In this document: positions 1 to 64,000 of the stretch, piece by piece
How the letters are laid out: every line of letters starts with the position of its first letter
Numbering within the stretch: the first letter of the stretch is position 1
Sequence record: NC_048173.1
DNA length: 64,000 bases
Strand: one strand, 5' to 3'
Translations under genes and position numbers: made by a program
The notes under the pieces: model-generated
The model's database searches: none
Seen by the model: the letters and a program-made list of their open reading frames with translations, nothing else
Told to the model about the DNA's origin: nothing

Positions 1-687
1 AGCGTACTGTTGGCGGCGGCTGCCAGTGTCACCGGTATCCCTAACGCCCTCCAGACACCGGCATGGCATAAGTTCATTCGTAACGGGAAAATCCTTTATC
101 TGCCCGACCAGATTATGGGTAGTACGGATTGGCGCTATTTGTATCAAGCCGGGTTCGTGTTCGGCGTCGATGCTAATGGCCCTCCCGGCGCAGTGCTCAC
201 CGGTGTAACCCCCACGAATCAGTTGCGTACGTTTGTCTTCAAAGGTAAAACGTATAAGATTCGTCTGCTGCGTGGGTGGAGTGATGGTCCGGAAACAGAT
301 ATCACCGCTTACAACGGCGCGGCCGCTAACCATGACAACATCGCGAATACCAAGGACAATGAGTTCAACGATTTAGTGTATGCGTTAAACATGTATACGC
401 CAAACAAGCAGCGCACGCCAAACTTCATTAACTTAGCGTGGGAAAAGTGGGTGGGTCAGCCTACCACAAACTGGAGTGATACTGCGAGTTTGAACGCATT
501 GATTGCGGCATATCGCATCACCTGTCAAGAACGTTGGCCTAATGGTAACGTGCTGTCTCGTGGGCAACGTGAGGTGACTTGGGGACCGAATGCCTCGCCC
601 CACACTCGCGCGCACGTCTCCAATGCTGCGGCCGCAGCCTACACCCAGTCGATGTACTGGTTGCCAGTTTTAGAACTTGTTGATTAA
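1..687 (+). CDS. Virion structural protein, paralog family A (5'-truncated by window edge)
   Basis: Frame is open from base 1. Shares WHKFIRNGKILYLPD, YQAGFVFGVD and C-terminal WLPVLELV motifs with the four downstream paralogs. Confidence 0.7.
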   Translation, partial: SVLLAAAASVTGIPNALQTPAWHKFIRNGKILYLPDQIMGSTDWRYLYQAGFVFGVDANGPPGAVLTGVTPTNQLRTFVFKGKTYKIRLLRGWSDGPETDITAYNGAAANHDNIANTKDNEFNDLVYALNMYTPNKQRTPNFINLAWEKWVGQPTTNWSDTASLNALIAAYRITCQERWPNGNVLSRGQREVTWGPNASPHTRAHVSNAAAAAYTQSMYWLPVLELVD

Positions 688-696
688 GGGATCAAA

Positions 697-1584
697 ATGG
701 GCATTAAATTAAATTGGGTAGACCAGTCTGTCCAGAACCTCGACGCGATTGAGATTTATCGTAGTACCTCGCCTATCGATTCAGACAACCCCGGCGCACC
801 GATTGCAACCTTACCGGGCACCGCGACGTCTTACGACGACACGACAGTAAAAAATAAAAACGTTTATTACTATCGCGTTGTCGCGAAGAAAGGAACCGAC
901 CGTAGCTGGGGACCAAACCAGTTCACTGGGTACTTTGCTGAAACCGGTCCGGGACGTCCCACACCATTGCGTGGCGATTGGAAAGCTGCGCTAATGGACA
1001 TTCTTGCCCCTGCAGATTTCATCACGAATGCTGCGTTGCGTGCGAAGGTGCCAGCTTTAGCCGCATTAACTGCAGGAGGAGAGCCCTCAGGCTGGTTTAA
1101 GATGTTTTGGAAAGGCAAAGTTTTCTTTGTGCCGAACGCAAACCTGATTACGGCGTCGTGGGGACAGGTGTACAATGCTGGGTTAGTGTACGGGGTTGAC
1201 GGTGTTGGTGACCGCCCGGCCGGTATTGGCGCGGGCACGGTGAATCAAAAAGTCACTGTGGACATCGGTGGCCGTCGTTACTTGATTCGTTGCCCGAAAC
1301 TTTCTTCGCTGCCCGAAACGTCTTTCGCCACCACACAGGCTGATACCCTCGGCTCCGAGTGGCGCGATACGATGGCACGTATGGTGCGAGAAACGGTAGA
1401 CCCACAACCGGGAAGTCTGACGCGACTGTATGATAATACGTCACTTCCCAACTTCTTCGGTTCCCACTACACGTCGGCTGGAAACATTATCATCCTGACG
1501 GGGACAAAACCTGAAAGCTACGCATCCATTGCAGGCGCAACTGCCGCCAGCGTTGGACTGGTATTAGAACTCATCATGCCGTAA
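697..1584 (+). CDS. Virion structural protein, family A (N-terminal FN3/Ig-like domain plus GPG domain)
   Basis: MGIKLNW..NLDAIEIYRS..PIATLPG..Y.D..YYYRV N-terminus is near-identical in pattern to 4126-5028. Ends VLELIMP. Confidence 0.75.
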   Translation: MGIKLNWVDQSVQNLDAIEIYRSTSPIDSDNPGAPIATLPGTATSYDDTTVKNKNVYYYRVVAKKGTDRSWGPNQFTGYFAETGPGRPTPLRGDWKAALMDILAPADFITNAALRAKVPALAALTAGGEPSGWFKMFWKGKVFFVPNANLITASWGQVYNAGLVYGVDGVGDRPAGIGAGTVNQKVTVDIGGRRYLIRCPKLSSLPETSFATTQADTLGSEWRDTMARMVRETVDPQPGSLTRLYDNTSLPNFFGSHYTSAGNIIILTGTKPESYASIAGATAASVGLVLELIMP

Positions 1585-1593
1585 GGAGGCCGT

Positions 1594-3123
1594 ATGGGAT
1601 TATACACACGTGGTTCGCTGGACTTATTGGGACAGCTTATCAAACGAGATAACCCCGGCTTCAAAGGCGAAATAAATAAGAGTACCGTGCTTGTATTAGG
1701 CGGTCCTTATACCTCTGGATTAGGCACAAGCGGGCGCAACACCCGCATTGTGTTGAATGGTAAGACAGGGTCTGGGGTGGTCGGTAAAAAAGAGTTTTTC
1801 TACGACCGCCTCAATATCGCCTCGATGTTCAACGGGATTACCGTTGTCTTCAAAGCCAATGGGCAATCAGCGACCGTGGCTGACTTGTTACCCGCCCTTA
1901 ACGAACAATACGGTTTAGGTTTAACAGCGGAAGATATCACCAACGGCTCTACAAAGCTCGGTACCGGCTATTCGCCGACACCGGTGACTCTGACTATCTC
2001 TTCAGCTTCTGTGGCGTACACAGGCTCCCTGAGCGTGATTTGGACACGTACCCCTGCAGGTGTATTCCCCGAGTCAGGCCCGGGCAGTAAAGTTATGCTC
2101 GTTGGCTCAATGAACGAAGGCTATTTTGGACTGGTTAGTGAAGCAGAGTTGTTTAATGCGCCTGCTATGCTTTCCAAGATAAACGAAGGGCAAGATGTGC
2201 CCAAAGGCACACTCTATCCTTCCCCGACTGTAAAACAGTGGTTCAAATTTGCCCGTGACGGAAAGATACTGTACATTGCAAACTATAACCACCTTACCAT
2301 CCCATGGCAAGACCTGTATGTTCGGGGTGCCGTTTATGAAACAGATATCCCCGAATCGGAACAGTACCCTCAGAACGGTGTGAAAGTTCCCCAACGTTTA
2401 GCCATGAAGAAAACCGAAAGTGGTCGCGATTGGTATTTGTCACCGTGCATGCCACGACTATCTTCCAGTTCACTGCTCGCGTTTACCACAGCAAACCCAA
2501 CCCCCGACCCCACCGGTGACGTTGCTAGGCTGTACAGCAAAGTTATTGCCGGTGGCGGTTATGCTACGGCGGAGTGGGACGTGCAGAGCGTCGACGGGAA
2601 CGGTTATTGGCAGTCTACTGTTAATATCGATAACACTAAGCAAGCGTTTGGCGCAAGCATGGTGGGTCTGCAGCAGAATGTCTACGATACGGTAACCTTC
2701 GTGGGCGGGTGGCGGCCGGTTCTCGAGTTAATTGACGTCTCTAAGGTGGTACTACCGTTAGAAGATTTCATAGGACAACAAAGCGGCACGTTACGCAAAC
2801 CGTTGTTCACCATCAGTCCGGATACCGGTGAAATATTGTTAATTGTTAGCGACATCGCATGGGAGATACAAGGTGCCTTAGATAAGCCCCTGATAAGTAT
2901 TACCCCATCGCCGTTTTTATCGCTTCATGAATTTGATTGGGCTCTTGCTACCGGCACGCAACTTCCCTTAGTAAATATCGCACCATTACCACCCGTCTCA
3001 ACCGAACAATACAACTGGCAAAAATTACTCCGCTCACCTGTTCTTCAAATTCATGCCGAATACAAGGAAGTAATTGCTGTTGATTTAAGTACCCTTAACG
3101 GTAATTTGGACGGCTTTAAATAA
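1594..3123 (+). CDS. Virion structural protein, chimeric (family B N-domain plus family A domain)
   Basis: TAAGGAGG RBS. N-terminal GRNTRIVL/GKKEFFYDRL motifs as in 5081-6181, central GPGSKVMLVGSMNEGYFG and WRPVLEL as in family A, C-terminal LDGFK. Confidence 0.75.
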   Translation: MGLYTRGSLDLLGQLIKRDNPGFKGEINKSTVLVLGGPYTSGLGTSGRNTRIVLNGKTGSGVVGKKEFFYDRLNIASMFNGITVVFKANGQSATVADLLPALNEQYGLGLTAEDITNGSTKLGTGYSPTPVTLTISSASVAYTGSLSVIWTRTPAGVFPESGPGSKVMLVGSMNEGYFGLVSEAELFNAPAMLSKINEGQDVPKGTLYPSPTVKQWFKFARDGKILYIANYNHLTIPWQDLYVRGAVYETDIPESEQYPQNGVKVPQRLAMKKTESGRDWYLSPCMPRLSSSSLLAFTTANPTPDPTGDVARLYSKVIAGGGYATAEWDVQSVDGNGYWQSTVNIDNTKQAFGASMVGLQQNVYDTVTFVGGWRPVLELIDVSKVVLPLEDFIGQQSGTLRKPLFTISPDTGEILLIVSDIAWEIQGALDKPLISITPSPFLSLHEFDWALATGTQLPLVNIAPLPPVSTEQYNWQKLLRSPVLQIHAEYKEVIAVDLSTLNGNLDGFK

Positions 3124-3135
3124 GAGGACTCCTAC

Positions 3136-4113
3136 ATGGCTTTAAAACTTAAATGGAAAAACCCCAACAAGGGGGCGACTACCATCGACATTTATCGCGG
3201 CAATACTGCCCAAGTTGACACGACCACCCCGCTTGTGACGTTATCCAACGGTGAAACCGAATGGGTTGACACCGGTGCGCTGTTCGGGAAGACGTATTAT
3301 TACGTGTGGGCGGTAAACACCACTAACGACCGTGTAGTCAGTCGACCTCAAAAAATTGAAGTGTCTGACCGTCGGGGTCCCGGGTCTAACTTGCTGTTAC
3401 AGGGTAATGAAAGTTACGGATACTACGGGGCTGTGCTGGCGGCGGACTTCATTAACAGCAACACTATTTTGTCGGCATTAAAGTCGCTTTCAAGCATCCC
3501 GTCAACTCTTGTCTACCCAACATGGCATAAGTTTACTCGCAACGGTAATATCTTGTTTGTACCTGACCAAGGTTTCGGCGATGTGGCTTGGAATGCGCTC
3601 TATACAGCGGGTGCCGTTTATGGCACTAACGACAACGGGCCAGAAGGCACGCCGCAAAACGTGAATCAACTTTGCACGTTTGAACTTAATGGTGATCTGT
3701 TTAAAATCCGGGTGCCTAAAGGTTACCCCGATGGGTTAACATGGGCGGGAACAACGGACACGTTGAATACCATGCCAGAAGCCGCCGGTAAGTATTCCGA
3801 ATACGAAGACCTTTTCTACCCGTTACTGCAACTTACCCCGCTGCGTAAACGTATGGTTACTGTCGCGGCCGTTAACGCTAACAGCGTCATTACCTCCCGT
3901 TACGGCACTGACGGCTCTGCCATTGGCGTATTGTGTCAAGAGGTACAGGGTAATAATAACTTACGTCGTGGTCAAAGCCCGTACAACTACGGGGCAGCCA
4001 CCCGCGGCACCGTAGAAACCTGTGCCGCTCGTGGGAAGACCCAAGCGTTGTGTTGGTGGCCAATTGTCGAATATATCGGTCGCGTTGGCGAAGTCGATTT
4101 GGCGCATTTATAA
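3136..4113 (+). CDS. Virion structural protein, family A
   Basis: MALKLKW..IDIYRG..Y.YVW, GPGSNLLLQGNESYGYYG, WHKFTRNGNILFVPD, WWPIVEY motifs. GAGGA RBS. Confidence 0.75.
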   Translation: MALKLKWKNPNKGATTIDIYRGNTAQVDTTTPLVTLSNGETEWVDTGALFGKTYYYVWAVNTTNDRVVSRPQKIEVSDRRGPGSNLLLQGNESYGYYGAVLAADFINSNTILSALKSLSSIPSTLVYPTWHKFTRNGNILFVPDQGFGDVAWNALYTAGAVYGTNDNGPEGTPQNVNQLCTFELNGDLFKIRVPKGYPDGLTWAGTTDTLNTMPEAAGKYSEYEDLFYPLLQLTPLRKRMVTVAAVNANSVITSRYGTDGSAIGVLCQEVQGNNNLRRGQSPYNYGAATRGTVETCAARGKTQALCWWPIVEYIGRVGEVDLAHL

Positions 4114-4125
4114 GGAGTTTAAATA

Positions 4126-5028
4126 ATGGGTATTCAATTAAACTGGGACAGCCAAACCGACCAGAACCTTGACGCTATCGAAATCTACCGCTCTGACAAA
4201 CCCATCGATGAAAACAATCCAGGTAGCCCGATTGCTACGCTTGCAGGCGATGCAGTAGGCTACAACGATACCAATGTGCGTGTCGGTAATACGTACTACT
4301 ACGTTATCGCGGTGGTAAAAGGCGGCAATCGCTCGTTTACGGCAAACCAAACGCAGGGTTATTATTCTAACCTTGGTCCGGGTGGGCAGGTAATCACCCG
4401 CGGCGACTGGGTACGCGGGTATTTCGGTGAAATGACCACAACTGAGTGGGTGACAGTTTTAGATGTTACCAACAAGATTAAAGACCAGCTGAAGTCTTTA
4501 ACAGGAATCACACTCAGGACAGATACGAATAACCTTTGGTACAAATTCGTGTACAAAGGGAAGATTCTGTTTATCCCTAGCGTGCAGATGATTACCAGCA
4601 CCAACTGGCAAAATGGGTATAATGCCGGGTTCATCTACGGAACAGATGACTTCGGCAAAACCCCAGACGGTGATGCAGGTAATGTCAACCAACGTGTGGT
4701 CATTGAACTTGGCGGGTATCAATTTATTGCGCGTGCTATTCGACTTTCGGATAAACCTACCACGCAGTATCTGACAGACCCGTTAGACTTTAACGACAGC
4801 GAATGGAAAGGAACGTATGCCCGCTTGCGAGCAGATGCGGCTGCGCTGACGGATGCAACTATCCAAACCCGTATCGGTGACCTCGGTTCGGTTGTCGGGA
4901 CAGGGTCGGCACATATGGCAGATACCACTAATCTTGCTACTGTGTCTAACTCCGCGCCAGAAACGTTAACCAAAGCAGTGAAGACTGCATCCATTAACTG
5001 GATGGTTGTGTTAGAACTGTTGCCGTAA
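4126..5028 (+). CDS. Virion structural protein, family A
   Basis: Closest paralog of 697-1584. TAAGGAG RBS. Ends WMVVLELLP. Confidence 0.75.
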   Translation: MGIQLNWDSQTDQNLDAIEIYRSDKPIDENNPGSPIATLAGDAVGYNDTNVRVGNTYYYVIAVVKGGNRSFTANQTQGYYSNLGPGGQVITRGDWVRGYFGEMTTTEWVTVLDVTNKIKDQLKSLTGITLRTDTNNLWYKFVYKGKILFIPSVQMITSTNWQNGYNAGFIYGTDDFGKTPDGDAGNVNQRVVIELGGYQFIARAIRLSDKPTTQYLTDPLDFNDSEWKGTYARLRADAAALTDATIQTRIGDLGSVVGTGSAHMADTTNLATVSNSAPETLTKAVKTASINWMVVLELLP

Positions 5029-5082
5029 AAAAAATAAGAGTAACTACTCTCCCTTTCGGGAGAGTAGTCTCTTTTCTTTTTT
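5028..5082. terminator. Bidirectional intrinsic terminator
   Basis: A-tract, ACTACTCTCCC-TTTC-GGGAGAGTAGT hairpin and T-tract between convergent genes. Confidence 0.85.
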
Positions 5083-5596
5083 AGACGAAACCGTCCAGCT
5101 CAGCGTTCTTCCACGCCAGTACATCTTTACCGGTATAAATGCGGAAGACGTAGCTCCCCTGCCACTTTAAATGATCGGGGCTAAAGGTCAATTTAATATC
5201 ACGGTATTCGTCCTGATTCTCATCCTGACGCAGTTCGGTACGTGCGATAGTGACTTCTTCCATTGTGACCGGATGGTTAGGAAGGGCCCGGTTCATCGTT
5301 GACAGCACCATGTCATCGCTGTCCCAGTTGTACTGGGCATCGTTAACGATACTGCTCGGCACGTCTTCCCCGTTCGGGTGAGTAAAGTTAAACCGGAAGA
5401 AGTGGTATTCTTTACTTCCTGTAAAATTAGGACTGTCTACTTTGGCAGTAATTACTAACGCGGTGTTGCGAGTATCGCCTTCGCCGGACGGGGCGTAATT
5501 CGTGGGGTTACCAAACTCAACATCAGATAAAGCTAAACCCAAGTCTGGGTTTTTGGCATTAATCATGCCAATGAACTCTTCCTGCAATGTAGCCAT
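5081..5596 (-). CDS. Small virion structural protein, family B
   Basis: GGAGG RBS. INAKNP, TRNTALVI, GSKEYHFFRF and C-terminal ELDGFV motifs are shared with 5654-6181. Confidence 0.7.
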   Translation of the reverse strand: MATLQEEFIGMINAKNPDLGLALSDVEFGNPTNYAPSGEGDTRNTALVITAKVDSPNFTGSKEYHFFRFNFTHPNGEDVPSSIVNDAQYNWDSDDMVLSTMNRALPNHPVTMEEVTIARTELRQDENQDEYRDIKLTFSPDHLKWQGSYVFRIYTGKDVLAWKNAELDGFV

Positions 5597-5611
5597 TTCG
5601 TACCTCCAAAG

Positions 5612-5639
5612 AAAAAATAAAGAGGGGCCAAAGCCCCTC
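5612..5639 (-). terminator. Intrinsic terminator
   Basis: GAGGGGC-TTTG-GCCCCTC followed by TTTATTTTTT on the minus strand. Confidence 0.75.
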
Positions 5640-5653
5640 CAGATTATTTACCC

Positions 5654-6181
5654 TTAAGCGGTAAAGCCGTCCAGTTCACCGTCAGTGGTGCTCAGGTCGG
5701 TTTTCACGATCTCTTCAGTTACCGTGTAGGTCGCGATCTGACCTTCATGGTACTTGATGTGGCCGGGGTTGATAGACACGCTGATAACTAGTGGGTCTTC
5801 ATCGGTGCCAGTACCGTCACGAGTGATAGACAGTTCAGCCAGGGTAAACGCGTCTTCCGCGCGACCTGCGGCAATCACGTCAGCGTTCAGGATAGCCAGC
5901 ACTTCTGCATCAGTATCCCAGTCAGCCAGATCTGCAGTTACCGCTTTCGGACCGACAACACCGGCAGACAGACGGATGTAGTGCAGTTCGACGTTACTGG
6001 TGAAGTGTTCACTTTCTGCTTTCGCAGTGATGGTCACTTTGGAGTCACGACCGCCAGTACCGCCATCCAGTGCGGTGGCGATGCTGAAGTCAACGTCAGC
6101 AACAGACAGTGCCTGTGCCAGACTTGGGTTTTTGGTGTTAAACAATTCTACCAGCTGCTGCTCGAAACTTTTAATGGCCAT
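5654..6181 (-). CDS. Small virion structural protein, family B (likely abundant)
   Basis: FNTKNP, GRDSKVTI, LHYIRL and C-terminal ELDGFTA motifs. Codon usage is skewed to CTG/AAC/TTC/ATC/CGT. Confidence 0.7.
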   Translation of the reverse strand: MAIKSFEQQLVELFNTKNPSLAQALSVADVDFSIATALDGGTGGRDSKVTITAKAESEHFTSNVELHYIRLSAGVVGPKAVTADLADWDTDAEVLAILNADVIAAGRAEDAFTLAELSITRDGTGTDEDPLVISVSINPGHIKYHEGQIATYTVTEEIVKTDLSTTDGELDGFTA

Positions 6182-6228
6182 GTTGCAATTCCCTCTGTTA
6201 ACAGTTGAGGTGACGGGGAGTCGTCATA

Positions 6229-6268
6229 AGAAAAAGACTAAACCGCTATCCCGACGAAAGGATAGCGG
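6229..6268 (-). terminator. Intrinsic terminator
   Basis: CCGCTATCC/GGATAGCGG stem followed by TTTAGTCTTTTTC on the minus strand. Confidence 0.7.
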
Positions 6269-6273
6269 CCAGA

Positions 6274-6798
6274 TTACAGGTTCGGAACGATTTTATTCCA
6301 TTCGATAGGGTGTTGTTTAATCACTGTTACCACACCACGAGTCGGTGACCAGACGGTTAAGTCCGGTTGGTTACGTACATCGAAATGGAACCAACTGATA
6401 TCGGTTTCGAGGAAGTGGATGAACGGGAATTCATTCGGGTTCTGCTGAATATACGCCCGTACAGCTTGCGGGGTGTAACTAACAAACGTTAAGTCCATCG
6501 CCCCGCCGTATTTGTGCATGCTGTCAGACGCCGCATAAAGCTCCAGAGCGCGTTCTTTATAATTGCCACCCTTTGGTTGCTCTTGATTAATAAAGAACTG
6601 TAGCGTGCGTACAGAGCGCTGTGTCATGCCTTTCGCAGGCGAGTTGACAATGATAGCGCCGAATTTGTTACGTAGCTGCTGTAAGGTGAGCATCACCAAC
6701 GGGTTAATGATGTACGCAGCGTTCTTACCCCGACGTTTGATGATGTCCGGCGGCATTAACTCTTCGAGTTTAAACTGGTTGGGGTTGGGCTGAAACAT
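6274..6798 (-). CDS. Peptidase M15-type Zn peptidoglycan peptidase
   Basis: Arg in RSVRT, S-x-H-x-x-G-x-A-x-D (SMHKYGGAMD) and WFHFDVR motifs supply the His/Asp/His zinc ligands of family M15A. Confidence 0.75.
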   Translation of the reverse strand: MFQPNPNQFKLEELMPPDIIKRRGKNAAYIINPLVMLTLQQLRNKFGAIIVNSPAKGMTQRSVRTLQFFINQEQPKGGNYKERALELYAASDSMHKYGGAMDLTFVSYTPQAVRAYIQQNPNEFPFIHFLETDISWFHFDVRNQPDLTVWSPTRGVVTVIKQHPIEWNKIVPNL

Positions 6799-7462
6799 TT
6801 GACTCTCCTGCGGTAGGGATAGGGTAGGTCAGAAATGCGCGTTTCACATTTAAGTAATGCACGTGCGCCTGTTGCGTGGTTCGTACCATGGTCATGTCCT
6901 GTGGTGGAATACCCACCGTTGGGAACTCACGGACGAACTCGTAGTTGGCGTTCATGTTAAACGTGTACGCGTTCGGTTTAAAGTAAATGCATCCTTTGTT
7001 GTTGTCGATAAACGACGTCAAGCCAAAATGCTTCACTGCCAAATAAAAGGACTGACGTGTAACCCAATTTACCCCGAGCGCTTTCATGGCATACAGGAAC
7101 ATGCGGTCAGCAAAGGTCTTGTCGATGAAGACGTTCAGTTTTCCTACGCCGTCGGAATGGTAGTTACCGATAATCGGAATCTTCTGGTAGAGCAGGTCGT
7201 GCAATGCGGCAGCAGGGCCGTAGTCGCCTTCCGGTTTAAACAAAAACTGGAGCTGTGTGGGTATTGATGCTAAATCGGTTACAAACCCTTTCGGGGCAAC
7301 CAAATATAAAGGCGTGTCGGCTTTTAACCCGGTTTCCTTTAAAATGACCTCGAGACGTGTCGGGTCGTCCTCAAACAGACCAGCTAAAGTAAAACCGAAG
7401 GTGTAGTCTTTCGTTAAGATAAACCACTGCTTATCAAAACGACAATACTCAAACTTATCCAT
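6770..7462 (-). CDS. DUF1353-like protein
   Basis: APKGFVTDLASIP, AAALHDLLY and ADRMFLYAM motifs typical of DUF1353. Confidence 0.75.
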   Translation of the reverse strand: MDKFEYCRFDKQWFILTKDYTFGFTLAGLFEDDPTRLEVILKETGLKADTPLYLVAPKGFVTDLASIPTQLQFLFKPEGDYGPAAALHDLLYQKIPIIGNYHSDGVGKLNVFIDKTFADRMFLYAMKALGVNWVTRQSFYLAVKHFGLTSFIDNNKGCIYFKPNAYTFNMNANYEFVREFPTVGIPPQDMTMVRTTQQAHVHYLNVKRAFLTYPIPTAGESNVSAQPQPV

Positions 7463-7493
7463 CTTGTTATCCTTCGTTTTACGTGGGGGTCAT

Positions 7494-7528
7494 AAAAAAA
7501 GAACAAAGGTGTGCCCCGAAGGGCACAC
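7494..7528 (-). terminator. Intrinsic terminator ending the peptide/radical SAM transcript
   Basis: GTGTGCCC-TTCG-GGGCACAC followed by CTTTGTTCTTTTTTT on the minus strand. Confidence 0.85.
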
Positions 7529-7530
7529 GC

Positions 7531-8187
7531 TTACAACTCAGCGATAAACTTCTCTTTCAAACCTTTGAGCGTCGTGTAATCACTTTTCTCAGCGGCAGTA
7601 CGAGCAGTCTGTTTAAAGTCGGTCATCTTTTCATGCAGCGCATTGGTACGCGCAACAATGGCTTCGTTCAACGCTTTCAAATCATCCAGCGTGAATTCGA
7701 ATTTCGCATTGTTGGTATCGACCCAGTAACCCGGATCTTGCTCTGTCGAAAGGTAACGACTAATCGCCGCCAGCGCCTTCTCATCGGTCTGGTAAACCCG
7801 GCCATTCAGTTCGAGTGGAGCGACCACTGCTTCACTGTACGCTTGGTTCACCCACGCAATGAGTTCGGTCAGTAACGCGACACACTTCCCGTGCGTCGAG
7901 ATACGCTCCGCCTGACGTTGAGCCAAATCAATCCCCAGCACATCACTGATAAAGGTGTGTGCAGACTTGAGCGTGAACTTAATCTCCAGTGGAGACAAGC
8001 CCTGCGCTTTCAGTTGGGTTGACAGCTCATCGTCTTTCATCCCATCCAGCAACCGGTAGTGTGCCAGACGAGACAACGACGGGTTCCAACGCGAGTCACT
8101 TAAATGCCCGTCCACAAACTGGCCGTGACGGTCAATCAGTTTCCCGCTGTTGAGGAAGCGATCTTTTATTTGGTCATTACTAAGCAT
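7531..8187 (-). CDS. DUF4376-like tail-fibre assembly-associated protein
   Basis: C-terminal half LNGRVYQTDEKALAAI..WVDTNNAKFEFTLDDLKALNEAI..KQTARTA matches the DUF4376 pattern from recall. Confidence 0.65.
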   Translation of the reverse strand: MLSNDQIKDRFLNSGKLIDRHGQFVDGHLSDSRWNPSLSRLAHYRLLDGMKDDELSTQLKAQGLSPLEIKFTLKSAHTFISDVLGIDLAQRQAERISTHGKCVALLTELIAWVNQAYSEAVVAPLELNGRVYQTDEKALAAISRYLSTEQDPGYWVDTNNAKFEFTLDDLKALNEAIVARTNALHEKMTDFKQTARTAAEKSDYTTLKGLKEKFIAEL

Positions 8188-8729
8188 TCAGTTTTCCCCA
8201 GGATGCCGACGTCTTTCAGCAGACCGTAGTCGAGGAACGAATAGTCCTTCGCCAAGTCATACTGCCAAACGAGGTTAGACACGCGCGATTCCACCGGCGT
8301 TTCTTCAGCAGTGTTGAACACCCCGATATGATCCCACAGCTCAAAGTAGTTGCACTGGTCTTTATTGTCGCGCACCACTTTGATTTTGTTATTCGGGAAC
8401 GACTGCGCCAAAGCAATCAGCGAGTCAACCTGCTTGTTACGCTTTGCACGGAACAGCACAGTCAACTTGCTCGGCGGGGTATCCAGCATACGCTGCTCTA
8501 AGCCGGCGTTACGCAGTTCAGCGTTCGCCAGTGAGTTATGGCCGTTCTCCACACAGTCCAGCTCAATGTGCACGTTCAGCGAGTGACGGATAACCAGCTT
8601 TTTCACTGTGTCGGTGTAGTTCTCTGCTTTACACAGGATGCTTACATCGAACAGCTTATGCTTCGTCAGAAAGGCATCCAGCAGCGTGGTATCAAGCCGA
8701 GTAAAATTGTGAATCATCAATGACTGCAT
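8166..8729 (-). CDS. Hypothetical protein of the radical SAM locus (187 aa)
   Basis: Start moved from the ORF-track 8879 to ATG 8729, which has an AGGA upstream and less overlap with the rSAM gene. No family recognised. Confidence 0.6.
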   Translation of the reverse strand: MQSLMIHNFTRLDTTLLDAFLTKHKLFDVSILCKAENYTDTVKKLVIRHSLNVHIELDCVENGHNSLANAELRNAGLEQRMLDTPPSKLTVLFRAKRNKQVDSLIALAQSFPNNKIKVVRDNKDQCNYFELWDHIGVFNTAEETPVESRVSNLVWQYDLAKDYSFLDYGLLKDVGILGKTECLVMTK

Positions 8730-10038
8730 TAGGCTTTTCCTGTTTTGCATGAACGTGTGGTTGAACAGCCTCTGGTTTCGCGCCAGAGAGTTTCGGAAGT
8801 TTGTTTTCCTGCGAGGCTTTAACACGGCACTCGTAGCAGTTGCACGACAACGGTTTGAACTGGTCACCGTAAGTACCAAAGCGACGTTCCCACCATTGGG
8901 CAGTTAACAGCTTAGCGGTGGTCCAGCCGCACTGACGACGCTCAGAGTGATACTGCTTACGCGCATCTTCTTCGCCATCGCCATTCTCGTACGCCGCGGC
9001 TACGCAGGACGCACAGATGTGTTTGGCCGGGCAACCCAGACAGGCATCAGGATACGACTGCCATTGGGTCTGGACTTCGTTCAGCAGCTTGCCGCCGTCG
9101 GTGTTGACAATCTCGCGACCCACGAGTTTCGCAATTGCCTGACGGGTGGTGACGGTAGACATGAAGCGGTTACAACCGTAGATGTTACGGTCAAAGCCGA
9201 GACAGGTCATGTGAACCGTGGTACCACAGTGCGGTTTCAGACGTTCAGGGTCGTAACGAATCTGATCGTTATGCTGTAACATCTCACGCCATTCCGGAGC
9301 CCACATGTTATCGATGTTCATGCCGCGTGGGGTGATGTGGCCCATCTCAGCAGTCGGGTCTAAGTGCAGACCTTTACCAATCCAGTATTCCAGCACTTCA
9401 ATCATCTGGTTAGAGATGCCGAGCGCCATATCACGTGGAATGATATCTTCGAAAATCATGTTACCGTAAATGGTACCACCGCCAGACTGGTCAATCAGCG
9501 ACTTCATGGACGCCGCGTAGTGCTTCAGCGTGTCATGGGTAAAGGTCGCTTTAATCCCGAGGTCGTTGATTTTCATCGACTTCAGGTAATGATACCCTTC
9601 CAGCGCTTTCTCGTAGGAACCTTTACGAGAGGTGGTGAAGATACGGTGACGGTCGTGGGTTTCCGGCAGACCATCGATTGACACGCCGATAGACAGTTTC
9701 GGATACCAGCGCTCAATGATTGAACGGTTTAACGGCTTATCAAAAAGCGTTCCGTTCGTGGAGATGGAGAACATGTACGGGCGGTTATCACGCGCCGCTA
9801 ACATCTCTGCAGTTTCGAAGGCCGCAATCAGCAGCTTCGGTTGCAGGAACGGTTCCCCACCGATAATGTCGATAATCGCGCCGCCTACATTCGGCTTGCC
9901 GCGGTCACGGTCAAAACAGGCGTGGATGAAGTCAACCACGTCATCTACACGGTTGTTACGCGGGAACTTGCGCTCGTAGCAATAATCGCAATCGAGGTTA
10001 CACGACAAGTTCGTAACAATCTGATACGTTACGTCCAT
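8692..10038 (-). CDS. Radical SAM/SPASM peptide maturase (Cxxx-repeat target type)
   Basis: CNLDCDYC, IIGGEPFL, STNGTL and SIDG..HDRHR core. SPASM Cys set CGTT..NIYGC..CLGCPAKHICASC..C. GAGGGG RBS. Confidence 0.9.
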   Translation of the reverse strand: MDVTYQIVTNLSCNLDCDYCYERKFPRNNRVDDVVDFIHACFDRDRGKPNVGGAIIDIIGGEPFLQPKLLIAAFETAEMLAARDNRPYMFSISTNGTLFDKPLNRSIIERWYPKLSIGVSIDGLPETHDRHRIFTTSRKGSYEKALEGYHYLKSMKINDLGIKATFTHDTLKHYAASMKSLIDQSGGGTIYGNMIFEDIIPRDMALGISNQMIEVLEYWIGKGLHLDPTAEMGHITPRGMNIDNMWAPEWREMLQHNDQIRYDPERLKPHCGTTVHMTCLGFDRNIYGCNRFMSTVTTRQAIAKLVGREIVNTDGGKLLNEVQTQWQSYPDACLGCPAKHICASCVAAAYENGDGEEDARKQYHSERRQCGWTTAKLLTAQWWERRFGTYGDQFKPLSCNCYECRVKASQENKLPKLSGAKPEAVQPHVHAKQEKPNAVIDDSQFYSA

Positions 10039-10051
10039 TACAACATCCCCC

Positions 10052-10927
10052 TCAGGACTGTGGCAAATTTAGGTAGGTGTGTAGATACTTGTAAGCCTCT
10101 ACACCGATGATTTGGGCCATGGCATTACAGCCTGAGTTAACGTAGAAGTCCACGTTCTCATTGTGCTTAATGTCACCGTTTGGTTCTACCAGTTTCAGCT
10201 GACCGCAAGCGTTACAGTTGGTGTGGTCGAAGAACTTCTCCAGACGGAACACCGTGTTGATACCGTTAACGCTGTTGAGATGCTGCATCTGTTCTTCAAT
10301 ACGCTTGTAGCCGTAAATGAAGTTCAGTACGTGGTCCTGATTGAGAGCTTTGTGCATCAGTTTGTCAAACGTCAGGGTCATAGCACCCACACGTAAGTGA
10401 TGCAGAGCAGCATGCAAACGCATGGTGTCTTCAAACCAGCGCGGCTTGCTAACGTGTTCGCGGGTCAGTACACCCCACGTAACCACATTGTCCAGCGCGT
10501 GCATGACTTCAAACGCTTCGTGCGCCCCTTCTTCCACAAACGCCATCAGACTGCGCTCGCCACCTTCGAAATGGTCGATGGAGACGATGATGCGGTCAAA
10601 CGTTTTCAGGAAGTCGAGTTGCGAGAGTTTGAGTTTTCGGCCGTTGGTAAACAGCAGGTGTTTTGCGGAAGGCACTTGCTCACGTGCTTCGCCTACAAAG
10701 TCAACTAACTTCTGGTAGGCCAATAACGGTTCGCCGCCCGTCCACAGGAATTCCTCTACTTGAGGATTTTCTTTTATAATGTCCACCATTGCCTCTTTGT
10801 GTTTTGTTTTCGAAACATCACCCTTGGCCATGTGAGCTGCCCCTCCACAGAAGGAGCAGTTCAGGTTGCACTTAGACGTCAGGGCAATGTCAATCATGGT
10901 AGCAGACGACTTAGGGGTATCGTGCAT
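10052..10927 (-). CDS. Second radical SAM protein (short, Twitch-like C-terminus)
   Basis: CNLNCSFC, WTGGEPLL, FTNG and VSID motifs. C-terminal CNAC..EPNGD..C. Start uncertain (10927 or 10897; the track start 10993 overlaps the upstream gene). Confidence 0.85.
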   Translation of the reverse strand: MHDTPKSSATMIDIALTSKCNLNCSFCGGAAHMAKGDVSKTKHKEAMVDIIKENPQVEEFLWTGGEPLLAYQKLVDFVGEAREQVPSAKHLLFTNGRKLKLSQLDFLKTFDRIIVSIDHFEGGERSLMAFVEEGAHEAFEVMHALDNVVTWGVLTREHVSKPRWFEDTMRLHAALHHLRVGAMTLTFDKLMHKALNQDHVLNFIYGYKRIEEQMQHLNSVNGINTVFRLEKFFDHTNCNACGQLKLVEPNGDIKHNENVDFYVNSGCNAMAQIIGVEAYKYLHTYLNLPQS

Positions 10928-11849
10928 CAGGGTTTTTGTTCCACAGATTTTCCATGAACGCGAATAACGGGTCGGAGACACGAACGTCTTCACCCGGGAC
11001 GATCAGTTTCGGGTCATGGTACGCTTTAAGAATAGCATCCAGCACCTTGTTGCGGTCGTTCAAACGCAGCAGCTCATCCACCGTCACAGTCTGACGGGTA
11101 AAGGAACTGACGGCATTCATCTCTTCGGCCGACAGCAGACCCGCTTCATTGACTTTACCGACCAAGAAGGTCAGTACACGATGTAAGTCAGCGGTAGTGT
11201 TAGGTTGCTCACCGTACTCATACTGCAACAGATAGTTGGTCCACGGCTTACGAATGCGTTTGGTAATCTCATGCGCATCGGTAATTGCGGTCCACTTCAT
11301 ATCACGGTGGTCCCATGTAAATTTATAGGAATACGCGAGCAGGTCGGCCAGACAGTCGATGCCTAACTCTTCGTACCCTTCAACCGGATAGTAACGCTCG
11401 AGGTTGAAATAACCCTCGTCAACGGTACCTTCTTCAACCAGCGTATAATAGAACGGGAACGAAGACGGGTATTCCCAGTTCCACTGACGCTGAATCATCG
11501 GCTTCATGCCGTGTTCTTTGAACGAAGCAAACACCATCTCCAGCGGCATGGAATAGTTCAGCACCGCATCCGTGAAGTAATACTTTTCGTTGACGAGCTT
11601 ACCGACGTATTCGGTTGTGCCATCGAGGTTGTACAGAATCTTAATCCGCAAACCATCCGGCGTGGTAAACTCTTCACGCACTTCTGCGTGATTTAAAATA
11701 TCACGCGGTCGCAGACGAGGGAATTCACCAGGGTTCATGCAAATCAAACGCAGGCGGTCATTCACGTGGTCGTTTACCGCGTCGGGCAGCCCAAGGTGTA
11801 TTGGGTAGTTAAAGTTGGTACGAAACGCCAAGTGTTCATTATTCTTCAC
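10911..11849 (-). CDS. Hypothetical protein of the radical SAM locus (312 aa)
   Basis: GTG start 10 nt after the peptide stop, preceded by TAAGGAG. Aromatic/acidic composition, no family recognised. Confidence 0.8.
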   Translation of the reverse strand: MKNNEHLAFRTNFNYPIHLGLPDAVNDHVNDRLRLICMNPGEFPRLRPRDILNHAEVREEFTTPDGLRIKILYNLDGTTEYVGKLVNEKYYFTDAVLNYSMPLEMVFASFKEHGMKPMIQRQWNWEYPSSFPFYYTLVEEGTVDEGYFNLERYYPVEGYEELGIDCLADLLAYSYKFTWDHRDMKWTAITDAHEITKRIRKPWTNYLLQYEYGEQPNTTADLHRVLTFLVGKVNEAGLLSAEEMNAVSSFTRQTVTVDELLRLNDRNKVLDAILKAYHDPKLIVPGEDVRVSDPLFAFMENLWNKNPDARYP

Positions 11850-11859
11850 GGATAGCTCC

Positions 11860-12069
11860 TTACGATGGCCACGTTACCGCTTTAGCGCCACCTGATGCTG
11901 ACCAGCTGCAGCTGCCGTTACAACGGTAGGCCCCAGCCGGAATATTGTTTAAACGGTTCGCGTTATTCACCGTCCCCCGCGTGGCGATATAGTTATTCGC
12001 AGACGCGGTCGTGATGTACCCTTCGAGACGGGCGATTTGTTGCGCAACCTCGTTCAGTGAAACAGCCAT
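11860..12069 (-). CDS. Short MAVSLN-leader peptide (2 Cys; truncated-core paralog)
   Basis: TAAGGAG RBS. 49-aa leader homologous to the two long peptides, then CNGSCSWSASGGAKAVTWPS. Confidence 0.85.
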   Translation of the reverse strand: MAVSLNEVAQQIARLEGYITTASANNYIATRGTVNNANRLNNIPAGAYRCNGSCSWSASGGAKAVTWPS

Positions 12070-12078
12070 AGCGACTCC

Positions 12079-12477
12079 TTACGGTCCTGAGCAACCAGAG
12101 CATCCCGTACAAGACGACGAACAGCTACCAGAGCAGCCGCCTGAACAGCCTCCCGAACAACTTGTAGAGCACGTACCGGAACAGGTTCCCGTACAGTTAC
12201 CCGAACAACCCCCAGCACAACCACCCGTACAGTTAGACGAGCACGAACCGCCACACGTCCCTGAACAAGTGCCTGTACAACCGCCAGAACATGCAGACCC
12301 GCATGACCAGCTACAAGTGCCGCCACAATGGTAATGGTTGGCGTCTTGACCGGCTAATCGGTCGACGTTGTTTGAAGTTTTACCGCCGATGTACGCTTGA
12401 ACCCCTGCTTCTGTTTTCAGTGCAGCGGATTCAATGTTGCTCATCTGGTTCTTTACTGCATTAAGTGATACAGCCAT
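12079..12477 (-). CDS. Cxxx-repeat Cys/Gly/Ser-rich peptide (putative radical SAM substrate) 2
   Basis: TAAGGAG RBS. 50-aa leader plus 82-aa core with 21 Cys (18 consecutive Cxxx units, then CTG-CSG-CSGP). Confidence 0.9.
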   Translation of the reverse strand: MAVSLNAVKNQMSNIESAALKTEAGVQAYIGGKTSNNVDRLAGQDANHYHCGGTCSWSCGSACSGGCTGTCSGTCGGSCSSNCTGGCAGGCSGNCTGTCSGTCSTSCSGGCSGGCSGSCSSSCTGCSGCSGP

Positions 12478-12488
12478 GGTCGCTCTCC

Positions 12489-12875
12489 TTACATCGGACC
12501 GGAACAGGCAGAACAGCCCGTACAGGAACTAGAACAAGAGCCAGAGCACCCGTGACCACATCCGCCAGAGCACGATGAGGAACAAGCACTACCACAACCA
12601 CCCACGCAGGTGCCGGTACAGGTCCCAGAGCAACTGCCTGAACACGTACCAGAACAACCACCGGAACAGTTACCGGAACAACTCGAGCAACCATAGGAGC
12701 ACCCAGACGAACATGTCCAGCTACAGCTACCGTTACAGCGAATGTCCCCGGGTGACATGCCACCCAGATTGTTTGCGTTAAATGCTTTGGTTGCAACCTG
12801 ATTGTCCACAGAAGGTCCTGTGGCCAAAGACAGTCTCGCAATTCGCGCATTAACGTCATTAAGTGAAACGGCCAT
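12489..12875 (-). CDS. Cxxx-repeat Cys/Gly/Ser-rich peptide (putative radical SAM substrate) 1
   Basis: AAAGGAAG RBS. 46-aa leader plus 82-aa core with 21 Cys, ending CSGSCSSSCTGCSACSGPM. Confidence 0.9.
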   Translation of the reverse strand: MAVSLNDVNARIARLSLATGPSVDNQVATKAFNANNLGGMSPGDIRCNGSCSWTCSSGCSYGCSSCSGNCSGGCSGTCSGSCSGTCTGTCVGGCGSACSSSCSGGCGHGCSGSCSSSCTGCSACSGPM

Positions 12876-12929
12876 ATGCTTCCTTTAACGGGCGAACTCG
12901 CATAGAGTAACGCCCTGACGTTATAAGAG

Positions 12930-14129
12930 TTATCTGGTACCTGCAGCCGACTGGAGGTCGTCGCGGGTAGTGAGGCTGTTGTTAACGTGAACAGCCGCTT
13001 GCACCACGCCACCGGTGTTTTTGTTGAGGTACTGGTCGTGTGGGTTAGCTGCAGACTGGTGCGCCGCCAAGGCCGCATTCGTGTTAGCCAATGCCTGTTC
13101 CAGAGCCGCGATGCGATTTTCGAGCCCTTGGTTCGAGTTAGCCATGTTCGCAATCTGCTGTTTCAGGTTACTGATTTCCTGATTAGCGGCCGCCAGTCCC
13201 TGATTAAGGGTACCGAGCTGTTGCGAGAGCAGACCGACCTGCGTTTCCAGCACCAGAATCTCATCCATCAGCTCAGCGATTTGCAGCTGGGTCTTCTGGT
13301 AGTTCTGGTCAACGGTGTTAAGCTGGGTGTTCCACGTGCCAATTGAGCTAACCAGTGCGGCAATCTGCTGCGTTAAGTTAGTGTCGGTTGCGCCCAGTGT
13401 GCCGATATCTTGCAGGACAGCGTTAATGCTACTCTGTACTGTTTGAATCTGTGCCCGGACTTCAGCGGTGGAGTACACATCCAACTGACCACGGGTCAGG
13501 TTGTGAACGTTACCTTCGGCCGTACGGTGCTCTTCTAATGCCGACAGCATCTCTTGACGATACGCTTTAAGCATGTTTTGAATCTGCACCATTTCAGCGG
13601 AAGCGCCGATACGGATAGCATCGTTCAGCTTAGACAGCAGCGTAACAATATATTCAAAACCGAAGAAGTCACCCATGTCGCGGAAGGCAGGTGCGCCCGC
13701 AAACTCATCCGGCACGTCACGCAGTTCAGCGAAGTTAATCGTCGGGTCATCTAAGTTCAGCGTATTGATACACTGAATGATGTTGTCCACGTTCGCGGCA
13801 TACGGGCCACCGACAATCTGAGCCGATGCCGTAATGTCTGCCGGGACTGACGATTTGGTAATGACAATGGCTGTGGCAATCTCACGTCCGCCGGCCTGTT
13901 TGGTCAGGGACGGGTGGAGCAGAATCACTTCGTAGTTGGTACCCCGAACGAGTGGCTGATTAGGCGCATTCACCGGAGCCATTCGAAGCGTATCAACAAA
14001 GAACGGACCTGTCGGGAAAGCAAACGCTCGGTTAACAGTACCGGTACCGAGTTTAATCGGATGCGATACAGCATTACTGAGGTTGGTTCCGAACAGGTCC
14101 AATGGGTATTGCATTGCTACCTTACTCAT
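12930..14129 (-). CDS. Coiled-coil tail-fibre-like virion protein
   Basis: N-terminal YPLDLFGTNLSN domain is shared with the three giant fibre genes. Long heptad region. HRTAEGNVH and HQSAANPHDQYL fibre motifs. Confidence 0.7.
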   Translation of the reverse strand: MSKVAMQYPLDLFGTNLSNAVSHPIKLGTGTVNRAFAFPTGPFFVDTLRMAPVNAPNQPLVRGTNYEVILLHPSLTKQAGGREIATAIVITKSSVPADITASAQIVGGPYAANVDNIIQCINTLNLDDPTINFAELRDVPDEFAGAPAFRDMGDFFGFEYIVTLLSKLNDAIRIGASAEMVQIQNMLKAYRQEMLSALEEHRTAEGNVHNLTRGQLDVYSTAEVRAQIQTVQSSINAVLQDIGTLGATDTNLTQQIAALVSSIGTWNTQLNTVDQNYQKTQLQIAELMDEILVLETQVGLLSQQLGTLNQGLAAANQEISNLKQQIANMANSNQGLENRIAALEQALANTNAALAAHQSAANPHDQYLNKNTGGVVQAAVHVNNSLTTRDDLQSAAGTR

Positions 14130-14156
14130 CGGAAAAACTCCTTGTGGTGAGTAAAG

Positions 14157-14180
14157 AGTGGGGAGCCGAAACTCCCCACT
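14157..14180. terminator. Strong hairpin (weak or bidirectional terminator, or RNA stability element)
   Basis: AGTGGGGAG-CCGAAA-CTCCCCACT. Followed by CTTTAC on the minus strand and TTATTT on the plus strand. Confidence 0.55.
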
Positions 14181-14184
14181 TTAT

Positions 14185-17100
14185 TTACACGCTCAGGGTG
14201 GAATCATGAATCATAACATCAAGGACAGTTGCCGTTGTTGCATCAAAATAGATGTCAACGTACTTGCCGCCCGCGAATGCACGTTCTTCCGTCCAGAACA
14301 TAACCGGAGCTTTCGCCCCGCCCGATTGACGCATTGCCAGAATATAATCTTTCCCCGTAGGGACGGCGATGGTCTGGCCGCCCACTGCATTAGTACCAGT
14401 TAGCGTGGTTGGACTTGCAGGATTAGGTATCTTCACGCCCGTCATTGCAGCATTGGATACCGCGAGTTTTGTCGTACCGTCTTGCACCAGCTCGAACGCA
14501 ATATAGCACGGCGAGTTACCCGGGGCTTCATTAACAACGAAGGCCAGCGCGTTAGGCTGATTTAACAGCGCACCAGTCAGATTCAACGTAGCGTTACCCG
14601 ACAACGTTCCTTTAGAAACGCCGTTAAGGTATACATCCGCTGAATCATCTACTTGCACATTCAACACCAACGATGTTGATGTTGGTGTAAACGTGGTTTT
14701 CGTTGCCCAAGCGGTTCCGGCTGCCAGTTTACTCTCTGGGATGAGGGTAATTGCTGGTGAAGCCAGTGGTGGGCTATAGGCGCTAGCACGTGTCCCAACA
14801 TTCGGCCAAAGTTTCTCGGCATAGTTGGTCAGTAACATCCACGGCGCGGGGGACGCAGGGAAAGACAGGCGCTGGACTGTGTCGAAGTTACCGCCTAACT
14901 GGTTTGCTGTTTCCAGCGCTGCAGCAGTACCGTAAGACTTCGTTAAATCCGCACCCGGACGAGTGATGTTCCAGAATCGTGTAGCATTCTGAGACGTGGC
15001 CCCGTACCCAAAGCGACAACTGCGTGCAAAGGTCGGTGCTGCTGTCACCAAGTCCACTTCCGCGTATTTATACGTGGCTGTGTTTCTCAGCTGACTTAAC
15101 GTTAACCCTTTCTTCGCCGCAATGATGGCTCGGATATTGTCATCGCGTACACCGGTGGTCGGCAGTAGTGCATGTTCTACCGCGATATACAGCATGTTAC
15201 CGCGACGTTCAGCATACACGTGCGCATACCACTTACTCCATGCCAGCAAGTCCGTGGTATCCGCATCCAACGTGGCGATTAACTTAGATGACGCCTGACG
15301 GTAGTTCTCTTTGAGCTGAATCAGACCAGACAGGTTAACGTGCGACTCAATTGAGTTGCCGATAGCCAGACATAACGTCTTCTCGACGTTTGCCGTGGTG
15401 TCTTCCTTCTTCAGCGCAGCAAGCACTACTGCAACCCCGTCGTTGTCACCGTCGTTGGACGTGATAACCGTGTTGAACACATAGTCACCCACCAATTCAT
15501 CCGAGATAAAGCCCACGAACGTTGCGGTGTTTAACGTACATTCAACGACGTCGTCGGCTGCCACGTATTTCCATGCTGCCAGTTCGGAGTCATTCGCCGG
15601 CTGGTCTGCAGTGGAGTTGTTGTGGCTGAAACGGTACCAGCTGTTATAGATGTCTGCGAACGATGGGAAGGCAAACGAGTCTACCGTCCCCAAGTTTTCC
15701 ATGTTCGAGTACAACGTATCTGGCGCAGCCGCACTTGGCAGGTAGTTGTGTGCATAGCGGTTGTCAGCATGACTCAACAGTGCACCTACACGGCCCAGAC
15801 GTTTCACACGGCTGATTTTCGCTTCGGTAATCGCGTTGCTGGATGTTGTTGCATAACCGATATACAACCGGGAGTCAGTATCAGCAAGTTTCGTTTTCGA
15901 GACCAGATACTCCGCCGCTCCAGACGCGTTTAACTGCACATGGAAATAGAGCGTAGCATTCTGGTAGTCCGTAGGGAATAGCGTTTTGAAATCGAACGTC
16001 GCCGCAGGGACAAGGTGGTCTTCCATCTTCGCAAAGAACGGAACCGCTTGCGTGATGTACAGAATCATCCCTTCTGCGACTTGCGGGCCAAAGAGAATTG
16101 TGGGGCGACCACCGGTTTCAAACGCAATACCTTTCCCGCTGTAAACCGTCCCCCCTAGATAAACTCCGAGCATTACAAAACCAATTTTTGCGATCTCATC
16201 CGTTTCCTGAAGATACACATAATCGATTTCATTATTAGACGGGTTAAACGAAATACGCGTGCCTGTCCATGTTGTCAAATCTTGAGAGATTTTCAACAGG
16301 TAACTCAAGTCGGTACTAGAGCTACTGGTATTCACACGACATAGCGTTCTTGTCCTTAATAACCAGCCGTCGGCACGCTTAATCAAACGCATCTGACTCA
16401 TCTCTGCCAAATCATTGAGCGTGACCGCAGACACCCTGAATTTCTCTTCCTTCCACACCTCGACACCACTGATCATCGACAGAGAAATAATTCCATTGTC
16501 AAACGTCATCGGGATACGGTAGAAATAAGTGCTGTTATCAAACCCACCGGCCGTAGCGTTCGGAGTCAGAATACAAGTTTGCAGCACGCAGAGGTTTTGT
16601 CCTCCGAAGTCAAAGATACTCAGCCAAGCGATACGCAGCGTAGGATCAATAGCCAACCAGCCCGGAATTTTCGCGTCTAAGAAGTTTTCAATAGCTGACC
16701 ACTGCTCAGCACTGATAGCAACCCTCTCGTTGGTGATGACGGTGGTGCCTGCAATATTTCGATACGCACGACTTTCTGCCTTTCTAAACGAAGCACCGTT
16801 GAGATAGGATTGGCTACCGTTATAGACTTGTCCCAGGCGACAAATCGCTTCGTAGTCATTTTGCGACACGGTCTCACGATCATTAGACGGCCCCCAACCC
16901 GTATAATCCGGCACACCGTAGGTAGTGTCCGTGTCGTACGCGATGCTCATACACGACCCGGTGCTACGTTGACGAAGAAGCATTTTCTTGGCAGTGCCGC
17001 CCAAAGCCGCCATCCCGCGCATTCTAAGAATGTACGGCGAAGCGTATGGACCAAGCACATTCACACTGTTTCCAATTAAGTTGGTCCAATCGGCATTCCA

Positions 17101-19869
17101 GTGCGCGCTTTCAAACGCGTCAGTATTTGGTAAGCGGAAACGCACCAAAAAGTCTTCTGCATCTGAGTTGCCGATACCGGTGACCCTATCCCCCTGAACG
17201 AACAGGCACATAGTGTACCCGTAGAAAAGATTGTTCGAGGTTTGACCGTATTTCCCTTTCGGGAAGGTCAACCCGGTTTCATCAACACACAACGGGAAGA
17301 AATCGTCGTCGAGCGTGGCCGTTTTCGCGGAGAGATCGATAACATAAGACACCGTCCACTGAGGATCGCTATTTCGAATACCCTGCGCCTGCAACGAAGA
17401 ACGGGCATGCAAACGAACACGAATTTTATTGCCTTTTGCTGCAGCATAAATGTTTCTGCGGCTAAAGCTGATCATATTACGCGAAGTCCATTTCGCGGCC
17501 CCTTCTGGTGTGATGTACCAAAAGTTTGTCGTGTTAGGGTCAGTGGAGTTGGTACCATACGTTGAAAAACGCGCAGCATCACCCGCGGGGTACTTCCCAG
17601 TTAGCGGCACTTTGGACATCAGCAGGTCGGAAGTTTTCCCGACTAGACTTTCATCCAACGTCCAAATACAGGTATAAAAGTCTTGGGGGACCAAGTACAT
17701 TTTAAGCAGGCACACTTTCCCCTCGGTTAACACCAACCGGTCTTCATTGGTGTTAAAGTACGAAGGGGTAATTGGGTCGACTGTTCCGCCATTAAGCGCT
17801 TCCAAGGTCACGCGCGAGACACGGGTGTGTTTCGCCATGTTCATGGTACCGTCAAACATAACCAAATAGTATTTGTCATCGGTCCCTTGGAAAATACCGC
17901 ATTCATCACCAATGACAGTGACCGTTTTGAACTTCACGTTCGGGGCGATAGCTTTTAGCCCCACGGGCACATACTCTACGGTGGTTGGAATCGGATTGGA
18001 AACTGCGCCTGTTTCACTCACATCCGCTGTCCAATACAACACCATCTCGGAGCCGGCATACCCGCTCGTGGCATTACGAAGCACATAGAACTTACCGTTC
18101 TCTTCCCGACCGATGTTTGCCCGAAGTGCGGCTTCCATTTGTTGAGACGAGCCGTCGTAACGACCGGCGGTTGGGATAGGCAGGAAGCCACTGTCTCCGT
18201 AATACGTACCGCTGGCCACCCACGACGGTAACAGGTTGTTGGCTTTGTCTTCCGCCCCATCGATATCCAGCTTTAACTGATAACCGAGTTTAGAGACTGC
18301 CGCCCGTTGAGTCGTGTAGTCGATACCTGCCGCCAAATACGCCAACCCCGACAGAATAGGTGAGGCGGTTGGGACATTCTGCAAGTCTGCGGCGACGTGG
18401 GTGTGGACTTTCAGCGCCTTCGTGGTTAACTGGTCACGGAACACTTGTGTCACTGGCTTGTCAGCCGGTGCTGTGTTGTTGACCTTATCCAGACCAAACG
18501 ACAGTGCCGTCAGGTTAATGGTTTGGGTCGAACCGAAGGCTGCGTTGTTGATTTTGAAAGTCTCATCAACGTAGTTATTCAGTTTCAACAGCAGGTCGTT
18601 CACTCCCTTCTGTGACAGCGCGTAGTTCGGCGCAATAACCTCTACACTGTCTGTCAAACGGAACAGCCCTTCTACGGTATTCGTCGCAGCCGGGGTCTGA
18701 GCCGTCATGTTCAGTGGGGACTGCGTCGAGCCATTACCGCCCATCAACACCGTCGACGTGGACTTGAAGCTCGGTTGAGCATTCGAGTTCAGTGGGGCGT
18801 AAAGGTACAGGTTAATGGACTCTGGGGTAATCAAGAAAGCGCCGTTATAAATCGGACGGACATCTTTCGCCCCAGCAGCATTACCTTTGGAAGGTACGAA
18901 CAGCTCATCATAACCTGCACGGGAGGACACGCCTACCCCACGCTGGTTGTTGTCACTGTCTGCCGCCAGTTCAATGACCGCTTCTGTACCGGTCAACAGG
19001 ATTTTGCCCGCGGTGAACCGCAGGGCAGACTTCCCGTCTTGCGTGGCGTACATCAGCTCATCGTTATTGATAGCACGGAACCGTCCAAAGACTTGGCCCA
19101 TGGTATCTTCGAGCAGCCCATCCACGATACGCTGTGAGATTTTGTGCTCGACCATAATCGCCACTAACTCAGCGAGCGTCTTACTGAACGCTTTCACTGC
19201 GTTGGTTGCGGCATCCCCTGCCGCTAACGCCCCGATTTGTGCCGGGGTGTATTTGTGCTGATGAGGTGTTCTATGGTGCTGTAACAGTTTATCCGCATAC
19301 AGCTTTTGGGCTGCACGAGACAAAGCGGTTAAGGCGGCATTAATCTCAGTGTCGAGTTGACCAGCCTTCGCTTCAATCTTCAGACGGATACCATCAATCG
19401 ACTTCGCCACCTCATCACGCTGTAGCGCTTCGGCAAGCGTTGCGGGTGGGTCAATTGGGTCAATGGTAATTGGGTAGCGCATCAACGATTTCCAGTCGAT
19501 GTTGCGCGGTTCGGTCAGTTCAGGATTAACTAAGAAGATGCCAATGTCCGATTCAGGAACCGAATAAGACGAACCGAGAACCTGAGCTTTGTAGGTAATC
19601 TCGGTTTTGGTCAGTAGCATTATCCCGCCGAAAAGCTGAGCGTTTGCAGCGTGGGCACCCTCTGAGTAATACAACGCGAGGTAGTAATCAATACCTTCAA
19701 ATAACAGATTCCCCGCTGTGTCCTTAACCTCTAAGCCGTTACGAAAGAAGGGCGCCTCGGGAGGCACCACTAAATTGAAACGGTTAGGATAAGTGGACGA
19801 CTTGAGGGAACCTTCCGCGATGTTATCAGGGCTTTCGCCCGTCAAATCTTCGGGATAATGTTTTCTCAT
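14185..19869 (-). CDS. Giant tail-fibre/baseplate-fibre protein (1894 aa)
   Basis: YPEDLTG N-domain. HHRTPHQH, LDKVNNTAPADKPV and HTHVAADL fibre motifs. Beta-rich C-terminal domains. Confidence 0.75.
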   Translation of the reverse strand: MRKHYPEDLTGESPDNIAEGSLKSSTYPNRFNLVVPPEAPFFRNGLEVKDTAGNLLFEGIDYYLALYYSEGAHAANAQLFGGIMLLTKTEITYKAQVLGSSYSVPESDIGIFLVNPELTEPRNIDWKSLMRYPITIDPIDPPATLAEALQRDEVAKSIDGIRLKIEAKAGQLDTEINAALTALSRAAQKLYADKLLQHHRTPHQHKYTPAQIGALAAGDAATNAVKAFSKTLAELVAIMVEHKISQRIVDGLLEDTMGQVFGRFRAINNDELMYATQDGKSALRFTAGKILLTGTEAVIELAADSDNNQRGVGVSSRAGYDELFVPSKGNAAGAKDVRPIYNGAFLITPESINLYLYAPLNSNAQPSFKSTSTVLMGGNGSTQSPLNMTAQTPAATNTVEGLFRLTDSVEVIAPNYALSQKGVNDLLLKLNNYVDETFKINNAAFGSTQTINLTALSFGLDKVNNTAPADKPVTQVFRDQLTTKALKVHTHVAADLQNVPTASPILSGLAYLAAGIDYTTQRAAVSKLGYQLKLDIDGAEDKANNLLPSWVASGTYYGDSGFLPIPTAGRYDGSSQQMEAALRANIGREENGKFYVLRNATSGYAGSEMVLYWTADVSETGAVSNPIPTTVEYVPVGLKAIAPNVKFKTVTVIGDECGIFQGTDDKYYLVMFDGTMNMAKHTRVSRVTLEALNGGTVDPITPSYFNTNEDRLVLTEGKVCLLKMYLVPQDFYTCIWTLDESLVGKTSDLLMSKVPLTGKYPAGDAARFSTYGTNSTDPNTTNFWYITPEGAAKWTSRNMISFSRRNIYAAAKGNKIRVRLHARSSLQAQGIRNSDPQWTVSYVIDLSAKTATLDDDFFPLCVDETGLTFPKGKYGQTSNNLFYGYTMCLFVQGDRVTGIGNSDAEDFLVRFRLPNTDAFESAHWNADWTNLIGNSVNVLGPYASPYILRMRGMAALGGTAKKMLLRQRSTGSCMSIAYDTDTTYGVPDYTGWGPSNDRETVSQNDYEAICRLGQVYNGSQSYLNGASFRKAESRAYRNIAGTTVITNERVAISAEQWSAIENFLDAKIPGWLAIDPTLRIAWLSIFDFGGQNLCVLQTCILTPNATAGGFDNSTYFYRIPMTFDNGIISLSMISGVEVWKEEKFRVSAVTLNDLAEMSQMRLIKRADGWLLRTRTLCRVNTSSSSTDLSYLLKISQDLTTWTGTRISFNPSNNEIDYVYLQETDEIAKIGFVMLGVYLGGTVYSGKGIAFETGGRPTILFGPQVAEGMILYITQAVPFFAKMEDHLVPAATFDFKTLFPTDYQNATLYFHVQLNASGAAEYLVSKTKLADTDSRLYIGYATTSSNAITEAKISRVKRLGRVGALLSHADNRYAHNYLPSAAAPDTLYSNMENLGTVDSFAFPSFADIYNSWYRFSHNNSTADQPANDSELAAWKYVAADDVVECTLNTATFVGFISDELVGDYVFNTVITSNDGDNDGVAVVLAALKKEDTTANVEKTLCLAIGNSIESHVNLSGLIQLKENYRQASSKLIATLDADTTDLLAWSKWYAHVYAERRGNMLYIAVEHALLPTTGVRDDNIRAIIAAKKGLTLSQLRNTATYKYAEVDLVTAAPTFARSCRFGYGATSQNATRFWNITRPGADLTKSYGTAAALETANQLGGNFDTVQRLSFPASPAPWMLLTNYAEKLWPNVGTRASAYSPPLASPAITLIPESKLAAGTAWATKTTFTPTSTSLVLNVQVDDSADVYLNGVSKGTLSGNATLNLTGALLNQPNALAFVVNEAPGNSPCYIAFELVQDGTTKLAVSNAAMTGVKIPNPASPTTLTGTNAVGGQTIAVPTGKDYILAMRQSGGAKAPVMFWTEERAFAGGKYVDIYFDATTATVLDVMIHDSTLSV

Positions 19870-19872
19870 TAC

Positions 19873-22800
19873 TTATTCCTTTTCAAGATTTAGCTGCGTA
19901 ACCACGAAGTCCCAGTTACGCTGGGTCAGGTTCCATGGGTTCTGCATTGCAATCATTGGGATTTTACCGAACTCGTAAGCATACCAATTCGCCACGTTTG
20001 TTTCGAGCGTCTTGGTCGTGTTGTCGTTGTACGTGATGGTAAACTTCGCTTTCACGAAACACGTTAAAGCGCCTGCCGTTGGTTCAGTGGTTACGGTGAA
20101 GTAACCTTTAAAGTTAGCACTCGGCACATAATTGATAGTTGCTGTAGCGTTACCCACCGCACCCGCTTGGTTGGACTTAGCAACCTGTAGACCATCTACC
20201 CACGCGCTTAGTACACCCTGTCCCGCGAGATTCACGGACACAGTTTTGGCGTTGGTCAATAGTCCCGGCTCGATATGCGTTGCGGCATAACCCCGACGAT
20301 TAAGGTTTGCCAATCCGATAGCAGTCCCCGCATCAGTTCCCGGGTTCAGGAAATCATCCGTCAGTACCGGTGTTACCCCAAACGTTGACTCACGCGAACC
20401 CGTCGTCCACAGCCCGTGAGGAACCGCGTACGAGGCAGTGTCGCGTAAAATGTTCGTCGTCTCTTCGGTGAGTATCACCTGTGTGGCAATATCCACGTCC
20501 GCCATCTCTGTACCTAAGAAGAACCCAACACGACCACGTTGGAGTCCGTTCTTTTTCGCCGCATACGCCGACAGCTCAGAGCCACGGATATACGACTTAA
20601 TAAGGCCAGTGTGGTAGTTCAGACGCGTCAGGTATTCCGTTGGGATACTGCAATCAAAGATAGAACCCATGATGCGGTAGCCCAGTTTGCTTGAAGAGGC
20701 GTAACCGACGTACGGCCCTTCAAAGAAACGCGAAATGTCCTGTTCGAACACCAAGGTGCAGAAACGGTGAACCTCAACGCGAGTGTCGTCGTCCACTACC
20801 CCGATAAGGATATTAAGACGCTTTTCTGCCGGGATATAACGGTAGCGTGTAGCCAGTACCCGCGGTTTCTTAATACTCGTACCGTCGACGTGGGTCGGGA
20901 AGTTAAAGCTTGCTGCTACTTCAACATCTTCAGCGCGTACAAATGGGACGAGGTTAGTCCGTGGGATTTCAACATACGGCAACGCAACCGGCTGCGGGGT
21001 CACTTCATTAACGAACGCAATCGATGCCTGTGCTTTCGCCGCGATATCAATCGCAAACAAAGACAGTACCTCGTGCTTACCGTTAACGGGGGCGGCAACA
21101 AACTCGAGAATCCCCGACTCGTTCGACATGAAGGAACCGTCGTAGGTGACTTGTCGTTTTGCCTGCGGGTTGGCCATGTTCTTCCAACGATAAGGAGACT
21201 GACCCTTCACCCCAACCCACACCCGTAGCCCACCTGCCGCGGCAGCGCCTTCTGCTACCACGAGAGTACCTTGCGTACGCAACGCCATTCCCGCCGTGTT
21301 AGAGAACATTGCCACGCTCGGGGTCGAGGTCACTGACTTATCGGCCACACCGTACGGCTCAGTAATCTCCAAACCGGGCACTTTCACATCAGCAGGACTG
21401 TAGTCGCTCGCTGTCGTGTCAATACCGCCGTGGGCGCGCTGGTCAGCAATATGCTCTTGCAGCTCACGGAACTGACCGAAGTCAATCACTTGGTTAAACT
21501 GAATCGGGCCACCTGAGGTAATCACTGCGGTAGCGTTCGTGTCAACGTAACCCAGATACAACATCTCAGTGTTCAGCGAGTCACTCGGTACCGGTGCACC
21601 CACCGCTTGGAATTTACCCAAGGTAACGTTTCCGTAAATAAAGAAACGCATGTTGGCAGTAGGCAGGTTGTTGGCGATGGTGCCGACCTTGGTAGCCGCC
21701 GAACTGTTGTACACAGGTGTAGCGCCGTCCATGACATCGAAGGCAATCGACGCTGGCTTAGTGGTGTCTTCGCACAACGACAGAATAGCAATCGCATGCA
21801 CACCCGGCAGTAACTCGATTTCCACATTCGGATCGGTCGCTGCTTCAATAACCGGGTTTTCATCCACCCAGATAGACACTTTACCCGCAGACCGTACGCG
21901 GATTTTGATAATGTCATCCGTAAAGCGCAAACGCACCTTCGCTGCCAGTCGCACGTTAGCCCCGCCCAAACGGTTATTCGCCGTAGAAACAGCAACCGCT
22001 TGTGGCAATGGGTTAGCCGGCTGGGTGTTATGCACCACACCCGCATTCCAGTTGTTCTCGATACCGCACGCGGTGTAATACCACGTCCCGCTCGGCACCG
22101 CCGCAAGGTTAACCACCCCGTCAAACGTCCCTTCCGCTGAGTCAAGGGCACGAGCCACGAAATAACGGTACGCCGTGGTCGGCGTCAGGTTCCAGCCCGA
22201 TACGTTAAAGGTGACCGACTCCACCGTCGTGAACTCTAAGGTGTCTTTGTACATCACACCGAAGAAACGTTTGTTGATATCCGCCAAACGGTCGTTCAAC
22301 GCTTTAAGTACCGCGGGGGCAACCGCCTGACCGTCTTCCACTTCAGAAAGCTGGGAGGCAATCTTCACGGTACCGTACGCCATGCGGGTGGCTTGCCCAA
22401 TCTGCAGCATTGACCAGTCGTGCTTGTGGTCTTTGGCTACTAAGGCATCCGTACGCGCCTTCTGCGGCGTTGAGAGCGGTTTATTCAAGTCAGCAGTGTT
22501 ATCTACCGAACCCAAGTTTAAATCGCCCTTATCGAGGGTAATGCCGGCACCGGACATCGGCTTGTTGTTAATCAACAGCGTCTTCGGCACCATGTCATTA
22601 AAACCGTCGTTGTACGGCTTACCGGAGGCGGGCGTGGCCGCTACGCCATCAGCCACTGCACCCGGGCCTGTTACGAGTTTTACCTTTCCCGGGAGCGCTT
22701 TGGTGGCTTTCGGGATGTTCAGGTCAGCTTCAAGCGGTGCAGACGGTGTACCTTTCCCTTTGAACGTCATGTTCGTTGAGGAGATATTAATCTGCACGTT

Positions 22801-23895
22801 CTCAGGGTCGCCGTTAACGTCCTTCGACTGATACTTCTTCACCGTACGGCCAGTCAGTAAAGCCACACCGTTTAAGGTGAGCTTATCAACGCCCAATGCT
22901 GTACCGTTGGTGGTAACCCGCAGGGTGTTCGTCCCACAGACATACTCAACGTATTTCGCGCCTGACAAGTCCGTCCCTGCCGCTGCCACAATACCACCTT
23001 GTGTAATCAGCTGAATCTTCGCAGCCGACAGAATCAGTTTGGTGGTGTTGGTGCTATCAGCAATAACGGTGGCTCCGTCCGCAAACTGGAAGGTGCCTTT
23101 AACGTTCTTCGACAGATAGCGGTGGAGGTACAGTTGGATATCCGCATCGGACAAACCCTGTGAGCGAATGTTTTCAATCAGCTCGCGCAGGTTTTTCCCG
23201 TAGGCCAGAAACGTATCCGGAACTTCCAACCCGACCGGGTGCGCGTTAAGCTGGGTCGGGGTGACACTGTGCGGGTCAGTTGCCGCAATGTGCGCCGGGT
23301 AGTTAAACGCTTCGATATCCGTGAACAGTTGGTTCGCCTGTCGCGTTAATGCTTGCAAGTCCGTTTTCAGGTCTTGCACATCGGCATCAACAGCAGCCGC
23401 CACATCATCCACAGCAGATGCGGTGTACTGTTTGTTTTTGGCATCGGCCCAACTGGTATAGCTGGGCTTTTGTGGGAACAGCGCAGGCACCCCATTCAGC
23501 GAACGGTAGCTGGCCGAACGGGGGTTGTTAATGTACTTAATCAGGTAGTCCAGAATCTCTGTCAGCGGGTCGTAGAAATCACCCCCCAACAGATTTCCGT
23601 TGAACACGAGATTACCACTGATTTCAGGATTAATGAACTGGACACCGCAGTAGACCGGTGGTGCATCTGTAGCCAATGAAGCCTTCAGTGCCGACAGCTC
23701 ATAAACGTATTCGTAGTCGGAGCCTTCGTCCAACGGGGTGGTGCTATTCCCGTTGAAGATTTGTAACGCCCCGAAGAACGGGGCATGGCTTAACATGATA
23801 ACACGGTCGGTGTTCTCATTGGACTCGAGAATACGCTCCTCAGTGAAGACGTTAGTAGTCGCCTTCCCTGTCGGGTCGTACGGATATCTAGTCAT
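19873..23895 (-). CDS. Giant tail-fibre-like protein (1340 aa)
   Basis: YPYDPTG N-domain. HIAATDPH, LGSVDNTADLNKPLS and HKHDWS motifs. Paralog of its neighbours. Confidence 0.75.
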   Translation of the reverse strand: MTRYPYDPTGKATTNVFTEERILESNENTDRVIMLSHAPFFGALQIFNGNSTTPLDEGSDYEYVYELSALKASLATDAPPVYCGVQFINPEISGNLVFNGNLLGGDFYDPLTEILDYLIKYINNPRSASYRSLNGVPALFPQKPSYTSWADAKNKQYTASAVDDVAAAVDADVQDLKTDLQALTRQANQLFTDIEAFNYPAHIAATDPHSVTPTQLNAHPVGLEVPDTFLAYGKNLRELIENIRSQGLSDADIQLYLHRYLSKNVKGTFQFADGATVIADSTNTTKLILSAAKIQLITQGGIVAAAGTDLSGAKYVEYVCGTNTLRVTTNGTALGVDKLTLNGVALLTGRTVKKYQSKDVNGDPENVQINISSTNMTFKGKGTPSAPLEADLNIPKATKALPGKVKLVTGPGAVADGVAATPASGKPYNDGFNDMVPKTLLINNKPMSGAGITLDKGDLNLGSVDNTADLNKPLSTPQKARTDALVAKDHKHDWSMLQIGQATRMAYGTVKIASQLSEVEDGQAVAPAVLKALNDRLADINKRFFGVMYKDTLEFTTVESVTFNVSGWNLTPTTAYRYFVARALDSAEGTFDGVVNLAAVPSGTWYYTACGIENNWNAGVVHNTQPANPLPQAVAVSTANNRLGGANVRLAAKVRLRFTDDIIKIRVRSAGKVSIWVDENPVIEAATDPNVEIELLPGVHAIAILSLCEDTTKPASIAFDVMDGATPVYNSSAATKVGTIANNLPTANMRFFIYGNVTLGKFQAVGAPVPSDSLNTEMLYLGYVDTNATAVITSGGPIQFNQVIDFGQFRELQEHIADQRAHGGIDTTASDYSPADVKVPGLEITEPYGVADKSVTSTPSVAMFSNTAGMALRTQGTLVVAEGAAAAGGLRVWVGVKGQSPYRWKNMANPQAKRQVTYDGSFMSNESGILEFVAAPVNGKHEVLSLFAIDIAAKAQASIAFVNEVTPQPVALPYVEIPRTNLVPFVRAEDVEVAASFNFPTHVDGTSIKKPRVLATRYRYIPAEKRLNILIGVVDDDTRVEVHRFCTLVFEQDISRFFEGPYVGYASSSKLGYRIMGSIFDCSIPTEYLTRLNYHTGLIKSYIRGSELSAYAAKKNGLQRGRVGFFLGTEMADVDIATQVILTEETTNILRDTASYAVPHGLWTTGSRESTFGVTPVLTDDFLNPGTDAGTAIGLANLNRRGYAATHIEPGLLTNAKTVSVNLAGQGVLSAWVDGLQVAKSNQAGAVGNATATINYVPSANFKGYFTVTTEPTAGALTCFVKAKFTITYNDNTTKTLETNVANWYAYEFGKIPMIAMQNPWNLTQRNWDFVVTQLNLEKE

Positions 23896-23905
23896 TACGA
23901 ATCCT

Positions 23906-26900
23906 TTATTTCGTCGAGCGTACCATCAGCATTGCATACGCTTTTTTGTTTGAGTAGTAAGAACAGTTTTCTGGTAAGTAAGTGATGCCGCGTGAATCCG
24001 CTGTCAAGAAGGCGGGTTGTCCTACCTCTGTTTGGATTTGTGCCTGCGTCAGCGTTGCCGAGGACAAGTCCCCGCGGGCAACACGCACTTTAGACAATGG
24101 GGAGACGTTATCAATTAACGACCCCAGCGTACTGTACATACCCGCAGGGTTAACCGTAGGGTGTGTCTGGAACGTATAAGTGCTTTTCGACTTATACAGA
24201 CCCAATACACCAACCATCGCGCCACCCAAGAAGAAATCGGTAGCAATGCCTTTCGCACGCATTAACGGCTCCAGTTGGGTCGTTTTACTTTGACCTAAGC
24301 TGTTGCTAACAACCACCGTCATAGCGTCGAAGTCGATAACAAACTTTTCCGTTACCGCATCTAAGCTGCTGACCGCACCGGGCTGAACCGTAAAGACGTT
24401 CCCGACACGAGTGATGACTATTGGCTTAACGACTAATTGAGAAAGCTTCTGGGTCGCAGACCGCGCAGTAACACCCGGAATGATAATCTGCGAACTCTTA
24501 CCTGCATCGATAACGACTGCATGGATAGTAGGCTGCCCAGAATCAGTTACCCAACCCCCCGCATCGGGGTTAGCAATGATGGAGAGGGTATGTTCCTCCG
24601 TTTTCACTTGTCGATAAGACAGCAACCAACCTAACCACCCGCCGTTGTCAGCGGTGGTATCAGTCGCAACCGTACCCCTCAAGGTATAACCCGCCTGCTT
24701 CTGAGAATGCACCAGACCGATAGCGTTGACCTGTCCAGCGCCATAATTGGTGAGCATCAAGGTTTGACCGGCCTGCGTCCACGTTGCGGTATTAAAGACA
24801 CTCTGCCAATCTCGGAGACCGTTAGTGAACCCGACTTTGTAGTTGCCGACAGCAGCAGGGATATTCCGAATACTGGACAGCCCCACGCTGTCTTTATCCA
24901 CCGTGGTCACGTTATGCGCATTTGGGTTATCCACATGTTCAGTGAACTCGCGGAAGCCACCTAAACGGGTAACGTTGTTAATGACCGCACGAACAATCGA
25001 GTCACCGTCCGTTACCACGGTGCCGATTTCGGTCAAGGTATCGTTTTCCTGACGGCGGGTCCCACTGATGGAGTACACTGCTGTACCGTCCGCTACCGCA
25101 TCAACGTATACGTAGAACGTTTTATTAGTATACGCACCCGGGAACAGGTCGACCAAGTTGTAAGACTTCGCCGCCACGGTACGTTTGCCACCGCAGTAGT
25201 AAGAGCTGGCAGGCAGGGAGACCATGTAGTCTTCAGTCTCCACGCCTTCAATCAGCCCGGTACCGGAATTGCCATAACGCAGGATGTTGATGACTGCCGG
25301 AGACAAGGTATCACTCGACTCGGTATCAACCGCATCCAACCGTGCAGACTGCGCCAATACTTCACGCCCGTCCAATGCAATAGTGGCATCGTTTTCAAGT
25401 CCGCCCAGTTTCACCAAGCCTTTGACCGTGGTCGTGGCATTGACAATACCGAACATGCTCGCGGGGTGGGTGTGGTTAGGGTCGTTTTCGTAGTCGGCAA
25501 TCAACGTTTCCATTGCGGTCGACATCGGCATCAACATGTCAGAGATATCCACCACTTCTGACAGTCCGTACATGGACTTGGACAGGGTGATAGAACCGGC
25601 GAGTTTAACACCGTTGATGTTCGCCGTGCCCTTCAACAGTTTACCGGTGAAGTTTGCGGCAAGCTTCGTAATCAGCGCCGGTGTAGCGGCCAGTGCAGAG
25701 CTGGTGCCGAAATCATCAGTTACCATACGCATGGCCAACGCACTTAAGTCAGCCGCCGACGGTTCTTTCCACGTGGCCACAAACGGACTGGAGCCAATGC
25801 CCTTACCGGTTAAGGTAATAGTCGCCGTACTGACACCCACGAACCCTGCAGCCGCAGCGCCCCCTTGAGGGATATACGGACCGACAGTATCGTGCGTTAA
25901 CAGCTTAGAACCGTTCCACGTTAAACCACGACCGTCGTTATACAGTCGCAGCACACCGGTACCCGCTTTGATATCAATGTACTGCGCAGCAGTGACAGAG
26001 ATGTTATCATTACGAGCAATCAGCCACGACTGCAGCTTATCGAACTTCGACAGGATGCGAATGTTGGAGGCATCAGAACCTTGCGTATGTTGGGTCAGAC
26101 CTTCGACGCCGACAATGGTTCCGCGCAGTAAACGCGCAGTGGTCTCACGACGCACTTTGGTGGCGAGGTTAGCCGCGGTAGGAGCCAGTCCATTGACGTA
26201 CGTGGTTAACTGGGGCAGCGTACGGTTATAGATACGCACCGCATCCGCAGAGATACCGTTACGCACCAACGCTTTAATCCAGCCAGCCTCTTCGTTGTGC
26301 GGGTTGTCCTTACGCAGGATATGCTCACGTGCCGGAGACTGGTCGAAGCTCTCGCGCAACAGTTTATACCAAACGGTTAACAGACCTTTGATATCCTCCG
26401 TAATGCCGGCTGTGAAACCTGGGCACTGAAGGATTTGCATATACCCAGTATTACGGAATTGCAGGGTGGTACGCAGGTCAGTCGTTCCTGCCAATCGTGC
26501 GGCGACGTTATATTGCGCGTACGTGTTGGCAATCGCTGCCGGTGGGTTGTTGTGTTCCACCTTCATTTTACCCAACACGCCCGTATCGTTGCTAATCTGC
26601 ACTTCTACGGATTGGTTAGGTTCTGAACGGGCAATGCGGATACGGAACGGTTTGGCAAAGTTAGCGGCGGGGAACGCGACAGTGGCGATATCGTAATACT
26701 GCCATGCACTCGAAACCGACACCATTAACTGAAGGCGGAAAGCACCATTGATGTGTCGCAGCCCAATACAGACAAACGGAACAGCCCAGCTATTGTCGAC
26801 TAAGCTGTTGAATGCTTCTTTTGTCACGTCCGTGTTCAATGCCGCTTTCGGCAGGTAATACTCAGCCTCGAAAACATAGTTCTCAAGGGCCGCGGCTTTC

Positions 26901-27535
26901 CCATTGCCAAAATCAAAGCGCCAAATGGTGTCCAGTGCAAAGTTGTGACGGCCTGTGGCGGCATCAAAGGTAACACGGGCTGCGCTATAGTCAGACGGTG
27001 GGTTGGCAGAGACGCTCGTTAATAACGGGTCTTTCTGGGGCTGCTTGTATTTCAGACCGTCGGCTAATACACCAAGGGCATCCATCAGCTCGCGCTCACC
27101 GCACCAGTTATCCCAGTCAAACTGAACATCGACCGGTGGGAAATACGGGTCACCTACAACGTCTTCCCAATACTTATCGGTGAAGACGGTGTTCCCGGCA
27201 ATAAAAGCAGTTTTTTGTGCTGCCGTAGCAGCATTGATTCCTACGGGATGGTAGGTCACTGTTAATGCACGAGAAACGGTATCGTCAATGACTAAAATCG
27301 CACCGTGAATACGACGGGCAGTACGCAGCACCCCGGTGGCATACGGCAACACTTTATAGTAGTGTACCTGCTCTTGGAGTTCCTTCGTACCATCGAAAAG
27401 CTTGAACTCAAGGTCGGTGTAGAACGGACCGTGGGTTGGGAAAATAAGTCGCGGGCCAGTAGCGGGCAGAGTTTGTGCTTCTTTTGTCTGCACGTTTTCC
27501 GCTACAGTCCCATGTGGATCAAACACGACAGACAT
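23906..27535 (-). CDS. Giant tail-fibre-like protein (1209 aa)
   Basis: FDPHGT N-domain. HILRKDNPH, HTHPAS and HVDNPNAH motifs. AAGGAG RBS. Confidence 0.75.
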   Translation of the reverse strand: MSVVFDPHGTVAENVQTKEAQTLPATGPRLIFPTHGPFYTDLEFKLFDGTKELQEQVHYYKVLPYATGVLRTARRIHGAILVIDDTVSRALTVTYHPVGINAATAAQKTAFIAGNTVFTDKYWEDVVGDPYFPPVDVQFDWDNWCGERELMDALGVLADGLKYKQPQKDPLLTSVSANPPSDYSAARVTFDAATGRHNFALDTIWRFDFGNGKAAALENYVFEAEYYLPKAALNTDVTKEAFNSLVDNSWAVPFVCIGLRHINGAFRLQLMVSVSSAWQYYDIATVAFPAANFAKPFRIRIARSEPNQSVEVQISNDTGVLGKMKVEHNNPPAAIANTYAQYNVAARLAGTTDLRTTLQFRNTGYMQILQCPGFTAGITEDIKGLLTVWYKLLRESFDQSPAREHILRKDNPHNEEAGWIKALVRNGISADAVRIYNRTLPQLTTYVNGLAPTAANLATKVRRETTARLLRGTIVGVEGLTQHTQGSDASNIRILSKFDKLQSWLIARNDNISVTAAQYIDIKAGTGVLRLYNDGRGLTWNGSKLLTHDTVGPYIPQGGAAAAGFVGVSTATITLTGKGIGSSPFVATWKEPSAADLSALAMRMVTDDFGTSSALAATPALITKLAANFTGKLLKGTANINGVKLAGSITLSKSMYGLSEVVDISDMLMPMSTAMETLIADYENDPNHTHPASMFGIVNATTTVKGLVKLGGLENDATIALDGREVLAQSARLDAVDTESSDTLSPAVINILRYGNSGTGLIEGVETEDYMVSLPASSYYCGGKRTVAAKSYNLVDLFPGAYTNKTFYVYVDAVADGTAVYSISGTRRQENDTLTEIGTVVTDGDSIVRAVINNVTRLGGFREFTEHVDNPNAHNVTTVDKDSVGLSSIRNIPAAVGNYKVGFTNGLRDWQSVFNTATWTQAGQTLMLTNYGAGQVNAIGLVHSQKQAGYTLRGTVATDTTADNGGWLGWLLSYRQVKTEEHTLSIIANPDAGGWVTDSGQPTIHAVVIDAGKSSQIIIPGVTARSATQKLSQLVVKPIVITRVGNVFTVQPGAVSSLDAVTEKFVIDFDAMTVVVSNSLGQSKTTQLEPLMRAKGIATDFFLGGAMVGVLGLYKSKSTYTFQTHPTVNPAGMYSTLGSLIDNVSPLSKVRVARGDLSSATLTQAQIQTEVGQPAFLTADSRGITYLPENCSYYSNKKAYAMLMVRSTK

Positions 27536-27604
27536 GGATTACTCCTTTGTAAACTGGGCCACCGAGGGTCATATTATGACCTTTCTTCTAACGAGGAACC
27601 CCTG

Positions 27605-28852
27605 ATGGAAGCGATTTATCAAGTGCGGTCTGACAACGCTTTCGGCTATAATCGCAGTACCCGCATTTGGGAAAATGTTGATATCACGCTGCCGATTAAG
27701 ACGTTGCTCGACCAGTATCATGAAATTGAAGTCGGGATTACTGACTTTAAATCAGACCCCTTTACTTTTTTTACCCAATTGCATTTGTCTGCACTCAGTA
27801 ATTTCACTGGTAACCTTCAGGCGTGGTTTACCTCGAAAGCCGGTATTGCACTGACGACATTGAAAGCCGGTTTCCCCACGCTGGAGTTCAATCACGCCTA
27901 CTACCAGTCCCTGTTCTGGGATATCGGTATCAAAACTCATATCTGCCCGCCGGGCACGCACTTCACGCAGGACTTCGCACTGGATGACGCGACGGATGTC
28001 GTTATTGAAGTGGAGAAGGAAAGCTCTGAACTCTACAACAACTACGCTCTGTACAACATTGATGGTTACTGGGTACCGCACGTCTATGACGATGCGGGTG
28101 TTCGTCTTACCGCGGCCGGAAAAATTGTGAAACGCAGCGGACGGGTGTCAGTTGGCTGCCTGGTGATGAAACATATCGCCAAAGTCAAGACCATACCGAT
28201 TACAGACGATATGTTATTCCGTGTTGACAGTTCACTGGAATGGACGTCTAACCTGCTTCTGAAGGTCGGCACGGGACTGACAGGCAAAACCGTCGGGTTG
28301 GTGATTGGTGGCGTCCTGCGTTGGCTGAAGCCCTCTCAGATACTGTCTGACACCACTGCTACCGTATCGCTGTCCAATCTTAACCTGTTAAAGCAGCTTC
28401 TGATGTCCGATACGCATTACGACTGGGATGCGTTGGGGCTGGGTGACTTCGCTTCACCTTCATCAGTTGCCAAACTACGGAACACCGAAACCCTGCGGGC
28501 GTTACTGAAACACGAGTCCTCCTTCTTGGTGACCGTCGATACCCCGTATCTGGAAATCAGTGAAGACTACGTGAACCACACGGCAAACGTCGGTATCTTC
28601 TATTACGCCGATAAAGACGGTGACAAAACCCTGGGCGTGTTGACCAACGACTTGGGCAAGTGCATTGACTACTGGCCTATCTGGGAAGAAGGGGAATGGA
28701 CGCTGAACACCAATGAACTGTCCAGTCCGAACTATGTCGCCTTCACCTCGAAGTGGCAAGGACACCATGCAGTCAACGATGCACAACGTCACACCGACCC
28801 GTGGAGTAAACCGATGACCAAGATGTCGCAGTTTCGATCCAGAAAAAAATAA
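27605..28852 (+). CDS. Putative virion structural protein (415 aa)
   Basis: Start moved to ATG 27605 (GAGGA RBS), removing the overlap with the divergent fibre gene. Structural role inferred from context. Confidence 0.65.
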   Translation: MEAIYQVRSDNAFGYNRSTRIWENVDITLPIKTLLDQYHEIEVGITDFKSDPFTFFTQLHLSALSNFTGNLQAWFTSKAGIALTTLKAGFPTLEFNHAYYQSLFWDIGIKTHICPPGTHFTQDFALDDATDVVIEVEKESSELYNNYALYNIDGYWVPHVYDDAGVRLTAAGKIVKRSGRVSVGCLVMKHIAKVKTIPITDDMLFRVDSSLEWTSNLLLKVGTGLTGKTVGLVIGGVLRWLKPSQILSDTTATVSLSNLNLLKQLLMSDTHYDWDALGLGDFASPSSVAKLRNTETLRALLKHESSFLVTVDTPYLEISEDYVNHTANVGIFYYADKDGDKTLGVLTNDLGKCIDYWPIWEEGEWTLNTNELSSPNYVAFTSKWQGHHAVNDAQRHTDPWSKPMTKMSQFRSRKK

Positions 28853-28895
28853 GAGTAACTACTCTCCCATCGGGAGAGTAGTGCTTTCTTTTTTT
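28843..28895. terminator. Bidirectional intrinsic terminator (near copy of 5028-5068)
   Basis: A-tract, ACTACTCTCCC-ATC-GGGAGAGTAGT hairpin and T-tract between convergent genes. Confidence 0.85.
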
Positions 28896-29100
28896 ACGCG
28901 TCTGCTTTGTACACAGTTGCGTTGCCGAACATTTTGTTGTCACCGCCAGCGGCAGTAATAACGATAGCGTCGCCGCCCAGCTCGGCTGCTTTCGCTTCCA
29001 GTGCTTTCTCGACGTCATTCAGAGTAGCTTTACCAGAAACAGACACGGTGCCGATTTCAGAGTAGCCAGCCGGTACAGAACCTTTTGCGAACTGTTGCAT
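28894..29100 (-). CDS. DUF1471 (YdgH/BhsA/McbA)-like small protein without signal peptide
   Basis: GAGGA RBS, ATG 29100. IGTVSVSG..TL.D.E.AL..KA.E.G....IT.A.G.NK..G.A.VYK follows the DUF1471 pattern. Confidence 0.7.
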   Translation of the reverse strand: MQQFAKGSVPAGYSEIGTVSVSGKATLNDVEKALEAKAAELGGDAIVITAAGGDNKMFGNATVYKADA

Positions 29101-29415
29101 AACATCATCCTCAGTTGTGGGTGAACGACAAGACACAATGCCTTTCGCTCTATGTGCATACTAAGGCAAACAAAAAATTAGAATTCCCCCTAGACGAGGT
29201 TGGCGCGAATCATTTATCGGCCGAAACAAGTCGTAGGGGGTATTCATTCTTTTGGTTCGCATCGGCAATCGCAATCGCGTATCGAATCCACAGGCACGCA
29301 TGCCAGTAATGGGCTAATCAAAGCCTCTGTAAGTTTCAAATTGTGGGCACTACTATTTGCACTGATTAAACAGTTCATGTTGCATATAATAGTAACCAAT
29401 GTTGTTATTGGATTT

Positions 29416-30324
29416 TTACTTCGGTGTAGAGACGTCTTTACCGTCACCTTGCTCGGTGTGAACGTGTAGCGTAAAGGTAATACCGTTGATGATAGCCTCG
29501 GTAACCGTGAAGGTGCCTTTACCGTAACCCTTACCGTTGTAAGTGAAGTCTTTGCCAACAAGTTTGTTACCGGTCGACTCATGCATCGGCGTATCATGCG
29601 TCACTTTGGTCTTGGCTACCGTGGTTGCGGTGTCGCATTCCACTAACCACTCTTTCGTCTTCCAGTGAATCTTATCTTTCGCCCAACCGTAGACCTCATC
29701 ACGGAACATGTGCATCTTGGTACCGAATGAGTTCTCTGAACCGATATCCCCTTCTTCCGACGCCATCCAGATTTTGTTTCCTGCATCGTCCATGATAACC
29801 ACTTTGGACTCTTCAGTGTCAATCTGCAAGTCGTAGCCAAACTTCTCCCCGTTCATCTTGGAGGTGTGCAGGGTGATATGTTTGTCTTCAGGCGAGAACG
29901 CCATCCAATAGGCGTTGGCCAAGTTATTGACCATCCCGCCGTTCGGGTCAGCACCAAAGGCAAAGACAACGTGCTCTAAACGTTTCACGTTCATGCAGTT
30001 CATGTCTTCCCAGTAATAGATATCCGTCTCACCTAAACGGCGCAGGTGAACTTGGTCACCTTTCTTGACGTCCGGTGAAGTCACCCGGTTACTGTTAAGA
30101 TGCAGCCACGTCGCGTCAATGGTTTTACCCATGGTGACCTTCAGGTTGTCCTGGGCACCCTTCGCGTTCTTGTAGCTCATCTCAATTTCAGCTTCTTTGG
30201 TATCGATAGTTGTCGCGTTGGCGAAGTTAACCTCGATTGGGATGACCTTGATGACGTCCGTACCCCGAGCTTTATCTTCCGCAACGATACCGTAGCTGTA
30301 GGGCTTCAGTTGTGAAATTTCCAT
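29416..30324 (-). CDS. Baseplate central spike (gpV/gp5-like)
   Basis: N-terminal OB-fold-like region, beta-repeat middle and C-terminal LHVHTEQGDG..STP apex HxH motif. GAGG RBS. Confidence 0.7.
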   Translation of the reverse strand: MEISQLKPYSYGIVAEDKARGTDVIKVIPIEVNFANATTIDTKEAEIEMSYKNAKGAQDNLKVTMGKTIDATWLHLNSNRVTSPDVKKGDQVHLRRLGETDIYYWEDMNCMNVKRLEHVVFAFGADPNGGMVNNLANAYWMAFSPEDKHITLHTSKMNGEKFGYDLQIDTEESKVVIMDDAGNKIWMASEEGDIGSENSFGTKMHMFRDEVYGWAKDKIHWKTKEWLVECDTATTVAKTKVTHDTPMHESTGNKLVGKDFTYNGKGYGKGTFTVTEAIINGITFTLHVHTEQGDGKDVSTPK

Positions 30325-30518
30325 TAGTCACCTCGTTGTACGTTACATAGTAAATCTTTTCTCTTATTTTTTACGTTACGACCCTAGGTTATAGAGGGAT
30401 ACGTGAAAGACGGTTTCTGGGGAGAGGGGGCTTTTAATACACGGAGCGTAGCGACATCCTTGTTCTTAATGTTTTCATCTAGCCTTCCTCCTTATCCGTC
30501 TTTTTCTAATGAATTTAT

Positions 30519-30546
30519 TTTCAGATATATATTACCTACGTGATAA
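30519..30546 (+). promoter_or_regulatory. Putative phage early promoter
   Basis: TTTCAGATATATATTAC..TGATAA. Contains TATATTAC (30528-30535), the phiKZ early-promoter motif as recalled. Confidence 0.65.
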
Positions 30547-30623
30547 GGACCATGTGTTCTTTAACTCCCCGCTTTCCTTTAGTGAATTGACCGGGGCTCT
30601 GAGACTACTGTGAGGATTTAAAC

Positions 30624-31694
30624 ATGCGCAATGAAAAACTGGTACGTGGTATTGAAACTCTGCTGAATCGTTTAGCCGACAAACAAGTCGACTTCGAGGA
30701 CTTCGGCAAAGAACTGGCAACCCTGTTGGCCGCCGTCGATAACCGTAACTGGGCTGTGGTGGAGGTGCCGACTATCTCCCAACTGAATTGGCTTGCCGAA
30801 TGGGCGAGCTCCAATCATGGGATTGATACTACCCAGTCGGGTACGGGGACTTCGTTACACTCCGCCTTACAGGGGGTGTCTGATGCTATCTACGCCCCGT
30901 ACGGTGACGGGAGACCAGAATGGTTTGCATTCTACACTGGCAAGAAACTGCTGGTTAAACAGGCCATCCGTGGGGAGACTCTGTACGCTGCGGTATTAGA
31001 GCAGCGAGAAACCACAGAACACGACAGCACCGGTGAAAAGGTAACGCTACCGGAAGGCCGCTTTAACGGCCATTTACTGGCGCTGCGTGACCGGGTGAAA
31101 GACAGCTACTCGGATTTGGCTACCCGCAGTGTGGTACGGGAAGCGTTGGTGCATGCGATTAATCGCAGTACCGGGATGCGGTGGAAACTGACAGAGGTGC
31201 AGTTGTCTGCGGGTGGGATGATTGAAGGCTTATTCGCCGCCACTTTCCCTTCAGATGATCTGTTACAAACCTTAGCGAAATATGTTCGCGACGGTGTGCA
31301 GGAGTTCTACAGCACAAAAATCACTGTAGTTCCGTCAATGAAAACTGGCATGGTCGGCATGGCGCGATGCATGGAAGTATGTTTGGAAGCACGCGACACA
31401 GATATGGTCTATCGCGTCAACGCGTTAATGACGCTGGACGATGTGGACATGTTCGACATGGTTGACAACACTCCTACACCGAGTTTGTCAGACCAACACA
31501 TTTTGGAATCGATTCCAGACTCAGGTGACCGGAGCCGTAATGAGCCGGTGTATCTGATGTCGGCGAAAGCCACACGCTCTTTATTAGACGGCCGTTTACT
31601 CGACCGTTCCCTTGACGACATTCGCCGTGTCGCAAAGCAGCAGGGGTGGAGCGATGTGCAAGCGTTTGGGCAGCAACTGCTGTTCTCATGCTAA
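30624..31694 (+). CDS. Hypothetical protein (356 aa)
   Basis: Long ORF with GAGGA RBS, first gene after the promoter. Confidence 0.8.
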   Translation: MRNEKLVRGIETLLNRLADKQVDFEDFGKELATLLAAVDNRNWAVVEVPTISQLNWLAEWASSNHGIDTTQSGTGTSLHSALQGVSDAIYAPYGDGRPEWFAFYTGKKLLVKQAIRGETLYAAVLEQRETTEHDSTGEKVTLPEGRFNGHLLALRDRVKDSYSDLATRSVVREALVHAINRSTGMRWKLTEVQLSAGGMIEGLFAATFPSDDLLQTLAKYVRDGVQEFYSTKITVVPSMKTGMVGMARCMEVCLEARDTDMVYRVNALMTLDDVDMFDMVDNTPTPSLSDQHILESIPDSGDRSRNEPVYLMSAKATRSLLDGRLLDRSLDDIRRVAKQQGWSDVQAFGQQLLFSC

Positions 31695-31711
31695 AACTAT
31701 AAGCAGTAGGA

Positions 31712-31739
31712 TTGGGGTGTCACAGACACCCCAACTTTT
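31712..31739 (+). terminator. Intrinsic terminator
   Basis: TTGGGGTGTC-ACA-GACACCCCAA followed by CTTTT. Confidence 0.65.
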
Positions 31740-31767
31740 AAATTCGTTGCCTTAAGAGGTACCAAGT

Positions 31768-32055
31768 ATGTTTGACTTTATTAATAAACTGATTATCGCC
31801 GCGTCGCTGTCCAATAAGGAATCTACAGCTTACCTCCGTGCAAACACTGAACTCGGACGTTGGTTGTTTCGCCGTGATAATCGTATCGATTTAGATAAAG
31901 TTCAACGTTTAGTCAATGAAGACTACGACGTTCGGTTTATTACCCGCCACCCTGAATCCCACGTGGCGTTGCGTGATGCTAACACTAAAACCGGCGACGT
32001 TGTCGTTATCAAACATAACGGGACGGAGTTCGAATACGAATACCGCCTCGAATAA
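31768..32055 (+). CDS. Hypothetical protein (95 aa)
   Basis: AGAGG RBS, co-oriented with neighbours. Confidence 0.7.
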   Translation: MFDFINKLIIAASLSNKESTAYLRANTELGRWLFRRDNRIDLDKVQRLVNEDYDVRFITRHPESHVALRDANTKTGDVVVIKHNGTEFEYEYRLE

Positions 32056-32082
32056 AATTTAATTTTAATCGGAGTGTGTAAG

Positions 32083-32652
32083 ATGAATCATAAGCTGAAC
32101 TTTAGTCGTTCTCTGGCGGTGCGTACCACTGTCGAGGATTATTCTGCTACGGAGCTGTGCGCTTTAATGAAGTCTATTGAAGTTAGTAACTCTGCAAGAG
32201 TAGTGGCCCTTAATGGCACACGTGAAATGCTGGAAGCCGTCTTAAACACTCCGCAACTAAACTACTATCTGCGTTGTAACTATAAGGCAGTGATCGATGC
32301 TGTTGAAATGGGACGCTGTAGCTTTAAACAATGGGACGCTCCTGCCCGTGCAACTGTGGTGGTGACTGATCATCCTCAAGGCGCACGTGTAAGCATTCTG
32401 GGCACCGAGATGTCGGTGGTTGTTCCAGATGGTTTTGTGGAGAAGTATACTGTGGAGCAAAACAGTGTGGACGGAGTCTTCTTGGACTCTGACCGCTTTG
32501 ATTTTGTCTTCGCCTTCCCTGCGGCTGTTTCTTGCTACCACCCACTTATCAAAATGTTGCGCGAAGCATCACAGCACCTCGAGTGTATTGACAGCTTCCG
32601 TTCTATAGACACGTTAGGACAAACGGAGAGCGCTCTGCGTCTATTTGCCTAA
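32083..32652 (+). CDS. Hypothetical protein
   Basis: GGAG RBS before ATG 32083. Confidence 0.7.
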   Translation: MNHKLNFSRSLAVRTTVEDYSATELCALMKSIEVSNSARVVALNGTREMLEAVLNTPQLNYYLRCNYKAVIDAVEMGRCSFKQWDAPARATVVVTDHPQGARVSILGTEMSVVVPDGFVEKYTVEQNSVDGVFLDSDRFDFVFAFPAAVSCYHPLIKMLREASQHLECIDSFRSIDTLGQTESALRLFA

Positions 32653-32677
32653 CCTCGGCACCATCTGAGGAGTAATT

Positions 32678-33190
32678 ATGTTTAACCTTACCCGTATGAA
32701 CAAAGTATCCCCTGCACAATTAGCGGCCATGGCGTCCACGCTGTGCCAGATGCAGGATTTAGAGCTGCGTATCTTAAACGGTACCGGCAGTATTGAGAAG
32801 GCAGCCCGCCAAATCAATATCCGTCTGTACACCGCAGCGCAACGAAGTGGTGCATTCCACAAATCGTTGTTTGCATTACCGATGGTTACCGCGTACAGCG
32901 ACAATCACGGTTTGCCGTTCAATCGGGACTTCCCCCTGCAGTTGAACCTGTGTCAGTACGTGGCGTACAAACCGCTGTTCGGGGATGTGCGTATCCGTAA
33001 CTTACAAACCGGTGAAGAGTTTGTTACCTCTAACCGGGGGATTCCGCTCATGGAGAAGTTTGGGGATATTCTGGTGTTCAACGGGGCAAGGGTCCTGAAC
33101 AACACTCCGTACGAAGACATTACTGGCACTTACTACCCAGCCAATCCCGTTAAAGAAGTTGAAGAAGACGACGAACTGGTAATGGGTTAA
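32678..33190 (+). CDS. Hypothetical protein (170 aa)
   Basis: GAGGAG RBS. Confidence 0.75.
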   Translation: MFNLTRMNKVSPAQLAAMASTLCQMQDLELRILNGTGSIEKAARQINIRLYTAAQRSGAFHKSLFALPMVTAYSDNHGLPFNRDFPLQLNLCQYVAYKPLFGDVRIRNLQTGEEFVTSNRGIPLMEKFGDILVFNGARVLNNTPYEDITGTYYPANPVKEVEEDDELVMG

Positions 33191-33221
33191 ACGTGCCCAA
33201 CGTTAGGTTCAAGGTGAACCG

Positions 33222-33252
33222 GGAGGACAGGGAACTGTCCTCCTCTTTTTTT
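33222..33252 (+). terminator. Intrinsic terminator
   Basis: GGAGGACAG-GGAA-CTGTCCTCC followed by TCTTTTTTT. Confidence 0.85.
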
Positions 33253-33279
33253 CTAATCCTAAAAAACTGTGGAGCAATC

Positions 33280-34116
33280 ATGTCTGGTAATAATTTAGGT
33301 ATACACGATGTTTTTGGTATGCACGCTTTTGCACGTTCATCTGGCTATGATGACCAGCGTCAGCGGATGGTTGCAAAGGCAATGGGGTCTTTAATTATAT
33401 CTGTGTTGTCTGACCCGAGCTTGCCTTTGGGTCAGTCAGTGAAAACCAGCGGGAACGGTAAAGTTGAAATACTCACTAGTGCCGAGCTGGAGTATTTCCT
33501 CATGACCAAAGAAACCGAACCTGCCGAATATTTCAAGCGTCTTTTCCAGCACAAAGAAATGCCGGCTTATGTACTGACGGAAAGTCGGCTGGAGCGCGGT
33601 CCTGCACCTGCTACGATGTTAGCCGCGTACACAGAGGTGTATAAAAAGACCCTTATCGTTTCTATTGTAGGGATGGCGGGTAAAACATTCCACTGTGCCG
33701 AAGACGACATGTGTACGGAAGAAGAATTTAGTGAGCTTTTAACCTGTATCATGTTCTTTGGCCCAGCTGCGAAACTCAGAACCATCCCACGTAAAGCATA
33801 CAAGGTTTTACGTGAACTGATGATCGAGCCGATGGCGCACTTTGAACCACGTCTTGATAATCTACTGGACGTGATTAACACAGCACGCGCTGACATTGAC
33901 CACAAAGTTGGTTTTGCGGGCCGCGCCAAATTATTAAGCGCGCCACTGGTACTGGCAATTGCGTCTCTCAACGATGTTACTAAACGCCGCGACCTGATAT
34001 CTTGGATTGCGGCTGAGGCTACTCGTGACCGTGCTGCGTTTTTCGCAGCCTGTGAACTTTTAAATGTTAGTATCAAGTGCGGCGATGGTGAGTTGACGGT
34101 GACGTACAAAGATTAA
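33280..34116 (+). CDS. Hypothetical protein (278 aa)
   Basis: GGAG RBS before ATG 33280. The track start 33193 would run through a terminator. Confidence 0.7.
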   Translation: MSGNNLGIHDVFGMHAFARSSGYDDQRQRMVAKAMGSLIISVLSDPSLPLGQSVKTSGNGKVEILTSAELEYFLMTKETEPAEYFKRLFQHKEMPAYVLTESRLERGPAPATMLAAYTEVYKKTLIVSIVGMAGKTFHCAEDDMCTEEEFSELLTCIMFFGPAAKLRTIPRKAYKVLRELMIEPMAHFEPRLDNLLDVINTARADIDHKVGFAGRAKLLSAPLVLAIASLNDVTKRRDLISWIAAEATRDRAAFFAACELLNVSIKCGDGELTVTYKD

Positions 34117-34123
34117 AAGAATC

Positions 34124-34147
34124 GGGTCTTCGGACCCTTTCTTTTTT
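34124..34147 (+). terminator. Intrinsic terminator
   Basis: GGGTC-TTCG-GACCC followed by TTTCTTTTTT. Confidence 0.75.
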
Positions 34148-34200
34148 TGTCTTTTTTACGCCAGAGACCTAAAGTATAGGATAACTTATCGGTACTAAAA

Positions 34201-36711
34201 ATGTTCAAAGTAAACCGTATTAAGCTTAAAGGGTTCACGGGAATGGCGCTGCACGACGTTGCAGAATTCGACTTCTCGATTAAAACTCCTATCACTATTA
34301 TTCTCGGCGGGAACGGAAGCGGCAAGACCAGTTTACTCTCTGTCTATTTTCCGGTCTGTCCTCCAAAGGAAGATTTAAAAGACGGCGGGTCGTACACCAA
34401 CTATTGCCAGATGGATGACGTACGCTATAAATGCTACGTTAAACGTACGGGCGGTACGCTACATTGCTCCATCACGAACCTCGAGACTAACGAGGAAATC
34501 GTTTCTAAGGTCAACCCGAAAGTTTATAACGCGAACATCGAAGACCTGTTCGGCTTAACTAAAGAGCGTAAAGACCTGCTGAACGGCGAGAGCATCCTGA
34601 CTCGTGCAGGCACCTCACAACGTCGTCAGTGGTTCACCATGCTGTCGACTTCCAACCTGACCTATGCGTTGGGTTTCTATACGCGTCTTCGTAAACACCT
34701 GACTGCGCTCGGTAATCAGGCGGATTATGTTCGTGGTAAGATTGCTGAAACCAAAGTCCGCGTTGTGGAAGACGAGACGGAGCGTTTGCAATTAGAAGAG
34801 CGCTTAAAAGTGCTCGAAGCTGAAATCAGTAAGTTGGCTGCATCGTTAGCAATCACCCCTGCAACCGACCCGAATGTCGATGAGAATTATATTCGTCATC
34901 TATTAGCGCAGTGTGCAGAAGTCAGTAAGTTTGTCGTCGGCGGTCAAGCGATTCCCGTGCAGGATGATATTGACAGTGCGCAGTTAACCATTCAGAACTT
35001 GAATGCCTCTATTCAGTCGTGGGGTGCGGTGTATACCGAACGTAACAAAGCCCTGTCTGCACTGATGGACGAAGAAGCGCGTCAACAGTATCTGATGCGT
35101 AACCACTCTGGACTGAAAGAGCAACTGGCGCAGTTAACCGCGACGGTACAGCAGTACGAAGCGCGGGGCTACCTGTTTAAGTCGCTGTTTGATGTACAGC
35201 TTACGGTCGATGAATTGAAATCAGCGAACGACGCGGCTCGTGACTTTGCACATACGCTGCAGACCAATGTGGATGCACTGACTACCCGTGAAACGATTCG
35301 CTCTATTCAGGAGTCGTTGATTCCGATTGAGAACCGGATTACGGAACTGGCAGGTAAAGTGGTGACATTAGAACGCTTGCTGGCAGAAGACCAAGCGATG
35401 CTGCAGCACATTCGTGACACTGACGAAGTGAGTTGTCCAAACTGCTCACACACCTTTAAGCCGGGTGTGGGTAAGTTAACGGAAACTGATTTGCAACAGC
35501 GTATTCTCACGGGTACGAATCACATCACCGTTCACACGACCGAAATTAATGGCCAACGTCGTGAACAGACTGCGCTGTTAGACGAAATGAAACGTCTGCA
35601 AGCCATCCGTGAAATCGTCATGACCTATTCGCGTGACCGCGTGCTGTCAATTCTCTTTAAGAAGCTGACGGAGGAAGGGGCGTTTCGTGAGAACCGTTCG
35701 AAGTTCGGCGGGATTGTTACGGCGTTCTTTGATGAAGTCACCGAAGCGACGCATTATCTGCGGGAGAAACTCCAGCTGGAGAAGACTCGTGAAGAGTGGG
35801 CAGAGATTGCACGGGCGCAGGGCAACGTTGACACCACACTGGAAGCACGTCTGGCTGTACAACGCGATGCGGTAAATGAAGCACTGCAAGCCAAGTACAA
35901 TGTCGAAGGCTCTCTCAAGCACGCACAGGCACATCTCGACAGTCTGCTACGTACCAAAGCAGCAGTAGAGAATTTCAAAGTGTTGGAAGGGCGTTTAGAA
36001 TCAGCAATGCGTCTGTATTCAAACAACCTTGCGGTCAAAGAAGTCGAGAACTTCCGTGACATGCGCTGGGACCAGTATTCCGTTGCCCGTGAACGCTACC
36101 GTTTAATGCAACAGGAGCTGGACAAACTCGCGGAACTTGAGAAAGAGCTGGAGCGGTTATTAAAGCACCAACACACTGCCAAGTTAATGGTCACCAGTTT
36201 CTCTCCGGAGAAAGGGGTATTGCGTCGTCACTTCTTTAACTCGATTGCGCGCGTCACCGAGATGATGTCCAGTTACATTGAACACGTCTGGGCGTACCCA
36301 ATGCAGGTGTTGCCGTGTGACATGTCAGAAGGGGATTTGGACTACCGTTTCCCGTATCGCCTGAAAGACAACCCAGAGCCAGTGTTCGATATCTGCAAAG
36401 GGTCGGCGGCGCAGCGGGATATCTTTGACCTGACCTTCCGTTTAACAGCGTACCGTTGTTTGGGTCTGAAGCAGTATCCGTTACTGTTAGACGAACCGGG
36501 TGCCACCTTCGATGAGGCACACCGTAACGAACTGGTTGACTTCTTGAAGATGCTGTTAAACTCCGATGAGTTCTCACAAATCATCGTGATTTCTCACAAC
36601 TCGGAAGTTCACTCGAAACTCGTAGGTGCAGATTACTGCGTACTGGAATCGGAAGGGATTACCCCTCCACCGGTTTATAATCAGAACGTGAAAATAACTT
36701 ATACCGATTAA
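34201..36711 (+). CDS. sbcC: SbcC/Rad50-like SMC ATPase
   Basis: Walker A GGNGSGKT, long coiled coils around a CPNC zinc hook, Walker B LLLDEP, and IIVISH H-loop. Confidence 0.9.
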   Translation: MFKVNRIKLKGFTGMALHDVAEFDFSIKTPITIILGGNGSGKTSLLSVYFPVCPPKEDLKDGGSYTNYCQMDDVRYKCYVKRTGGTLHCSITNLETNEEIVSKVNPKVYNANIEDLFGLTKERKDLLNGESILTRAGTSQRRQWFTMLSTSNLTYALGFYTRLRKHLTALGNQADYVRGKIAETKVRVVEDETERLQLEERLKVLEAEISKLAASLAITPATDPNVDENYIRHLLAQCAEVSKFVVGGQAIPVQDDIDSAQLTIQNLNASIQSWGAVYTERNKALSALMDEEARQQYLMRNHSGLKEQLAQLTATVQQYEARGYLFKSLFDVQLTVDELKSANDAARDFAHTLQTNVDALTTRETIRSIQESLIPIENRITELAGKVVTLERLLAEDQAMLQHIRDTDEVSCPNCSHTFKPGVGKLTETDLQQRILTGTNHITVHTTEINGQRREQTALLDEMKRLQAIREIVMTYSRDRVLSILFKKLTEEGAFRENRSKFGGIVTAFFDEVTEATHYLREKLQLEKTREEWAEIARAQGNVDTTLEARLAVQRDAVNEALQAKYNVEGSLKHAQAHLDSLLRTKAAVENFKVLEGRLESAMRLYSNNLAVKEVENFRDMRWDQYSVARERYRLMQQELDKLAELEKELERLLKHQHTAKLMVTSFSPEKGVLRRHFFNSIARVTEMMSSYIEHVWAYPMQVLPCDMSEGDLDYRFPYRLKDNPEPVFDICKGSAAQRDIFDLTFRLTAYRCLGLKQYPLLLDEPGATFDEAHRNELVDFLKMLLNSDEFSQIIVISHNSEVHSKLVGADYCVLESEGITPPPVYNQNVKITYTD

Positions 36712-36720
36712 GGAGCTATC

Positions 36721-37059
36721 ATGGGTGGGGCCGTTGTCATCGTAACAACGGCTGCTGCTAACGCGGCAGCCAGTGCATCCATTGCAGCCAGTAATGCAGC
36801 CAATGCTGCTAACAACTTCAGCTACTCCGGTGCCGATGGGGACGTCGGGCTGGAAATGGTGTTTGTCATTTTGTTTATGCTGGTTCTCATTGGTGGCGGT
36901 GTGCGTGTTACTGACTCAAAATGGGAACGTGACTGGGCGCGGGGGCATGACCATGCAAAGTACGTGCACTTTCACAATCAGATGATTTTACGGGGCGTGT
37001 GCTTAGCCATTGCGTTGGGCATCATTGCTATTCTTGGCATTTTAACGGCGACACTATAA
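36721..37059 (+). CDS. Small membrane protein with Ala-rich N-terminus
   Basis: TAAGGAG RBS. Two hydrophobic segments. Confidence 0.7.
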   Translation: MGGAVVIVTTAAANAAASASIAASNAANAANNFSYSGADGDVGLEMVFVILFMLVLIGGGVRVTDSKWERDWARGHDHAKYVHFHNQMILRGVCLAIALGIIAILGILTATL

Positions 37060-37145
37060 TGAACATCATGACTCTGGTAGGGCGTGTGATTAAGGCAATT
37101 ATCCGTTCCATGTTCACACGGAAGAAAGAGCAACAAGAAAAATAA

Positions 37146-37173
37146 TTTCAGATATATATCATCTTCATGCTAA
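37146..37173 (+). promoter_or_regulatory. Putative phage early promoter
   Basis: 14-nt TTTCAGATATATAT identical to 30519-30532, then TGCTAA after the same 8-nt spacing. Confidence 0.6.
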
Positions 37174-37194
37174 TCAATCCATTTGGAGTTAATC

Positions 37195-37935
37195 ATGTAT
37201 CATTTTTTAAGACAGCTTGGAGATGAGCGTTCGCAGACAACCCGCGACAGTTGGCTGGACGAGTTTGATAAGTTCTACTTCCCCGTGCGGGAAAGAGGGG
37301 TAACCATCCAACGGACGTTTCGTACTTGGAACGGTATAGTCCCTCCGAACATCATGTGGCGTCTACGCGCTTTTGATGCGTTAGAAAAGTGGTGGGTTGA
37401 CTCCGGCTATGCTGATTGTCCTGTAGCAACATATACCCCAACGTGGGACGAGCATGTCTATCGGCAGGCGTATGAAGAGATGCAGTTCCATGCGCCGTTT
37501 GATACGGTGGCGTTCTTAGCTGCCATCGACGCCAAGACTGGGCGTGACCTGTTGATATTTAAAAGCATCGTTCTGCCTGAGTGGACACTCTCACCGTCGT
37601 ACAATTACGTTGATGAACCGTCCAAGCTTTATCGCGTGATGCGCGACATCTGGTACGGTCCTCGCGCACCGAACGTTCGTTTGGAATTCAGTGACTGTGC
37701 CATTCAATACGCGTGGCACCAGAACCACTATTTCCTGTACCAGCCTGAACCGGAGCTGTGGATGTGGATAGCCCATCATGCTAAACCGTCCTACGCTAAA
37801 GGCCGTTTGTATGCACTCAACGTCAAAAACGATCTGAGTGTATTAGAGGAGCGCTACTTGCATTCTCTGGTGAATATACAAGTCACTAAACCAAACGGGA
37901 AGAAGGAATTATGGAAGGCTGGAAAGCAGAGCTAA
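37195..37935 (+). CDS. Hypothetical protein (246 aa, aromatic-rich)
   Basis: GGAG RBS before ATG 37195. Confidence 0.75.
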   Translation: MYHFLRQLGDERSQTTRDSWLDEFDKFYFPVRERGVTIQRTFRTWNGIVPPNIMWRLRAFDALEKWWVDSGYADCPVATYTPTWDEHVYRQAYEEMQFHAPFDTVAFLAAIDAKTGRDLLIFKSIVLPEWTLSPSYNYVDEPSKLYRVMRDIWYGPRAPNVRLEFSDCAIQYAWHQNHYFLYQPEPELWMWIAHHAKPSYAKGRLYALNVKNDLSVLEERYLHSLVNIQVTKPNGKKELWKAGKQS

Positions 37936-38019
37936 TTGGCAGCGGGATATTTTTAGCTACATCGTTTTTATTTCTCTACATTATTCATCGTCGGGACAGG
38001 AAGTCCAGAAGGAGTTCGA

Positions 38020-38166
38020 ATGAAAAATCCTAAAATTATTTTTGGCGTCGTCATGCTGGGTCTGTTCCTCATGAAGCAGTGGTGGTTGTTCCTGCCGATG
38101 TTCGGTTTCTCACTGGGTTATTTAATGCGTGGGGAAATCGACCGGCAGGCGAGCAAGAAGTCGTGA
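38020..38166 (+). CDS. Small membrane protein (48 aa; below ORF-track cutoff)
   Basis: AAGGAG RBS. MKNPKIIFGVVMLGLFLMKQWWLFLPMFGFSLGYLMRGEIDRQASKKS. Confidence 0.6.
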   Translation: MKNPKIIFGVVMLGLFLMKQWWLFLPMFGFSLGYLMRGEIDRQASKKS

Positions 38167-38310
38167 ACCCGTTCTTTAAGCCGGTGGAGAATCCGGCTTT
38201 ACTTCTTGTAGCACATATCGTGCGTAAGACGACGTCGCAAAACTAAAGCGATGCGTAAAAAGTAATAATCCAAAAGACATATCTATCAAACATACCGTGG
38301 AGCATTCAAA

Positions 38311-39231
38311 ATGAACGAACAAAAGAAAGTAACTTTACCAGGCAGCATCTCTAACATCCCAACCACTAACTACGGCCGTGCTTACTCTATCGTGAGTACG
38401 TGGGCAGGCCATTACACCGCTGACGAGATGAAGCGTATGCTTATTGGTCGTGGCATTGACATTCGTGATATTGACGTTGAAGCCATGCATCGCATCTGCC
38501 GTGAGGGTCTGGCGGAGCTGACCACGTCTGCTGGAAGCGTCGAAATTACCTACGAGGATGGCACGAAGGAAAGCCGTTCTGCATCTGCTTCAATGATGCA
38601 ACCAAAAACTCCGGAAGAGCAGGAGAATGCGTGGATTGAACGCAAGCGCGGTTTGATTGTCGCCGCATTAGCTCGCCATCAGGGTAACACTGAGAAACTT
38701 GTCAGCATTGATAAGTTAACGCAACGTCTGTTTAGCAAAGACCGTACGGCTTCTCAGCGCATGATGGACATGCAAGAGCTTGCAGATTTGCTGGGCATTA
38801 ATACTCTCAACGAAGACCCGGCTTGGGACATGTTTAAAACCCAAGCGCTGGAGTCCGTTCCGGGCATGCATCGTCATATCCCTAACCGCCTTACGGGTGA
38901 AACCGAACTAGCACGTTTCTGTGATTACGAGAGAGGACGCTTGCCTCAATTCTCACTGGATAATGTTAAACTTGCCGACCTTGGCGTAGGTAAGTTGTTG
39001 GATGCTGATAGCCTGATGGCACCTCGCCCGATGAGTATTCATGCGAGCATTGCGGAAATGGGTAGCATTTTCCAGATGCCTAAACCGGCACCGGTGCGTC
39101 TCTCTCATCCGTACGACCATGTGTTCCGCACTTACAGCGATGATTACCTCCGGGAAAAAGCTATCAAACGTAAGGCGAAGCGTATTAAGAACCAGCGTCG
39201 TCGTCGCAACGCGAAAGCACGGAGAAAGTAA
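38311..39231 (+). CDS. Hypothetical protein with very basic C-terminal tail
   Basis: GGAG RBS. Ends KAIKRKAKRIKNQRRRRNAKARRK. Confidence 0.75.
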   Translation: MNEQKKVTLPGSISNIPTTNYGRAYSIVSTWAGHYTADEMKRMLIGRGIDIRDIDVEAMHRICREGLAELTTSAGSVEITYEDGTKESRSASASMMQPKTPEEQENAWIERKRGLIVAALARHQGNTEKLVSIDKLTQRLFSKDRTASQRMMDMQELADLLGINTLNEDPAWDMFKTQALESVPGMHRHIPNRLTGETELARFCDYERGRLPQFSLDNVKLADLGVGKLLDADSLMAPRPMSIHASIAEMGSIFQMPKPAPVRLSHPYDHVFRTYSDDYLREKAIKRKAKRIKNQRRRRNAKARRK

Positions 39232-39413
39232 TGGAAAAGGAATTTGTAATGCAGCCGGTACCGTTTATCTTGCGTCCACCGGTCGAGCCTGAGCAAACGG
39301 TATTGCGCTATCGCACAAAGACGACCATCGCGGGTAAAGACTATTTGCTCTACACGCCGGGCCCACAAGACGACACTTCCGAACTGGTCGAGGTGAAATT
39401 AGATGAATGCTGA
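39231..39413 (+). CDS. Hypothetical protein (60 aa)
   Basis: Stop/start overlap TAATG with the upstream gene. GGAG upstream. Confidence 0.6.
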   Translation: MEKEFVMQPVPFILRPPVEPEQTVLRYRTKTTIAGKDYLLYTPGPQDDTSELVEVKLDEC

Positions 39414-39603
39414 TGATTTGATTTTGTTCCAGAAGTTTCTCGGGGTGCTCTCTATCGGTGTCGCTCTGATTGTTGTCGTACTGGCAATCAAAGTCGGGAT
39501 TGATAAATACGTTGACCGCAATAACTATTTTGAAGAGGATGAGGAATCAAGTAATGACGATGACGTGGCACACGAAGCACGAACATTACCACACTCTAAA
39601 TAA
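39403..39603 (+). CDS. Small single-TM protein with acidic tail
   Basis: GAGG RBS. Hydrophobic segment followed by EEDEESSNDDD. Confidence 0.6.
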   Translation: MNADDLILFQKFLGVLSIGVALIVVVLAIKVGIDKYVDRNNYFEEDEESSNDDDVAHEARTLPHSK

Positions 39604-39871
39604 CGAGATTGCGGAATGGGCGAAAGTGAACGTAGGGCCAAACTGGGATTTGGAAACCACCTATACGTTCATCTGGTTTGATGGGGAAGAGCGTCTGTTC
39701 CGTGAAGATGTTCGTGAGAAAGTGATGTCGAAGATGGAAGGGCATCCGCCTATTCCAGAGAACCATCGCCGTCTTTACAACCTCTATCAAAACTACAATC
39801 ACAATCCGGTGAAGACGTACTTCACGTATATCGACGTACCGGCTGAAGACTGTTACGAGAAAGAGCGGTAA
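39554..39871 (+). CDS. Hypothetical protein
   Basis: GAGGA RBS before ATG 39554. Confidence 0.6.
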   Translation: MTMTWHTKHEHYHTLNNEIAEWAKVNVGPNWDLETTYTFIWFDGEERLFREDVREKVMSKMEGHPPIPENHRRLYNLYQNYNHNPVKTYFTYIDVPAEDCYEKER

Positions 39872-39873
39872 TC

Positions 39874-40371
39874 ATGCTATCATTAAAGTTTCTTCGCGAG
39901 TCGACTATCGACGGGGATTTGTTCAACGCACCGGAGACGTATAAAGTCGTTACGGTGAATCAAGTCGGGGCTATGGGTCGGGGCATAGCACTCTCTTGCA
40001 AAGAACGTTATCCCAATGTCTATCGGGAGTACCGTAAGGCATGTCGTGAGAAACTTTATTTCCCCGACGATGTCATGGTGTTCGAAGAGGAGAAGATTAT
40101 TCTCCTCGCCACTAAAGACGACTGGAAAGCCCCATCCACGGTTGAAATTATTACACGTGGGTTATATGGTTTGAGTCGTCAACTCCCGAACCTTAAAGCC
40201 TCCATTGCCATTCCGCCGTTAGGAATGGTTAATGGTTGGCTGAAGAAATCCCAGCGTGCTGAGATTTTTTCTTTGGTCGTTGAACTTTTCCACAAACAAG
40301 ACTGCAACGTGAGAGTGTACCTCCCGGACGTTTTGTATGAGGAGGTACGTGAGTTGTACCATTCCAAATAG
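39874..40371 (+). CDS. Macrodomain protein, DarG/TARG1-like
   Basis: GDLF, TVNQVGAMGRGIAL, YP..Y..Y..AC, ATKDDW and SIAIPPLG..NG.L motifs follow the DarG macrodomain pattern. Confidence 0.85.
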   Translation: MLSLKFLRESTIDGDLFNAPETYKVVTVNQVGAMGRGIALSCKERYPNVYREYRKACREKLYFPDDVMVFEEEKIILLATKDDWKAPSTVEIITRGLYGLSRQLPNLKASIAIPPLGMVNGWLKKSQRAEIFSLVVELFHKQDCNVRVYLPDVLYEEVRELYHSK

Positions 40372-40377
40372 GCATGG

Positions 40378-40400
40378 ATATATATTCTCATTGTGGCTAA
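40378..40400 (+). promoter_or_regulatory. Possible phage early promoter
   Basis: ATATATATTCT..TGGCTAA variant of the motif at 30525 and 37152. Confidence 0.4.
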
Positions 40401-40523
40401 TAGATTAGTCCGAGAACATCACTTTATTAATTTCCGCAGGAGGCAGACTTAGGAACACCACGCCATTGGGGTAGTAGCTTTACTACAAACCAGCGTCTAT
40501 CACTCTCACGAGGAACACGTTAA

Positions 40524-41381
40524 ATGAAACATTTATTTTTAGGCTTAGCAATCCTGCTGACAAGCCTGCCCGCATTAGCATCAACATCCACGAGCGCTTC
40601 ATGGGACCGCCATAAGCAGACGGTAGCCAAAGCAGCACACAAAGTTGGAGTATCACCCAAATTAGCCACCGCCATTGCCGGCCGTGAATCAGGCGGCAAC
40701 GCCAAGGCAAGAAATCCACACTCCTCGGCCTCGGGCCTGATGGGAGTCACGCGACCGACCGCTCGCACCATGCTGCGTAAATACGGTAAAGAGTTAGGAC
40801 TCTCCCGTAACGCGGATATCATGAACCCAAAGGTCAACGCGCTGTTAGGGACTGTCTATTTGAGAGAAGTCCGTCAGGAAATGAATCAACGCTTGGGTCG
40901 TCCAGCCCGGGACCACGAAGTGTATCTTGCATATCACTTTTCTCCCGCAAAAGCTGAACGCATTATTAAAGCGCGCCCTTCAAAACGCATGGTAGATATC
41001 TATCCCTCCGCAGCACGCGGTAACAAGGCATGGTATTACCACAAAGGCGGAAAGGCGAAGTCTGCCGCTGATGTAATTAGCATGGCACGAAACAAAGTCG
41101 GCAAAGAGTCGAAGTATGGTCACGAAGCTGTGTCAATAGCCGAGAATACACAGAAGGCTAAAGCCGCTCCTACAACGTTAGCGAGTATGGCTACCACCAC
41201 ACCGGTCTGCATGGCAGACGTGGTATCTGAGTCGTCTCAGCCTCGTGAACACCCTTTATTGGTGAAAGGTACGTTAGGCACAAGCGTGATGTCACGCTGC
41301 CGTGACACCTCCACCTTGGACCCGGAGTTTGATACTGCGATGGTGCGGTACTCCCTAAAAGAACAGTATTTGCGTTATTAA
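40524..41381 (+). CDS. Lytic transglycosylase (SLT family) with Sec signal peptide
   Basis: MKHLFLGLAILLTSLPALA signal. AIAGRESGG catalytic Glu, ASGLMG and YLAYHF motifs. Confidence 0.8.
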   Translation: MKHLFLGLAILLTSLPALASTSTSASWDRHKQTVAKAAHKVGVSPKLATAIAGRESGGNAKARNPHSSASGLMGVTRPTARTMLRKYGKELGLSRNADIMNPKVNALLGTVYLREVRQEMNQRLGRPARDHEVYLAYHFSPAKAERIIKARPSKRMVDIYPSAARGNKAWYYHKGGKAKSAADVISMARNKVGKESKYGHEAVSIAENTQKAKAAPTTLASMATTTPVCMADVVSESSQPREHPLLVKGTLGTSVMSRCRDTSTLDPEFDTAMVRYSLKEQYLRY

Positions 41382-41394
41382 TCAGGAGCAGACG

Positions 41395-41868
41395 GTGAAA
41401 CAGAAACAGCCGGCTTATTATCGCCCTATTGCGGAGGCACTACGCCTTACCGCGAATCAGGCAGTGAGTCAGACGTTGAAGAGTAACTTTGGCGTGAAGA
41501 GCACGTTTTATCGTGTGCATGATTGCCAGCATACGTTAGAGCATGCCTTAGAACGCCGTCATTTTGACTTTGACACAGCGTACGGATTGCTTTATCTGAT
41601 GGGTTATCGCCCATCGTTATTAGAAACGGCTGACGGTCATGCGTTGTTGCTGCTCCCGTCTACGACCTATAACCGAACCATCACACTGGAAATTGCGACT
41701 CAGGAAGCGAAAGTGTATCTGGCCAGAACACTGAAGCTCTCTGATGAAACGCTTTCTATTAAGAAGCAGTTGGCAGCTTTCGGCGACGGCCGTCAGATTC
41801 TGCGCGATACTTCACTTCCACGTGAGAAGTTCTTACTTGAGTACAAACGTTATGAAGACGCTGCTTGA
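41395..41868 (+). CDS. Hypothetical protein (157 aa)
   Basis: AGGAG RBS, GTG start. Confidence 0.7.
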   Translation: MKQKQPAYYRPIAEALRLTANQAVSQTLKSNFGVKSTFYRVHDCQHTLEHALERRHFDFDTAYGLLYLMGYRPSLLETADGHALLLLPSTTYNRTITLEIATQEAKVYLARTLKLSDETLSIKKQLAAFGDGRQILRDTSLPREKFLLEYKRYEDAA

Positions 41869-42361
41869 CCTGACCCGCTTTTACAACCAGCCAGACAGCA
41901 AGGAAGTGTTAGCGCTGACTATGCCGGTATTGGTCGAGGCGTGTCGTCTTGACGTCTCTGTGGAAACTGCACTCATCTCCTCAACCGCCATTACGGACTA
42001 CGATGTCGAAGCGTATCTAAATTCGCAACATATCGTCGTACCGTATAACATGCATGTGGTGATTGCGCCGGAACATCGGATGGTGTATCAAACGGCCACA
42101 CCGGTTCCGTTGTTTGGGGATGCCTTATCCTACGACCTGACAGCAGCAACCTTTTTCAAAACCGGCGTTGGTATGTCCTATCGCAAGTGGGCTCTTGCGG
42201 TGTGGGAAGACAACGCGGATGCGATTACGGTGCTCGCAGTCATGGACGAAGAACGGCTGGACCCTGAGGTGATTACTGTTACCAATGTTGAAGGGCGGAC
42301 GAACGCGTGCATCTTTACGCCAGAGATGTGTTACGTGCGAATCGACCCAAGCAAACAATAA
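41852..42361 (+). CDS. Hypothetical protein (169 aa)
   Basis: ATG 41852 overlaps the upstream gene end. The track extension to 41744 is unlikely. Confidence 0.6.
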   Translation: MKTLLDLTRFYNQPDSKEVLALTMPVLVEACRLDVSVETALISSTAITDYDVEAYLNSQHIVVPYNMHVVIAPEHRMVYQTATPVPLFGDALSYDLTAATFFKTGVGMSYRKWALAVWEDNADAITVLAVMDEERLDPEVITVTNVEGRTNACIFTPEMCYVRIDPSKQ

Positions 42362-42408
42362 AAAGGCACCCTACCCCCGTCGGGGGTAGGTCCTTAGTTT
42401 ATTTTTTT
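42358..42408. terminator. Bidirectional intrinsic terminator
   Basis: CCTACCCCC-GTC-GGGGGTAGG flanked by A- and T-tracts between convergent genes. Confidence 0.8.
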
Positions 42409-43018
42409 AGCCCTTACTTGCCGCAATTTTCATCAGCTCATCATTGAGCTTTTGCAAGTCGTCAGCACGCTTTTGTAAAGTCGCCACTTGTTCCTCCAGT
42501 GGCACCGCGTCACGAATGTTCTGTTTACGCTTACTTTCCATTTCCACGTGCTGGGCGTTGTCGACCTGACCTTCGTAGCGCATTGTGGAGATATACGGCG
42601 TAGGGATAATACCCAACTTACCCTGCAGGTAGTTTGTGAAGTCCCCAGTGAAGGCTTGCACATCTACATAGTCAGGCAGAAGGGCTAAGTCCACCACCAA
42701 CACATTCCGGTTGTACTTTAACCCGGTTAACCCCGGGTAGGAAGACAGGTACGTGTTCGGCACATAACGCACTTCACCGTCGTTTGCCTTGAACACCAGA
42801 ATCGATGCACTCGCCGCCGCATCAGCCTTATAATCGGCCTGAGTGATGTTATGAGGCGCATAGTACGTGTCGTATACCGGCTTATTGTTGCGTTCTAACT
42901 CCGGGAAGGTACGAATCGCGTCTAAGCGATAGATAACCCCTTGCGGTAATTCAAACGGCGAGAGACAGATAAATGTCCCTTCGCAGTTGATGGGGGGCGT
43001 TAGTGGTTTACGCGCCAT
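42407..43018 (-). CDS. Putative virion structural protein (203 aa)
   Basis: TAAGGAG RBS. Co-transcribed with 43028-44365. Structural role inferred from recalled phiKZ-like homology. Confidence 0.55.
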   Translation of the reverse strand: MARKPLTPPINCEGTFICLSPFELPQGVIYRLDAIRTFPELERNNKPVYDTYYAPHNITQADYKADAAASASILVFKANDGEVRYVPNTYLSSYPGLTGLKYNRNVLVVDLALLPDYVDVQAFTGDFTNYLQGKLGIIPTPYISTMRYEGQVDNAQHVEMESKRKQNIRDAVPLEEQVATLQKRADDLQKLNDELMKIAASKG

Positions 43019-43027
43019 TTATTCTCC

Positions 43028-44365
43028 TTAGACGACTTCAGGCCAGACCGAAGTGCGACTGAGCACACGGTATTCCACGTTCTCATGTTCGAAGACGTAG
43101 AAGGCCAGCTCTTTGTTGTTTTCATCAACAACCTTCACCACATCGGTGGTGCCGGCATACGGATGGTACTCTTCAGCTGCAATCAAAGCCTGAATGTACA
43201 GACGAATCCACTCGGTGGTGGGTTTCGATACGCGTGAGATTTCACTGGACGACGTAGAAATTAATGCGTAGTCCTTGATGGTCTCATGCAGTGTCTTTTT
43301 ATTGTCTGCGTTTTCAGGTCCGCTGATGCACACTGCACTCAGTGATTTGTACTGGGCAGGGACGAGACAAACATCGGTGGTTGGGAGTTTGTGCGGATTA
43401 TCTTCATCGATAGCCGCCGTAGACCATTCACCAAACGCGTCAATCGACTTCAGGATGAAATCGTATGGCAACATCGGGGAGTACAGTGAAGCGACATCTT
43501 CCATGTTTGGAATGCCGCGAATCTTCCACCCCGGAATAAAGGTAAAGCGTGTGGTCGAGAACAAATCTGGGAAGACTTTTGCCCAGTCCTTTCGGCTATA
43601 CCCCGACTGCGACAGAACCGCATCTTGATACGCTTCTTTGACGTAGGTCGGATTGCGACCCTGTGGGCCGTAAATGATACAGGTAAAGACAATATTCGGG
43701 ATAGTGGATTCACTGTCCTCACGGTCATGCCAGGTGTAGTAGTTTGTCTGGATGGCCGTATAGGGGAACTTGTTTGCCATCTCGTTCACTTTATCGTGAT
43801 GGTCAGGCAACGTCCACCCTGCTAATGCTTTTTCGACCACTGTCTTAACTGACTGGAAAGTGTCGATAGGATTCAACATCAAAATGACTTCGATGTCATA
43901 GCCACGGTAATCCTTGGCAAAATCTGCATCGGAGAACCAGAGACGGATTTCGTTCTCTTCCTGCCCTTCGAGCGTGTAGGCAATCCAACGTGGGAACCAG
44001 TTCCCCTTGCCTTCCACCATCGCGCCGGTAGAAACCTTAGAAATTTTGGATGAAAACTGTCCGACCAGCAGACGTTGGAACTCGACCTCGTCGTTTTTCA
44101 ACACGCCGTTAATCGCTTGTGAGTAGATCCACTGCGTAACTGTTAAAACGTTATCGGAGAACGACGACGGAACAGTAATGGCTACCTTATCTCGTTTCGA
44201 GGTGAAGGCAACCAGTTCCACCTGGGCGTTTGCTTTACTAAACCATTGTTTATCTTTAGCAAAGCTGGTAGCATACTCTGAGAGCTCCCCTACAGGAGCT
44301 GTAACACCGCCGGGTGTATTGTCTTTCAGCGGGCCAATATTGATGAACCCTTGTAAATCGTACAT
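43028..44365 (-). CDS. Putative virion structural protein (445 aa)
   Basis: MYDLQGF..L.DN..G..APVGELS N-terminus resembles a conserved phiKZ-like virion protein, from recall. Confidence 0.6.
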   Translation of the reverse strand: MYDLQGFINIGPLKDNTPGGVTAPVGELSEYATSFAKDKQWFSKANAQVELVAFTSKRDKVAITVPSSFSDNVLTVTQWIYSQAINGVLKNDEVEFQRLLVGQFSSKISKVSTGAMVEGKGNWFPRWIAYTLEGQEENEIRLWFSDADFAKDYRGYDIEVILMLNPIDTFQSVKTVVEKALAGWTLPDHHDKVNEMANKFPYTAIQTNYYTWHDREDSESTIPNIVFTCIIYGPQGRNPTYVKEAYQDAVLSQSGYSRKDWAKVFPDLFSTTRFTFIPGWKIRGIPNMEDVASLYSPMLPYDFILKSIDAFGEWSTAAIDEDNPHKLPTTDVCLVPAQYKSLSAVCISGPENADNKKTLHETIKDYALISTSSSEISRVSKPTTEWIRLYIQALIAAEEYHPYAGTTDVVKVVDENNKELAFYVFEHENVEYRVLSRTSVWPEVV

Positions 44366-44385
44366 ATAACTACTCCGAGGTAAAT

Positions 44386-44898
44386 ATGGTAGCGGGTATA
44401 ATTAAGCTCCTACCACTATTGACGTTTCTGCTGGAAGTATTCAAAACTGACGACGGGAAATTCACCGCGAAAGCTAAGGCGTTTTGTCTCGCCATGTTCG
44501 CAGTATTCAGTTTCGCTGCTTACGTTTCGTACGCATACGTTCAGCAGTTTCACGCTTTAGTGGAACTGAAAGCTCATCAGCAGTACCTGATAAAGTCCGA
44601 AGGTGAGGCAGTCGGTCGTGCTCTACGTTTAGAGAACAGGATAACCGAGTTGGAAAACAAACTCGATATCTGCCGCTCCCGGCCGCCATATGAAGGTGCG
44701 TCATTAAAGCAGCCACCTCCAAAAGCAGCAGACATTGTCCCTATCCCAGTCGTAACAAAACCCGCCCCGATTCCCAAACGTCCCATTCCTTTCACTCCCG
44801 ATGCTATCACTCACGTGACAGCTATCCCTCCTCGTGAGGATAAAGAGAAAGGAATTGCCGACCGCATGGATAAAATCACAAGGCACATTAATAATTAG
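44386..44898 (+). CDS. Putative inner-membrane spanin (Rz-like)
   Basis: N-terminal hydrophobic segments, coiled coil (RALRLENRITELENKL) and Pro-rich tail. Directly upstream of a lipoprotein. Confidence 0.55.
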   Translation: MVAGIIKLLPLLTFLLEVFKTDDGKFTAKAKAFCLAMFAVFSFAAYVSYAYVQQFHALVELKAHQQYLIKSEGEAVGRALRLENRITELENKLDICRSRPPYEGASLKQPPPKAADIVPIPVVTKPAPIPKRPIPFTPDAITHVTAIPPREDKEKGIADRMDKITRHINN

Positions 44899-44906
44899 AG
44901 GTTTGT

Positions 44907-45353
44907 ATGCCGTGGGTAATTTTGTTTTTAGCAATGGCAGTGTCAAGTTGTTCGCAGTTTGGTGGCCGTTATACGGGTCCAGTTCAACAGCTCAAGGATG
45001 GGCCGAACGTCTCGGAATACCAGACCAGCCAACGTAACGATGCCGCGTTGCGTGAATACGTCACCGCGGTTAATCTTTACGCCTTCTATGTCTTCAACTA
45101 CACCAAGTCCCTGAACGAGTATGCCGCCAGTCATGGGTGGAAAGCGCTACCCATGTCTCCACTGTGTGAGCAATACCAGATGCCCGGTTTGATGGACATC
45201 CCGGATTTCATGTTCCGGCGTGGGATTAAAACAGACGAAGAGGTAGACTTGGCACTAGCCGACTACATTCGTCGATTACGAGTACGCATGGAAGAAAATG
45301 CGCAGCGGGTTAACGATGCATTTGTTAAACACCGCGCTGCATGCATGTACTGA
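44907..45353 (+). CDS. Putative outer-membrane spanin lipoprotein (Rz1-like)
   Basis: MPWVILFLAMAVSSC lipobox (VSS-C). Small helical body. Confidence 0.55.
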   Translation: MPWVILFLAMAVSSCSQFGGRYTGPVQQLKDGPNVSEYQTSQRNDAALREYVTAVNLYAFYVFNYTKSLNEYAASHGWKALPMSPLCEQYQMPGLMDIPDFMFRRGIKTDEEVDLALADYIRRLRVRMEENAQRVNDAFVKHRAACMY

Positions 45354-45358
45354 AAAAT

Positions 45359-45395
45359 GGGGTCTGTCCTTCGGGGCAGTCCCTTTTACTTTTTT
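45359..45395 (+). terminator. Intrinsic terminator
   Basis: GGGGTCTGTCC-TTCG-GGGCAGTCCC followed by TTTTACTTTTTT. Confidence 0.75.
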
Positions 45396-45437
45396 ACGCT
45401 ATGACCTAATAGTGTGTATACAATAAGGAGACTGCCA

Positions 45438-46166
45438 ATGGCGATTTATATTCCCAAACTTCCGGTCATCATTCATGCTTTTGACTGCGAAACCAAAGCG
45501 TTACGTCCTAACGCCTACATCCTGAGCATGGGTGGTTCAACGTTTGATGTGGCAACGTTAACTATGTTGGGTTGCACCTACGTTGCGGTTGACCCGAATG
45601 ACCCTGAGGCAGATAAAATCTTCGAAACTGACTCGGGCACAGTAGCATGGTGGAACGGTGAAGGCAACCCGGACTATGCCCCAACCCCTGAGGCTAAGAA
45701 AGCGGCATGGGAAGGCACCACCAAAATTGACGTGGCGCTGAAAATCGTTGTCGAATACTTCGAGGGCTTTAAGAAGTTCGACTCGGTATTGGTTAGCCGT
45801 GGGCCAGAGTTTGACATGCCGATTGTCTGCAATGCGCTGGTTGCTTGTAACCAATTCCAAGGCATCTTCCGTAAGTTCTCAGCTTGTGAGTCTGACCGAA
45901 CTGTAGAACGCTTGATGCTGGCTTTCGGGATTGACATGGACGAGGCCGTAGAAGGTCATAACTGGTTGAAGAAAGGCGAATGGGTTGAGCATCACCCAAG
46001 CTTTGACTCGGCACGCAGTGCGTATCGTACGGCACGGGCTTATCATTTGGCACACATCGCCAAGAACTTCGGGTTTGATAAAATGCTGTTAGCGCACAAT
46101 GCGCTGCGTGCAGGGAACTATAACCCGGCCTTAGGATTCAAAGGGGAATTCAATGGAGCAGGCTGA
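45438..46166 (+). CDS. DEDDh 3'-5' exonuclease (Rv2179c/RNase T-like)
   Basis: FDCET Exo I, SRGPEFD Exo II and HHPSFDS Exo III motifs. TAAGGAG RBS. Confidence 0.75.
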   Translation: MAIYIPKLPVIIHAFDCETKALRPNAYILSMGGSTFDVATLTMLGCTYVAVDPNDPEADKIFETDSGTVAWWNGEGNPDYAPTPEAKKAAWEGTTKIDVALKIVVEYFEGFKKFDSVLVSRGPEFDMPIVCNALVACNQFQGIFRKFSACESDRTVERLMLAFGIDMDEAVEGHNWLKKGEWVEHHPSFDSARSAYRTARAYHLAHIAKNFGFDKMLLAHNALRAGNYNPALGFKGEFNGAG

Positions 46167-47694
46167 TTTAGCGGTTCTGTATACGGACGGTAGCCACTTC
46201 CCTGACCCGCTGGGGTCAGGTGCTGGCATCTTCGTGTACACCGTTGACAAAGTGGATGAAGGGTTTGCAAACGGGTACAGTTTCCCGGGCATTCCCGAAG
46301 CTATTACGTCGGAGGGGTTCGCACCGATGACGTTGTCTGACCCGAAACCCCTTTTACCAGAAGGACGGGTCAAGTTTTACGAAGCCGTTATTCCGGTACG
46401 CCCATCCTCAGCACAGGTTGGTGAACTGGTGGCGTTTATCGCCGCATTTGACCAGACCCCGTTTAAAGCGAAGAAGTACATTATCTACGCTGATTCCAAC
46501 TACATGATTAATACAGTCACGGACTGGATTTGGGGTTGGGAGCGGAAAGGTTGGTTGCGTGCTGACGGAACACCGTGTGCGAACCTCGACTTACTCAAAC
46601 GCATGATTGTCATTCTGCGTGCGATTAAAGAGCAGGGCATCACGTTGATTGTGCGTAAGATTAAAGCGCACAACGGACACTTCGGTAATGAAGCGGCTGA
46701 CCAGTTAGCCAAACAAGGTGCTGCAGCCTCTGCATTGACGAACGAACATAACTTCACCCCGTTCTGGCGTGAAGCGTATAACGACGTCGCCGATGAAGAG
46801 GACGTACCGGAAGTCTTCAACAAACCGGAACTGCCGGGCGGCGGAATGGATATCACCACCCTGCCGTCTATCATGTCGCACAAATGGCACTACCTGCTTT
46901 CCGAAGAAGAGATGCCGAGCTTTACCTTGGCGAACGGTGAGCGTTGGGAGTATGTGTTGTCTGGCCACCATGCCAAAGACAAGAACGATTTGGTGTTGGT
47001 TGGGAAGTTCCTGCCGGATGCCATGTTCTCCGTGACAATGCACAAAACCGCGCCAAAGAATTTGAAGTTCATCGTTGACGAACATGCGAAGCGTGCATGG
47101 GACGGTGTGCCGATGCTGAAACAGTTCCGTGCCATTACCATGGTGAACGGCGACTACCTCAAACGTAAGAAGTTTGTGGAAGCAGCGAAAGACGGCTTAC
47201 CAGTTGACCAGATGGAATTCAAGTCTGACGGTAACGCGTGGATGTTTGAAGACACCTGCATCAGCTACATGTTGCGACCTGCTCTGCTGTCGTACCGTGC
47301 GCTGGAGATTCGTGATGAACTGGCTGCAATGTTGAAAGACGTTGTGGAAGGGCATCCGAGCGTGGTGTTCAATGACATCACGTCGAACTTCTTTGACGAC
47401 GACCATAAACCGAAAAAGGATTACTACCGTAACGTTGACCGCAGCATTAAGTTGCCGGTGAGCTACCCGGGCAGTGATAAAACTATCGATGTGATTCTGT
47501 CACGGTCTATCGACATGCCGTCCCGTACTGAACTCAACCGCATCTATGAACCGGGCGGGCGATTCGGTATTGCGACGTGGCGTCGGGATACACATTTAAC
47601 GGTCTACGCTCTGGTGTATTTGGGCAAGGATTCACACGGCCTTTGGATGGGATACTACAGCGCTAAGCGTATCCTAACAACAGAACAAATTTAA
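46153..47694 (+). CDS. rnh: Ribonuclease HI with long C-terminal extension
   Basis: LYTDGS, AQVGELVA, YADSNY, W..KGW..N.DL and KAHNGHFGNEAADQLA motifs. Confidence 0.9.
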   Translation: MEQADLAVLYTDGSHFPDPLGSGAGIFVYTVDKVDEGFANGYSFPGIPEAITSEGFAPMTLSDPKPLLPEGRVKFYEAVIPVRPSSAQVGELVAFIAAFDQTPFKAKKYIIYADSNYMINTVTDWIWGWERKGWLRADGTPCANLDLLKRMIVILRAIKEQGITLIVRKIKAHNGHFGNEAADQLAKQGAAASALTNEHNFTPFWREAYNDVADEEDVPEVFNKPELPGGGMDITTLPSIMSHKWHYLLSEEEMPSFTLANGERWEYVLSGHHAKDKNDLVLVGKFLPDAMFSVTMHKTAPKNLKFIVDEHAKRAWDGVPMLKQFRAITMVNGDYLKRKKFVEAAKDGLPVDQMEFKSDGNAWMFEDTCISYMLRPALLSYRALEIRDELAAMLKDVVEGHPSVVFNDITSNFFDDDHKPKKDYYRNVDRSIKLPVSYPGSDKTIDVILSRSIDMPSRTELNRIYEPGGRFGIATWRRDTHLTVYALVYLGKDSHGLWMGYYSAKRILTTEQI

Positions 47695-47695
47695 A

Positions 47696-47716
47696 ATATA
47701 TGTTATCGCGTGATAC
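47696..47716 (+). promoter_or_regulatory. Putative phage promoter
   Basis: ATATATGTTATC..TGATAC. The 12-mer is identical to 54873-54884. Confidence 0.55.
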
Positions 47717-47735
47717 CATTTGAGGAGTAATAACA

Positions 47736-48512
47736 ATGCAAGTAGTAATGAGTTACGAGTTGTCGAAACTGAACGTTGCGTTTCGCAACCGCTTAATGAA
47801 ACACCTCATCACGCGATACTTTGAGGAAAACAAAATCCCCGATACGTGGGCCGAAGAAAAAGAAACGATTGTTGATGAGCTGGATATTCCGGCTCAGTTG
47901 ATTATTAGTCGTCTGTTTGGTGGCTGGTTAGATGCAGCCATTAACTGCGCGAACAGCGGTGACCCGGTCTTCACGCCAGAGTCGTTGGTGGAATACCCGC
48001 ACAACATCGACGACCTGTACGACATGTACGGCTTCGAAAGTGAGAAAGAATACCACCGCGATTTCTCTGGCTACATGGACCAGACCGCGTGGGAGTTTAT
48101 GACCCGTGCATCCGAGTTCCTTACTGAAGATGCGATGCTCGGCTCTATCCACAAATACCTTGTGGATATTGTGGTTGAGTTATACGGCACCATTGCTGCG
48201 TTGCGTACCGGCGGGTGTGTTGGCGTTTGGCACACCTTGGAACAATACGAGCAACAGGTCTGGATGGGTAGACCGGTTCTGTTTGCGATTTACCCGGAAG
48301 ACTACACGGTTCTGCACGAAGGACCGAAGCCAGAAGTGTTTGTTGGGTCTGAGCAGGCGAAAGCCACCACAGGTCAGGGCGAATACTTCTTCCTCTGGGG
48401 TGAGCATATGTTCACATTGTCGAAGATTGACGAGGTTCCTACCGGGTCGGTTATTCGTACTTGTGAATTGACCGACAATGCAGTTAACTGGATTGAAGGA
48501 AACTGTGAATGA
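47736..48512 (+). CDS. Hypothetical acidic protein (258 aa)
   Basis: GAGGAG RBS. Confidence 0.75.
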   Translation: MQVVMSYELSKLNVAFRNRLMKHLITRYFEENKIPDTWAEEKETIVDELDIPAQLIISRLFGGWLDAAINCANSGDPVFTPESLVEYPHNIDDLYDMYGFESEKEYHRDFSGYMDQTAWEFMTRASEFLTEDAMLGSIHKYLVDIVVELYGTIAALRTGGCVGVWHTLEQYEQQVWMGRPVLFAIYPEDYTVLHEGPKPEVFVGSEQAKATTGQGEYFFLWGEHMFTLSKIDEVPTGSVIRTCELTDNAVNWIEGNCE

Positions 48513-49315
48513 AGAAAGTCATCAGCGGTGTAATCACTTCGCTCAAAACGTCCATTCGTAATGAGTGGGATACGTGGTGGGAAAGTGAATTCAGCGTGGC
48601 GACGCCTGAGCATTACCGCCCTTACGTTGAAGGGGTGGGGCAGTTTGGCCAGTTAGGTATCGAGCAGGTTAAAAGCCTGCCGTACTGGACAATGGCTAAC
48701 GATGCAGTGCAGGAGTTTCAGATTCGGCTCTTTGAAGCGCTGTTTAAAGAGTATAACCTATCCGACACCTACGACCATTCGCACTTCATGCATGTACTGC
48801 TGGATGTGTTCGGTGAAACGTGGGATAACGACCTGCAAGCCCTGCTCGACAAAGTAGACACCCACGACTGGGAACACCGTGAAGGATGTGACACGTTCGT
48901 TAAGAACATGATTACCACCTTCATGGACCAGCTTGTGGAAATCATGACGTCCGAATGGTCAGAAGCTTTCTACTTCGGGTTCTTCGAAGAGATGGACGGC
49001 ATCAAGGAAAACTTGCCGGCGTTAGGGATTACGCCGCTGGTCGACCTCCGTGATTTCGCGGCTGACCCGCAGTGTCGTATCTGCATTATCGAAAGTGATG
49101 ACGTGTCCTACGAATCGATTAAGACGTGGGATGGCTCGCAGGAGGTCATCGAATGGCTCCGACAGGGGCTGGAAAATGCCCATCTGCAACGAGTCATCTG
49201 GCTGGTTAACGGTCAGGTGGAACTCGACATGGCACACCGTACGTTGAACACCGGTGACGTCGTTAAGAAATGTCTTTTAAAATTAGGAGCTAACCCAAGT
49301 GCAGTTAATCATTGA
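48509..49315 (+). CDS. Hypothetical acidic protein (268 aa)
   Basis: ATGA-type overlap with the upstream stop. Confidence 0.75.
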   Translation: MKKVISGVITSLKTSIRNEWDTWWESEFSVATPEHYRPYVEGVGQFGQLGIEQVKSLPYWTMANDAVQEFQIRLFEALFKEYNLSDTYDHSHFMHVLLDVFGETWDNDLQALLDKVDTHDWEHREGCDTFVKNMITTFMDQLVEIMTSEWSEAFYFGFFEEMDGIKENLPALGITPLVDLRDFAADPQCRICIIESDDVSYESIKTWDGSQEVIEWLRQGLENAHLQRVIWLVNGQVELDMAHRTLNTGDVVKKCLLKLGANPSAVNH

Positions 49316-49832
49316 TTTTCGTAACCACGATGTATCCGAGGCGCTGCGCAATCTCAGCAACGGCATGAAGACCAATGTTATGCTTCTGATTGAAGAAGCA
49401 TTGAGCATGTCGGAAATCAACCTGTCCGTATCGACGGGTAACGATCATGTGTTTATCAACAACGCTAATTTGGCTGACATTGTAGAGGATGTCATCACCC
49501 GCGAACTGCAGCGTATTTTCGGGCAGGCGGTAACCATTAACACCGGTAATTTCAGTGACGTGAGTGAGTTCCTTGAACTCTGTTCACAACGTTTCGGTGA
49601 AATCTTTAATCGACTGGTTACCGAAGCGCAAGCAACGGAGCTAACCGCGAAGATGTTGGTCGATGGTCAACCCGCGGGCAACTTCAAAGACACCTTAACC
49701 AATCTTATTCCTGCGGAAACGTGGGCGGGTATTGAGAAAGAGTTCGATGAAGGCCGTCAGCAAGCTCTCCGCATTATGCGTACTTCGCTGGAAAGTTTGA
49801 TGGCATCCCTTGAACCGGGGTCAGTCATGTAA
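49299..49832 (+). CDS. Hypothetical protein (177 aa)
   Basis: AGGAG RBS, GTG start. Confidence 0.7.
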   Translation: MQLIIDFRNHDVSEALRNLSNGMKTNVMLLIEEALSMSEINLSVSTGNDHVFINNANLADIVEDVITRELQRIFGQAVTINTGNFSDVSEFLELCSQRFGEIFNRLVTEAQATELTAKMLVDGQPAGNFKDTLTNLIPAETWAGIEKEFDEGRQQALRIMRTSLESLMASLEPGSVM

Positions 49833-49842
49833 GGAGTGGCGT

Positions 49843-50298
49843 ATGCAATACGTCTTCTCGTTATCGTACGACCAACTCTCGATTGCCCATCGGCGTGATC
49901 TCCGTAACGCTATTGCTCGGCTTCGTCGGGCGTTAGCATCGGGGATTGTGTTTTCGCATGGAAAGGGGAGTTGGCGAGGGTGTAGTAAAGCAGTGACTCA
50001 TCAAGCTGTGGGGGAAATTCAACCCCACTTAAAGAAAACACACACAGTTGAGATTAAGCGCGTGGGGACTGCGGAAGCGGTCTTCAAAATCCTTCGGGAT
50101 GCTGCAAACCTTGAAGTCGTATTGCCTGACAATATCCAGTTCGCTGAAAAGACCACGCGTGAACTCTCGCCTGAAGCGAAGGGTCGCATGCAGGGTGCTT
50201 GGCATTACTTCCGGGACACCATTAAGTGGATTACCGATGAAGAACTGCACGAGCAAGCGGAGCGAATATACGCTCAGTTGATTGCTAACAAAAAATAA
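49843..50298 (+). CDS. Hypothetical protein
   Basis: TAAGGAG RBS before ATG 49843. Confidence 0.7.
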   Translation: MQYVFSLSYDQLSIAHRRDLRNAIARLRRALASGIVFSHGKGSWRGCSKAVTHQAVGEIQPHLKKTHTVEIKRVGTAEAVFKILRDAANLEVVLPDNIQFAEKTTRELSPEAKGRMQGAWHYFRDTIKWITDEELHEQAERIYAQLIANKK

Positions 50299-50355
50299 GA
50301 AACTGCCTACTACCCGTGAGGGTAGTAGGTCGGTTTTATGCTTTATCTTTTTTTG
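50290..50355. terminator. Bidirectional intrinsic terminator
   Basis: CCTACTACCC-GTGA-GGGTAGTAGG with flanking A- and T-tracts between convergent genes. Confidence 0.8.
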
Positions 50356-51097
50356 CCAGCGTTTTAATCTGGTCGGTGGTACCGTTAATGCAGTTGGTCA
50401 TCTCGTCAATCTGACGCATGAACAGACCGAGCAACTGTACCCACGCATCACACATGTCCACGAGCTTCACCAGTTCTTTTGCAACGGTCGGGTTGACGTC
50501 TGCTTCACTGATGATTTCACACGAACCGGAAATGGACTCTACCAGATTCAGGGTGTCGTTACGTACGGATTTGCTGATGGAGTCACGCAGAATTTTTGCT
50601 CGGTGGAAGGTTGTTTCCAGCTCACCGGCGGAACGGTAGGTCTTTTCAAACGCACGTTGGTCGATGTTAGCAGCCACGTAGTTCTTAGACAGCTTACCAG
50701 TCAGGTCGTCTGGGTTGACGTTGGACAGTGGGTATTTAAAGCCCGACATGCGGAATGACACCGGCACGGTTAACATCGCAGGGGCGTTAGCCAGTCCTGC
50801 CAGTTCGTTATTGACGGGCTTCAGTACCCCATCAACAATCCCTTCCAGCACCTTCCACACATCTTCCAGTTGTTTGATGTGGTCGAACATGTACGCATTA
50901 AAACCCGGCGGGACTGGAACCTGCATGCCAAGGAAGTTGGCGTACTGCTCACGTTTAATCCATTTGCTAACTTCCTCGACATCGTTGTGGGTGGCCAGTA
51001 CGACGTCGTCTTTCGTGCCGCTGAAGAAACGCGGAACGATGGTGGTCACGTTACTGACCATGGTCGCCATTGCTGGCGCGATGTCACGGATATTCAT
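50336..51097 (-). CDS. Hypothetical protein, possibly structural (253 aa)
   Basis: AAGGA RBS. Helical composition, isolated minus-strand gene. Confidence 0.7.
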   Translation of the reverse strand: MNIRDIAPAMATMVSNVTTIVPRFFSGTKDDVVLATHNDVEEVSKWIKREQYANFLGMQVPVPPGFNAYMFDHIKQLEDVWKVLEGIVDGVLKPVNNELAGLANAPAMLTVPVSFRMSGFKYPLSNVNPDDLTGKLSKNYVAANIDQRAFEKTYRSAGELETTFHRAKILRDSISKSVRNDTLNLVESISGSCEIISEADVNPTVAKELVKLVDMCDAWVQLLGLFMRQIDEMTNCINGTTDQIKTLAKKDKA

Positions 51098-51200
51098 TAT
51101 AAATCCTTGTGGTTAAGGGTCCGAATCATACTAATGATACTTTTTACAACTCGACGATAAGATATGTATAACTAACCCACATTTCAAATGGAGCACTACG

Positions 51201-52679
51201 ATGGCTGGTCCGAAGAAGGCTACTCAAGGTGAGGCTATTCGCCCACGTTTTAATATCTGGACAATTTTTGACCATGCGCTGGGCGAGTACGTAAAGGGCG
51301 ATGACGGCCTGTGGTACCTCAACGGTGGCTTTGGGCACATCATGGGCTTCGCAGGGCGCGGTAACACCTTTAAGTCGTTCCTGCTTGATTACTGTATCAT
51401 GACCATCCTGCTGCGTTATCGTGCAGAGTGGGCATCGAAGTACGACACCGAAGTGTCTGCACAGCTCTCCCGTATGCAGACCGTGGTGCGTTGTGTCTGT
51501 ACAGCGAACGGCTGGGATTTCGATTACGCCGAGCACGCGGTTGAAGTGATGATGGAAAAAGGTTGCTTTAACATGCAATCTTCCGAACTGGTACCGGGCG
51601 AGCAGTGGTGGGCCGACTACATCCGTGATGAAGTTGAAGACCGCTACAAGCAATACATGGCCAGAAAGAACCTGCGTGAGACGCCGTTCCCTGACCCGAT
51701 TCGTAAAGAAAACAAAAAGATGCTCAACCCGTGGGCGTACGGTTGCGATTCTCTGTCTGAGTGGAAAACCTCGAAGATGGAAGATGCCCGTGATGACTCT
51801 AATGTGGGTGACTCTGAGCAGAACGCCTTAGCCGCGCAGGATGCCAAACAGAAGTCCGACATGATGGGTCGTTGGCCGAACGCGTTGGCTCGTGGTCATT
51901 TCTACATGGGCTTTGTGGTTCACATCACTGACAACATGCAGATGGGGCGTATTGAACCGGGCAAGAAGCTCGATGAGTTCAAAGGCAACATCAAGTTCGC
52001 TAACGTGCCGGGCCGTGCGGTAACCTTCCTCACCAACTCCCTGTTAGTAGCGACCCACTCCGGGGACTGTAAACAGCCAAGCAGCTTTAACTCCAAGACC
52101 GGGGTTGAAGAACCGATGTTCCCGTCCGCGGCACTGAAAGGGAAAAGTAGTTCCGTTAACGATCTGAAAATTATCCGTTACACTCAGTTCCGAGCCAAGT
52201 CAGGCCCAACCGGTGTGAAGATGGATATGATCTACTCGCAGGAGCTGGGCTTTATGCCGCACCTGTCGCTGTGGTATTACCTGAAAGAAACCCTGACCGG
52301 TGATTTTGGCTTTAACCGTTCAGGACATTTCTATGAGCTCCAACTCTTGCCGGGTGTGAAATTCGGTCGTACGACTATCTTTGACATGGCGTTAGAGAAC
52401 CGTCGTTTACAGCGTGCGTTAGAAATTACTGCAGGCTTAGCCTACATGCAGAACAACTGGTTCCGTCTGGAGCCGGAGTACCATATCACGCCACAAGAGC
52501 TTTACGACAAAGTGAAGGAAGCCGGGTACGACTGGGATGAAATCCTGGACAACACGGTAGAATATTGGCAGTTTAAAGACCAAGAGACAAAAACGTCCAA
52601 ACGTTGCGTCACTGTGAAGACGCTGTTAGACATGGCGTTGAAAGGTCTTAAGCCGAAGTTCCTCACTGCGAAAAAATAA
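51201..52679 (+). CDS. uvsX: RecA/UvsX-like recombinase
   Basis: Variant Walker A GFAGRGNTFKS, YDTE, Walker B-like GCDSLS and Q.RAKSG motifs. Position matches phiKZ-like gene order. Confidence 0.7.
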   Translation: MAGPKKATQGEAIRPRFNIWTIFDHALGEYVKGDDGLWYLNGGFGHIMGFAGRGNTFKSFLLDYCIMTILLRYRAEWASKYDTEVSAQLSRMQTVVRCVCTANGWDFDYAEHAVEVMMEKGCFNMQSSELVPGEQWWADYIRDEVEDRYKQYMARKNLRETPFPDPIRKENKKMLNPWAYGCDSLSEWKTSKMEDARDDSNVGDSEQNALAAQDAKQKSDMMGRWPNALARGHFYMGFVVHITDNMQMGRIEPGKKLDEFKGNIKFANVPGRAVTFLTNSLLVATHSGDCKQPSSFNSKTGVEEPMFPSAALKGKSSSVNDLKIIRYTQFRAKSGPTGVKMDMIYSQELGFMPHLSLWYYLKETLTGDFGFNRSGHFYELQLLPGVKFGRTTIFDMALENRRLQRALEITAGLAYMQNNWFRLEPEYHITPQELYDKVKEAGYDWDEILDNTVEYWQFKDQETKTSKRCVTVKTLLDMALKGLKPKFLTAKK

Positions 52680-52688
52680 CTTTTGGCC

Positions 52689-52710
52689 GGGTAGGGGGCA
52701 ACCCCTACCC
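52689..52710. other. GNRA-loop hairpin without U-tract
   Basis: GGGTAGGGG-GCAA-CCCCTACCC between co-oriented genes. Possible mRNA stability or processing element. Confidence 0.55.
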
Positions 52711-52725
52711 TAAAGGACTTTAAAC

Positions 52726-53037
52726 ATGCGTTATCAAGACGTGATAGTAGAGCGGTTGCGTCAAGGTCTTGCAGGCGTTGACCACAGCCTCGCTCAGGAA
52801 TTTGTTGATTGTTGTAGTCCACCGGCAACTACCCTGTATGAATTCTCTGACCGTGTGAACCAGCATTTCGCTGGGTTGTTAAAAGCACACGGCGTGAAGC
52901 CACAGGCAAAGGACTTCGAAGTGCCGGAGGACAATGACGCCATTCCGTACTGGGTGGAAGATTTGGAAAACCGTGTACACCCGGTATTAAAAGCTGCGCA
53001 GGGGAAGAAAGATGGCACTGAATCAACAGCTGCGTAG
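52726..53037 (+). CDS. Hypothetical protein (103 aa)
   Basis: AAGGA RBS. Confidence 0.7.
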   Translation: MRYQDVIVERLRQGLAGVDHSLAQEFVDCCSPPATTLYEFSDRVNQHFAGLLKAHGVKPQAKDFEVPEDNDAIPYWVEDLENRVHPVLKAAQGKKDGTESTAA

Positions 53038-53683
53038 AAAAGCCGAGGCGTATATCTATTCGGTGCTGGATGCGGTTGACCCGTCCGGTATCAATACGAA
53101 AATCGCCAAGGAATGTATTCCGGCTATGTCTGACGACAAGTTCGTTGAGATGGCAGGCTTAGGCATTCCGATTTATCAACCTGTCGGTGGTAAGACACAA
53201 ATCTCGTATCAGAACAACATCAAAGTGGCTGAGAAGATGGGGATACCCCTGTCTGAGAAATTGTGGCTGACTGAACCGAAAACCGGTATCACCACACTGA
53301 CCCGTCACCCTCATCTGGTATTGCTGCTGCCGATTCGTCGCCAGACGCAGATGCTGGAAAAGAAAATGTCGGTATCCAAGCACGATAAGATTCGTGATAA
53401 ACTCACCGGGCAGGTAACCGGGCCGTCAAAAGCCTCAGGGATTTCATTCCCGGAAGCCTACATTATCTATTCCGATAAACTCGATGAGTCGCTGCAGGAG
53501 TTTCTGCATGCGCGTGGCGGTAACGAAGCTGTTAACCGTTCTTTCTATCAGGCGTTACGCATGACCGGCCGTGGGCGTATCCATATTCCGGGGGCTGAGC
53601 GCACTTCTGCAAAATCCACCCGTACATGGGCTGCGTATTACACCGCCATGCACATTGGTAGTAACATAGGGAAACCGCAATGA
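53012..53683 (+). CDS. Split phage RNA polymerase, beta-subunit C-terminal part (phiKZ gp149-like, virion RNAP)
   Basis: QMLEKKMS..RDKLTGQVTG..ISFPEAYI..LQEFLHARGG aligns by eye with the bacterial beta C-terminus HMVDDKIHAR..LVTQQP..GEMEVWAL..LQEMLTVKSDD. Confidence 0.7.
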   Translation: MALNQQLRRKAEAYIYSVLDAVDPSGINTKIAKECIPAMSDDKFVEMAGLGIPIYQPVGGKTQISYQNNIKVAEKMGIPLSEKLWLTEPKTGITTLTRHPHLVLLLPIRRQTQMLEKKMSVSKHDKIRDKLTGQVTGPSKASGISFPEAYIIYSDKLDESLQEFLHARGGNEAVNRSFYQALRMTGRGRIHIPGAERTSAKSTRTWAAYYTAMHIGSNIGKPQ

Positions 53684-54402
53684 TATTCACGCGTCGGAGT
53701 TTGGTAGACATTAGTTGTTTGGTAGACGACCGTTTGGGACTGGTCGCCGTCCGTTATCCAGAGTTGCTGGAGAAGCTTGATGTGGATGCGTACCGTTTAC
53801 GCATTACAGAAGTGTGGGCCAAAATCATCGGTATCGATAATTTCGTGGAAGAGTATGCCACCCGAGATATCGAGGTACTGAAAGCATCCCTGCCGACGCA
53901 ATTTATCAAAGCGTTCCGCGAGCGTCTCGAAGAAGACCTGCTAGCCATTAAGTTGTCCGCCCCTATCGAGCGCCCAACCGTTACCATCAATCTGTATCCG
54001 TACAGTCATTTGAACGTGACTGAACGTAACGAATTCAAGCAAGTTTTCACGGAGCTGTTCCCGATGGTGCAGGTTAACGTGGTGTGTATTTCACTCGAAG
54101 ACCTGACGCCGGAATACTTGCGTTCCACGTGGGATGGGTGGTTCACCTATGACTTCTATCCGTGGATGAAAGCCAATGCGAAACGACTAGGTAATCGCAT
54201 TCCCCGCTTTGTGATTCATCGTCCCGGTATCCTCACTGATGAGTTGACGCCGGAAACGATTGAAGCCATTAAACGTGATAAGGCCGACCCGTTTACCGAG
54301 TCAAAAAAATTCCTTGCCGAGTACGTAGCTGTTGAAACGCTCAAAGCTGAGCTTTTCTGCCACGTACCCGGGTTGGACATTATGCCGAAACGTTCGATTT
54401 GA
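53680..54402 (+). CDS. Hypothetical protein (240 aa)
   Basis: ATGA overlap with the RNAP subunit gene. Confidence 0.75.
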   Translation: MIFTRRSLVDISCLVDDRLGLVAVRYPELLEKLDVDAYRLRITEVWAKIIGIDNFVEEYATRDIEVLKASLPTQFIKAFRERLEEDLLAIKLSAPIERPTVTINLYPYSHLNVTERNEFKQVFTELFPMVQVNVVCISLEDLTPEYLRSTWDGWFTYDFYPWMKANAKRLGNRIPRFVIHRPGILTDELTPETIEAIKRDKADPFTESKKFLAEYVAVETLKAELFCHVPGLDIMPKRSI

Positions 54403-54847
54403 TTTTGCTGAACTCGTTTTCCATGATTTGCTCTACGTCGATAGATTCACCGACCGCGGACAATTCGCCGTCAATGTGATTCGCCGCAGGGATATCTGGA
54501 ATCTCAGGGTGGTAATCGCCGGGGACATCAGCGGGCTCGTCATGGCGTTGGATTTTCGCGCCGAGACGTTCACCGAGAATTTGGTTAATGGCGTTGGCCA
54601 AATCGCCCACTTTGTCTGCCGACTTCTCTTGTGCCGCAATTCGCCGACGGTTCGTGATTTGCCCATCAATACCTGACAGCATTTTATTGAGACTGTTAAT
54701 CTCGTCTTTGTCTAATGAACTGGCAGGCTTGGACATAATGGCATCGGCAACGACGACACGTATACCCTGAGTATGGCGCTCAAGCGCAACATCGTCAGCA
54801 ACGTCACCTTCGAAGCTTTGATGCTTCAGCTTTATTTCCTCGCTCAT
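54380..54847 (-). CDS. Hypothetical acidic protein (155 aa)
   Basis: GAGG RBS before ATG 54847. Confidence 0.7.
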   Translation of the reverse strand: MSEEIKLKHQSFEGDVADDVALERHTQGIRVVVADAIMSKPASSLDKDEINSLNKMLSGIDGQITNRRRIAAQEKSADKVGDLANAINQILGERLGAKIQRHDEPADVPGDYHPEIPDIPAANHIDGELSAVGESIDVEQIMENEFSKIKSNVSA

Positions 54848-54872
54848 ACAGCACCTCTCTAAAAGGAAACGG

Positions 54873-54884
54873 ATATATGTTATC
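54873..54884 (+). promoter_or_regulatory. Putative phage promoter
   Basis: ATATATGTTATC, identical to 47696-47707, in a divergent intergenic gap. Confidence 0.5.
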
Positions 54885-54891
54885 AATGTGC

Positions 54892-55398
54892 ATGGGGTGG
54901 TTTAGAAAGCGTCTCTATAAACGTCGTAGAGAGCAGCTGCTAGCCACGTTTCATAATAACAGTAACAATCTATACCTGCACGTGATTACTGGCTTAGAAC
55001 TGCTTACAGAGCCGTTAGAATACAATTCTGAAAACTATGCCCCGTTGCCATTATTTGGCCGGATTGACAGCAGCGTTGCGGACTTCAATATTCTGCAGCA
55101 ACGGCTGGAATGGCACCTTGAAAACTTTGAACGTGTGATACGAGGAGGAGATTATCACCCTATCCCTGATGCGTTATCGCGTCAGAAAGATTTACCCCTG
55201 CCACGTTGGAAAGACCAGTTCTTTCAGACAACCTCTTCTGATATAGTCCGTCAGCAGCTGGCAGTTATTAGACAACTTCTGGTTACGTACGAAGCTGTGT
55301 ACTTCAATCGGCATAGTCGATCAGAAGAAGACGTGCTGTGGCGACAAACCCAACCCGTCTTACGAGAGTTAGAGATTATAGTGGAACACTTTCTCTAA
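54892..55398 (+). CDS. Hypothetical protein
   Basis: ATG 54892 (MGWFRKRLYK). Start uncertain. Confidence 0.65.
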   Translation: MGWFRKRLYKRRREQLLATFHNNSNNLYLHVITGLELLTEPLEYNSENYAPLPLFGRIDSSVADFNILQQRLEWHLENFERVIRGGDYHPIPDALSRQKDLPLPRWKDQFFQTTSSDIVRQQLAVIRQLLVTYEAVYFNRHSRSEEDVLWRQTQPVLRELEIIVEHFL

Positions 55399-55430
55399 CA
55401 ACACCGCCAACCTTGGAGCAAGGATGGAAA

Positions 55431-56252
55431 ATGGACGACTTACAAAACTCGATAGAAGCCGGGCCACCGCAAGACCCGCCTACAGGCCGATATCTACAGA
55501 AGTGTTTCTGGGATCTTAACGATACGTTAGTCATCACCCCAGCTATCTGGAAACGTCTCGTAAAGGAGTATGTGGAAGACGAGCGATTCGTCGGCAAGTC
55601 AACAGCGACTCCCGAAGAACGCATGTCTCGTCTCACCACCGCATTGAGTCGTGGTAGCATTAAGCACCTGCAACCTGATTTAACATGGAAGCGGTTTATT
55701 GAAGGCTTAGTGTTTCTCAAGATTCAGTCATTACGTGTCACGGCAACCGCGAAACGCGGAAACTGGGGCGAGTCAAAGACCGTCTCTGCAATCACCCGTC
55801 CGGAAACGGATCACCTGAGAGCAGTGAACAAAGAAGATGAAGAAGTCTCGACCGAATCGGTGGGACGGACGCTGAATCGGTTCTTTGACAACCCGGATAA
55901 AACCGCGACTCGGGTCATGGAACACATCTTACTGAAATTGTTCTGGCAGTTCATTGCTGCGTACAAGATTGATAGCCGTCGGTGGAAGGAGTTGTTAATC
56001 GCTTATGTGAACAACCCGAAAAACTGTCCGCAAATTAAATCGCGCCGTAACGATGCACGTCATAACCTTCAACAATCCATTCGTCGAACCAAGAAGTTAA
56101 CATGGCGCTTCTTCCTGAAAGCTCTGCAGGCTATTGATGTCCGCGAGTTGAAGATGGCGTTTCTCTTTACCACCGAAAGCGGGAAAGAGATTGAGTGTTA
56201 CTTCAAAATCGATTTGACGAAGCATACGTTTAAGAGTGGTAAAGATGAGTAA
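55431..56252 (+). CDS. Hypothetical protein with internal domain duplication
   Basis: AAGGA RBS. Two copies of L.K.FW..I....WK.L...YV..L.....LTW..F...L. Confidence 0.7.
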   Translation: MDDLQNSIEAGPPQDPPTGRYLQKCFWDLNDTLVITPAIWKRLVKEYVEDERFVGKSTATPEERMSRLTTALSRGSIKHLQPDLTWKRFIEGLVFLKIQSLRVTATAKRGNWGESKTVSAITRPETDHLRAVNKEDEEVSTESVGRTLNRFFDNPDKTATRVMEHILLKLFWQFIAAYKIDSRRWKELLIAYVNNPKNCPQIKSRRNDARHNLQQSIRRTKKLTWRFFLKALQAIDVRELKMAFLFTTESGKEIECYFKIDLTKHTFKSGKDE

Positions 56253-57447
56253 TACTGTTCAGCCTGACCCGCGGCTAGTACAGGCCATGACCGAACTGCA
56301 AGACTATCAGGACAAGCTCGGCGAACGTATTAAAGCCGCGTCTGTTCGTGGTGCCGGCAGCGGTACTGGCCCAACTACCCGACCCACCATCTTTGAAACT
56401 GACCCGAAAGGTTTACTGCCCGACTTAGACCCGCTGCTGCGCAAGGTAGCAACGCCGTTTGAGGGGATGGATAAACTCGGGGACAGCGTACTGAAGTATT
56501 TTGACCCCACTGGAAAGTTGGGGAGCTTTGCGAAGAAGGCGGTTAACGCTTTACCGAGCGAGTTAAAAGAGGCCGGTACCAAACTGGCCCGTGGCGACGT
56601 CGTCGACGCTGCAAAAGGTATTACGGGGCTTAACAACTTCCGCGATTTGAAAAGTCTGGTCACCACAAAAGACGGTTCCTTCGGTTTAGACTTCTCTTCA
56701 GTGAAAGGTCGCATCGAGAAATCGTTTGGACTGGGTGGTAATGGTTTAGGTGGACTCTCTCCGGACGTGCAGAACCTCATTGGCAAAGCCGCGAATGAAG
56801 TGATGGGCGAAGGGAGTATGGGGATGGTGTGGAATGAAGTCTTCACGGCGGTACAGGGAGCGGACTTTGCTTCTGTCTCCAGCGTGACGGACGTCATTAA
56901 CCGCATCGCGAAACAGTCTGACCTCTGGGATGTGTTTGACCTTAGCGGTGCTGCAGCATTGATTTACGGCTTGTCCGATAAGCTTATCGAGTGGGATGCC
57001 CCCGATATGCTGGACGATGTGCTCGATAAAATCAAAGATGTGAATGCGCAGAAAGCAATGCTCGATGAGCTGGCTATCCGTGCGTCGGCATCCGGTTCAT
57101 TGTCCTCGACGGAACATTACGTCAGTCGACTGGATGCGAACCGTAAAGCGGCCATTGCCGATTTGGTCATCACAAACATGATGCGCAGCGTCAGTTTCTG
57201 GGCCTCGGATTCTCGTGACACCTCGTATGCTGAATACGGGAGTCGTCTGAAGAAACTGTTTGATAGCCTCGATCCGAACTGGGATAAAGACCCCTACGAC
57301 AACACCGGGCACAGCTGCTATTACTTCACCCTGATGAACGATACGGCGTATCAGGCGTTCTTAACGACTGACAAACGTCCGTTCTGCGCCGTCTTCGGCA
57401 TCGTTCGTAGAGAAGATGTGGACACCATCATCTCTAACAACTTTTAG
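56245..57447 (+). CDS. Hypothetical protein (400 aa)
   Basis: Overlaps the upstream stop. Gly-rich N-terminal half and helical C-terminal half. Confidence 0.7.
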   Translation: MSNTVQPDPRLVQAMTELQDYQDKLGERIKAASVRGAGSGTGPTTRPTIFETDPKGLLPDLDPLLRKVATPFEGMDKLGDSVLKYFDPTGKLGSFAKKAVNALPSELKEAGTKLARGDVVDAAKGITGLNNFRDLKSLVTTKDGSFGLDFSSVKGRIEKSFGLGGNGLGGLSPDVQNLIGKAANEVMGEGSMGMVWNEVFTAVQGADFASVSSVTDVINRIAKQSDLWDVFDLSGAAALIYGLSDKLIEWDAPDMLDDVLDKIKDVNAQKAMLDELAIRASASGSLSSTEHYVSRLDANRKAAIADLVITNMMRSVSFWASDSRDTSYAEYGSRLKKLFDSLDPNWDKDPYDNTGHSCYYFTLMNDTAYQAFLTTDKRPFCAVFGIVRREDVDTIISNNF

Positions 57448-57458
57448 TGGGAACGAGT

Positions 57459-58475
57459 ATGACTACAATTGACCCGAAAGTAGTACCGTTAACACGCCTC
57501 GCAGGACTGTTGAGAGTGTTAACGCTGGGTACGCGCTACGACCAGTCTTGCCAAGGAGCCGGTAAAGAGAAAGTCATTGCCCGTATCAGACACGATATGC
57601 TGTTAGAGCAGGTGTTCCCGTCAAAGTTCGAAGTGGGGATGTCTGAGCTAATGCTACTCGAGATTTATAAAACGGGGAAATACGACGCGACGTACGGCGT
57701 GGCAATGGCGCAACGTAACGGTTTAAATATACCGAAGGCGAATGCCAATGACTACGACGTCACCAAATGCAGTGTGCGGTCACTGAGCCACCATCCCGGT
57801 CCTGTTCGTCACGACCGCGATACGGAATTCTTCATTCACATGCGCCGCATCGGTGCCGTGCCTATTACGGGTGAGAAAGATGACGGTACTGACGGGGTCA
57901 ACCATGTCAATATCTATTCGGACGGTCGCACCACAGTAGGTCGCCTGGCAAGTAATTTCAGTGAGGGTCCGTTTGACACACCCGACGGCACGTTCTTTAC
58001 GCTCGAAGGCTACTACCACTGGCTGCGCATTCGTGACTGGACACTGGCCACCAAATACGCTTTTAACATGGCAGATATGGAAGATACGTATCCGAGCCTA
58101 CGGAAATTGCGGACCGTAACCGGTACAGAAGCAATTCGCTTAGGGCGCATACTCAAGTCCAACATCTACGGCGGTACGAAATACCGCACGGGGCCGTTCT
58201 CGAAAGAGTCGCTGGAGCGTTTTCGTTGGGCGTTGGCCGGAAAGTTACACAAGCTGCGTTACAATAATGTGACACTGGGTAATTATTTGTCGATGATGGT
58301 GTATTGTGGTTTCACGTTGACGCACTATTACGTGTACAACGGTAAAGTGAAATACCCGGACTTCCGCGAATGGCTACCTAACTTATTGTCTGGCTTGTTG
58401 GAGCATATCGATCCCAATGATTCGGACTTCGATTTAGCCGCGCTACAAGCGAAAATAACTGAGGGTTCCGTATGA
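57459..58475 (+). CDS. Protein with C-terminal NADAR-like (T4 gp30.3-like) domain
   Basis: RLASNFSEGPFDTPDGTFFTLEGYYHW and TGTEAIRLGR match the SNF..F..DG..F...EG and G.AA...GR patterns of phage NADAR proteins. Confidence 0.55.
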   Translation: MTTIDPKVVPLTRLAGLLRVLTLGTRYDQSCQGAGKEKVIARIRHDMLLEQVFPSKFEVGMSELMLLEIYKTGKYDATYGVAMAQRNGLNIPKANANDYDVTKCSVRSLSHHPGPVRHDRDTEFFIHMRRIGAVPITGEKDDGTDGVNHVNIYSDGRTTVGRLASNFSEGPFDTPDGTFFTLEGYYHWLRIRDWTLATKYAFNMADMEDTYPSLRKLRTVTGTEAIRLGRILKSNIYGGTKYRTGPFSKESLERFRWALAGKLHKLRYNNVTLGNYLSMMVYCGFTLTHYYVYNGKVKYPDFREWLPNLLSGLLEHIDPNDSDFDLAALQAKITEGSV

Positions 58476-59140
58476 GTGGTTTCAGTCTGAATGCCCTGCT
58501 TCAAGGGCTGGACAAAGACAAGGAGTGGGGCCATCAACAGGCAGCTCAAGAATCAATCTCCACGGAGAAAGAGAAAGAGTATTGCATGTGGGTGAAGCCG
58601 ACGTCTGCGGGTTGGCAGTGGCTGGGTGAGCAGCAAAGCACCCCGACACTCGACATCCTGATGCCTATTGAAGGTGCTCGTCGTCGTTGCCGTATTCGTC
58701 CGGATGGGGCACAGCTGACGTACAAGCAACGGGTGAACAACGAAACTGTGGAAGAGAACAGCGATGTCGGTTTTGCGATGGCGTTGTCGTTCTATGCTGA
58801 CGGGTTTAACTCGCACCTGTTCCGCCGAATTCGTCTGGAAGCCAGTCCTGAACTGATGGGTCAAGGTGCAAAGCATTGGGACATCGATATTTTCCATATC
58901 GTACCCCAGCATCCTAACCTGCCGGACATTCAGGCGTTGAATGAGCTGTCTGACACTTTACGTCAAAGCACCGCGTACGGCGATTTAGTCAAAGTGGAGC
59001 TGGAGGTCGAGAAGTTCTTTACTGACAGTATCCGTGACCTGATTCCGTTTGAAGTGGAGGCAGTGTACTCCTCTCGTCCGAAAGACGAAGAGACGCAAGT
59101 GATGCTTGCCGATTACTGGGACAATGTCACCAGTATTTAA
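58472..59140 (+). CDS. CYTH-like (triphosphate tunnel) protein
   Basis: EKEKEY, RCRIR..LTYK..EE, WDIDIF and VELEVE motifs. The canonical ExExK lysine is replaced by Glu. Confidence 0.55.
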   Translation: MSGFSLNALLQGLDKDKEWGHQQAAQESISTEKEKEYCMWVKPTSAGWQWLGEQQSTPTLDILMPIEGARRRCRIRPDGAQLTYKQRVNNETVEENSDVGFAMALSFYADGFNSHLFRRIRLEASPELMGQGAKHWDIDIFHIVPQHPNLPDIQALNELSDTLRQSTAYGDLVKVELEVEKFFTDSIRDLIPFEVEAVYSSRPKDEETQVMLADYWDNVTSI

Positions 59141-59146
59141 TGAGCA

Positions 59147-59179
59147 CCCAACCCTTCGGGGTTGGGGCTTTCTATTTTT
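59147..59179 (+). terminator. Intrinsic terminator
   Basis: CCCAACCC-TTCG-GGGTTGGG followed by GCTTTCTATTTTT. Confidence 0.75.
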
Positions 59180-59194
59180 AACTGTGGAGTTTTC

Positions 59195-59566
59195 ATGAAG
59201 AAGATAAGTTGTAATAACCGTGCTGTGTTGGTTGACGGTAAGCCTCGCTATGCGCCAAACGTATTAGGGCAACTGCATTTCTTTGAAGGGATTACCGAGG
59301 CGGTGATTATCGCGCCCGATAACCCGGACAATTTACTCAGTCCACCGATGACAGATGCGAGCATCCAGCACGTCAGCTTTATCCGCATCACCGAAGGGGC
59401 ACGTCTGGCCCTGCTGAACGATGTGGAAGAACTCCCAACCAACTGGCGGGAATTAACCGTACTCATTCTCCACCGCCGCAAATACGACGGGGTGGTTATT
59501 GATGAACTCTTTCGTGTCGAGTCCCGTGACCCCGTTGCGGATGACGACGAAGATGAGGAAGAGTAA
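59195..59566 (+). CDS. Hypothetical protein with acidic tail
   Basis: GGAG RBS before ATG 59195. Confidence 0.7.
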   Translation: MKKISCNNRAVLVDGKPRYAPNVLGQLHFFEGITEAVIIAPDNPDNLLSPPMTDASIQHVSFIRITEGARLALLNDVEELPTNWRELTVLILHRRKYDGVVIDELFRVESRDPVADDDEDEEE

Positions 59567-59620
59567 TTTTTTAACGTCACACCCGTTAGTTATGTAAACC
59601 TTCCTGAGGTCCCAATTTAA

Positions 59621-59767
59621 ATGCGCAAAAAGTTCTGGCGGTCGGTTCTAACCTTATTAGTTCTCCTGTCGATTATCGGCTACGGGTGTACTCTTGTACA
59701 CTCGCTAATTTGGTCGGGTGTCGTACGAGCGTCTAACGTCAATTACTTCCGAGGATATGATGAATAA
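59621..59767 (+). CDS. Small membrane protein (48 aa; below ORF-track cutoff)
   Basis: GAGG upstream. MRKKFWRSVLTLLVLLSIIGYGCTLVHSLIWSGVVRASNVNYFRGYDE. Its stop overlaps the next start. Confidence 0.5.
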   Translation: MRKKFWRSVLTLLVLLSIIGYGCTLVHSLIWSGVVRASNVNYFRGYDE

Positions 59768-60218
59768 ATTCGATTTTACTGAAGACCACCGTTTGGTATT
59801 GAACGGGATGACCTCCGAACCGGTATCGGAAGAAATCGTCGCGATGTGTGAGCGTATCCGCCAGTTTGCGAAAGATCGCGAGTTCAAAATCATTCTGACC
59901 ACCAACCCCTTGGCCCCGTTGCCAAAAGAAGTGGACGATCAGATTCTGATGCCGATGTACGAGCCGTTGCCGTTGCGTGAAGCTGACTTTATCCTGACCA
60001 TGGGTAACCTCACCAATGATATTGACGGACATTACGGGTTAACGTGTGTGAAGTCGCGCGTCCCCTCGACTGAGAAGTGGGAAGTGCGTGCAGACGGGCG
60101 CGAAGTATTAACTGGCCGTGACCTCGTGCTGTCTTACATTCCGGGCGAGAACGAAGACCCGCGCACTTTCGTTACCTATTGGGGAGCCGGAGACAATGCC
60201 GAACAAACTGAAGATTGA
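59757..60218 (+). CDS. Hypothetical protein
   Basis: GAGGA RBS before ATG 59757/59760. Confidence 0.7.
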   Translation: MMNKFDFTEDHRLVLNGMTSEPVSEEIVAMCERIRQFAKDREFKIILTTNPLAPLPKEVDDQILMPMYEPLPLREADFILTMGNLTNDIDGHYGLTCVKSRVPSTEKWEVRADGREVLTGRDLVLSYIPGENEDPRTFVTYWGAGDNAEQTED

Positions 60219-60594
60219 AAACGACCAGATCGTTATCAATGACAAACCCATTGGTAATCTCGGCCTGGCCCGTTGGGTGCTGGACGAGTTAGGTAGCAAG
60301 TTCGAACACGACTTCTACTTGACAGTTATCGGCACCCCACCGACGAACGAGCACTGGAAAAACCGTCTGCCGGTGATGCGTCAAATCAACGAAGAACAAT
60401 TCGTGACGCTGTACAAAGCCGCCACTATCCGCGGGTGGATTACTGACCCGGAAGTGGCTGCGCACCTTGCTATGGTCGCGCAAAAGGCTGTCCCGTTTGC
60501 ACAGGGATCTGTTCCTGCCGGTGCAAACGATATGTTGTTGTGGGCTAACCACGACATTGAAAACAAAACCACAACCTATTTTATCGTTTATTAA
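60196..60594 (+). CDS. Hypothetical protein
   Basis: GGAG RBS before ATG 60196. Confidence 0.7.
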   Translation: MPNKLKIENDQIVINDKPIGNLGLARWVLDELGSKFEHDFYLTVIGTPPTNEHWKNRLPVMRQINEEQFVTLYKAATIRGWITDPEVAAHLAMVAQKAVPFAQGSVPAGANDMLLWANHDIENKTTTYFIVY

Positions 60595-60603
60595 GGAAGC
60601 GTC

Positions 60604-61035
60604 ATGGAGCAGTCAATGCTAAACACCCTCGAGTACAGCGACGAAGACCTGTACGTTAATAATCTGACCATCGTGCTGGACAAACTCGACCCTGAATACC
60701 TCACTGGTCTGATAAAGCGCTTCCCTGAACCGGTGGCGATTGTGCAGTTATCGCGTTTGGCCCAACTCCCTGTTGAAGGTGTGGTTGGTCAGCTTGAAGT
60801 GAAACCGATCGCCTCTTACGAAGCGTCCGGAATTGTGAACTCGTCCAGTGCTTATTCTCTGGTTGATGACCCATCAATCAAGAAAGTCGTCTGCAAAGAG
60901 CTCATCGGTTCCCCGCATGATATGGTGATGGCCGCACCACAGCCTCCTGCAGACTTTGATTACAAGAACGCGTTGTACATTGTCTTTACGGCGACAGACG
61001 CCGGAATCGAATACGCGTTAGCGTATTTTAAATAA
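60604..61035 (+). CDS. Hypothetical protein (143 aa)
   Basis: TAAGGA RBS. Confidence 0.75.
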   Translation: MEQSMLNTLEYSDEDLYVNNLTIVLDKLDPEYLTGLIKRFPEPVAIVQLSRLAQLPVEGVVGQLEVKPIASYEASGIVNSSSAYSLVDDPSIKKVVCKELIGSPHDMVMAAPQPPADFDYKNALYIVFTATDAGIEYALAYFK

Positions 61036-61092
61036 CACAGTGGTGTCTCTTCGGGGACACCGTTTTTAATTATTTTTCGTGAGGTATTCATC

Positions 61093-61476
61093 ATGTTGAA
61101 GAAACTCCTGGTCGTCATGTGTTTATCGCTGTTCAGTTTCTCTAGCCACGCGTTGGCGCTCTCGTTTAAAGAAGTGGCAAGTTGGCCTGAGCCCATGCGT
61201 CCGCAGTTTAAGACCGTCGTGGGAATGAACGACAACAAGGTTGCAATTCAGGCCGGTAGCTTTATGCTGATTCGCGCTTATGCTGGGGATGCTTGTCCTG
61301 CGGGGCAGTATTTCTTAGCGAACCTTGAACTGCGTACCGTCACCGCGGTGGAGATTGGCACCTGTGACGAAGAAGAACTTACCTTCGGCGTGAACAAAGC
61401 CAAAGGAACCACTACCAATAAATCGATTGATGTGTTTAGCCACGGTGACCTGGCTGCCCGCATCCCGGTCTATTGA
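61093..61476 (+). CDS. Secreted/periplasmic protein (127 aa)
   Basis: MLKKLLVVMCLSLFSFSSHA signal peptide. Two Cys in GDACPAG..IGTC. GAGG RBS. Confidence 0.75.
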   Translation: MLKKLLVVMCLSLFSFSSHALALSFKEVASWPEPMRPQFKTVVGMNDNKVAIQAGSFMLIRAYAGDACPAGQYFLANLELRTVTAVEIGTCDEEELTFGVNKAKGTTTNKSIDVFSHGDLAARIPVY

Positions 61477-61477
61477 T

Positions 61478-61524
61478 AAAAAAATAAAAGGTACACCCCC
61501 CATCGGGGGTGTATTCTTTTTTTT
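61478..61524. terminator. Bidirectional intrinsic terminator
   Basis: TACACCCCC-CATC-GGGGGTGTA flanked by A- and T-tracts between convergent genes. Confidence 0.85.
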
Positions 61525-61529
61525 GTTTC

Positions 61530-63716
61530 TTACAGTCGAGACGGGCCGCCCATGAACGCTGCCACGATACGGGCAGGTGGGGTGTCCATTACGGCGTTGG
61601 TGATGTTACTCACTGACGCAGCAGACTTCCAGCTCATCAGCCATTTGTTCCAGTTCATGTTCAGCATCTCAATCCCTTTGGTACGCTGATGTAATGACGC
61701 ACCACCCAACACCGCCATAAAGTCTGAGAACTTATTATCGTCATCAAACACGGACGGGTCGGTTACCAGCGGCATGTGCATTACACGAGACAGGTCTTTA
61801 ATGGTCACACTGATATCCACGCTCAACGGGATACCGTCTTTACGCCAACCCAAGTTACCTACCCCAAAGGTCATACTGACGTTGGTCACCATCGCGTTAC
61901 GGAAGGCAAAGCGGCCACGGGAATAACATTCAAGGTAGAACGGGTGGATGTACGACTGTTTACCGGTCGACAGCGGGCAGACCGCAGCAATCCAGAACGC
62001 AATCGGGACGATGATTTCTTGGAACACGTCCAAGTCATTACCTGACCATGCGCGTAATGGGATGTTGAGCGTTAAGTCATCGCCGGAAGTATCCGAGGAA
62101 TCCCACACTTCCGGGAAGTCGACCACCGACTGGCTGTAAAGCGCCGCCAGCCCGGTTAAGTGCAGCGTATCAAGTGCCCCACCTAACGCCGACTTCACCC
62201 CCTCAATTGCCCCATCGACAAAGTCCGCACCGGTTTTCCCGCCGGAGGTATTGACGTCGAGACTACGGGCTGCCGAGGTCATGCTGTTGACTTTACCCGA
62301 GATTTCCGGTTCTTTGGTGGAGTTCGACCAACTACGCTGTGTGGTATCACGTCCATCAATACGCCATGTAACCCACTGTGCGCCATCTTGCAGCTCAGAC
62401 AAGGCTTGGGTACCGATTTGTGTTTTGAGCTTGTTGACGGCCTCTGCAGCGCCATCTACGAAGCTACCAAACAGGTCGCCCATGGATTTCCCGCCGGTTT
62501 CGTCGGCATACTTCGAAATCTCTTCGTCGGTCAGGCCACCGGTCGCCAGTTTCTCGACGCCACTGGTGGTCATCACCGGTTCAGGAGCTGTACCATCTGC
62601 AGAAGGGGTCTGCTGCTGCGTATAGTTCTGCCGCAACTGGTTCAGTGTCCCTTCGGCTTCGGCGGCTTTCGCATCGTCAATCCCTAAATAGCCGGCATTG
62701 GACTTGTGATACAGTTCCAAATCGGCCAACGAGACTTCGTACTTCTGCGCTGACTCACGCACCTGTTGGGTATAACGGGCATTACGGTAGAAACGCTCCA
62801 GCTTAGCCTCGACGTCTTCCGTGTTGCTACCGTCATTGTAAATCTGCTCCAGCATGCTCGCCTGATAGTTCGCCAGTGTCTGGTAGCGGTTAATCATCTT
62901 GTAGATGTCAAACTCACCACTCGACTTCCAGATACCCGGTAACATCCCGTACAGGTCTTTACGGTCGTTGAAGTATTTGTTTTCTGGTTTGTCGATACCT
63001 TTCATCTGCGCTTGCTGACGTTTGTCATCGTACACGTTCCATTGACCTAATGACTGAATAGGAACAAGGCGACGATACAACAGCTGGGTGTTGACGATGT
63101 TCTGTACCGCACGCAAGTACAAGTGCATCGTGGGCCGTACGTAGTAATACTTCGACGACTGCTTGTTCAACACCATTTTGATGATGCGCGGGATAATCAG
63201 GATAGCGGCGAAAGCTACCGTTCCCGTGGCTGCCCAAATTGCTGCACCTGTCACCCACGAGGCGACGGTGCGAATGATACGGGTGTAATCACCGGTACGG
63301 GCCAAATATGCCAAGTTTGAATCGTACATGTTCGCAAAGAATGCCACGACTCCGAGGTACTTCGGCTTACCGTATCGACAGTGAACGTAGAAGGCGTTCT
63401 CCTCAATCGACTCCTGATAATAGGTGCCCATGGTGTACGAGCCGACTTCCGCTTGTGCCTGAATCTTCTCTTGTTGGTCGCCGCGTGAATAGTTAAGCGG
63501 GTTAGCAAAAAGGCCACCTACAGAAGGGTCAGCAAAGCGAGTAAACTGCGGTGGCGCATTGAGCGCTTGGTTACCACCCATGGTCGTATCAGATGATGCG
63601 AAGTACGCTGAACTGTACATGCGCAAGTTACGTAACCGGTTGTCCCCCATTTGCGGTGCCAACCCAAACACGGAACGCACCCAAGATTGGTCCGATAATC
63701 TTTCTGTGGTTGCCAT
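61530..63716 (-). CDS. Tail/baseplate structural protein (728 aa; phiKZ gp182-like by synteny)
   Basis: GGAG RBS. C-terminal LECYSRG..AMVTNVSMTFG..GW..DGIP..VDISVTIKDL resembles tube/hub-fold baseplate proteins. Confidence 0.6.
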   Translation of the reverse strand: MATTERLSDQSWVRSVFGLAPQMGDNRLRNLRMYSSAYFASSDTTMGGNQALNAPPQFTRFADPSVGGLFANPLNYSRGDQQEKIQAQAEVGSYTMGTYYQESIEENAFYVHCRYGKPKYLGVVAFFANMYDSNLAYLARTGDYTRIIRTVASWVTGAAIWAATGTVAFAAILIIPRIIKMVLNKQSSKYYYVRPTMHLYLRAVQNIVNTQLLYRRLVPIQSLGQWNVYDDKRQQAQMKGIDKPENKYFNDRKDLYGMLPGIWKSSGEFDIYKMINRYQTLANYQASMLEQIYNDGSNTEDVEAKLERFYRNARYTQQVRESAQKYEVSLADLELYHKSNAGYLGIDDAKAAEAEGTLNQLRQNYTQQQTPSADGTAPEPVMTTSGVEKLATGGLTDEEISKYADETGGKSMGDLFGSFVDGAAEAVNKLKTQIGTQALSELQDGAQWVTWRIDGRDTTQRSWSNSTKEPEISGKVNSMTSAARSLDVNTSGGKTGADFVDGAIEGVKSALGGALDTLHLTGLAALYSQSVVDFPEVWDSSDTSGDDLTLNIPLRAWSGNDLDVFQEIIVPIAFWIAAVCPLSTGKQSYIHPFYLECYSRGRFAFRNAMVTNVSMTFGVGNLGWRKDGIPLSVDISVTIKDLSRVMHMPLVTDPSVFDDDNKFSDFMAVLGGASLHQRTKGIEMLNMNWNKWLMSWKSAASVSNITNAVMDTPPARIVAAFMGGPSRL

Positions 63717-63730
63717 TTTAGACTCCAGTT

Positions 63731-63753
63731 AAAGGGGGAGGTTGCCCTCCCCC
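63731..63753 (-). terminator. GNRA hairpin / weak terminator
   Basis: GGGGGAGG-GCAA-CCTCCCCC followed by TTT on the minus strand. Confidence 0.5.
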
Positions 63754-63760
63754 ATGATTA

Positions 63761-64000
63761 CTACTGTGTGGTGATACGGTTTGTCGCGATGGTAGGTTCG
63801 CCATGCACAACTTTTGCGCCCGGTGCTGCAGACGGTTGCGCGCCTGCGGAACGGTCACCTGCCCCGCCCATAGACGCCCCACCGGTAACAGCCGTGGCAA
63901 TCGTAATCAGTTGCGTCAACATCTGACGCTGAACATTCAGAGACTGCTGCGGAATGGACAGTGAGTTGTCATTAACCGACGCCGGTGTCTCAGTTGGCGC
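63761..64000 (-). CDS. C-terminal end of a large tail protein (possible tape-measure/tail lysozyme; truncated by window edge)
   Basis: Open minus frame from 64000 to TAG 63761: APTETPASVNDNSLSIPQQSLNVQRQMLTQLITIATAVTGG..NRITTQ. Identity inferred only from composition and position. Confidence 0.5.
   Translation of the reverse strand, partial: APTETPASVNDNSLSIPQQSLNVQRQMLTQLITIATAVTGGASMGGAGDRSAGAQPSAAPGAKVVHGEPTIATNRITTQ

Follow-up and report, generated by a model that had tools for sequence, protein, structure and literature searches.

The jumbo phage Derbicus (Erwinia phage Derbicus, NC_048173.1), which infects the fire-blight bacterium, carries a cassette of Cys-repeat peptides and radical SAM (rSAM) enzymes. 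In the interpretation toward which the evidence leans, the product of this cassette is a Cys-repeat fibre module modified after translation; the chemistry of the modification, the role of the partner protein gp159, a trimeric organization and residence in the virion are all inferred. The analysis was based on a 64-kb stretch of this genome, referred to below as the window. To our knowledge, no phage virion protein is known to be matured by an rSAM enzyme. The full-text literature searched contained neither Cxxx-repeat systems in phages nor rSAM-matured virion proteins, in agreement with an earlier sequence-only reading of the window, which knew of no characterised phage example; the sole close precedent found was a paper on the archaeal Crp system (PMC13692751). 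Were the Cys ladder crosslinked and located on the fibre, it would represent a new type of structural post-translational modification in viruses, provide a biological role for the orphan rSAM/Cxxx family, and explain the "radical SAM" genes long noted without an assigned function in SPN3US, phiEaH2, CR5 and related jumbo phages.

The cassette consists of eight close-set genes, all of which were found as open reading frames (ORFs) at the coordinates given in Table 1. Intergenic distances range from -38 to +13 nt, and 54 nt separate pepA from the upstream virion gene. The strong terminator has a GC-rich 8-bp stem (7528-7509) followed by a T-run and lies immediately past the last stop codon. A sigma-70 promoter scan gave no more sites than shuffled sequence, and no promoter of the operon was identified. 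Strong ribosome-binding sites of the TAAGGAG type are present on pepA, pepB, pepC and gp159, and weaker ones on the enzyme genes. Among the downstream genes, gp156 is restricted to the jumbo-phage clade (5 close relatives only) and its AF2 model (pLDDT 54) was unusable. The DUF4376 domain, found in gp155, is typical of the vicinity of tail-fibre and fibre-assembly genes; cassettes in two other loci (L008 and L009) are also flanked by DUF4376 genes.

Table 1. Features of the Derbicus cassette and its surroundings (positions within the window)
Feature	Coordinates	Strand	Description
pepA	12489..12875	-	128 aa, 21 Cys; AAGGAAG ribosome-binding site; phrog_6085 4.5e-43
pepB	12079..12477	-	132 aa, 21 Cys; pepA paralogue
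pepC (gp160)	11860..12069	-	69 aa, 2 Cys; paralogue
gp159	10911..11849	-	312-aa orphan protein
gp158	10052..10927	-	291-aa short radical SAM enzyme
gp157	8692..10038	-	448-aa radical SAM/SPASM enzyme, without N-terminal RRE domain
gp156	8166..8729	-	187-aa orphan protein; phrog_7988
gp155	7531..8187	-	DUF4376 protein; Pfam E=8.2e-12
Intrinsic terminator	7494..7528	-	operon end
gp163-gp166 block	12930..27535	-	four co-directional virion proteins, upstream of cassette

The product of pepA can be divided into a 46-aa N-terminal part and an 82-aa core, which contains 21 Cys and no Lys, Arg, Asp or Glu; Lys and Arg do occur in the N-terminal parts of the three peptides, which would be expected to yield usual tryptic fragments. 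In both pepA and pepB the 82-residue core is a C-[S/T]-G-x ladder, with a Cys spacing of 4 at 17-18 of the 20 intervals and without Asp, Glu or Gln. In the pepA core we counted 17 i/i+4 Cys pairs, against a maximum of 12 in 100,000 shuffles, and a Cxxx-type run occurs in only 2 of the 446 ORFs of the window, i.e., pepA and pepB. pepC shares its N-terminal part and junction (…RCNGSCSW…) with the other two and is truncated; the "MAVSLN" N-terminal part is absent from all other ORFs in the window. With the TIGR04114 repeat model (cut-off 20 bits), pepB scored 23.8 and pepA 20.0, exactly at the cut-off, and pepC gave no match. The neighbour criterion of this model is also satisfied, as a SPASM rSAM gene lies 2 kb downstream of the peptides in the same operon. 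The only family that the Derbicus peptides themselves matched was phrog_6085.

The Cys-repeat frame is the coding frame of these peptides, as shown by the pattern of substitutions between Derbicus and Phobos. At codon positions 1/2/3 we counted 20/11/65 substitutions in pepA, 11/11/74 in pepB and 8/7/37 in pepC, and all 21 Cys residues were kept in both pepA and pepB. The five alternative frames accumulated 31-82 amino-acid changes in addition to stop codons.

Both enzymes meet the criterion for radical SAM membership (PF04055, cut-off 29.5 bits), with scores of 45.9 for gp157 and 43.1 for gp158, and both have a CX3CX2C motif (CNLDCDYC and CNLNCSFC, respectively). Across 15 diverse relatives of gp157, the motif residues C13, C17 and C20 are invariant, as are C271, C289, C333, C336, C342, C345 and C370. 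gp157 is thus a SPASM-domain rSAM enzyme, whose latter seven Cys residues fit two auxiliary [4Fe-4S] clusters; cluster binding is inferred from sequence. Its closest solved relative is 5WGG/5WHY (E=1.6e-45), identified as CteB (PMC13692751), with an alignment beginning at chain residue 97. Because gp157 begins at the cluster motif, it lacks an RRE. Its top family matches were PapB (NF047865, 113.2 bits; curated cut-off 340) and TIGR04115 (111.5 bits; curated cut-off 350), in both cases roughly a third of the required score. Membership in either family was rejected, and since these scores are far below both cut-offs we count gp157 as a variant outside TIGR04115 and PapB. Positive controls for TIGR04115 on viral contigs scored 636, 586 and 386 bits. 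The second enzyme, gp158, has a few Cys residues in its C-terminal part and was judged accessory because the copy number of short rSAMs in other lineages is 0, 1 or 2.

The observation of the sequence-only reading was confirmed by these data: eight minus-strand genes closed by a terminator are present, among them three MAVSLN-leader peptides, two with 21-Cys Cxxx cores. Its pairing of Cxxx-repeat targets with an rSAM/SPASM maturase is supported. Of the HMM searches it had proposed, those with TIGR04114 and PF04055 reached their cut-offs, DUF4376 was found (E=8e-12), and the TIGR04115 cut-off was not reached. Its description of a "dual" rSAM system held only in part, being true of Derbicus and not universal.

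Several known systems resemble the cassette. TIGR04114 and TIGR04115 (Pfam PF27846) form a pair so far defined only in silico, for which we found no characterised product. The likeness consists of a substrate with Cys at every fourth residue beside a SPASM rSAM; true TIGR04115 members also occur in phage baseplate/fibre neighbourhoods, and two bona fide enzymes (the 636- and 586-bit controls) are located just past baseplate wedge genes. The phage clade differs in the addition of the gp159 family together with, in most cases, one or two short rSAMs, and in its substrates, which are fibre proteins or mini-fibres with their own junction motif, C-x-G-x-C-S-W. The ranthipeptide SPASM maturases PapB (freyrasin) and CteB (thermocellin) share the three-cluster architecture with gp157, which, in contrast, has no N-terminal RRE and scores below the PapB cut-off; the Derbicus core, with ~21 Cys and a fibre context, also lacks the Asp, Glu or Gln acceptors used in the characterised PapB and CrpC reactions.

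For CrpC, a SPASM rSAM of Methanococcus voltae, experiments demonstrated the installation of ranthionine crosslinks in CrpA, a large, repetitive and Cys-rich protein (PMC13692751, 2026). CrpA and its paralogue CrpB are almost identical in their first 47 N-terminal residues (PMC13692751), and paralogous substrates with a common N-terminal region are likewise seen in pepA, pepB and pepC. However, CrpC belongs to a different rSAM subfamily (gp157 scored 50 bits vs 525 for TIGR04463) and has a predicted RRE, CrpA-type substrates have a 17-residue repeat with C-x-x-Q/D motifs, and the setting is archaeal and cellular, with no virus link mentioned (PMC13692751). The His-Xaa-Ser system (HxsA-D) also has a repeat substrate and pairs a SPASM rSAM with a short one; gp158 matches HxsC best, and the matches of gp157 include HxsB. 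Membership was rejected, as gp158 scored 49.1 against a cut-off of 268 for HxsC and gp157 54.0 vs 370 for HxsB, and the Derbicus repeat is Cys-based. No HxsD relative was found in comparing the cassette with this system.

The cassette, i.e., three peptides and five further genes, is kept in 18/18 SPN3US-like jumbo-phage loci examined, each with a pepC counterpart of 68-81 aa, and Cys count and core length are almost constant across genera. More widely, a Cxxx-run ORF was present in 77 of 83 loci having a gp157 relative, and the Cxxx-run ORFs in such loci were almost all on the rSAM strand (112, with 3 opposite). In a bacterial control set, obtained by a profile scan of genome contigs with the rSAM alignment and consisting mostly of distant rSAMs of other families, such an ORF occurred in 11/80 loci, mostly those of the closest relatives. 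These counts come from a partial census (full hit lists: 376 viral, 375 bacterial). For locus L008, no cultured close relative was found, so that an initial assignment to a Campylobacter phage was abandoned, and tblastn with its Cxxx peptide gave no match, probably owing to low-complexity masking. Separately, rSAM matches in Campylobacter phages were below 60% identity.

The connection to fibres rests mainly on unrelated phage contigs, in which true tail-fibre proteins end in the Derbicus-type junction motif and a Cxxx run. Proteins of 247-568 aa with this C-terminal arrangement were found in loci L028-L036 and L007. Those of L029, L030, L031, L032 and L035 match tail-fibre families (e.g., Pfam Phage_tail_fib, 1.8e-40; tail-fibre PHROGs, 2e-40 and 3e-32), and their C-termini match phrog_6085. 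Downstream of such fibre genes lie a gp159 homologue and then rSAMs; upstream lies a gene for central tail fibre J (L030, L033) or a GpJ-like tail protein (L007). In Derbicus, gp163-gp166 have a common N-terminal domain (phrog_2163). Their SPN3US orthologues, gp167-170, occur in virions, one of them, gp168, being described as a tail protein. According to published proteomics, SPN3US virions contain these adjacent fibre-block proteins and lack the rSAM enzymes; the data say nothing on the presence of the peptides, because the database could not contain their ORFs.

These comparisons also bear on what the sequence-only reading had inferred. Its label of four upstream genes as "tail-fibre-like" is reasonable, given that gp167-170 are SPN3US virion proteins and gp168 a tail protein, but has not been proven for every one of the four. 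Its preference for a fibre-block module over a secreted bacteriocin is supported by the cross-phage comparison, and the synteny comparison it had proposed across jumbo phages found the cassette intact. Its statement that exporter, leader protease and immunity genes are lacking held for the annotated genes of the window; this absence is not absolute, because many neighbours are "hypothetical". Crosslinks, metal loading and virion residence, which it had also put forward, are still inference.

The partner protein gp159 may be a substrate-binding or chaperone component, although this role is only inferred. Its homologue adjoins a Cxxx-ended fibre gene in 29 loci, and the family comprises 35 cluster representatives among 1.84e9 proteins. 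The AF2 model (pLDDT 84) showed no recognisable RRE fold; a sequence search of PDB gave no match, and neither did a fold search of PDB and BFVD besides its own orthologue. The assignment of gp159 as an RRE is therefore unsupported.

We favour a fibre-associated modified module over a secreted bacteriocin because the Cxxx run ends real fibres and the enzymes lie near fibre/baseplate genes. In this model, pepA, pepB and pepC would be miniature fibre-type proteins, their ~45-residue N-terminal part being homologous to what lies ahead of the Cxxx run in fibres from other phages. Late in infection, gp157, which has no peptide-recognition domain of its own, would act on the Cys ladder in the cytoplasm with the help of gp159, and a further modification, optional among lineages, would come from the short rSAM gp158. 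The likeliest chemistry would be the formation of many S-C thioether crosslinks of the ranthionine or sactionine type, an inference that rests solely on the relatives PapB, CteB and CrpC. With Asp, Glu and Gln absent from the cores, Ser, Thr or Gly would have to serve as acceptor, unless the reaction is a different one. The product, possibly an A/B/C trimer, would be a rigid rod or tip that withstands reductants and proteases and becomes part of the tail-fibre or baseplate apparatus, whose genes lie immediately upstream. Several points count against this model: there is no direct evidence for peptide modification or virion presence, the cores lack the acceptor residues of the characterised reactions, gp157 scores far below the TIGR04115 and PapB cut-offs, gp159 has no recognisable RRE fold, and the jumbo-phage module is not fused to any fibre. 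A bolder reading, for which the present evidence falls a little short, is that radical SAM/SPASM maturation of tail fibres is widespread and unrecognised in phages, from gut prophages to jumbo phages, with the Cxxx-repeat target family (TIGR04114/TIGR04115 and relatives scoring below threshold) as a thioether-stapled distal fibre domain. In SPN3US-like phages this domain would be split into three small virion chains, perhaps an A/B/C heterotrimeric mini-fibre, missed by every annotation and proteome.

Three alternatives to the fibre-module model appear unlikely. First, the peptides could be RiPP precursors of a free product (bacteriocin-like, signalling or anti-defence) set free at lysis, the fibre neighbourhood being only a late-expression slot. 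The leader/core layout, the RiPP-type maturase and the stand-alone peptides of jumbo phages support this view, and an exporter would be unnecessary because lysis would release the product. However, the annotation shows no protease, exporter or immunity gene, and a canonical exported RiPP cluster was rejected on this ground together with the lack of an RRE in gp157 and of a PDB fold match for gp159. In addition, the module is the covalent C-terminus of proteins of 247-568 aa in at least nine other lineages, several of these proteins belonging to tail-fibre families, and its near-fixed Cys number and core length are unlike fast-evolving antimicrobial cores.

Second, the Cys ladder could bind iron-sulfur clusters or metal ions and act as a store resembling metallothionein or as an axial metal stack within a fibre, without covalent crosslinks, the rSAMs acting otherwise or using the ladder as a cluster donor. 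The 21 regularly spaced Cys residues with small side chains in between are consistent with this possibility, and many archaeal Cys-rich proteins beside rSAMs are predicted metal ligands (PMC13692751); however, it leaves unexplained the strict linkage of Cxxx to a SPASM enzyme whose nearest relatives form thioethers. Metal binding and crosslinking are not mutually exclusive. Third, the Cxxx domain could serve assembly only, as a transient folding or trimerisation nucleus that, like an intramolecular chaperone, is removed or left behind, and that in jumbo phages acts in trans and stays outside the particle. Intramolecular chaperone domains are usually C-terminal in fibres, and the adjacent DUF4376 and DUF1353 genes are labelled assembly-type. 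Yet a protease domain or cleavage motif was looked for and not found, and up to three rSAMs seem expensive for a discarded domain.

The remaining alternative, that GC-rich repetitive DNA produced the Cys-rich frames by chance and the annotated frames are genuine, is supported by RefSeq and GenBank, which place other frames or the opposite strand at the peptide genes, but is all but excluded: it is refuted by the substitution pattern, with its third-position bias, fully conserved Cys and heavily changed, stop-containing alternative frames, and the peptide genes have strong ribosome-binding sites, are conserved across genera and belong to a PHROG family already built on the Cys frame. The reference annotations of a model giant phage thus omit or mis-frame two or three genes predicted to be well expressed, which bears on the reading of its proteome and cryo-EM maps. 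The genes for pepA and pepB are absent or mis-framed in all public records examined: pepA has no annotation, the position of pepB carries a wrong-frame ORF, gp161, in RefSeq, and pepC is already annotated, as gp160.

The window matches Erwinia phage Derbicus at 100% identity (window position equals NC_048173 record position minus 124000). It is almost identical to EarlPhillipIV, and identity is 97% with pEa_SNUABM_38, 81% with Phobos and 77% with Cronobacter phage CR5. The Derbicus group comprises jumbo myoviruses of the genus Derbicusvirus, whose hosts are Enterobacterales. The sequence-only reading had listed eight minus-strand genes, closed by a strong terminator, in this phage. Both parts held: each gene was found on that strand (see table), and directly 3' of the last stop codon lies an intrinsic terminator, in which an 8-bp GC-rich stem with a TTCG loop is joined by a T-run. 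Adjacent genes overlap or are separated by at most 13 nt. Ribosome-binding sites are of the TAAGGAG type on the three peptide genes and gp159, and weaker on the enzyme genes.

Genes of the Derbicus Cys-repeat/radical SAM cassette (window positions)
Gene	Product	Position	Strand
pepA	Cxxx-repeat ORF	12489-12875	minus
pepB	Cxxx-repeat ORF	12079-12477	minus
pepC	paralogue of pepA/pepB	11860-12069	minus
gp159	312 aa	10911-11849	minus
gp158	291-aa radical SAM	10052-10927	minus
gp157	448-aa radical SAM/SPASM	8692-10038	minus
gp156	187 aa	8166-8729	minus
gp155	DUF4376 protein	7531-8187	minus

The three paralogues pepA, pepB and pepC are real genes, and public records mis-annotate the first two. pepA and pepB each encode 21 Cys residues, spaced by 4 in 17 of 20 and 18 of 20 intervals, respectively, and by 3 in the remainder. 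Nearly every position of the 82-residue cores is C, S, G or T, and Lys, Arg, Asp and Glu are absent. Such regular spacing greatly exceeds chance expectation (17 i/i+4 Cys pairs; no more than 12 in any of 100,000 shuffles), both proteins reach the TIGR04114 repeat cut-off, and no comparable Cys run was detected in the other window ORFs (446 ORFs scanned). Between Derbicus and Phobos, substitutions at codon positions 1/2/3 numbered 20/11/65 in pepA, 11/11/74 in pepB and 8/7/37 in pepC, with 21 of 21 Cys conserved in both pepA and pepB; the five alternative frames showed 31-82 amino acid changes as well as stop codons. In the Derbicus RefSeq record, wrong-frame ORFs cover pepA and pepB (gp161, 12054-12326; gp162, 12461-12859), and only pepC is annotated correctly. 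Opposite-strand ORFs are annotated here in Phobos (gp167/168) and CR5 (CR5_157); SPN3US carries a wrong-frame ORF (SPN3US_0166) and no annotation for pepC. The two long Cys-repeat genes are thus absent from the reference proteomes of the whole phage group.

This bears on the virion proteome of SPN3US, in which fibre-block proteins gp167-173 were detected and cassette proteins gp161-165 (SPN3US numbering) were missing (PMC5694885, Supplementary Table 1). The absence of the latter is what would be expected of maturases. The two long peptides could not have been detected, because one lacks an ORF in the annotation and the other is represented only by a wrong-frame ORF; the lack of tryptic sites in the cores further hinders detection. 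Existing SPN3US proteome data could reveal whether the peptides reside in virions.

The SPASM enzyme gp157 was found in 83 phage records, including SPN3US, phiEaH2, Machina, Kwan and Asesino (by first word of organism name: Erwinia 34, Salmonella 22, Campylobacter 15, 'Bacteriophage' 6, Cronobacter 2, Escherichia 2, Enterobacteria 1, Proteus 1). The peptide triad was present in all 18 jumbo-phage loci retrieved, as were gp159, gp158, gp157, gp156 and gp155. Across these loci, pepA has 127-132 aa and 21 Cys, the pepB ORF 130-155 aa and 20-23 Cys, and pepC 68-81 aa and 2-4 Cys. In this clade, radical SAM (rSAM) genes are therefore never found without the peptides; had they been, the sequence-only reading would have been refuted on that criterion. 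In two metagenomic jumbo-phage contigs of ~225 kb, L027 and L017, pepA and pepB are separated by a gene for a 303-aa short rSAM (4546-5457 in L027), which shows that the location of the short rSAM varies.

Viral contigs frequently carry distant gp157 relatives (25-37% identity; 376 confirmed). A Cxxx-run ORF was nearby in 77 of the 83 loci examined, and such ORFs lay on the rSAM strand in 112 cases and on the opposite strand in 3. Closest to the jumbo phages is a clade (L007, L028-L036) in which proteins of 247-568 aa end in the Cxxx run. The run follows the junction seen in the Derbicus peptides, which consists of an N-A-x-x-L-x-G segment and then C-x-G-x-C-S-W. Family assignment identifies several of these proteins as tail fibres: that of L031 matches Pfam Phage_tail_fib (E=1.8e-40), those of L030 and L032 match tail-fibre PHROGs (2e-40 and 3e-32), and those of L029 and L035 give weaker fibre matches. 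The C-termini of the fibre-family proteins match phrog_6085, the Derbicus peptide family. The preceding gene encodes central tail fibre J (L030, L033) or a GpJ-like tail protein (L007), and the Cxxx-ended fibre gene is followed by a gp159 homologue and the SPASM rSAM, with 0-2 short rSAMs before or after the latter. On gut viral contigs, true TIGR04115 enzymes (636 and 586 bits) are encoded just downstream of baseplate wedge genes. Thus, given the Cxxx-ended fibres and these baseplate-adjacent enzymes, the whole Cxxx/rSAM system resembles a cassette at the tail-fibre position; in its jumbo-phage version, the Cxxx module is free-standing in the form of small proteins. No description of a fibre context for such a CXXX-repeat/rSAM system was found in the literature searched. 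A bolder reading, that rSAM-matured tail fibres are a general phenomenon, is one we lean slightly against.

gp157 shows the SPASM pattern: in addition to a CX3CX2C motif, it has seven other Cys that do not vary among 15 diverse relatives. Its top family matches, PapB (113 bits) and the CXXX-repeat maturase TIGR04115 (111 bits), are far below the curated cut-offs (340 and 350 bits). Compared with the in-silico CXXX-repeat system, the Derbicus cassette is a sub-threshold relative with an additional orphan partner family and a second rSAM. A profile of gp157 relatives matches structure 5WGG/5WHY (E=1.6e-45), of which 5WHY is CteB (PMC13692751); since the match begins at chain residue 97, the N-terminal peptide-recognition domain is missing from gp157. 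gp158 is a short rSAM with weak similarity to HxsC, viperin, MoaA and BtrN. The AlphaFold model of gp159 is confident (pLDDT 84, pTM 0.80), and a fold search of PDB and BFVD gave no match besides its own orthologue; the family has 35 cluster representatives in 1.84 billion proteins.

PapB and CteB form Cys thioether crosslinks. CrpC introduces ranthionine links into a Cys-rich protein of repetitive sequence, and the two candidates for its substrate are almost identical over their first 47 N-terminal residues (PMC13692751). Because these are its nearest characterized relatives, gp157 is proposed as the stapling enzyme. By analogy, and with the chemistry not shown, it would staple the C-[S/T]-G-x ladder, and gp159 would act as its partner and bind the substrate; gp158 may add a second, optional modification. 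The chemistry may depart from known cases, since the cores lack Asp, Glu and Gln acceptors. That the Cys number hardly changes from genus to genus points to a putative structural rod of fixed length, and the homologous N-terminal part of the three paralogues invites a heterotrimer model; both are inferences.

Several neighboring genes deserve mention. gp163-gp166 (12930-27535), four large virion proteins with common N-terminal domain phrog_2163, form one family of baseplate or fibre paralogues that differ in their C-terminal parts. Just past the terminator lies gp154 (6770-7462; DUF1353, PHROG 'tail assembly chaperone'), a homologue of which (E=5e-30) is the gene immediately after the short rSAM in the unrelated locus L031; the SPN3US orthologue of gp154, gp157 in SPN3US numbering, was detected in virions in small amounts and classed as 'head'. 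A link between gp154 and the cassette is conceivable. gp153 (6274-6798; 174 aa), between the fibre block and head-protein genes, is annotated in Phobos as peptidase M15A; it resembles a cell-wall hydrolase rather than a leader peptidase. Two small paralogous genes, gp151 and gp152 (5081-6181), also adjoin the cassette; their counterpart in SPN3US by position only, without homology evidence, is gp160, a very abundant head protein (>300 copies per capsid).

On the siphovirus-like contig L007, three consecutive rSAM genes (5306-8134) follow the Cxxx-ended fibre gene and gp159 homologue, and further downstream come another fibre gene and a TSP1-like protein that contains Cys. Extreme cases of the same theme occur in bacterial MAGs: in Candidatus Termititenax/Margulisiibacteriota genomes (L091-L093), ~660-aa proteins with 112-122 Cys in Cxxx-type runs adjoin distant relatives of the SPASM enzyme.

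Follow-up and report, generated by a model that had tools for sequence, protein, structure and literature searches.

A radical SAM/SPASM-type maturase of an Erwinia jumbo phage encoded beside cysteine-repeat proteins in a tail gene module

The locus described here raises two questions. First, what does a jumbo phage modify with a radical SAM/SPASM-type maturase? Second, how is the substrate recognised by such an enzyme when it carries no N-terminal RiPP recognition element (RRE)? The DNA analysed, referred to below as the window, is a stretch of 64,000 nucleotides from NC_048173.1, the genome of the Erwinia jumbo phage Derbicus/EarlPhillipIV. The enzyme in question is gp157, and its main features are as follows.

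8692..10038, minus strand: gp157, radical SAM/SPASM-type maturase of 448 aa (ORF and translation, Pfam, NCBIfam, AlphaFold2 and Foldseek)
9979..10002, minus strand, codons 13-20: CX3CX2C motif that ligates the SAM-binding [4Fe-4S] cluster (Cys positions, alignment)
8929..9228, minus strand, codons 271-370: SPASM-type region (Cys pattern, model, CteB/anSME alignment)
8827..8844, minus strand, codons 399-404: extra CxCxxC triad (translation, homologue alignment)
8695..8796, minus strand, codons 415-448: disordered C-terminal tail (pLDDT below 50)

The minus-strand ORF of gp157 is intact and starts with ATG, as an earlier sequence-only reading of this DNA had reported. It matches Pfam Radical_SAM (PF04055) with 45.9 bits against a gathering threshold of 29.5, the superfamily threshold is passed, PHROG 1802 is matched with an E value of 6e-112, and 94 homologues were collected. 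All named NCBIfam families score gp157 far under their curated cut-offs. The two top scores, both from full-length alignments, belong to the PapB family NF047865 (113.2 bits, cut-off 340) and to TIGR04115 (111.5 bits, cut-off 350), while HxsB gives 54 bits (cut-off 370) and TIGR04463 gives 50 bits. The sequence-only reading had proposed a comparison with HMMs of TIGR04115 and of the anSME and ranthipeptide maturases; TIGR03942, the anaerobic sulfatase maturase model, gives 50.6 bits (cut-off 349) and covers the N-terminal half only.

The AlphaFold2 model of gp157 has a pLDDT of 86.3 and a core of alternating strands and helices, in line with the partial TIM barrel of the superfamily. Foldseek related it with probability 1.00 to many radical SAM structures, the best folds being CteB (E 1e-15) and then ChlB, with anSME and SuiB also among the best; the alignments to CteB, ChlB and anSME span 392-417 columns at E values of 1e-15 to 1e-10. 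CteB also came first in a PDB sequence search (E 8e-8). This enzyme, the SCIFF/thermocellin maturase (PDB 5WGG/5WHY), has a three-cluster, thioether-forming architecture that aligns with gp157 over ~392-399 columns, but it differs in having an N-terminal domain of ~100 residues, and the identity is just 18%. The Pfam SPASM model gave no match to gp157 even at E<=10, so that the SPASM call rests on the Cys pattern, the full-length NCBIfam alignments and the fold matches, in which the C-terminal domain of the model agrees with that of anSME and CteB. Taken together, family and fold comparisons support gp157 as a predicted radical SAM/SPASM-type maturase of peptides or proteins. Its best homologues are peptide maturases and not non-peptide enzymes, and the peptide-maturase assignment made earlier from the letters thus stands.

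Apart from C41, the cysteines of gp157 fall into three groups. The CNLDCDYC motif contributes C13, C17 and C20, read directly from the translation; they are invariant in all 27 sequences of an alignment covering 30-90% identity and kept in 91-92 of 95 homologues. In the same alignment seven cysteines of the SPASM-type region are invariant, the number that a SPASM domain uses for two auxiliary [4Fe-4S] clusters. C271 and C289 are those of CGTT..YGC, C333, C336, C342 and C345 are those of CLGCPAKHICASC and C370 is that of QC, which is the SPASM set named in the earlier reading; the last SPASM spacing is CX2C. An eighth cysteine of this region, C279, is frequent (81/95 homologues), and the model places a beta-hairpin at residues 277-287. 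The third group is the SCNCYEC motif (C399, C401 and C404), which is real and is kept only in the near clade: the triad is found in 74-77 of the 95 homologues, the whole of that clade, and is missing from relatives of 30-37% identity. The predicted disorder of the tail is borne out by pLDDT values below 50 for residues 415-448.

The extra triad had been suggested as a possible site of another metal or cluster. It co-occurs with C41 throughout the near clade, and a relative of 47% identity (P0120) also has a Cys-rich tail, of a variant kind; judged by this pattern of co-variation, triad and Cys41 may form a fourth metal or cluster site. Against such a site it must be said that the triad supplies just three cysteines, and that the relatives of 30-37% identity do without the tail, which means that the reaction common to them all does not require it. 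A docking motif was also considered for the conserved C-terminus of gp157. This idea is weakened because gp156 begins 38 nt before the end of the gp157 ORF, counting the stop codon, and the conserved terminal motif of gp157 is the conserved N-terminus of gp156 read in the other frame.

What, then, is the substrate? Three paralogous ORFs, named CxxxA, CxxxB and CxxxC here, lie immediately upstream of the enzyme genes, with CxxxA and CxxxB 2.0-2.8 kb upstream of gp157 on the same strand.

12489..12875, minus strand: CxxxA, 128 aa; N-terminal region of 46 residues, 21 Cys (TIGR04114, PHROG 6085)
12079..12477, minus strand: CxxxB, 132 aa; N-terminal region of 50 residues, 21 Cys (TIGR04114, PHROG 6085)
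11860..12069, minus strand: CxxxC, 69 aa; N-terminal region common to all three, just 2 Cys (PHROG 6085)

In CxxxB 18 of the 20 intervals between cysteines, and in CxxxA 16 of 20, have the four-residue spacing. TIGR04114, with a cut-off of 20 bits, is matched by CxxxB with 23.8 bits and by CxxxA with 20.0 bits, exactly at the cut-off, and is not matched by CxxxC. All three match PHROG 6085 (E 4.5e-43, 2e-40 and 2e-24 for CxxxA, CxxxB and CxxxC), a family with no assigned function, and match no other PHROG; no recognisable fibre domain was found in them with PHROG and Pfam. Comparison with shuffles shows the N-terminal regions to be paralogous (z 5.6-9.9), and the three recur as orthologous groups in five genera of phages. 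Asp and Glu are wholly absent from the repeat cores of CxxxA and CxxxB, and aromatic residues almost so. A recent DNA duplication was tried as the origin of the repeats and rejected, the tandem-repeat matches being just 75%.

These genes have been easy to miss. In RefSeq CxxxC is annotated as gp160, whereas CxxxB and CxxxA are unannotated and are replaced by gp161 and gp162 in other frames. CxxxB and CxxxC are preceded by the ribosome-binding site TAAGGAG and CxxxA by AAGGAAG; no ribosome-binding site was found for the alternative-frame genes of RefSeq. The substrate genes are wrong-framed, wrong-stranded or missing in the annotation of Derbicus, Phobos, Kwan, Huxley and SPN3US. The sequence-only reading, too, saw the enzyme and missed the substrates; nor did it note the other radical SAM enzyme or the link to tail fibres. 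What was overlooked changes the meaning of the gp157 finding.

The pairing of enzyme and Cys repeat is widespread. A same-strand Cys-repeat ORF lies within ~3 kb in 77 of 80 viral loci that encode a gp157 relative, over an identity range of 23-90%, and full-length bacterial relatives adjoin Cys-repeat ORFs as well. TIGR04115 scores of the relatives form a continuum from 111 to 502 bits. Bona fide members occur on both viral and bacterial contigs, and the relatives that pass the model are those of loci L019, L026, L048, L094, L095 and L099, at 395-502 bits. Such conservation bears on the possibility that gp157 acts on a nucleotide, a DNA base or a cofactor, with the Cys-repeat neighbourhood being incidental. 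Jumbo phages do encode other radical SAM enzymes, and gp157 has weak matches to viperin and QueE-type families in NCBIfam and PHROG. However, the viperin model reaches 37 bits and the other non-peptide NCBIfam families no more than that, the SPASM region aligns over its full length with peptide maturases, and the pairing is retained in 77 of 80 loci. We therefore regard a non-protein substrate as very improbable.

The module is located within the block of tail genes, with tail proteins on one side and chaperone-like genes on the other; its flanks are as follows.

14185..27535, minus strand: three giant paralogous virion proteins of 1894, 1340 and 1209 aa (SPN3US orthologues)
12930..14129, minus strand: gp163, coiled-coil virion protein of 399 aa, first gene of the putative unit (Pfam, PHROG, proteomics of the orthologue)
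8166..8729, minus strand: gp156, conserved protein of 187 aa (PHROG 7988)
7531..8187, minus strand: gp155, DUF4376 protein, last gene before the terminator-like site (Pfam DUF4376, 46 bits)
7509..7528, minus strand: terminator-like hairpin with 8 pairs, 6 of them G-C, followed by a T-rich run (consensus scan only)

The giant trio lies directly upstream of the unit led by gp163. From gp163 to the hairpin, the consensus scan showed no stronger minus-strand terminator-like site; a sigma-70 promoter scan did no better than shuffles, no tRNA genes were found in the window, and none of the module genes looked broken. SPN3US gp167, the orthologue of gp163, is a tail protein by mass spectrometry (PMC10052503 Table S2), and SPN3US gp168-170, the orthologues of the giant trio, are tail fibre or baseplate candidates (PMC5694885, PMC10052503). 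The SPN3US orthologue of gp157 is non-virion (PMC5694885, PMC10052503). The SPN3US virion proteomes list no Cxxx proteins; since these ORFs were absent or mis-framed in the annotation used (PMC10052503), the published proteomes could not have found them. A DUF4376 domain like that of gp155 also adjoins the CXXX gene of another locus, L005.

In related phages there are ordinary tail fibre proteins whose C-terminal tip consists of the same repeat. The substrates at L014, L015 and L016 match PHROG tail-fibre families (E 1e-31 to 1e-55), that of L015 also matches Pfam Phage_tail_fib with 138.8 bits, and in all three the Cys repeat is at the C-terminus. At L004 tail-fibre repeats are followed by the same junction and the Cys repeat, and L170 adjoins Peptidase_S74 fibres. 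Elsewhere among phages, tail fibre, esterase or lectin-like proteins of 250-480 aa include the repeat within their own polypeptide chain. Could the Cys-repeat proteins nevertheless be precursors of a diffusible RiPP, bacteriocin-like or signalling and released at lysis, instead of parts of the virion? The closest named families of gp157 are RiPP maturases, the succession of N-terminal region and repeat core recalls that of leader and core, and some bacterial relatives have as neighbour a small Cys-repeat peptide of 52-88 aa, typical of RiPP precursors. Yet Pfam, NCBIfam and PHROG revealed neither a protease nor an exporter gene in the module, the module sits inside the tail gene block, the repeat is elsewhere fused to fibre, esterase or lectin-like proteins, and five genera share the arrangement of three paralogues. 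A diffusible product is thus quite unlikely, and we favour a structural role of the repeat proteins in the tail.

Two further genes stand between the substrates and gp157.

10052..10927, minus strand: gp158, second radical SAM enzyme, 291 aa from ATG (Pfam Radical_SAM, 43 bits)
10911..11849, minus strand: gp159, conserved protein of 312 aa (PHROG 8030, AlphaFold2 pLDDT 84)

An in-frame GTG at 10993 would extend gp158 to 313 aa. It has the CX3CX2C motif and two or three C-terminal cysteines; its best NCBIfam match is HxsC (49 bits, cut-off 268), and its PDB sequence matches include BtrN. In P0130, P0136 and P0137 a gp158-like domain is fused N-terminally to a gp157-like domain. The N-terminal halves of the relatives of 634-668 aa were considered as fused gp159, which hhalign and HMM searches rejected; they are gp158-like radical SAM domains. 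At L170 the module is kept, gp156 included, despite a permuted gene order. HxsB and HxsC offer a parallel, as in that pair, too, a radical SAM enzyme with SPASM adjoins one that lacks it, beside a target with a short-period repeat. They differ in that the repeat is H-x-S, and in the low scores of gp157 and gp158 (54 and 49 bits against cut-offs of 370 and 268).

We now return to the question of recognition. The absence of an N-terminal RRE, noted earlier from the letters, is confirmed by the model, in which the first barrel strand is formed by residues 3-8, and by the alignment to CteB, which starts only at CteB residue 106. This layout is not unusual, as TIGR04115 and NF047865 themselves carry the cluster motif at positions 4-12 of their models. 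It had further been proposed that a neighbouring protein binds the leader in trans. None of gp155-gp163 matches a PqqD/RRE-type family of Pfam or NCBIfam, and this part of the proposal stays hypothetical. The sole candidate is gp159. Compared with the PDB its model found no match better than E 0.16, and among viral predicted structures only its own orthologue matched. In the gp157 branch gp159 homologues always lie between substrate and enzyme genes; they are confined to this branch, as is the gp158-type enzyme, and two HMM rounds found none in bona fide TIGR04115 loci.

These observations can be read in two ways. According to one, gp157 needs a recognition element supplied by a neighbour and the CxCxxC triad is an extra metal or Fe-S site. 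The lack of an N-terminal domain in gp157 and the distribution and position of the gp159 family are in its favour, together with the triad's company of Cys41 and the Cys-rich tail of P0120. Three points speak against the adaptor: gp159 has neither a PqqD/RRE family match nor a known fold, bona fide TIGR04115 loci pair enzyme with substrate in its absence, and an RRE-less SPASM enzyme may bind its leader directly. The cyclophane synthase ChlB (372-375 residues, PDB 9GM3/9GMC), the second-best fold, is similar in size to gp157, has no N-terminal RRE and was crystallised with the leader of its own substrate, which provides a precedent for direct leader binding; it differs in making C-C cyclophane links on aromatic residues, of which the CxxxA and CxxxB cores have almost none. 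With the three-Cys limit of the triad added, we consider this combined model doubtful; gp159 is a candidate partner of gp157 and nothing more. According to the other reading, which we prefer, recognition would take place either directly on gp157 or with gp159 as adaptor.

The system to which the locus bears most likeness is that of TIGR04115, with targets TIGR04114, TIGR04117 and TIGR04118. Here also an RRE-less SPASM enzyme accompanies targets with a Cys at every fourth residue, and TIGR04115 is a co-best full-length match of gp157, yet at 111.5 bits against a cut-off of 350. Beyond this system, the gp157 branch has the second radical SAM enzyme, gp159 and the near-clade C-terminal Cys triad. 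The CXXX-repeat families were reportedly defined in a paper of 2011. Full-text literature searches found no biochemical characterisation of TIGR04115, which makes it a family defined by computation, and nothing on a CXXX-repeat, SPN3US radical SAM or tail-fibre thioether system. One cyanophage paper mentions a radical SAM gene, but only under the label 'antibiotic synthesis'.

What reaction might gp157 catalyse? We infer thioether formation, by comparison with two characterised enzymes of Cys-repeat substrates. PapB, the freyrasin-type ranthipeptide maturase of NF047865, which gives gp157 its best NCBIfam score over a full-length alignment, acts on tandem short Cys-containing repeats and installs one thioether per repeat (PMC9413430). 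It joins Cys to an Asp or Glu that lies downstream, whereas the CxxxA and CxxxB cores have no acidic residue, and a PapB/QhpD type of link is therefore excluded; moreover, its products are small peptides, whereas the Derbicus substrates are probably fibre-like proteins. CrpC of Methanococcus voltae introduces thioethers into CrpA, a Cys-repeat protein of 29 kDa that has a ~47-residue N-terminal region in common with the Cys-poor CrpB (PMC13692751). Thus CrpC is likewise a SPASM enzyme acting on a Cys-repeat protein, and the Cys-poor paralogue CrpB parallels CxxxC. In contrast to gp157, CrpC (TIGR04463) has a predicted N-terminal RRE and a cellular, not viral, setting, and the CrpA repeat is of 17 residues with a C-x-x-Q/D motif while that of Derbicus is of four.

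An alternative is that gp157 performs another radical reaction on the same substrates, such as conversion of Cys to formylglycine, epimerisation or formation of C-C or C-O links, or that the Cys array is mainly metal-binding. The reactions known for SPASM enzymes are of many types (PMC10114670), the leading fold matches include anSME, the cores offer no acidic acceptor, and the presence of two different radical SAM enzymes implies at least two reactions or two sites. The scores point the other way, with 50.6 bits for anSME against 111-113 for the thioether-associated families, and CteB is both the top fold and the top PDB sequence match. Furthermore, PapA and CrpA, the Cys-rich repeat substrates with a characterised outcome, receive thioethers. 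We judge another reaction to be unlikely, and retain thioether formation as the working chemistry.

We propose that gp157, gp158 and gp159 constitute a three-component system that modifies the Cys repeats of CxxxA and CxxxB, and perhaps CxxxC, a reading to which we assign a probability of about 70%. The C13/C17/C20 cluster would cleave SAM reductively, and the resulting 5'-deoxyadenosyl radical would take a hydrogen from a carbon of an acceptor residue in the four-residue repeat, for which Ser, Thr or Gly is our guess. The thiolate of a neighbouring Cys, possibly held on the first auxiliary cluster, would then capture the radical to give a thioether, and this step would recur ~20 times along the repeat region. 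The substrate would be recognised through the 46-50-residue N-terminal region common to the paralogues and the junction before the first Cys. The products would be fibre-like parts of the tail and not free peptides, incorporated into the Derbicus virion; CxxxA, CxxxB and CxxxC are encoded in a putative late tail-gene unit. In our assessment the locus represents the CXXX-repeat system, itself defined by computation, in a divergent form that has three components and lies within a tail module.

A broader and more tentative proposal, for which we would give somewhat less than even odds, is that many tailed phages, from ~30-kb genomes to jumbo phages, build fibre tips or small accessory fibres from (Cys-x-x-x)n arrays that radical SAM enzymes turn into ladders with tens of thioether rings, the SPN3US/Derbicus branch using a three-component machine in which there is a possible fourth metal site and gp159, as a protein for recognition or a chaperone, of new fold, replaces the RRE.

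Whatever the chemistry, the substrate genes are misannotated and hence invisible to published virion proteomes. For enzymologists, the module offers an RRE-less SPASM enzyme together with an obligate-looking radical SAM partner and with gp159, a protein that has no known fold. So far, radical SAM thioether chemistry has been described for small peptides that are secreted and for a few cellular proteins. The present comparison suggests that many phages chemically harden the tips of their tail fibres. If this is true, radical SAM thioether formation would be a routine step in phage tail building and a new class of post-translational modification of virion proteins, in which a RiPP-type modification serves as structural material of the virion. 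The fibres would provide a natural example of heavily cross-linked protein rods, and the orphan TIGR04115/TIGR04114 system would gain a biological setting.

gp157, the radical SAM protein of the Erwinia jumbo phage Derbicus, is preceded by small paralogous ORFs that are its putative substrates (CxxxA, CxxxB and CxxxC), which the sequence-only reading had overlooked. The features concerned are as follows (window positions).

7528-7509, minus strand: terminator-like hairpin just after gp155
8692-10038, minus strand: gp157, 448 aa, with no annotation beyond 'radical SAM domain-containing protein'
11860-12069, minus strand as gp157, upstream of it: CxxxC, 69 aa, 2 Cys
12079-12477, minus strand as gp157, upstream of it: CxxxB, 132 aa, 21 Cys
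12489-12875, minus strand as gp157, upstream of it: CxxxA, 128 aa, 21 Cys
12054-12326 and 12461-12859, minus strand: RefSeq ORFs in wrong frames across the Cys-repeat genes
14185-27535, minus strand, upstream of the module: three giant paralogous ORFs (1894, 1340 and 1209 aa) annotated as virion proteins

Window bases 7000-15000 are 100% identical to Derbicus (NC_048173) and EarlPhillipIV, both 224-kb jumbo phages of Erwinia amylovora, and 78-81% identical to Phobos and CR5. The gp157 gene is intact, and every cysteine string quoted in the sequence-only reading is found in its translation. Pfam Radical_SAM matches it with 45.9 bits (cut-off 29.5). Its cysteines are residues 13, 17, 20, 41, 271, 279, 289, 333, 336, 342, 345, 370, 399, 401 and 404; those of the cluster (13, 17 and 20) together with 271, 289, 333, 336, 342, 345 and 370 are invariant among 27 homologues of 30-90% identity. 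The Pfam SPASM model does not match gp157 at any threshold, and the SPASM label is drawn from the Cys pattern, the full-length alignments to SPASM families and the fold. The AlphaFold2 model (pLDDT 86.3, pTM 0.83), with its first strand at residues 3-8 and a disordered tail (415-448), matches CteB (E 1e-15), ChlB, anSME, SuiB, TigE and SkfB over about 390-410 columns.

The HMM comparison proposed in the sequence-only reading identifies peptide maturases as the closest relatives, since gp157 scores 113.2 bits on the PapB family (NF047865; cut-off 340) and 111.5 bits on the CXXX-repeat maturase family TIGR04115 (cut-off 350), both over the full length, against 50.6 bits on anSME (TIGR03942; cut-off 349) over the N-terminal half and 37 bits on viperin (cut-off 180). 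Every score lies under its cut-off, so gp157 belongs to no curated family. Relatives drawn from viral and bacterial collections bridge the gap on TIGR04115, from loci L017 (153 bits), L014 (182), L090 (266) and L021 (277) up to bona fide members at 395-502 bits (L019, L026, L048, L094, L095 and L099). Because of this bridge, sequence comparison places gp157 on a distant branch of the CXXX-repeat maturase lineage. When 1.84 billion representatives were scanned exhaustively, only 42 related clusters reached E ≤ 1e-30. The protein is present in 64 records of isolated phages, and those among the matches listed are SPN3US-like or Erwinia jumbo phages, except for two unannotated human-faecal phage contigs with 24-25% identity.

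CxxxA, CxxxB and CxxxC share their opening residues (MAVSLN in the window) and all match PHROG 6085. In CxxxA and CxxxB, an N-terminal region of 46-50 residues is followed by cysteines at four-residue intervals, a few of the intervals being three; on TIGR04114, the Cys-rich repeat target of TIGR04115 enzymes, CxxxB scores 23.8 bits and CxxxA 20.0 bits (cut-off 20). RefSeq annotates CxxxC alone (gp160); across CxxxA and CxxxB it has gp162 and gp161, which use other frames. TAAGGAG stands at normal spacing before CxxxB, CxxxC and also gp159, and AAGGAAG before CxxxA; the RefSeq alternative starts over CxxxA and CxxxB have no comparable ribosome-binding site. Counterparts of the three ORFs in Phobos, Kwan, Huxley and SPN3US fall into three orthologous groups, the N-terminal regions of the ORFs are paralogous (z 5.6-9.9), and the repeat DNA is only 75% alike whereas the protein period is strict. 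Taken together, the ribosome-binding sites, orthologous groups, paralogous N-termini and diverged DNA show that the Cys frames of CxxxA and CxxxB are the real reading frames. In RefSeq, the Cys-repeat genes of Derbicus, Phobos, Kwan, Huxley and SPN3US are in the wrong frame, on the opposite strand or unannotated. The relatives show this problem at these positions.

L007 3144-3965
L008 3233-3994
L009 3223-3960
L002 (SPN3US) 6029-7145

In near-clade repeats, the residue after Cys is Ser or Thr in 74%, the second Gly in 60%, and the third Gly, Ser or Thr in 86%. The repeat cores of CxxxA and CxxxB contain no Asp or Glu.

A same-strand Cys-repeat ORF, detected in all six frames by a simple Cys-spacing pattern (at least 6 Cys at 3-4-residue spacing), lies within about 3 kb in 77 of 80 IMG/VR loci with a gp157 relative (23-62% identity); in two of the three exceptions the match is near a contig end. 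These substrates have 36-480 aa and up to 92 Cys, with period four in 2100 of 2520 repeat units. Full-length bacterial relatives also adjoin Cys-repeat genes, whose products range from 52-aa peptides to a protein of 667 aa and 122 Cys. Termititenax/Margulisbacteria MAG contigs (L090-L093) encode 495-667-aa Cys-repeat proteins (79-122 Cys) beside TIGR04115-like enzymes (266 bits in L090). A second recurrent N-terminal domain, of about 105-116 residues and without a family match, stands before the repeats in many loci, viral and bacterial alike (L019, L030, L048, L054, L095 and L098), and has no relation to the one in the window proteins. On a 246-kb viral contig (L084; positions 2983-3369, 7789-8949 and 8986-10248) there are four radical SAM genes along with three Cys-rich ORFs, in one of which every second residue, not every fourth, is Cys, with Asp, Asn or Arg in between.

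In several loci a larger protein carries the Cys repeat at its C-terminus.

L015: tail-collar fibre protein with a C-terminal Cys repeat (Pfam Phage_tail_fib, 138.8 bits)
L014 and L016: PHROG tail-fibre families with a C-terminal Cys repeat (E 1e-31 to 1e-40)
L004: six phage tail repeats, then the junction also seen in the window
L077 4240-5487: GDSL esterase fused to a Cys-repeat region
L072 4502-5881: F5/8-type-C (galactose-binding-like) domain fused to a Cys-repeat region

The esterase and F5/8-type-C fusions suggest that the Cys-repeat region serves phage surface proteins as a portable C-terminal module.

The module reads gp163, CxxxA, CxxxB, CxxxC, gp159, gp158, gp157, gp156 and gp155, tightly packed with gaps of 9-54 nt or overlaps and no broken gene seen. 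Between gp163 and the hairpin after gp155 there is no stronger minus-strand terminator-like hairpin; promoter scans are uninformative in a phage with its own RNA polymerases. gp163 is a coiled-coil virion protein, gp155 a DUF4376 protein, gp158 a second radical SAM enzyme, and gp159 a 312-aa protein without a family. The gp159 family and the gp158-type enzyme are confined to the branch with at least 30% identity to gp157, where gp159 invariably separates substrate from enzyme. Three representatives have gp158-like and gp157-like enzymes fused into a single polypeptide, in the same order as the genes here, and one such fusion comes after a Cys-repeat protein of 570 aa and an unknown of 221 aa. 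In a 47% relative all module parts persist, permuted in order and next to Peptidase_S74 tail fibres. In SPN3US, the second radical SAM gene (L002 8055-8969) has its annotated start at 8175, past its own CX3CX2C motif, which the in-frame ATG at 8055 takes in; this is an issue of start-codon annotation, and the gene is not broken.

The observation that gp157 has no N-terminal RRE (PqqD-like RiPP recognition element) holds, as there is no N-terminal domain at all. The nearest family models, PapB and TIGR04115, also begin at the cluster motif, and the other matches (SCIFF, CcpM, HxsB and QhpD) align from their own positions 85-106. ChlB, the second-best fold match, likewise lacks such a domain and was crystallised with its substrate's leader. 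No PqqD-type family matches the neighbours, and a known RRE is absent from gp157 and neighbours alike. The gp159 model (pLDDT 84) has no match in the PDB (best E 0.16), and in the viral structure set it finds nothing but its own orthologue. Given a gp157 without an N-terminal domain, neighbours without a PqqD match and a gp159 without a known fold, a trans-acting adaptor for leader binding is possible, with gp159 as the candidate.

Cys399, Cys401 and Cys404 are shared by 74-77 of 95 homologues, which make up the whole near clade except truncated entries, and are absent from the relatives of 30-37% identity. Cys41 has nearly the same distribution, being retained among tail-less relatives only by the representative P0078. 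It is a reasonable hypothesis that the four cysteines form one site, where the local AlphaFold2 confidence is only 69-76. Several relatives have further tail cysteines. gp157 and gp156 overlap by 38 nt (8692-8729), and in Derbicus and SPN3US the same bases encode, in different frames, a conserved gp157 C-terminus and a conserved gp156 N-terminus; conservation of the last gp157 residues therefore need not reflect gp157 function.

The giant ORFs are the counterparts of 'paralog family C' in SPN3US, whose members are tail fibre/baseplate candidates. Mass spectrometry of SPN3US assigned the orthologues of gp163 and the giant proteins to the tail and that of gp157 to 'non-virion' (PMC5694885; PMC10052503), as expected of an assembly enzyme. 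Downstream of the module (6274-7462, minus strand), a DUF1353 protein carries the annotation tail assembly chaperone, and another protein matches Peptidase_M15 weakly; the Phobos counterpart of the latter is annotated as putative peptidase M15A. Four similarly sized ORFs in a run (295, 509, 325 and 300 aa) at 697-5028 (plus strand) are all annotated as (putative) virion structural proteins.

The pairing of enzyme and target is of an already known, computationally defined kind. The nearest characterised precedent is the SPASM enzyme CrpC, which puts thioethers into the 29-kDa Cys-repeat protein CrpA, whose Cys-poor paralogue shares its N-terminal region (PMC13692751). In the literature covered, which is incomplete, we found no published account of the divergent three-component form, the C-terminal Cys triad, the mis-annotated substrates or the systematic tail-fibre link, and each may have been described elsewhere. 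With gene content, motifs, fold, synteny, fusions and the tail and non-virion assignments of the SPN3US orthologues established, we propose that gp157 would cleave SAM and that thioethers would form on the Cys repeats, with a putative Ser/Thr/Gly-type acceptor residue and perhaps processively; gp158 and gp159 would take part in maturation, and the modified products would be built into the tail.

Follow-up and report, generated by a model that had tools for sequence, protein, structure and literature searches.

Cys-repeat proteins of a jumbo phage fibre operon carry a repeat of tail-fibre shafts and are probably enzyme-cross-linked fibre parts, not secreted peptides

The Erwinia jumbo phage Derbicus (NC_048173) encodes three paralogous proteins, P1, P2 and P3, with a similar N-terminal module (hereafter the leader), followed in P1 and P2 by a core of CXXX repeats (Table 1). 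The layout of leader and core, the TIGR04114 and PF27846 matches and the PapB-like SPASM enzyme of the same locus are also what one would expect of a true RiPP. The locus raises the question whether these proteins are precursors of a released peptide or parts of the phage particle. The first-pass annotation of the window (the whole stretch of 64,000 nucleotides analysed) had proposed that the leader looks like a phage fibre segment and is not a classical RiPP leader, and that it may be retained for trimerisation and attachment; overall, this interpretation is supported in part.

Table 1. Features of the Derbicus fibre operon around P1-P3 (positions in the window)
Feature	Position	Strand	Description
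P1	12489..12875	-	128 aa; fibre-type N-terminal module of 46 aa and CXXX core of 82 aa with 21 Cys
P1 N-terminal module (leader, aa 1-46)	12738..12875	-	MAVSLN; heptad residues 5/8/12/15; NANNLGG
P2	12079..12477	-	132 aa; N-terminal module of 50 aa and core of 82 aa with 21 Cys
P2 N-terminal module (aa 1-50)	12328..12477	-	NNVDRLAG motif; helix at residues 5-32 in AF2 monomer
P3	11860..12069	-	69-aa short paralogue; N-terminal module like that of P1/P2 and 20-aa tail
gp163	12930..14129	-	399 aa; phrog_2163; N-domain in common with the large fibre, then long coiled coil
gp164	14185..19869	-	1894 aa; protein of fibre or baseplate, orthologous to SPN3US gp168
gp159	10911..11849	-	312 aa; phrog_8030; orphan fold
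Radical SAM enzyme A	10052..10993	-	313-aa ORF; CNLNCSFC motif
Radical SAM/SPASM enzyme B	8692..10038	-	448 aa; PapB and CXXX-repeat maturases nearest, both below cutoff
Downstream block: gp156 (8166-8729), gp155 (7531-8187), gp154 (6770-7462)	6770..8729	-	same strand as the fibre operon

One explanation to be dealt with is that P1-P3 are open by chance only, in repeat DNA of low complexity and high GC content. Every one of the six frames is open through the repeats, and the annotated frame or strand differs between records. RefSeq has a different frame over P1 (gp162) and over P2 (gp161), and the annotation of P3 (gp160) is correct; P1 and P2 are mis-annotated in all public genomes examined, including that of the model phage SPN3US. 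The three ORFs lie on the minus strand, exactly at the bounds listed in Table 1. In comparison with Phobos, the substitutions at codon positions 1/2/3 number 20/11/65 in P1, 11/11/74 in P2 and 8/7/37 in P3, and synonymous codon differences outnumber non-synonymous ones by 55:18, 66:16 and 29:11, respectively. Because the substitutions fall mainly at codon position 3, P1-P3 are genuine genes under purifying selection. This excess is found in the P1-P3 frame only, which refutes an artefact, and the N-termini, ribosome-binding sites and Cys register are kept across 5 genera. Moreover, phrog_6085 matches P1 (E = 4.5e-43) and P3 (E = 2.4e-24), a range of about 1e-24 to 1e-43, so that chance reading frames deserve practically no weight. 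A Shine-Dalgarno site stands before each of the three genes, and TAAGGAG followed by 6 nt and the start codon recurs at the three successive junctions from P1 to P2, P3 and gp159, which suggests near-equimolar synthesis. A word-indexed protein search with the leader alone matched a single protein, probably because ORFs of the P1-P3 type are seldom called.

The operon runs from the fibre gene gp164 through gp163, P1-P2-P3, gp159 and the two radical SAM genes to a tail assembly chaperone (gp154; phrog_1158, E = 6e-62). P1-P3 thus belong to the tail-fibre/baseplate module, lying between gp163/gp164 and the chaperone gene, and gp163 is a candidate for a proximal 'stub' fibre. No peptidase or transporter family was found in the genes from 5081 to 19869 in Pfam, NCBIfam or PHROG scans, for which the full set of three libraries was used on gp159-gp163, P1-P3 and both radical SAM enzymes, and PHROGs alone on the flanking genes; nor did the cluster scans reveal a C39 peptidase or ABC gene. 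A scan for sigma-70 promoters and terminators gave no more sites than expected by chance. Jumbo phages have their own polymerases, and the sigma-70 scan is therefore uninformative here.

The core opens with an invariant C-x-G-x-C-S-W element, and P3 carries this first element only, in its 20-aa tail. Across the 8 phages in which the trio is kept, P1 has exactly 21 Cys in 8/8 and P2 has 20-23, in cores of 78-92 aa; the constancy of the Cys number and of these lengths indicates a length constraint. The spacing between Cys is 4 in 17-18 of the 20 intervals, and Cys makes up 25% of the core. P1 (20.0 bits) and P2 (23.8 bits) reach the TIGR04114 cutoff of 20 bits, and P3 has no match because it holds one C-x-G-x-C-S-W element only.

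The leaders had been described as starting with MAVSLN, followed by an amphipathic heptad and a motif shortly before the first Cys, and all of this is borne out. The MAVSLN start is present in P1, P2 and P3; hydrophobic residues occupy positions 5, 8, 12 and 15 in 20 of 20 aligned leaders; and the motifs are NANNLGG at residues 33-39 of P1, NNVDRLAG at 36-43 of P2 and NNANRLNN at 35-42 of P3, where the first Cys is residue 47, 51 and 50, respectively. M-A-V-S-L-N, two heptads and NN-x3-L-x-G 7 residues ahead of the first Cys are common to the three. An AF2 monomer model of P2 from a 24-sequence alignment is poor, with a pLDDT of 52 and a helix at residues 5-32 alone.

These features bear on a reading of P1-P3 as classical RiPPs, in which a leader of ~50 aa would serve only for recognition by the radical SAM enzymes and be removed by a protease of the host or of other origin, perhaps after a GG or AG pair, with the cross-linked cores freed at lysis and bioactive or metal-binding. 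Genuine RiPPs with long N-terminal leaders exist. Most leaders do have a GG, AG or similar pair (24 sequences, motif readable in 22): AG is found in 9/22 and GG in 6/22, that is, one or the other in 15 of the 22 readable leaders, which favours such a reading; the variants among the members are AG, GG, FG, NN, FA, LN and NG. However, the pair stands 7 residues ahead of the first Cys, or 8 where it reads FG, FA or LN (four rows), it is NN in the P3 proteins of Derbicus and CR5, and the residues directly after a GG/AG-type pair are conserved. The earlier statement that no Gly-Gly directly precedes the core is therefore literally right, the pair being 7 residues ahead of the first Cys. In terms of a double-glycine leader, no GG, GA or GS immediately precedes the core and no C39 peptidase-transporter is present. 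The scanned operon has no peptidase or transporter, which also argues against a released peptide, although a host protease might cleave the leader.

To what, then, is the leader related? A profile of the P1-P3 leaders (A1), ended before the first Cys, was searched against 1.84 billion representative proteins. It matched short orthologues and also long proteins, poor in Cys, in which a unit aligning with leader positions of about 10-47 is repeated 3-16 times in tandem. Matches to these tandem-repeat fibre proteins range from E = 4.8e-10 to 7e-4, and include P0079 (4.8e-10), P0080 (2.1e-9), P0083 (1.3e-8; PHROG 4492, tail fibre) and P0089 (9.3e-5), the last of which also has long-tail-fibre PHROGs and a Peptidase_S74 intramolecular chaperone domain. 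The observed scores are 35-55 bits against <10 bits for shuffled proteins (100 shuffles each), and composition is therefore no explanation for the matches; one copy of the fibre repeat alone scores 20-25 bits, and the significance comes from the summed repeats. Four of the 22 A1 matches, with a best single stretch of <12 bits, were put aside as doubtful (P0087, P0090, P0092 and P0096); P0096 is an unrelated Cys-rich repeat protein. The proposed fibre-like character of the leader thus held up with a Cys-free profile and a shuffle control, and the profile similarity to fibre motifs that the first-pass annotation had named as a test was found. Its comparison of the leader motif with N-A-D-x-L-D-G of trimeric fibres also gains support from a longer homologue, P0071, with A-D-A-D-T-L-D-G at the position of the leader motif. 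No solved fibre structure resembling the leader emerged from a PDB profile search (chance-level, best E = 0.89), phmmer searches of two repeat-bearing fibre matches against PDB gave nothing useful, and the leader profile has no match in any further ORF of the 64-kb window. Judged by profile similarity, the leaders appear to be single copies of a repeat from phage tail-fibre shafts, and because of this P1-P3 are probably enzyme-cross-linked parts of a tail fibre rather than secreted peptides. The same match of the leader to a fibre-shaft repeat speaks against a classical RiPP.

The distribution of the genes points in a similar direction. Eight phages from 5 genera, SPN3US among them, keep the trio of two long chains and one short chain, and L012, a contig of an unrelated phage, has it too; the three N-termini of any one phage are alike, and a tblastn search with P2 detects the leader in 62 phage records. 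Both the strict Cys number and the short third paralogue are hard to fit with a free peptide. The order of the cassette, Cys-repeat proteins, orphan-fold protein and two radical SAM enzymes, is constant. In a T7-like podophage it lies at the fibre locus, after a gene for a T7-type fibre N-domain, and the N-domain of its Cys-repeat protein is also present in the adjacent collagen-like fibre protein; in a temperate siphophage it lies at the end of the tail module. The fibre-locus context is therefore seen in three phage morphotypes, which is again evidence against a classical RiPP, as are the large fibre domains in front of the homologues: the podophage and siphophage Cys-repeat proteins carry larger fibre-type N-domains, and longer homologues have a fibre-type domain of ~100 aa (phrog_5073, phrog_8443, tail fibre) ahead of the leader-equivalent region. 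The Bacteroidota relative P0036, whose core is of a like type, combines a Tat-like leader with dedicated TatA/TatC, and is an example of an exported version.

The modifying enzymes provide part of the support for a classical RiPP. Enzyme B scores best against the PapB NCBIfam model (113.2 bits, positions 12-319 of 330; cutoff 340), followed by TIGR04115 (111.5 bits, positions 4-343 of 359; cutoff 350), and reaches 40 bits on rSAM_six_Cys, the SCIFF maturase (cutoff 425); on these scores it is a distant relative of TIGR04115 and not a member. That PapB and the CXXX-repeat maturases are closest to enzyme B, that P1 and P2 stand at or above the cutoff of the CXXX-repeat target model TIGR04114 and that PF27846 is found in relatives are all expected of a RiPP system. 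Residues 12-172 of enzyme B align with residues 106-265 of CteB; nothing in enzyme B corresponds to the initial ~100 residues of CteB, and enzyme B therefore has no N-terminal RRE. Enzyme A, annotated from a start at 10927 as 291 aa, is 313 aa as a full ORF; its best matches are HxsC and BtrN-like, and no SPASM was detected in it. The third component, gp159, always has the Cys-repeat genes on one side and the radical SAM genes on the other, is translationally coupled to P3 and shows 27% identity to a 289-aa protein of L012. A confident model of gp159 found its own orthologue only as a structural neighbour in PDB and BFVD, and an identity as an RRE or a known chaperone is thus unsupported. Considering that the operon has no peptidase or exporter, that enzyme B has no RRE and that homologues have large fibre-type N-domains, the view that this is not a classical RiPP leader stands, and we regard release of a classical RiPP as unlikely.

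Published SPN3US proteomics provides some information on the virion. SPN3US gp167-gp170 are virion proteins; among these, gp167, the orthologue of Derbicus gp163, is in the virion without a head assignment, and gp168, the orthologue of gp164, is a virion 'baseplate/tail fiber candidate'. SPN3US gp163-gp166 are not in the virion list, and in the annotation searched P2 is covered only by a mis-framed gp166, with P1 and P3 under no CDS. The absence of P1-P3 from the list is therefore uninformative; because P1 and P2 are mis-annotated in all genomes examined, existing proteomics could not have detected them. The orthologues of gp159 and of the radical SAM enzymes are likewise absent from the list. 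This last observation would fit a role of the Cys-repeat proteins, gp159 and the radical SAM enzymes as non-virion factors, acting as scaffold, chaperone or metal/Fe-S carrier during fibre assembly; a tail assembly chaperone gene adjoins, and cores with 25% Cys could bind metals. Nevertheless, both the N-terminal module and the N-domains found in homologues have their matches among structural fibre segments and not among chaperones, the Cys-repeat protein of the T7-like phage and a collagen-like structural protein are paralogues, and a dedicated relative of SPASM peptide maturases implies that the Cys proteins are substrates. We thus consider assembly factors quite improbable.

We therefore favour, at a probability of roughly 0.55, the reading that P1-P3 are structural subunits of a tail-fibre appendage and not precursors of a released peptide. 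For these subunits we infer a place in the virion, a retained leader, an oligomeric (possibly trimeric) state, a docking partner and cross-link chemistry, as follows. Each chain would consist of a retained N-terminal module and a rod of CXXX repeats. The module would comprise a short amphipathic helix and then a single tail-fibre shaft repeat of ~35 residues, ending in NN-x3-L-x-G-x5-aromatic, and the rod would begin at C-x-G-x-C-S-W. The two long chains with length-matched cores and the short chain would co-assemble via their N-terminal modules and dock on gp163, the candidate stub protein with its coiled coil. In the reducing cytoplasm, the SPASM enzyme would staple the Cys-rich rod by thioether-type cross-links, with the other radical SAM enzyme and gp159 as helpers, and the shared N-terminal module may also be an enzyme recognition element. 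A wider version of this proposal, which we offer tentatively as somewhat less than an even bet, is that radical-SAM-stapled bundles of CXXX chains (here two long and one short) make up a widespread and overlooked class of receptor-binding or whisker fibres of phages, with the leader as adaptor and enzyme dock and the cassette mobile as a unit among myo-, podo- and siphophages; in that case P1-P3 would be the first virion structural proteins matured by RiPP-type chemistry. Disulfides cannot form in the reducing cytoplasm. If the fibre reading is true, radical SAM 'natural-product' chemistry would build a virus particle and provide covalent stabilisation in spite of that environment. It would also give the uncharacterised CXXX-repeat family a function and explain the radical SAM genes at the fibre loci of SPN3US-like jumbo, T7-like and temperate siphophages.

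Several known systems share parts of this arrangement. The CXXX-repeat/radical SAM system (TIGR04114 and TIGR04115; PF27846, tSAM_targ_Cxxx_rpt) was defined bioinformatically, and no paper on its chemistry was found in the literature searched. As in that system, a radical SAM/SPASM gene adjoins tandem C-x-x-x repeats with much Ser, Gly and Thr; unlike it, the phages have a second radical SAM enzyme with an orphan-fold partner, the genes sit in a virion fibre operon, and the N-terminus is a fibre-type module where the Bacteroidota P0036 has its Tat-like leader and TatA/TatC. PapB, the enzyme of the ranthipeptide freyrasin, forms Cys thioether links again and again along a repetitive core (PMC9413430, PMC10739248). 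It joins Cys to Asp or Glu, and Cys-X3-Asp/Glu acceptors are missing from 24/24 phage cores, no Asp or Glu being found in any of the 24 examined. PapB-type Cys-Asp/Glu chemistry was thus rejected and such links are excluded by the lack of acidic residues; in addition, the phage proteins are 2-3 times longer and lie in a structural operon.

Larger substrates are also on record. In Methanococcus voltae, a large Cys-repeat protein receives thioether (ranthionine) links from the SPASM radical SAM enzyme CrpC, and the paralogues CrpA and CrpB have a common N-terminus of ~47 residues, the N-terminal domains helping enzyme engagement (PMC13692751). Such a shared, enzyme-engaging N-terminus of 47 residues would suit a RiPP-type leader in P1-P3 as well. 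The Cys-repeat chain is in both cases a large protein and not a short peptide; however, CrpC belongs to TIGR04463 and has an RRE, whereas enzyme B scores 50 bits on TIGR04463 and has none, the Crp repeats are of 17-34 residues with C-x-x-Q/D, unlike the phage CXXX cores, and the Crp system belongs to a cell and not to a virus. QhpC/QhpD (quinohemoprotein amine dehydrogenase gamma subunit) sets a precedent for RiPP chemistry acting on a protein that is retained: the radical SAM/SPASM enzyme QhpD cross-links Cys of QhpC, a small retained structural subunit of a larger complex (PMC10114670). Enzyme B reaches 55 bits on the QhpD model (cutoff 453), and QhpC is non-repetitive and non-viral, its few cross-links going to Asp and Glu. 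Hxs (His-Xaa-Ser) likewise has a neighbouring pair of distinct radical SAM enzymes, but the phage target is Cys repeats and not His-Xaa-Ser repeats, and the scores are low (enzyme A against HxsC, 49 bits, cutoff 268; enzyme B against HxsB, 54 bits, cutoff 370).

No paper connecting CXXX repeats or radical SAM enzymes with phage fibres was found in the literature searches. On the fibre side, the nearest counterparts are trimeric shafts that have tandem repeats, an S74 chaperone domain at the C-terminus or collagen-like Gly-X-Y repeats, and the leader aligns with the repeat unit of such shafts. Unlike these shafts, the phage proteins have a leader of one repeat copy and a rod that is a Cys repeat needing dedicated radical SAM enzymes. 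At the T7-like locus, the CXXX rod stands at the place where the neighbouring paralogue has Gly-X-Y repeats.

Over 8600-14200, the window has 100% identity to Erwinia phage Derbicus (NC_048173), a jumbo myovirus of 224 kb, and 77-82% identity to phages Phobos and CR5. The interval flagged in the first-pass annotation is exactly filled by three Cys-repeat ORFs, P1, P2 and P3, each preceded by a Shine-Dalgarno site. The first Cys is residue 47 in P1, 51 in P2 and 50 in P3; after it, P1 and P2 each continue for about 82 residues as C-x-x-x repeats containing 21 Cys, and P3 ends 20 residues past it. Across the repeats all six frames are open, and public records conflict: Derbicus gp161 and gp162 use other frames than P2 and P1, Phobos gp167 and gp168 and CR5_157 lie on the opposite strand, and SPN3US gp166 is in another frame. 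In all public genomes examined, including that of the model phage SPN3US, P1 and P2 are in the wrong frame, on the wrong strand or unannotated, and the short P3 is the only one of the trio correctly called. The frames initially proposed for P1-P3 are correct: substitutions between Derbicus and Phobos fall mostly at codon position 3 (positions 1/2/3: 20/11/65 in P1, 11/11/74 in P2 and 8/7/37 in P3) and synonymous codon changes exceed non-synonymous ones by about 3-4 to 1. All three products match PHROG 6085 (E = 4.5e-43, 2.1e-40 and 2.4e-24 for P1, P2 and P3), and the TIGR04114 model of CXXX-repeat radical SAM targets scores P1 and P2 at or above its cutoff. The junctions P1-P2, P2-P3 and P3-gp159 share one plan, a TAA stop fused to GGAG, 6 nt and a start codon, which suggests translational coupling and near-equimolar output.

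Coordinates of the Cys-repeat genes, their neighbours and conflicting annotations
Feature	Position	Strand	Description
gp164	14185-19869	minus	1894-aa fibre or baseplate protein
gp163	12930-14129	minus	399 aa, N-domain then long coiled coil
P1	12489-12875	minus	128 aa
P1 core (Cys-repeat part)	12489-12737
P2	12079-12477	minus	132 aa
P2 core (Cys-repeat part)	12079-12327
P3	11860-12069	minus	69 aa
gp159	10911-11849	minus	312 aa
Gene junctions	11850-11875, 12070-12095, 12478-12500		TAAGGAG + 6 nt + start
RefSeq gp161, gp162	12054-12326 and 12461-12859		mis-framed
Conflicting annotation, other genomes	L002 4474-5295; L003 4852-5064; L004 6074-6409		compared loci

On the minus strand the block reads gp164, gp163, P1, P2, P3, gp159, radical SAM A, radical SAM/SPASM B, two genes and a tail assembly chaperone (phrog_1158). 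gp163 and gp164 have the phrog_2163 N-terminal domain in common, and gp163 looks like a fibre 'stub' without a distal domain. Virion proteomics of SPN3US found the orthologues gp167, gp168, gp169 and gp170, of which gp168-170 were named baseplate/tail fibre candidates (PMC5694885). SPN3US gp163-gp166 are missing from that list (PMC5694885); the true Cys-repeat ORFs were outside the annotation used, and the list thus says nothing on P1-P3. No peptidase or transporter families were found among the genes at 5081-19869 with the libraries applied to each, which for the flanking genes were PHROGs only.

The trio of two long genes and one short gene is present in Derbicus, Phobos, CR5, SPN3US, Stratton, Asesino, Caitlin and Wellington, representing five genera, and the first ~50 residues of P2 are matched in 62 phage records (tblastn). 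As first described, P1, P2 and P3 all open with MAVSLN and carry NANNLGG, NNVDRLAG and NNANRLNN, respectively, shortly before the first Cys. In an alignment of 20 of the 24 leaders (four P3s with GTG starts were missed by the start pattern), the start M-A-[VI]-S-L-[NK] is invariant at position 1, nearly so at position 2 and changes only conservatively at positions 3-6; positions 5, 8, 12 and 15 are hydrophobic, forming two heptads, and there is an N-rich motif with L-x-G at its end. Cys first occurs 7 residues past the end pair of this motif (8 residues in four of the rows); the residue at position -2 is aromatic or aliphatic, and a C-x-G-x-C-S-W element follows the leader. In the long cores, Cys makes up 25% of residues, Ser 30%, Gly 26% and Thr 9%. 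P1 has 21 Cys in 8/8 phages and P2 has 20-23; despite the constant count in P1, the sequence and the blend of 3- and 4-residue spacings vary. Several genera conserve a C-terminal tail resembling C-x-G-C-S-x-C-S-G-P.

To the first-pass annotation the leader resembled a phage fibre segment rather than a classical RiPP leader, and the searches support both parts; its interpretation as a whole, in which the leader may also be kept for trimerisation, is partly supported. A profile of the P1-P3 leaders, cut before the first Cys, gave 22 matches at E <= 1e-3 among 1.84 billion representative proteins, comprising short orthologues and longer proteins (428-2970 aa) that are matched in more than one place. 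The significance is a sum over repeats: in eleven long matches the top-scoring stretch reaches 15-25 bits by itself and spans leader positions about 10-47. Such stretches are spaced roughly evenly, at a distance that depends on the protein (~26-45 residues for several proteins and as much as 114 for P0083). The observed scores are 35-55 bits, and none of 100 residue shuffles per match rose above 10 bits. Among the matches, P0083 matches PHROG 4492, annotated as 'tail fiber protein' (E = 8e-58), P0089 hits several long-tail-fibre and baseplate PHROGs together with a Peptidase_S74 intramolecular chaperone domain (E = 3e-12), and P0079 has a weak C1q-like end. The proposed likeness to N-A-D-x-L-D-G also holds: at the equivalent position of Cys-repeat homologues, P0071 has this form in A-D-A-D-T-L-D-G and P0003 a close variant, N-S-E-R-L-D-G. 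Sequence and profile searches of the PDB found the repeat unit in no solved structure, and the low-confidence AF2 monomer of P2 (pLDDT 52) has a helix at residues 5-32 only.

The main rival reading, that of a standard RiPP whose leader is cleaved off, still carries real weight, since both the leader/core layout and the enzyme family are RiPP-type; moreover, 15 of the 22 leaders with a readable motif contain a GG or AG pair, although this pair is 7 residues away from the core and is not kept in P3. Enzyme B gives almost end-to-end alignments to the PapB (113 bits) and CXXX-repeat maturase (111.5 bits) models, with scores far under their curated cutoffs. Its sole sequence relative in the PDB is CteB, whose residues 106-265 align with 12-172 of enzyme B; enzyme B therefore has no N-terminal RRE. 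Enzyme A has a CX3CX2C motif and best matches HxsC and BtrN. The system appears to work like CXXX-repeat or ranthipeptide-type maturation, but the phage enzymes miss the curated thresholds of TIGR04115, PapB, SCIFF and Hxs, and PapB substrates have Asp/Glu acceptors, whereas neither residue occurs in any core examined. Among the closest resemblances are QhpC/QhpD and the recently described CrpA/CrpC (PMC13692751), in which a SPASM enzyme cross-links a protein that remains structural. The protein gp159, invariably sited between the Cys-repeat and radical SAM genes, has a confident AF2 model (pLDDT 84, pTM 0.78) with no structural neighbours in the PDB (best E = 0.14) and only its own orthologue in BFVD, and by this model appears to be an orphan fold.

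The cassette recurs at fibre loci of other phage morphotypes. In a T7-like metagenomic contig (L010 6921-11336), the nozzle and internal core genes are followed by the gene of a T7 fibre N-domain protein (229 aa) and then by genes for a collagen-like (Gly-X-Y) fibre protein of 118 aa, a Cys-repeat protein of 206 aa, another protein of 238 aa and a fusion of both radical SAM enzymes (668 aa). Its Cys-repeat and adjacent collagen-like proteins have an N-domain in common (31% identity) and both match phrog_5073, tail fibre. In a temperate siphophage contig the tail module ends with a Cys-repeat gene and a radical SAM gene, directly followed by an integrase. Loci L012, an unrelated 76-kb phage contig, and L013 have the order trio, gp159 homologue (27% identity), radical SAM A (28%) and radical SAM B (49%); the L012 trio, also of two long chains and one short, has N-termini unlike those of Derbicus, yet alike among themselves. 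Unlike the phage trios, a Bacteroidota-type relative (L015 5001-8809) has a CXXX-repeat peptide with a twin-arginine-like leader and dedicated TatA/TatC beside the radical SAM gene, the layout expected of an exported product; it adjoins integrase and P22-type portal genes. In the literature searchable, we found no paper tying CXXX-repeat or ranthipeptide-type systems to phage fibres.

P1-P3 are most economically read as fibre subunits, for which we infer presence in the virion, a retained leader, the oligomeric state and the chemistry alike. The N-terminal module would be kept as a structural element made of a short helix and a single fibre-shaft repeat; the radical SAM enzymes would cross-link the CXXX rod; and the three chains may co-assemble and dock on the coiled-coil stub gp163. 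Such assembly and docking fit the matched P1/P2 core lengths, the conserved short third chain, the likeness of N-termini within a phage and the coupled translation. Elsewhere in the window, the ORFs at 5081-5596 and 5654-6181 are adjacent paralogues (phrog_4862) weakly similar to virion structural protein families, and an endolysin-like ORF lies beside them at 6274-6798.
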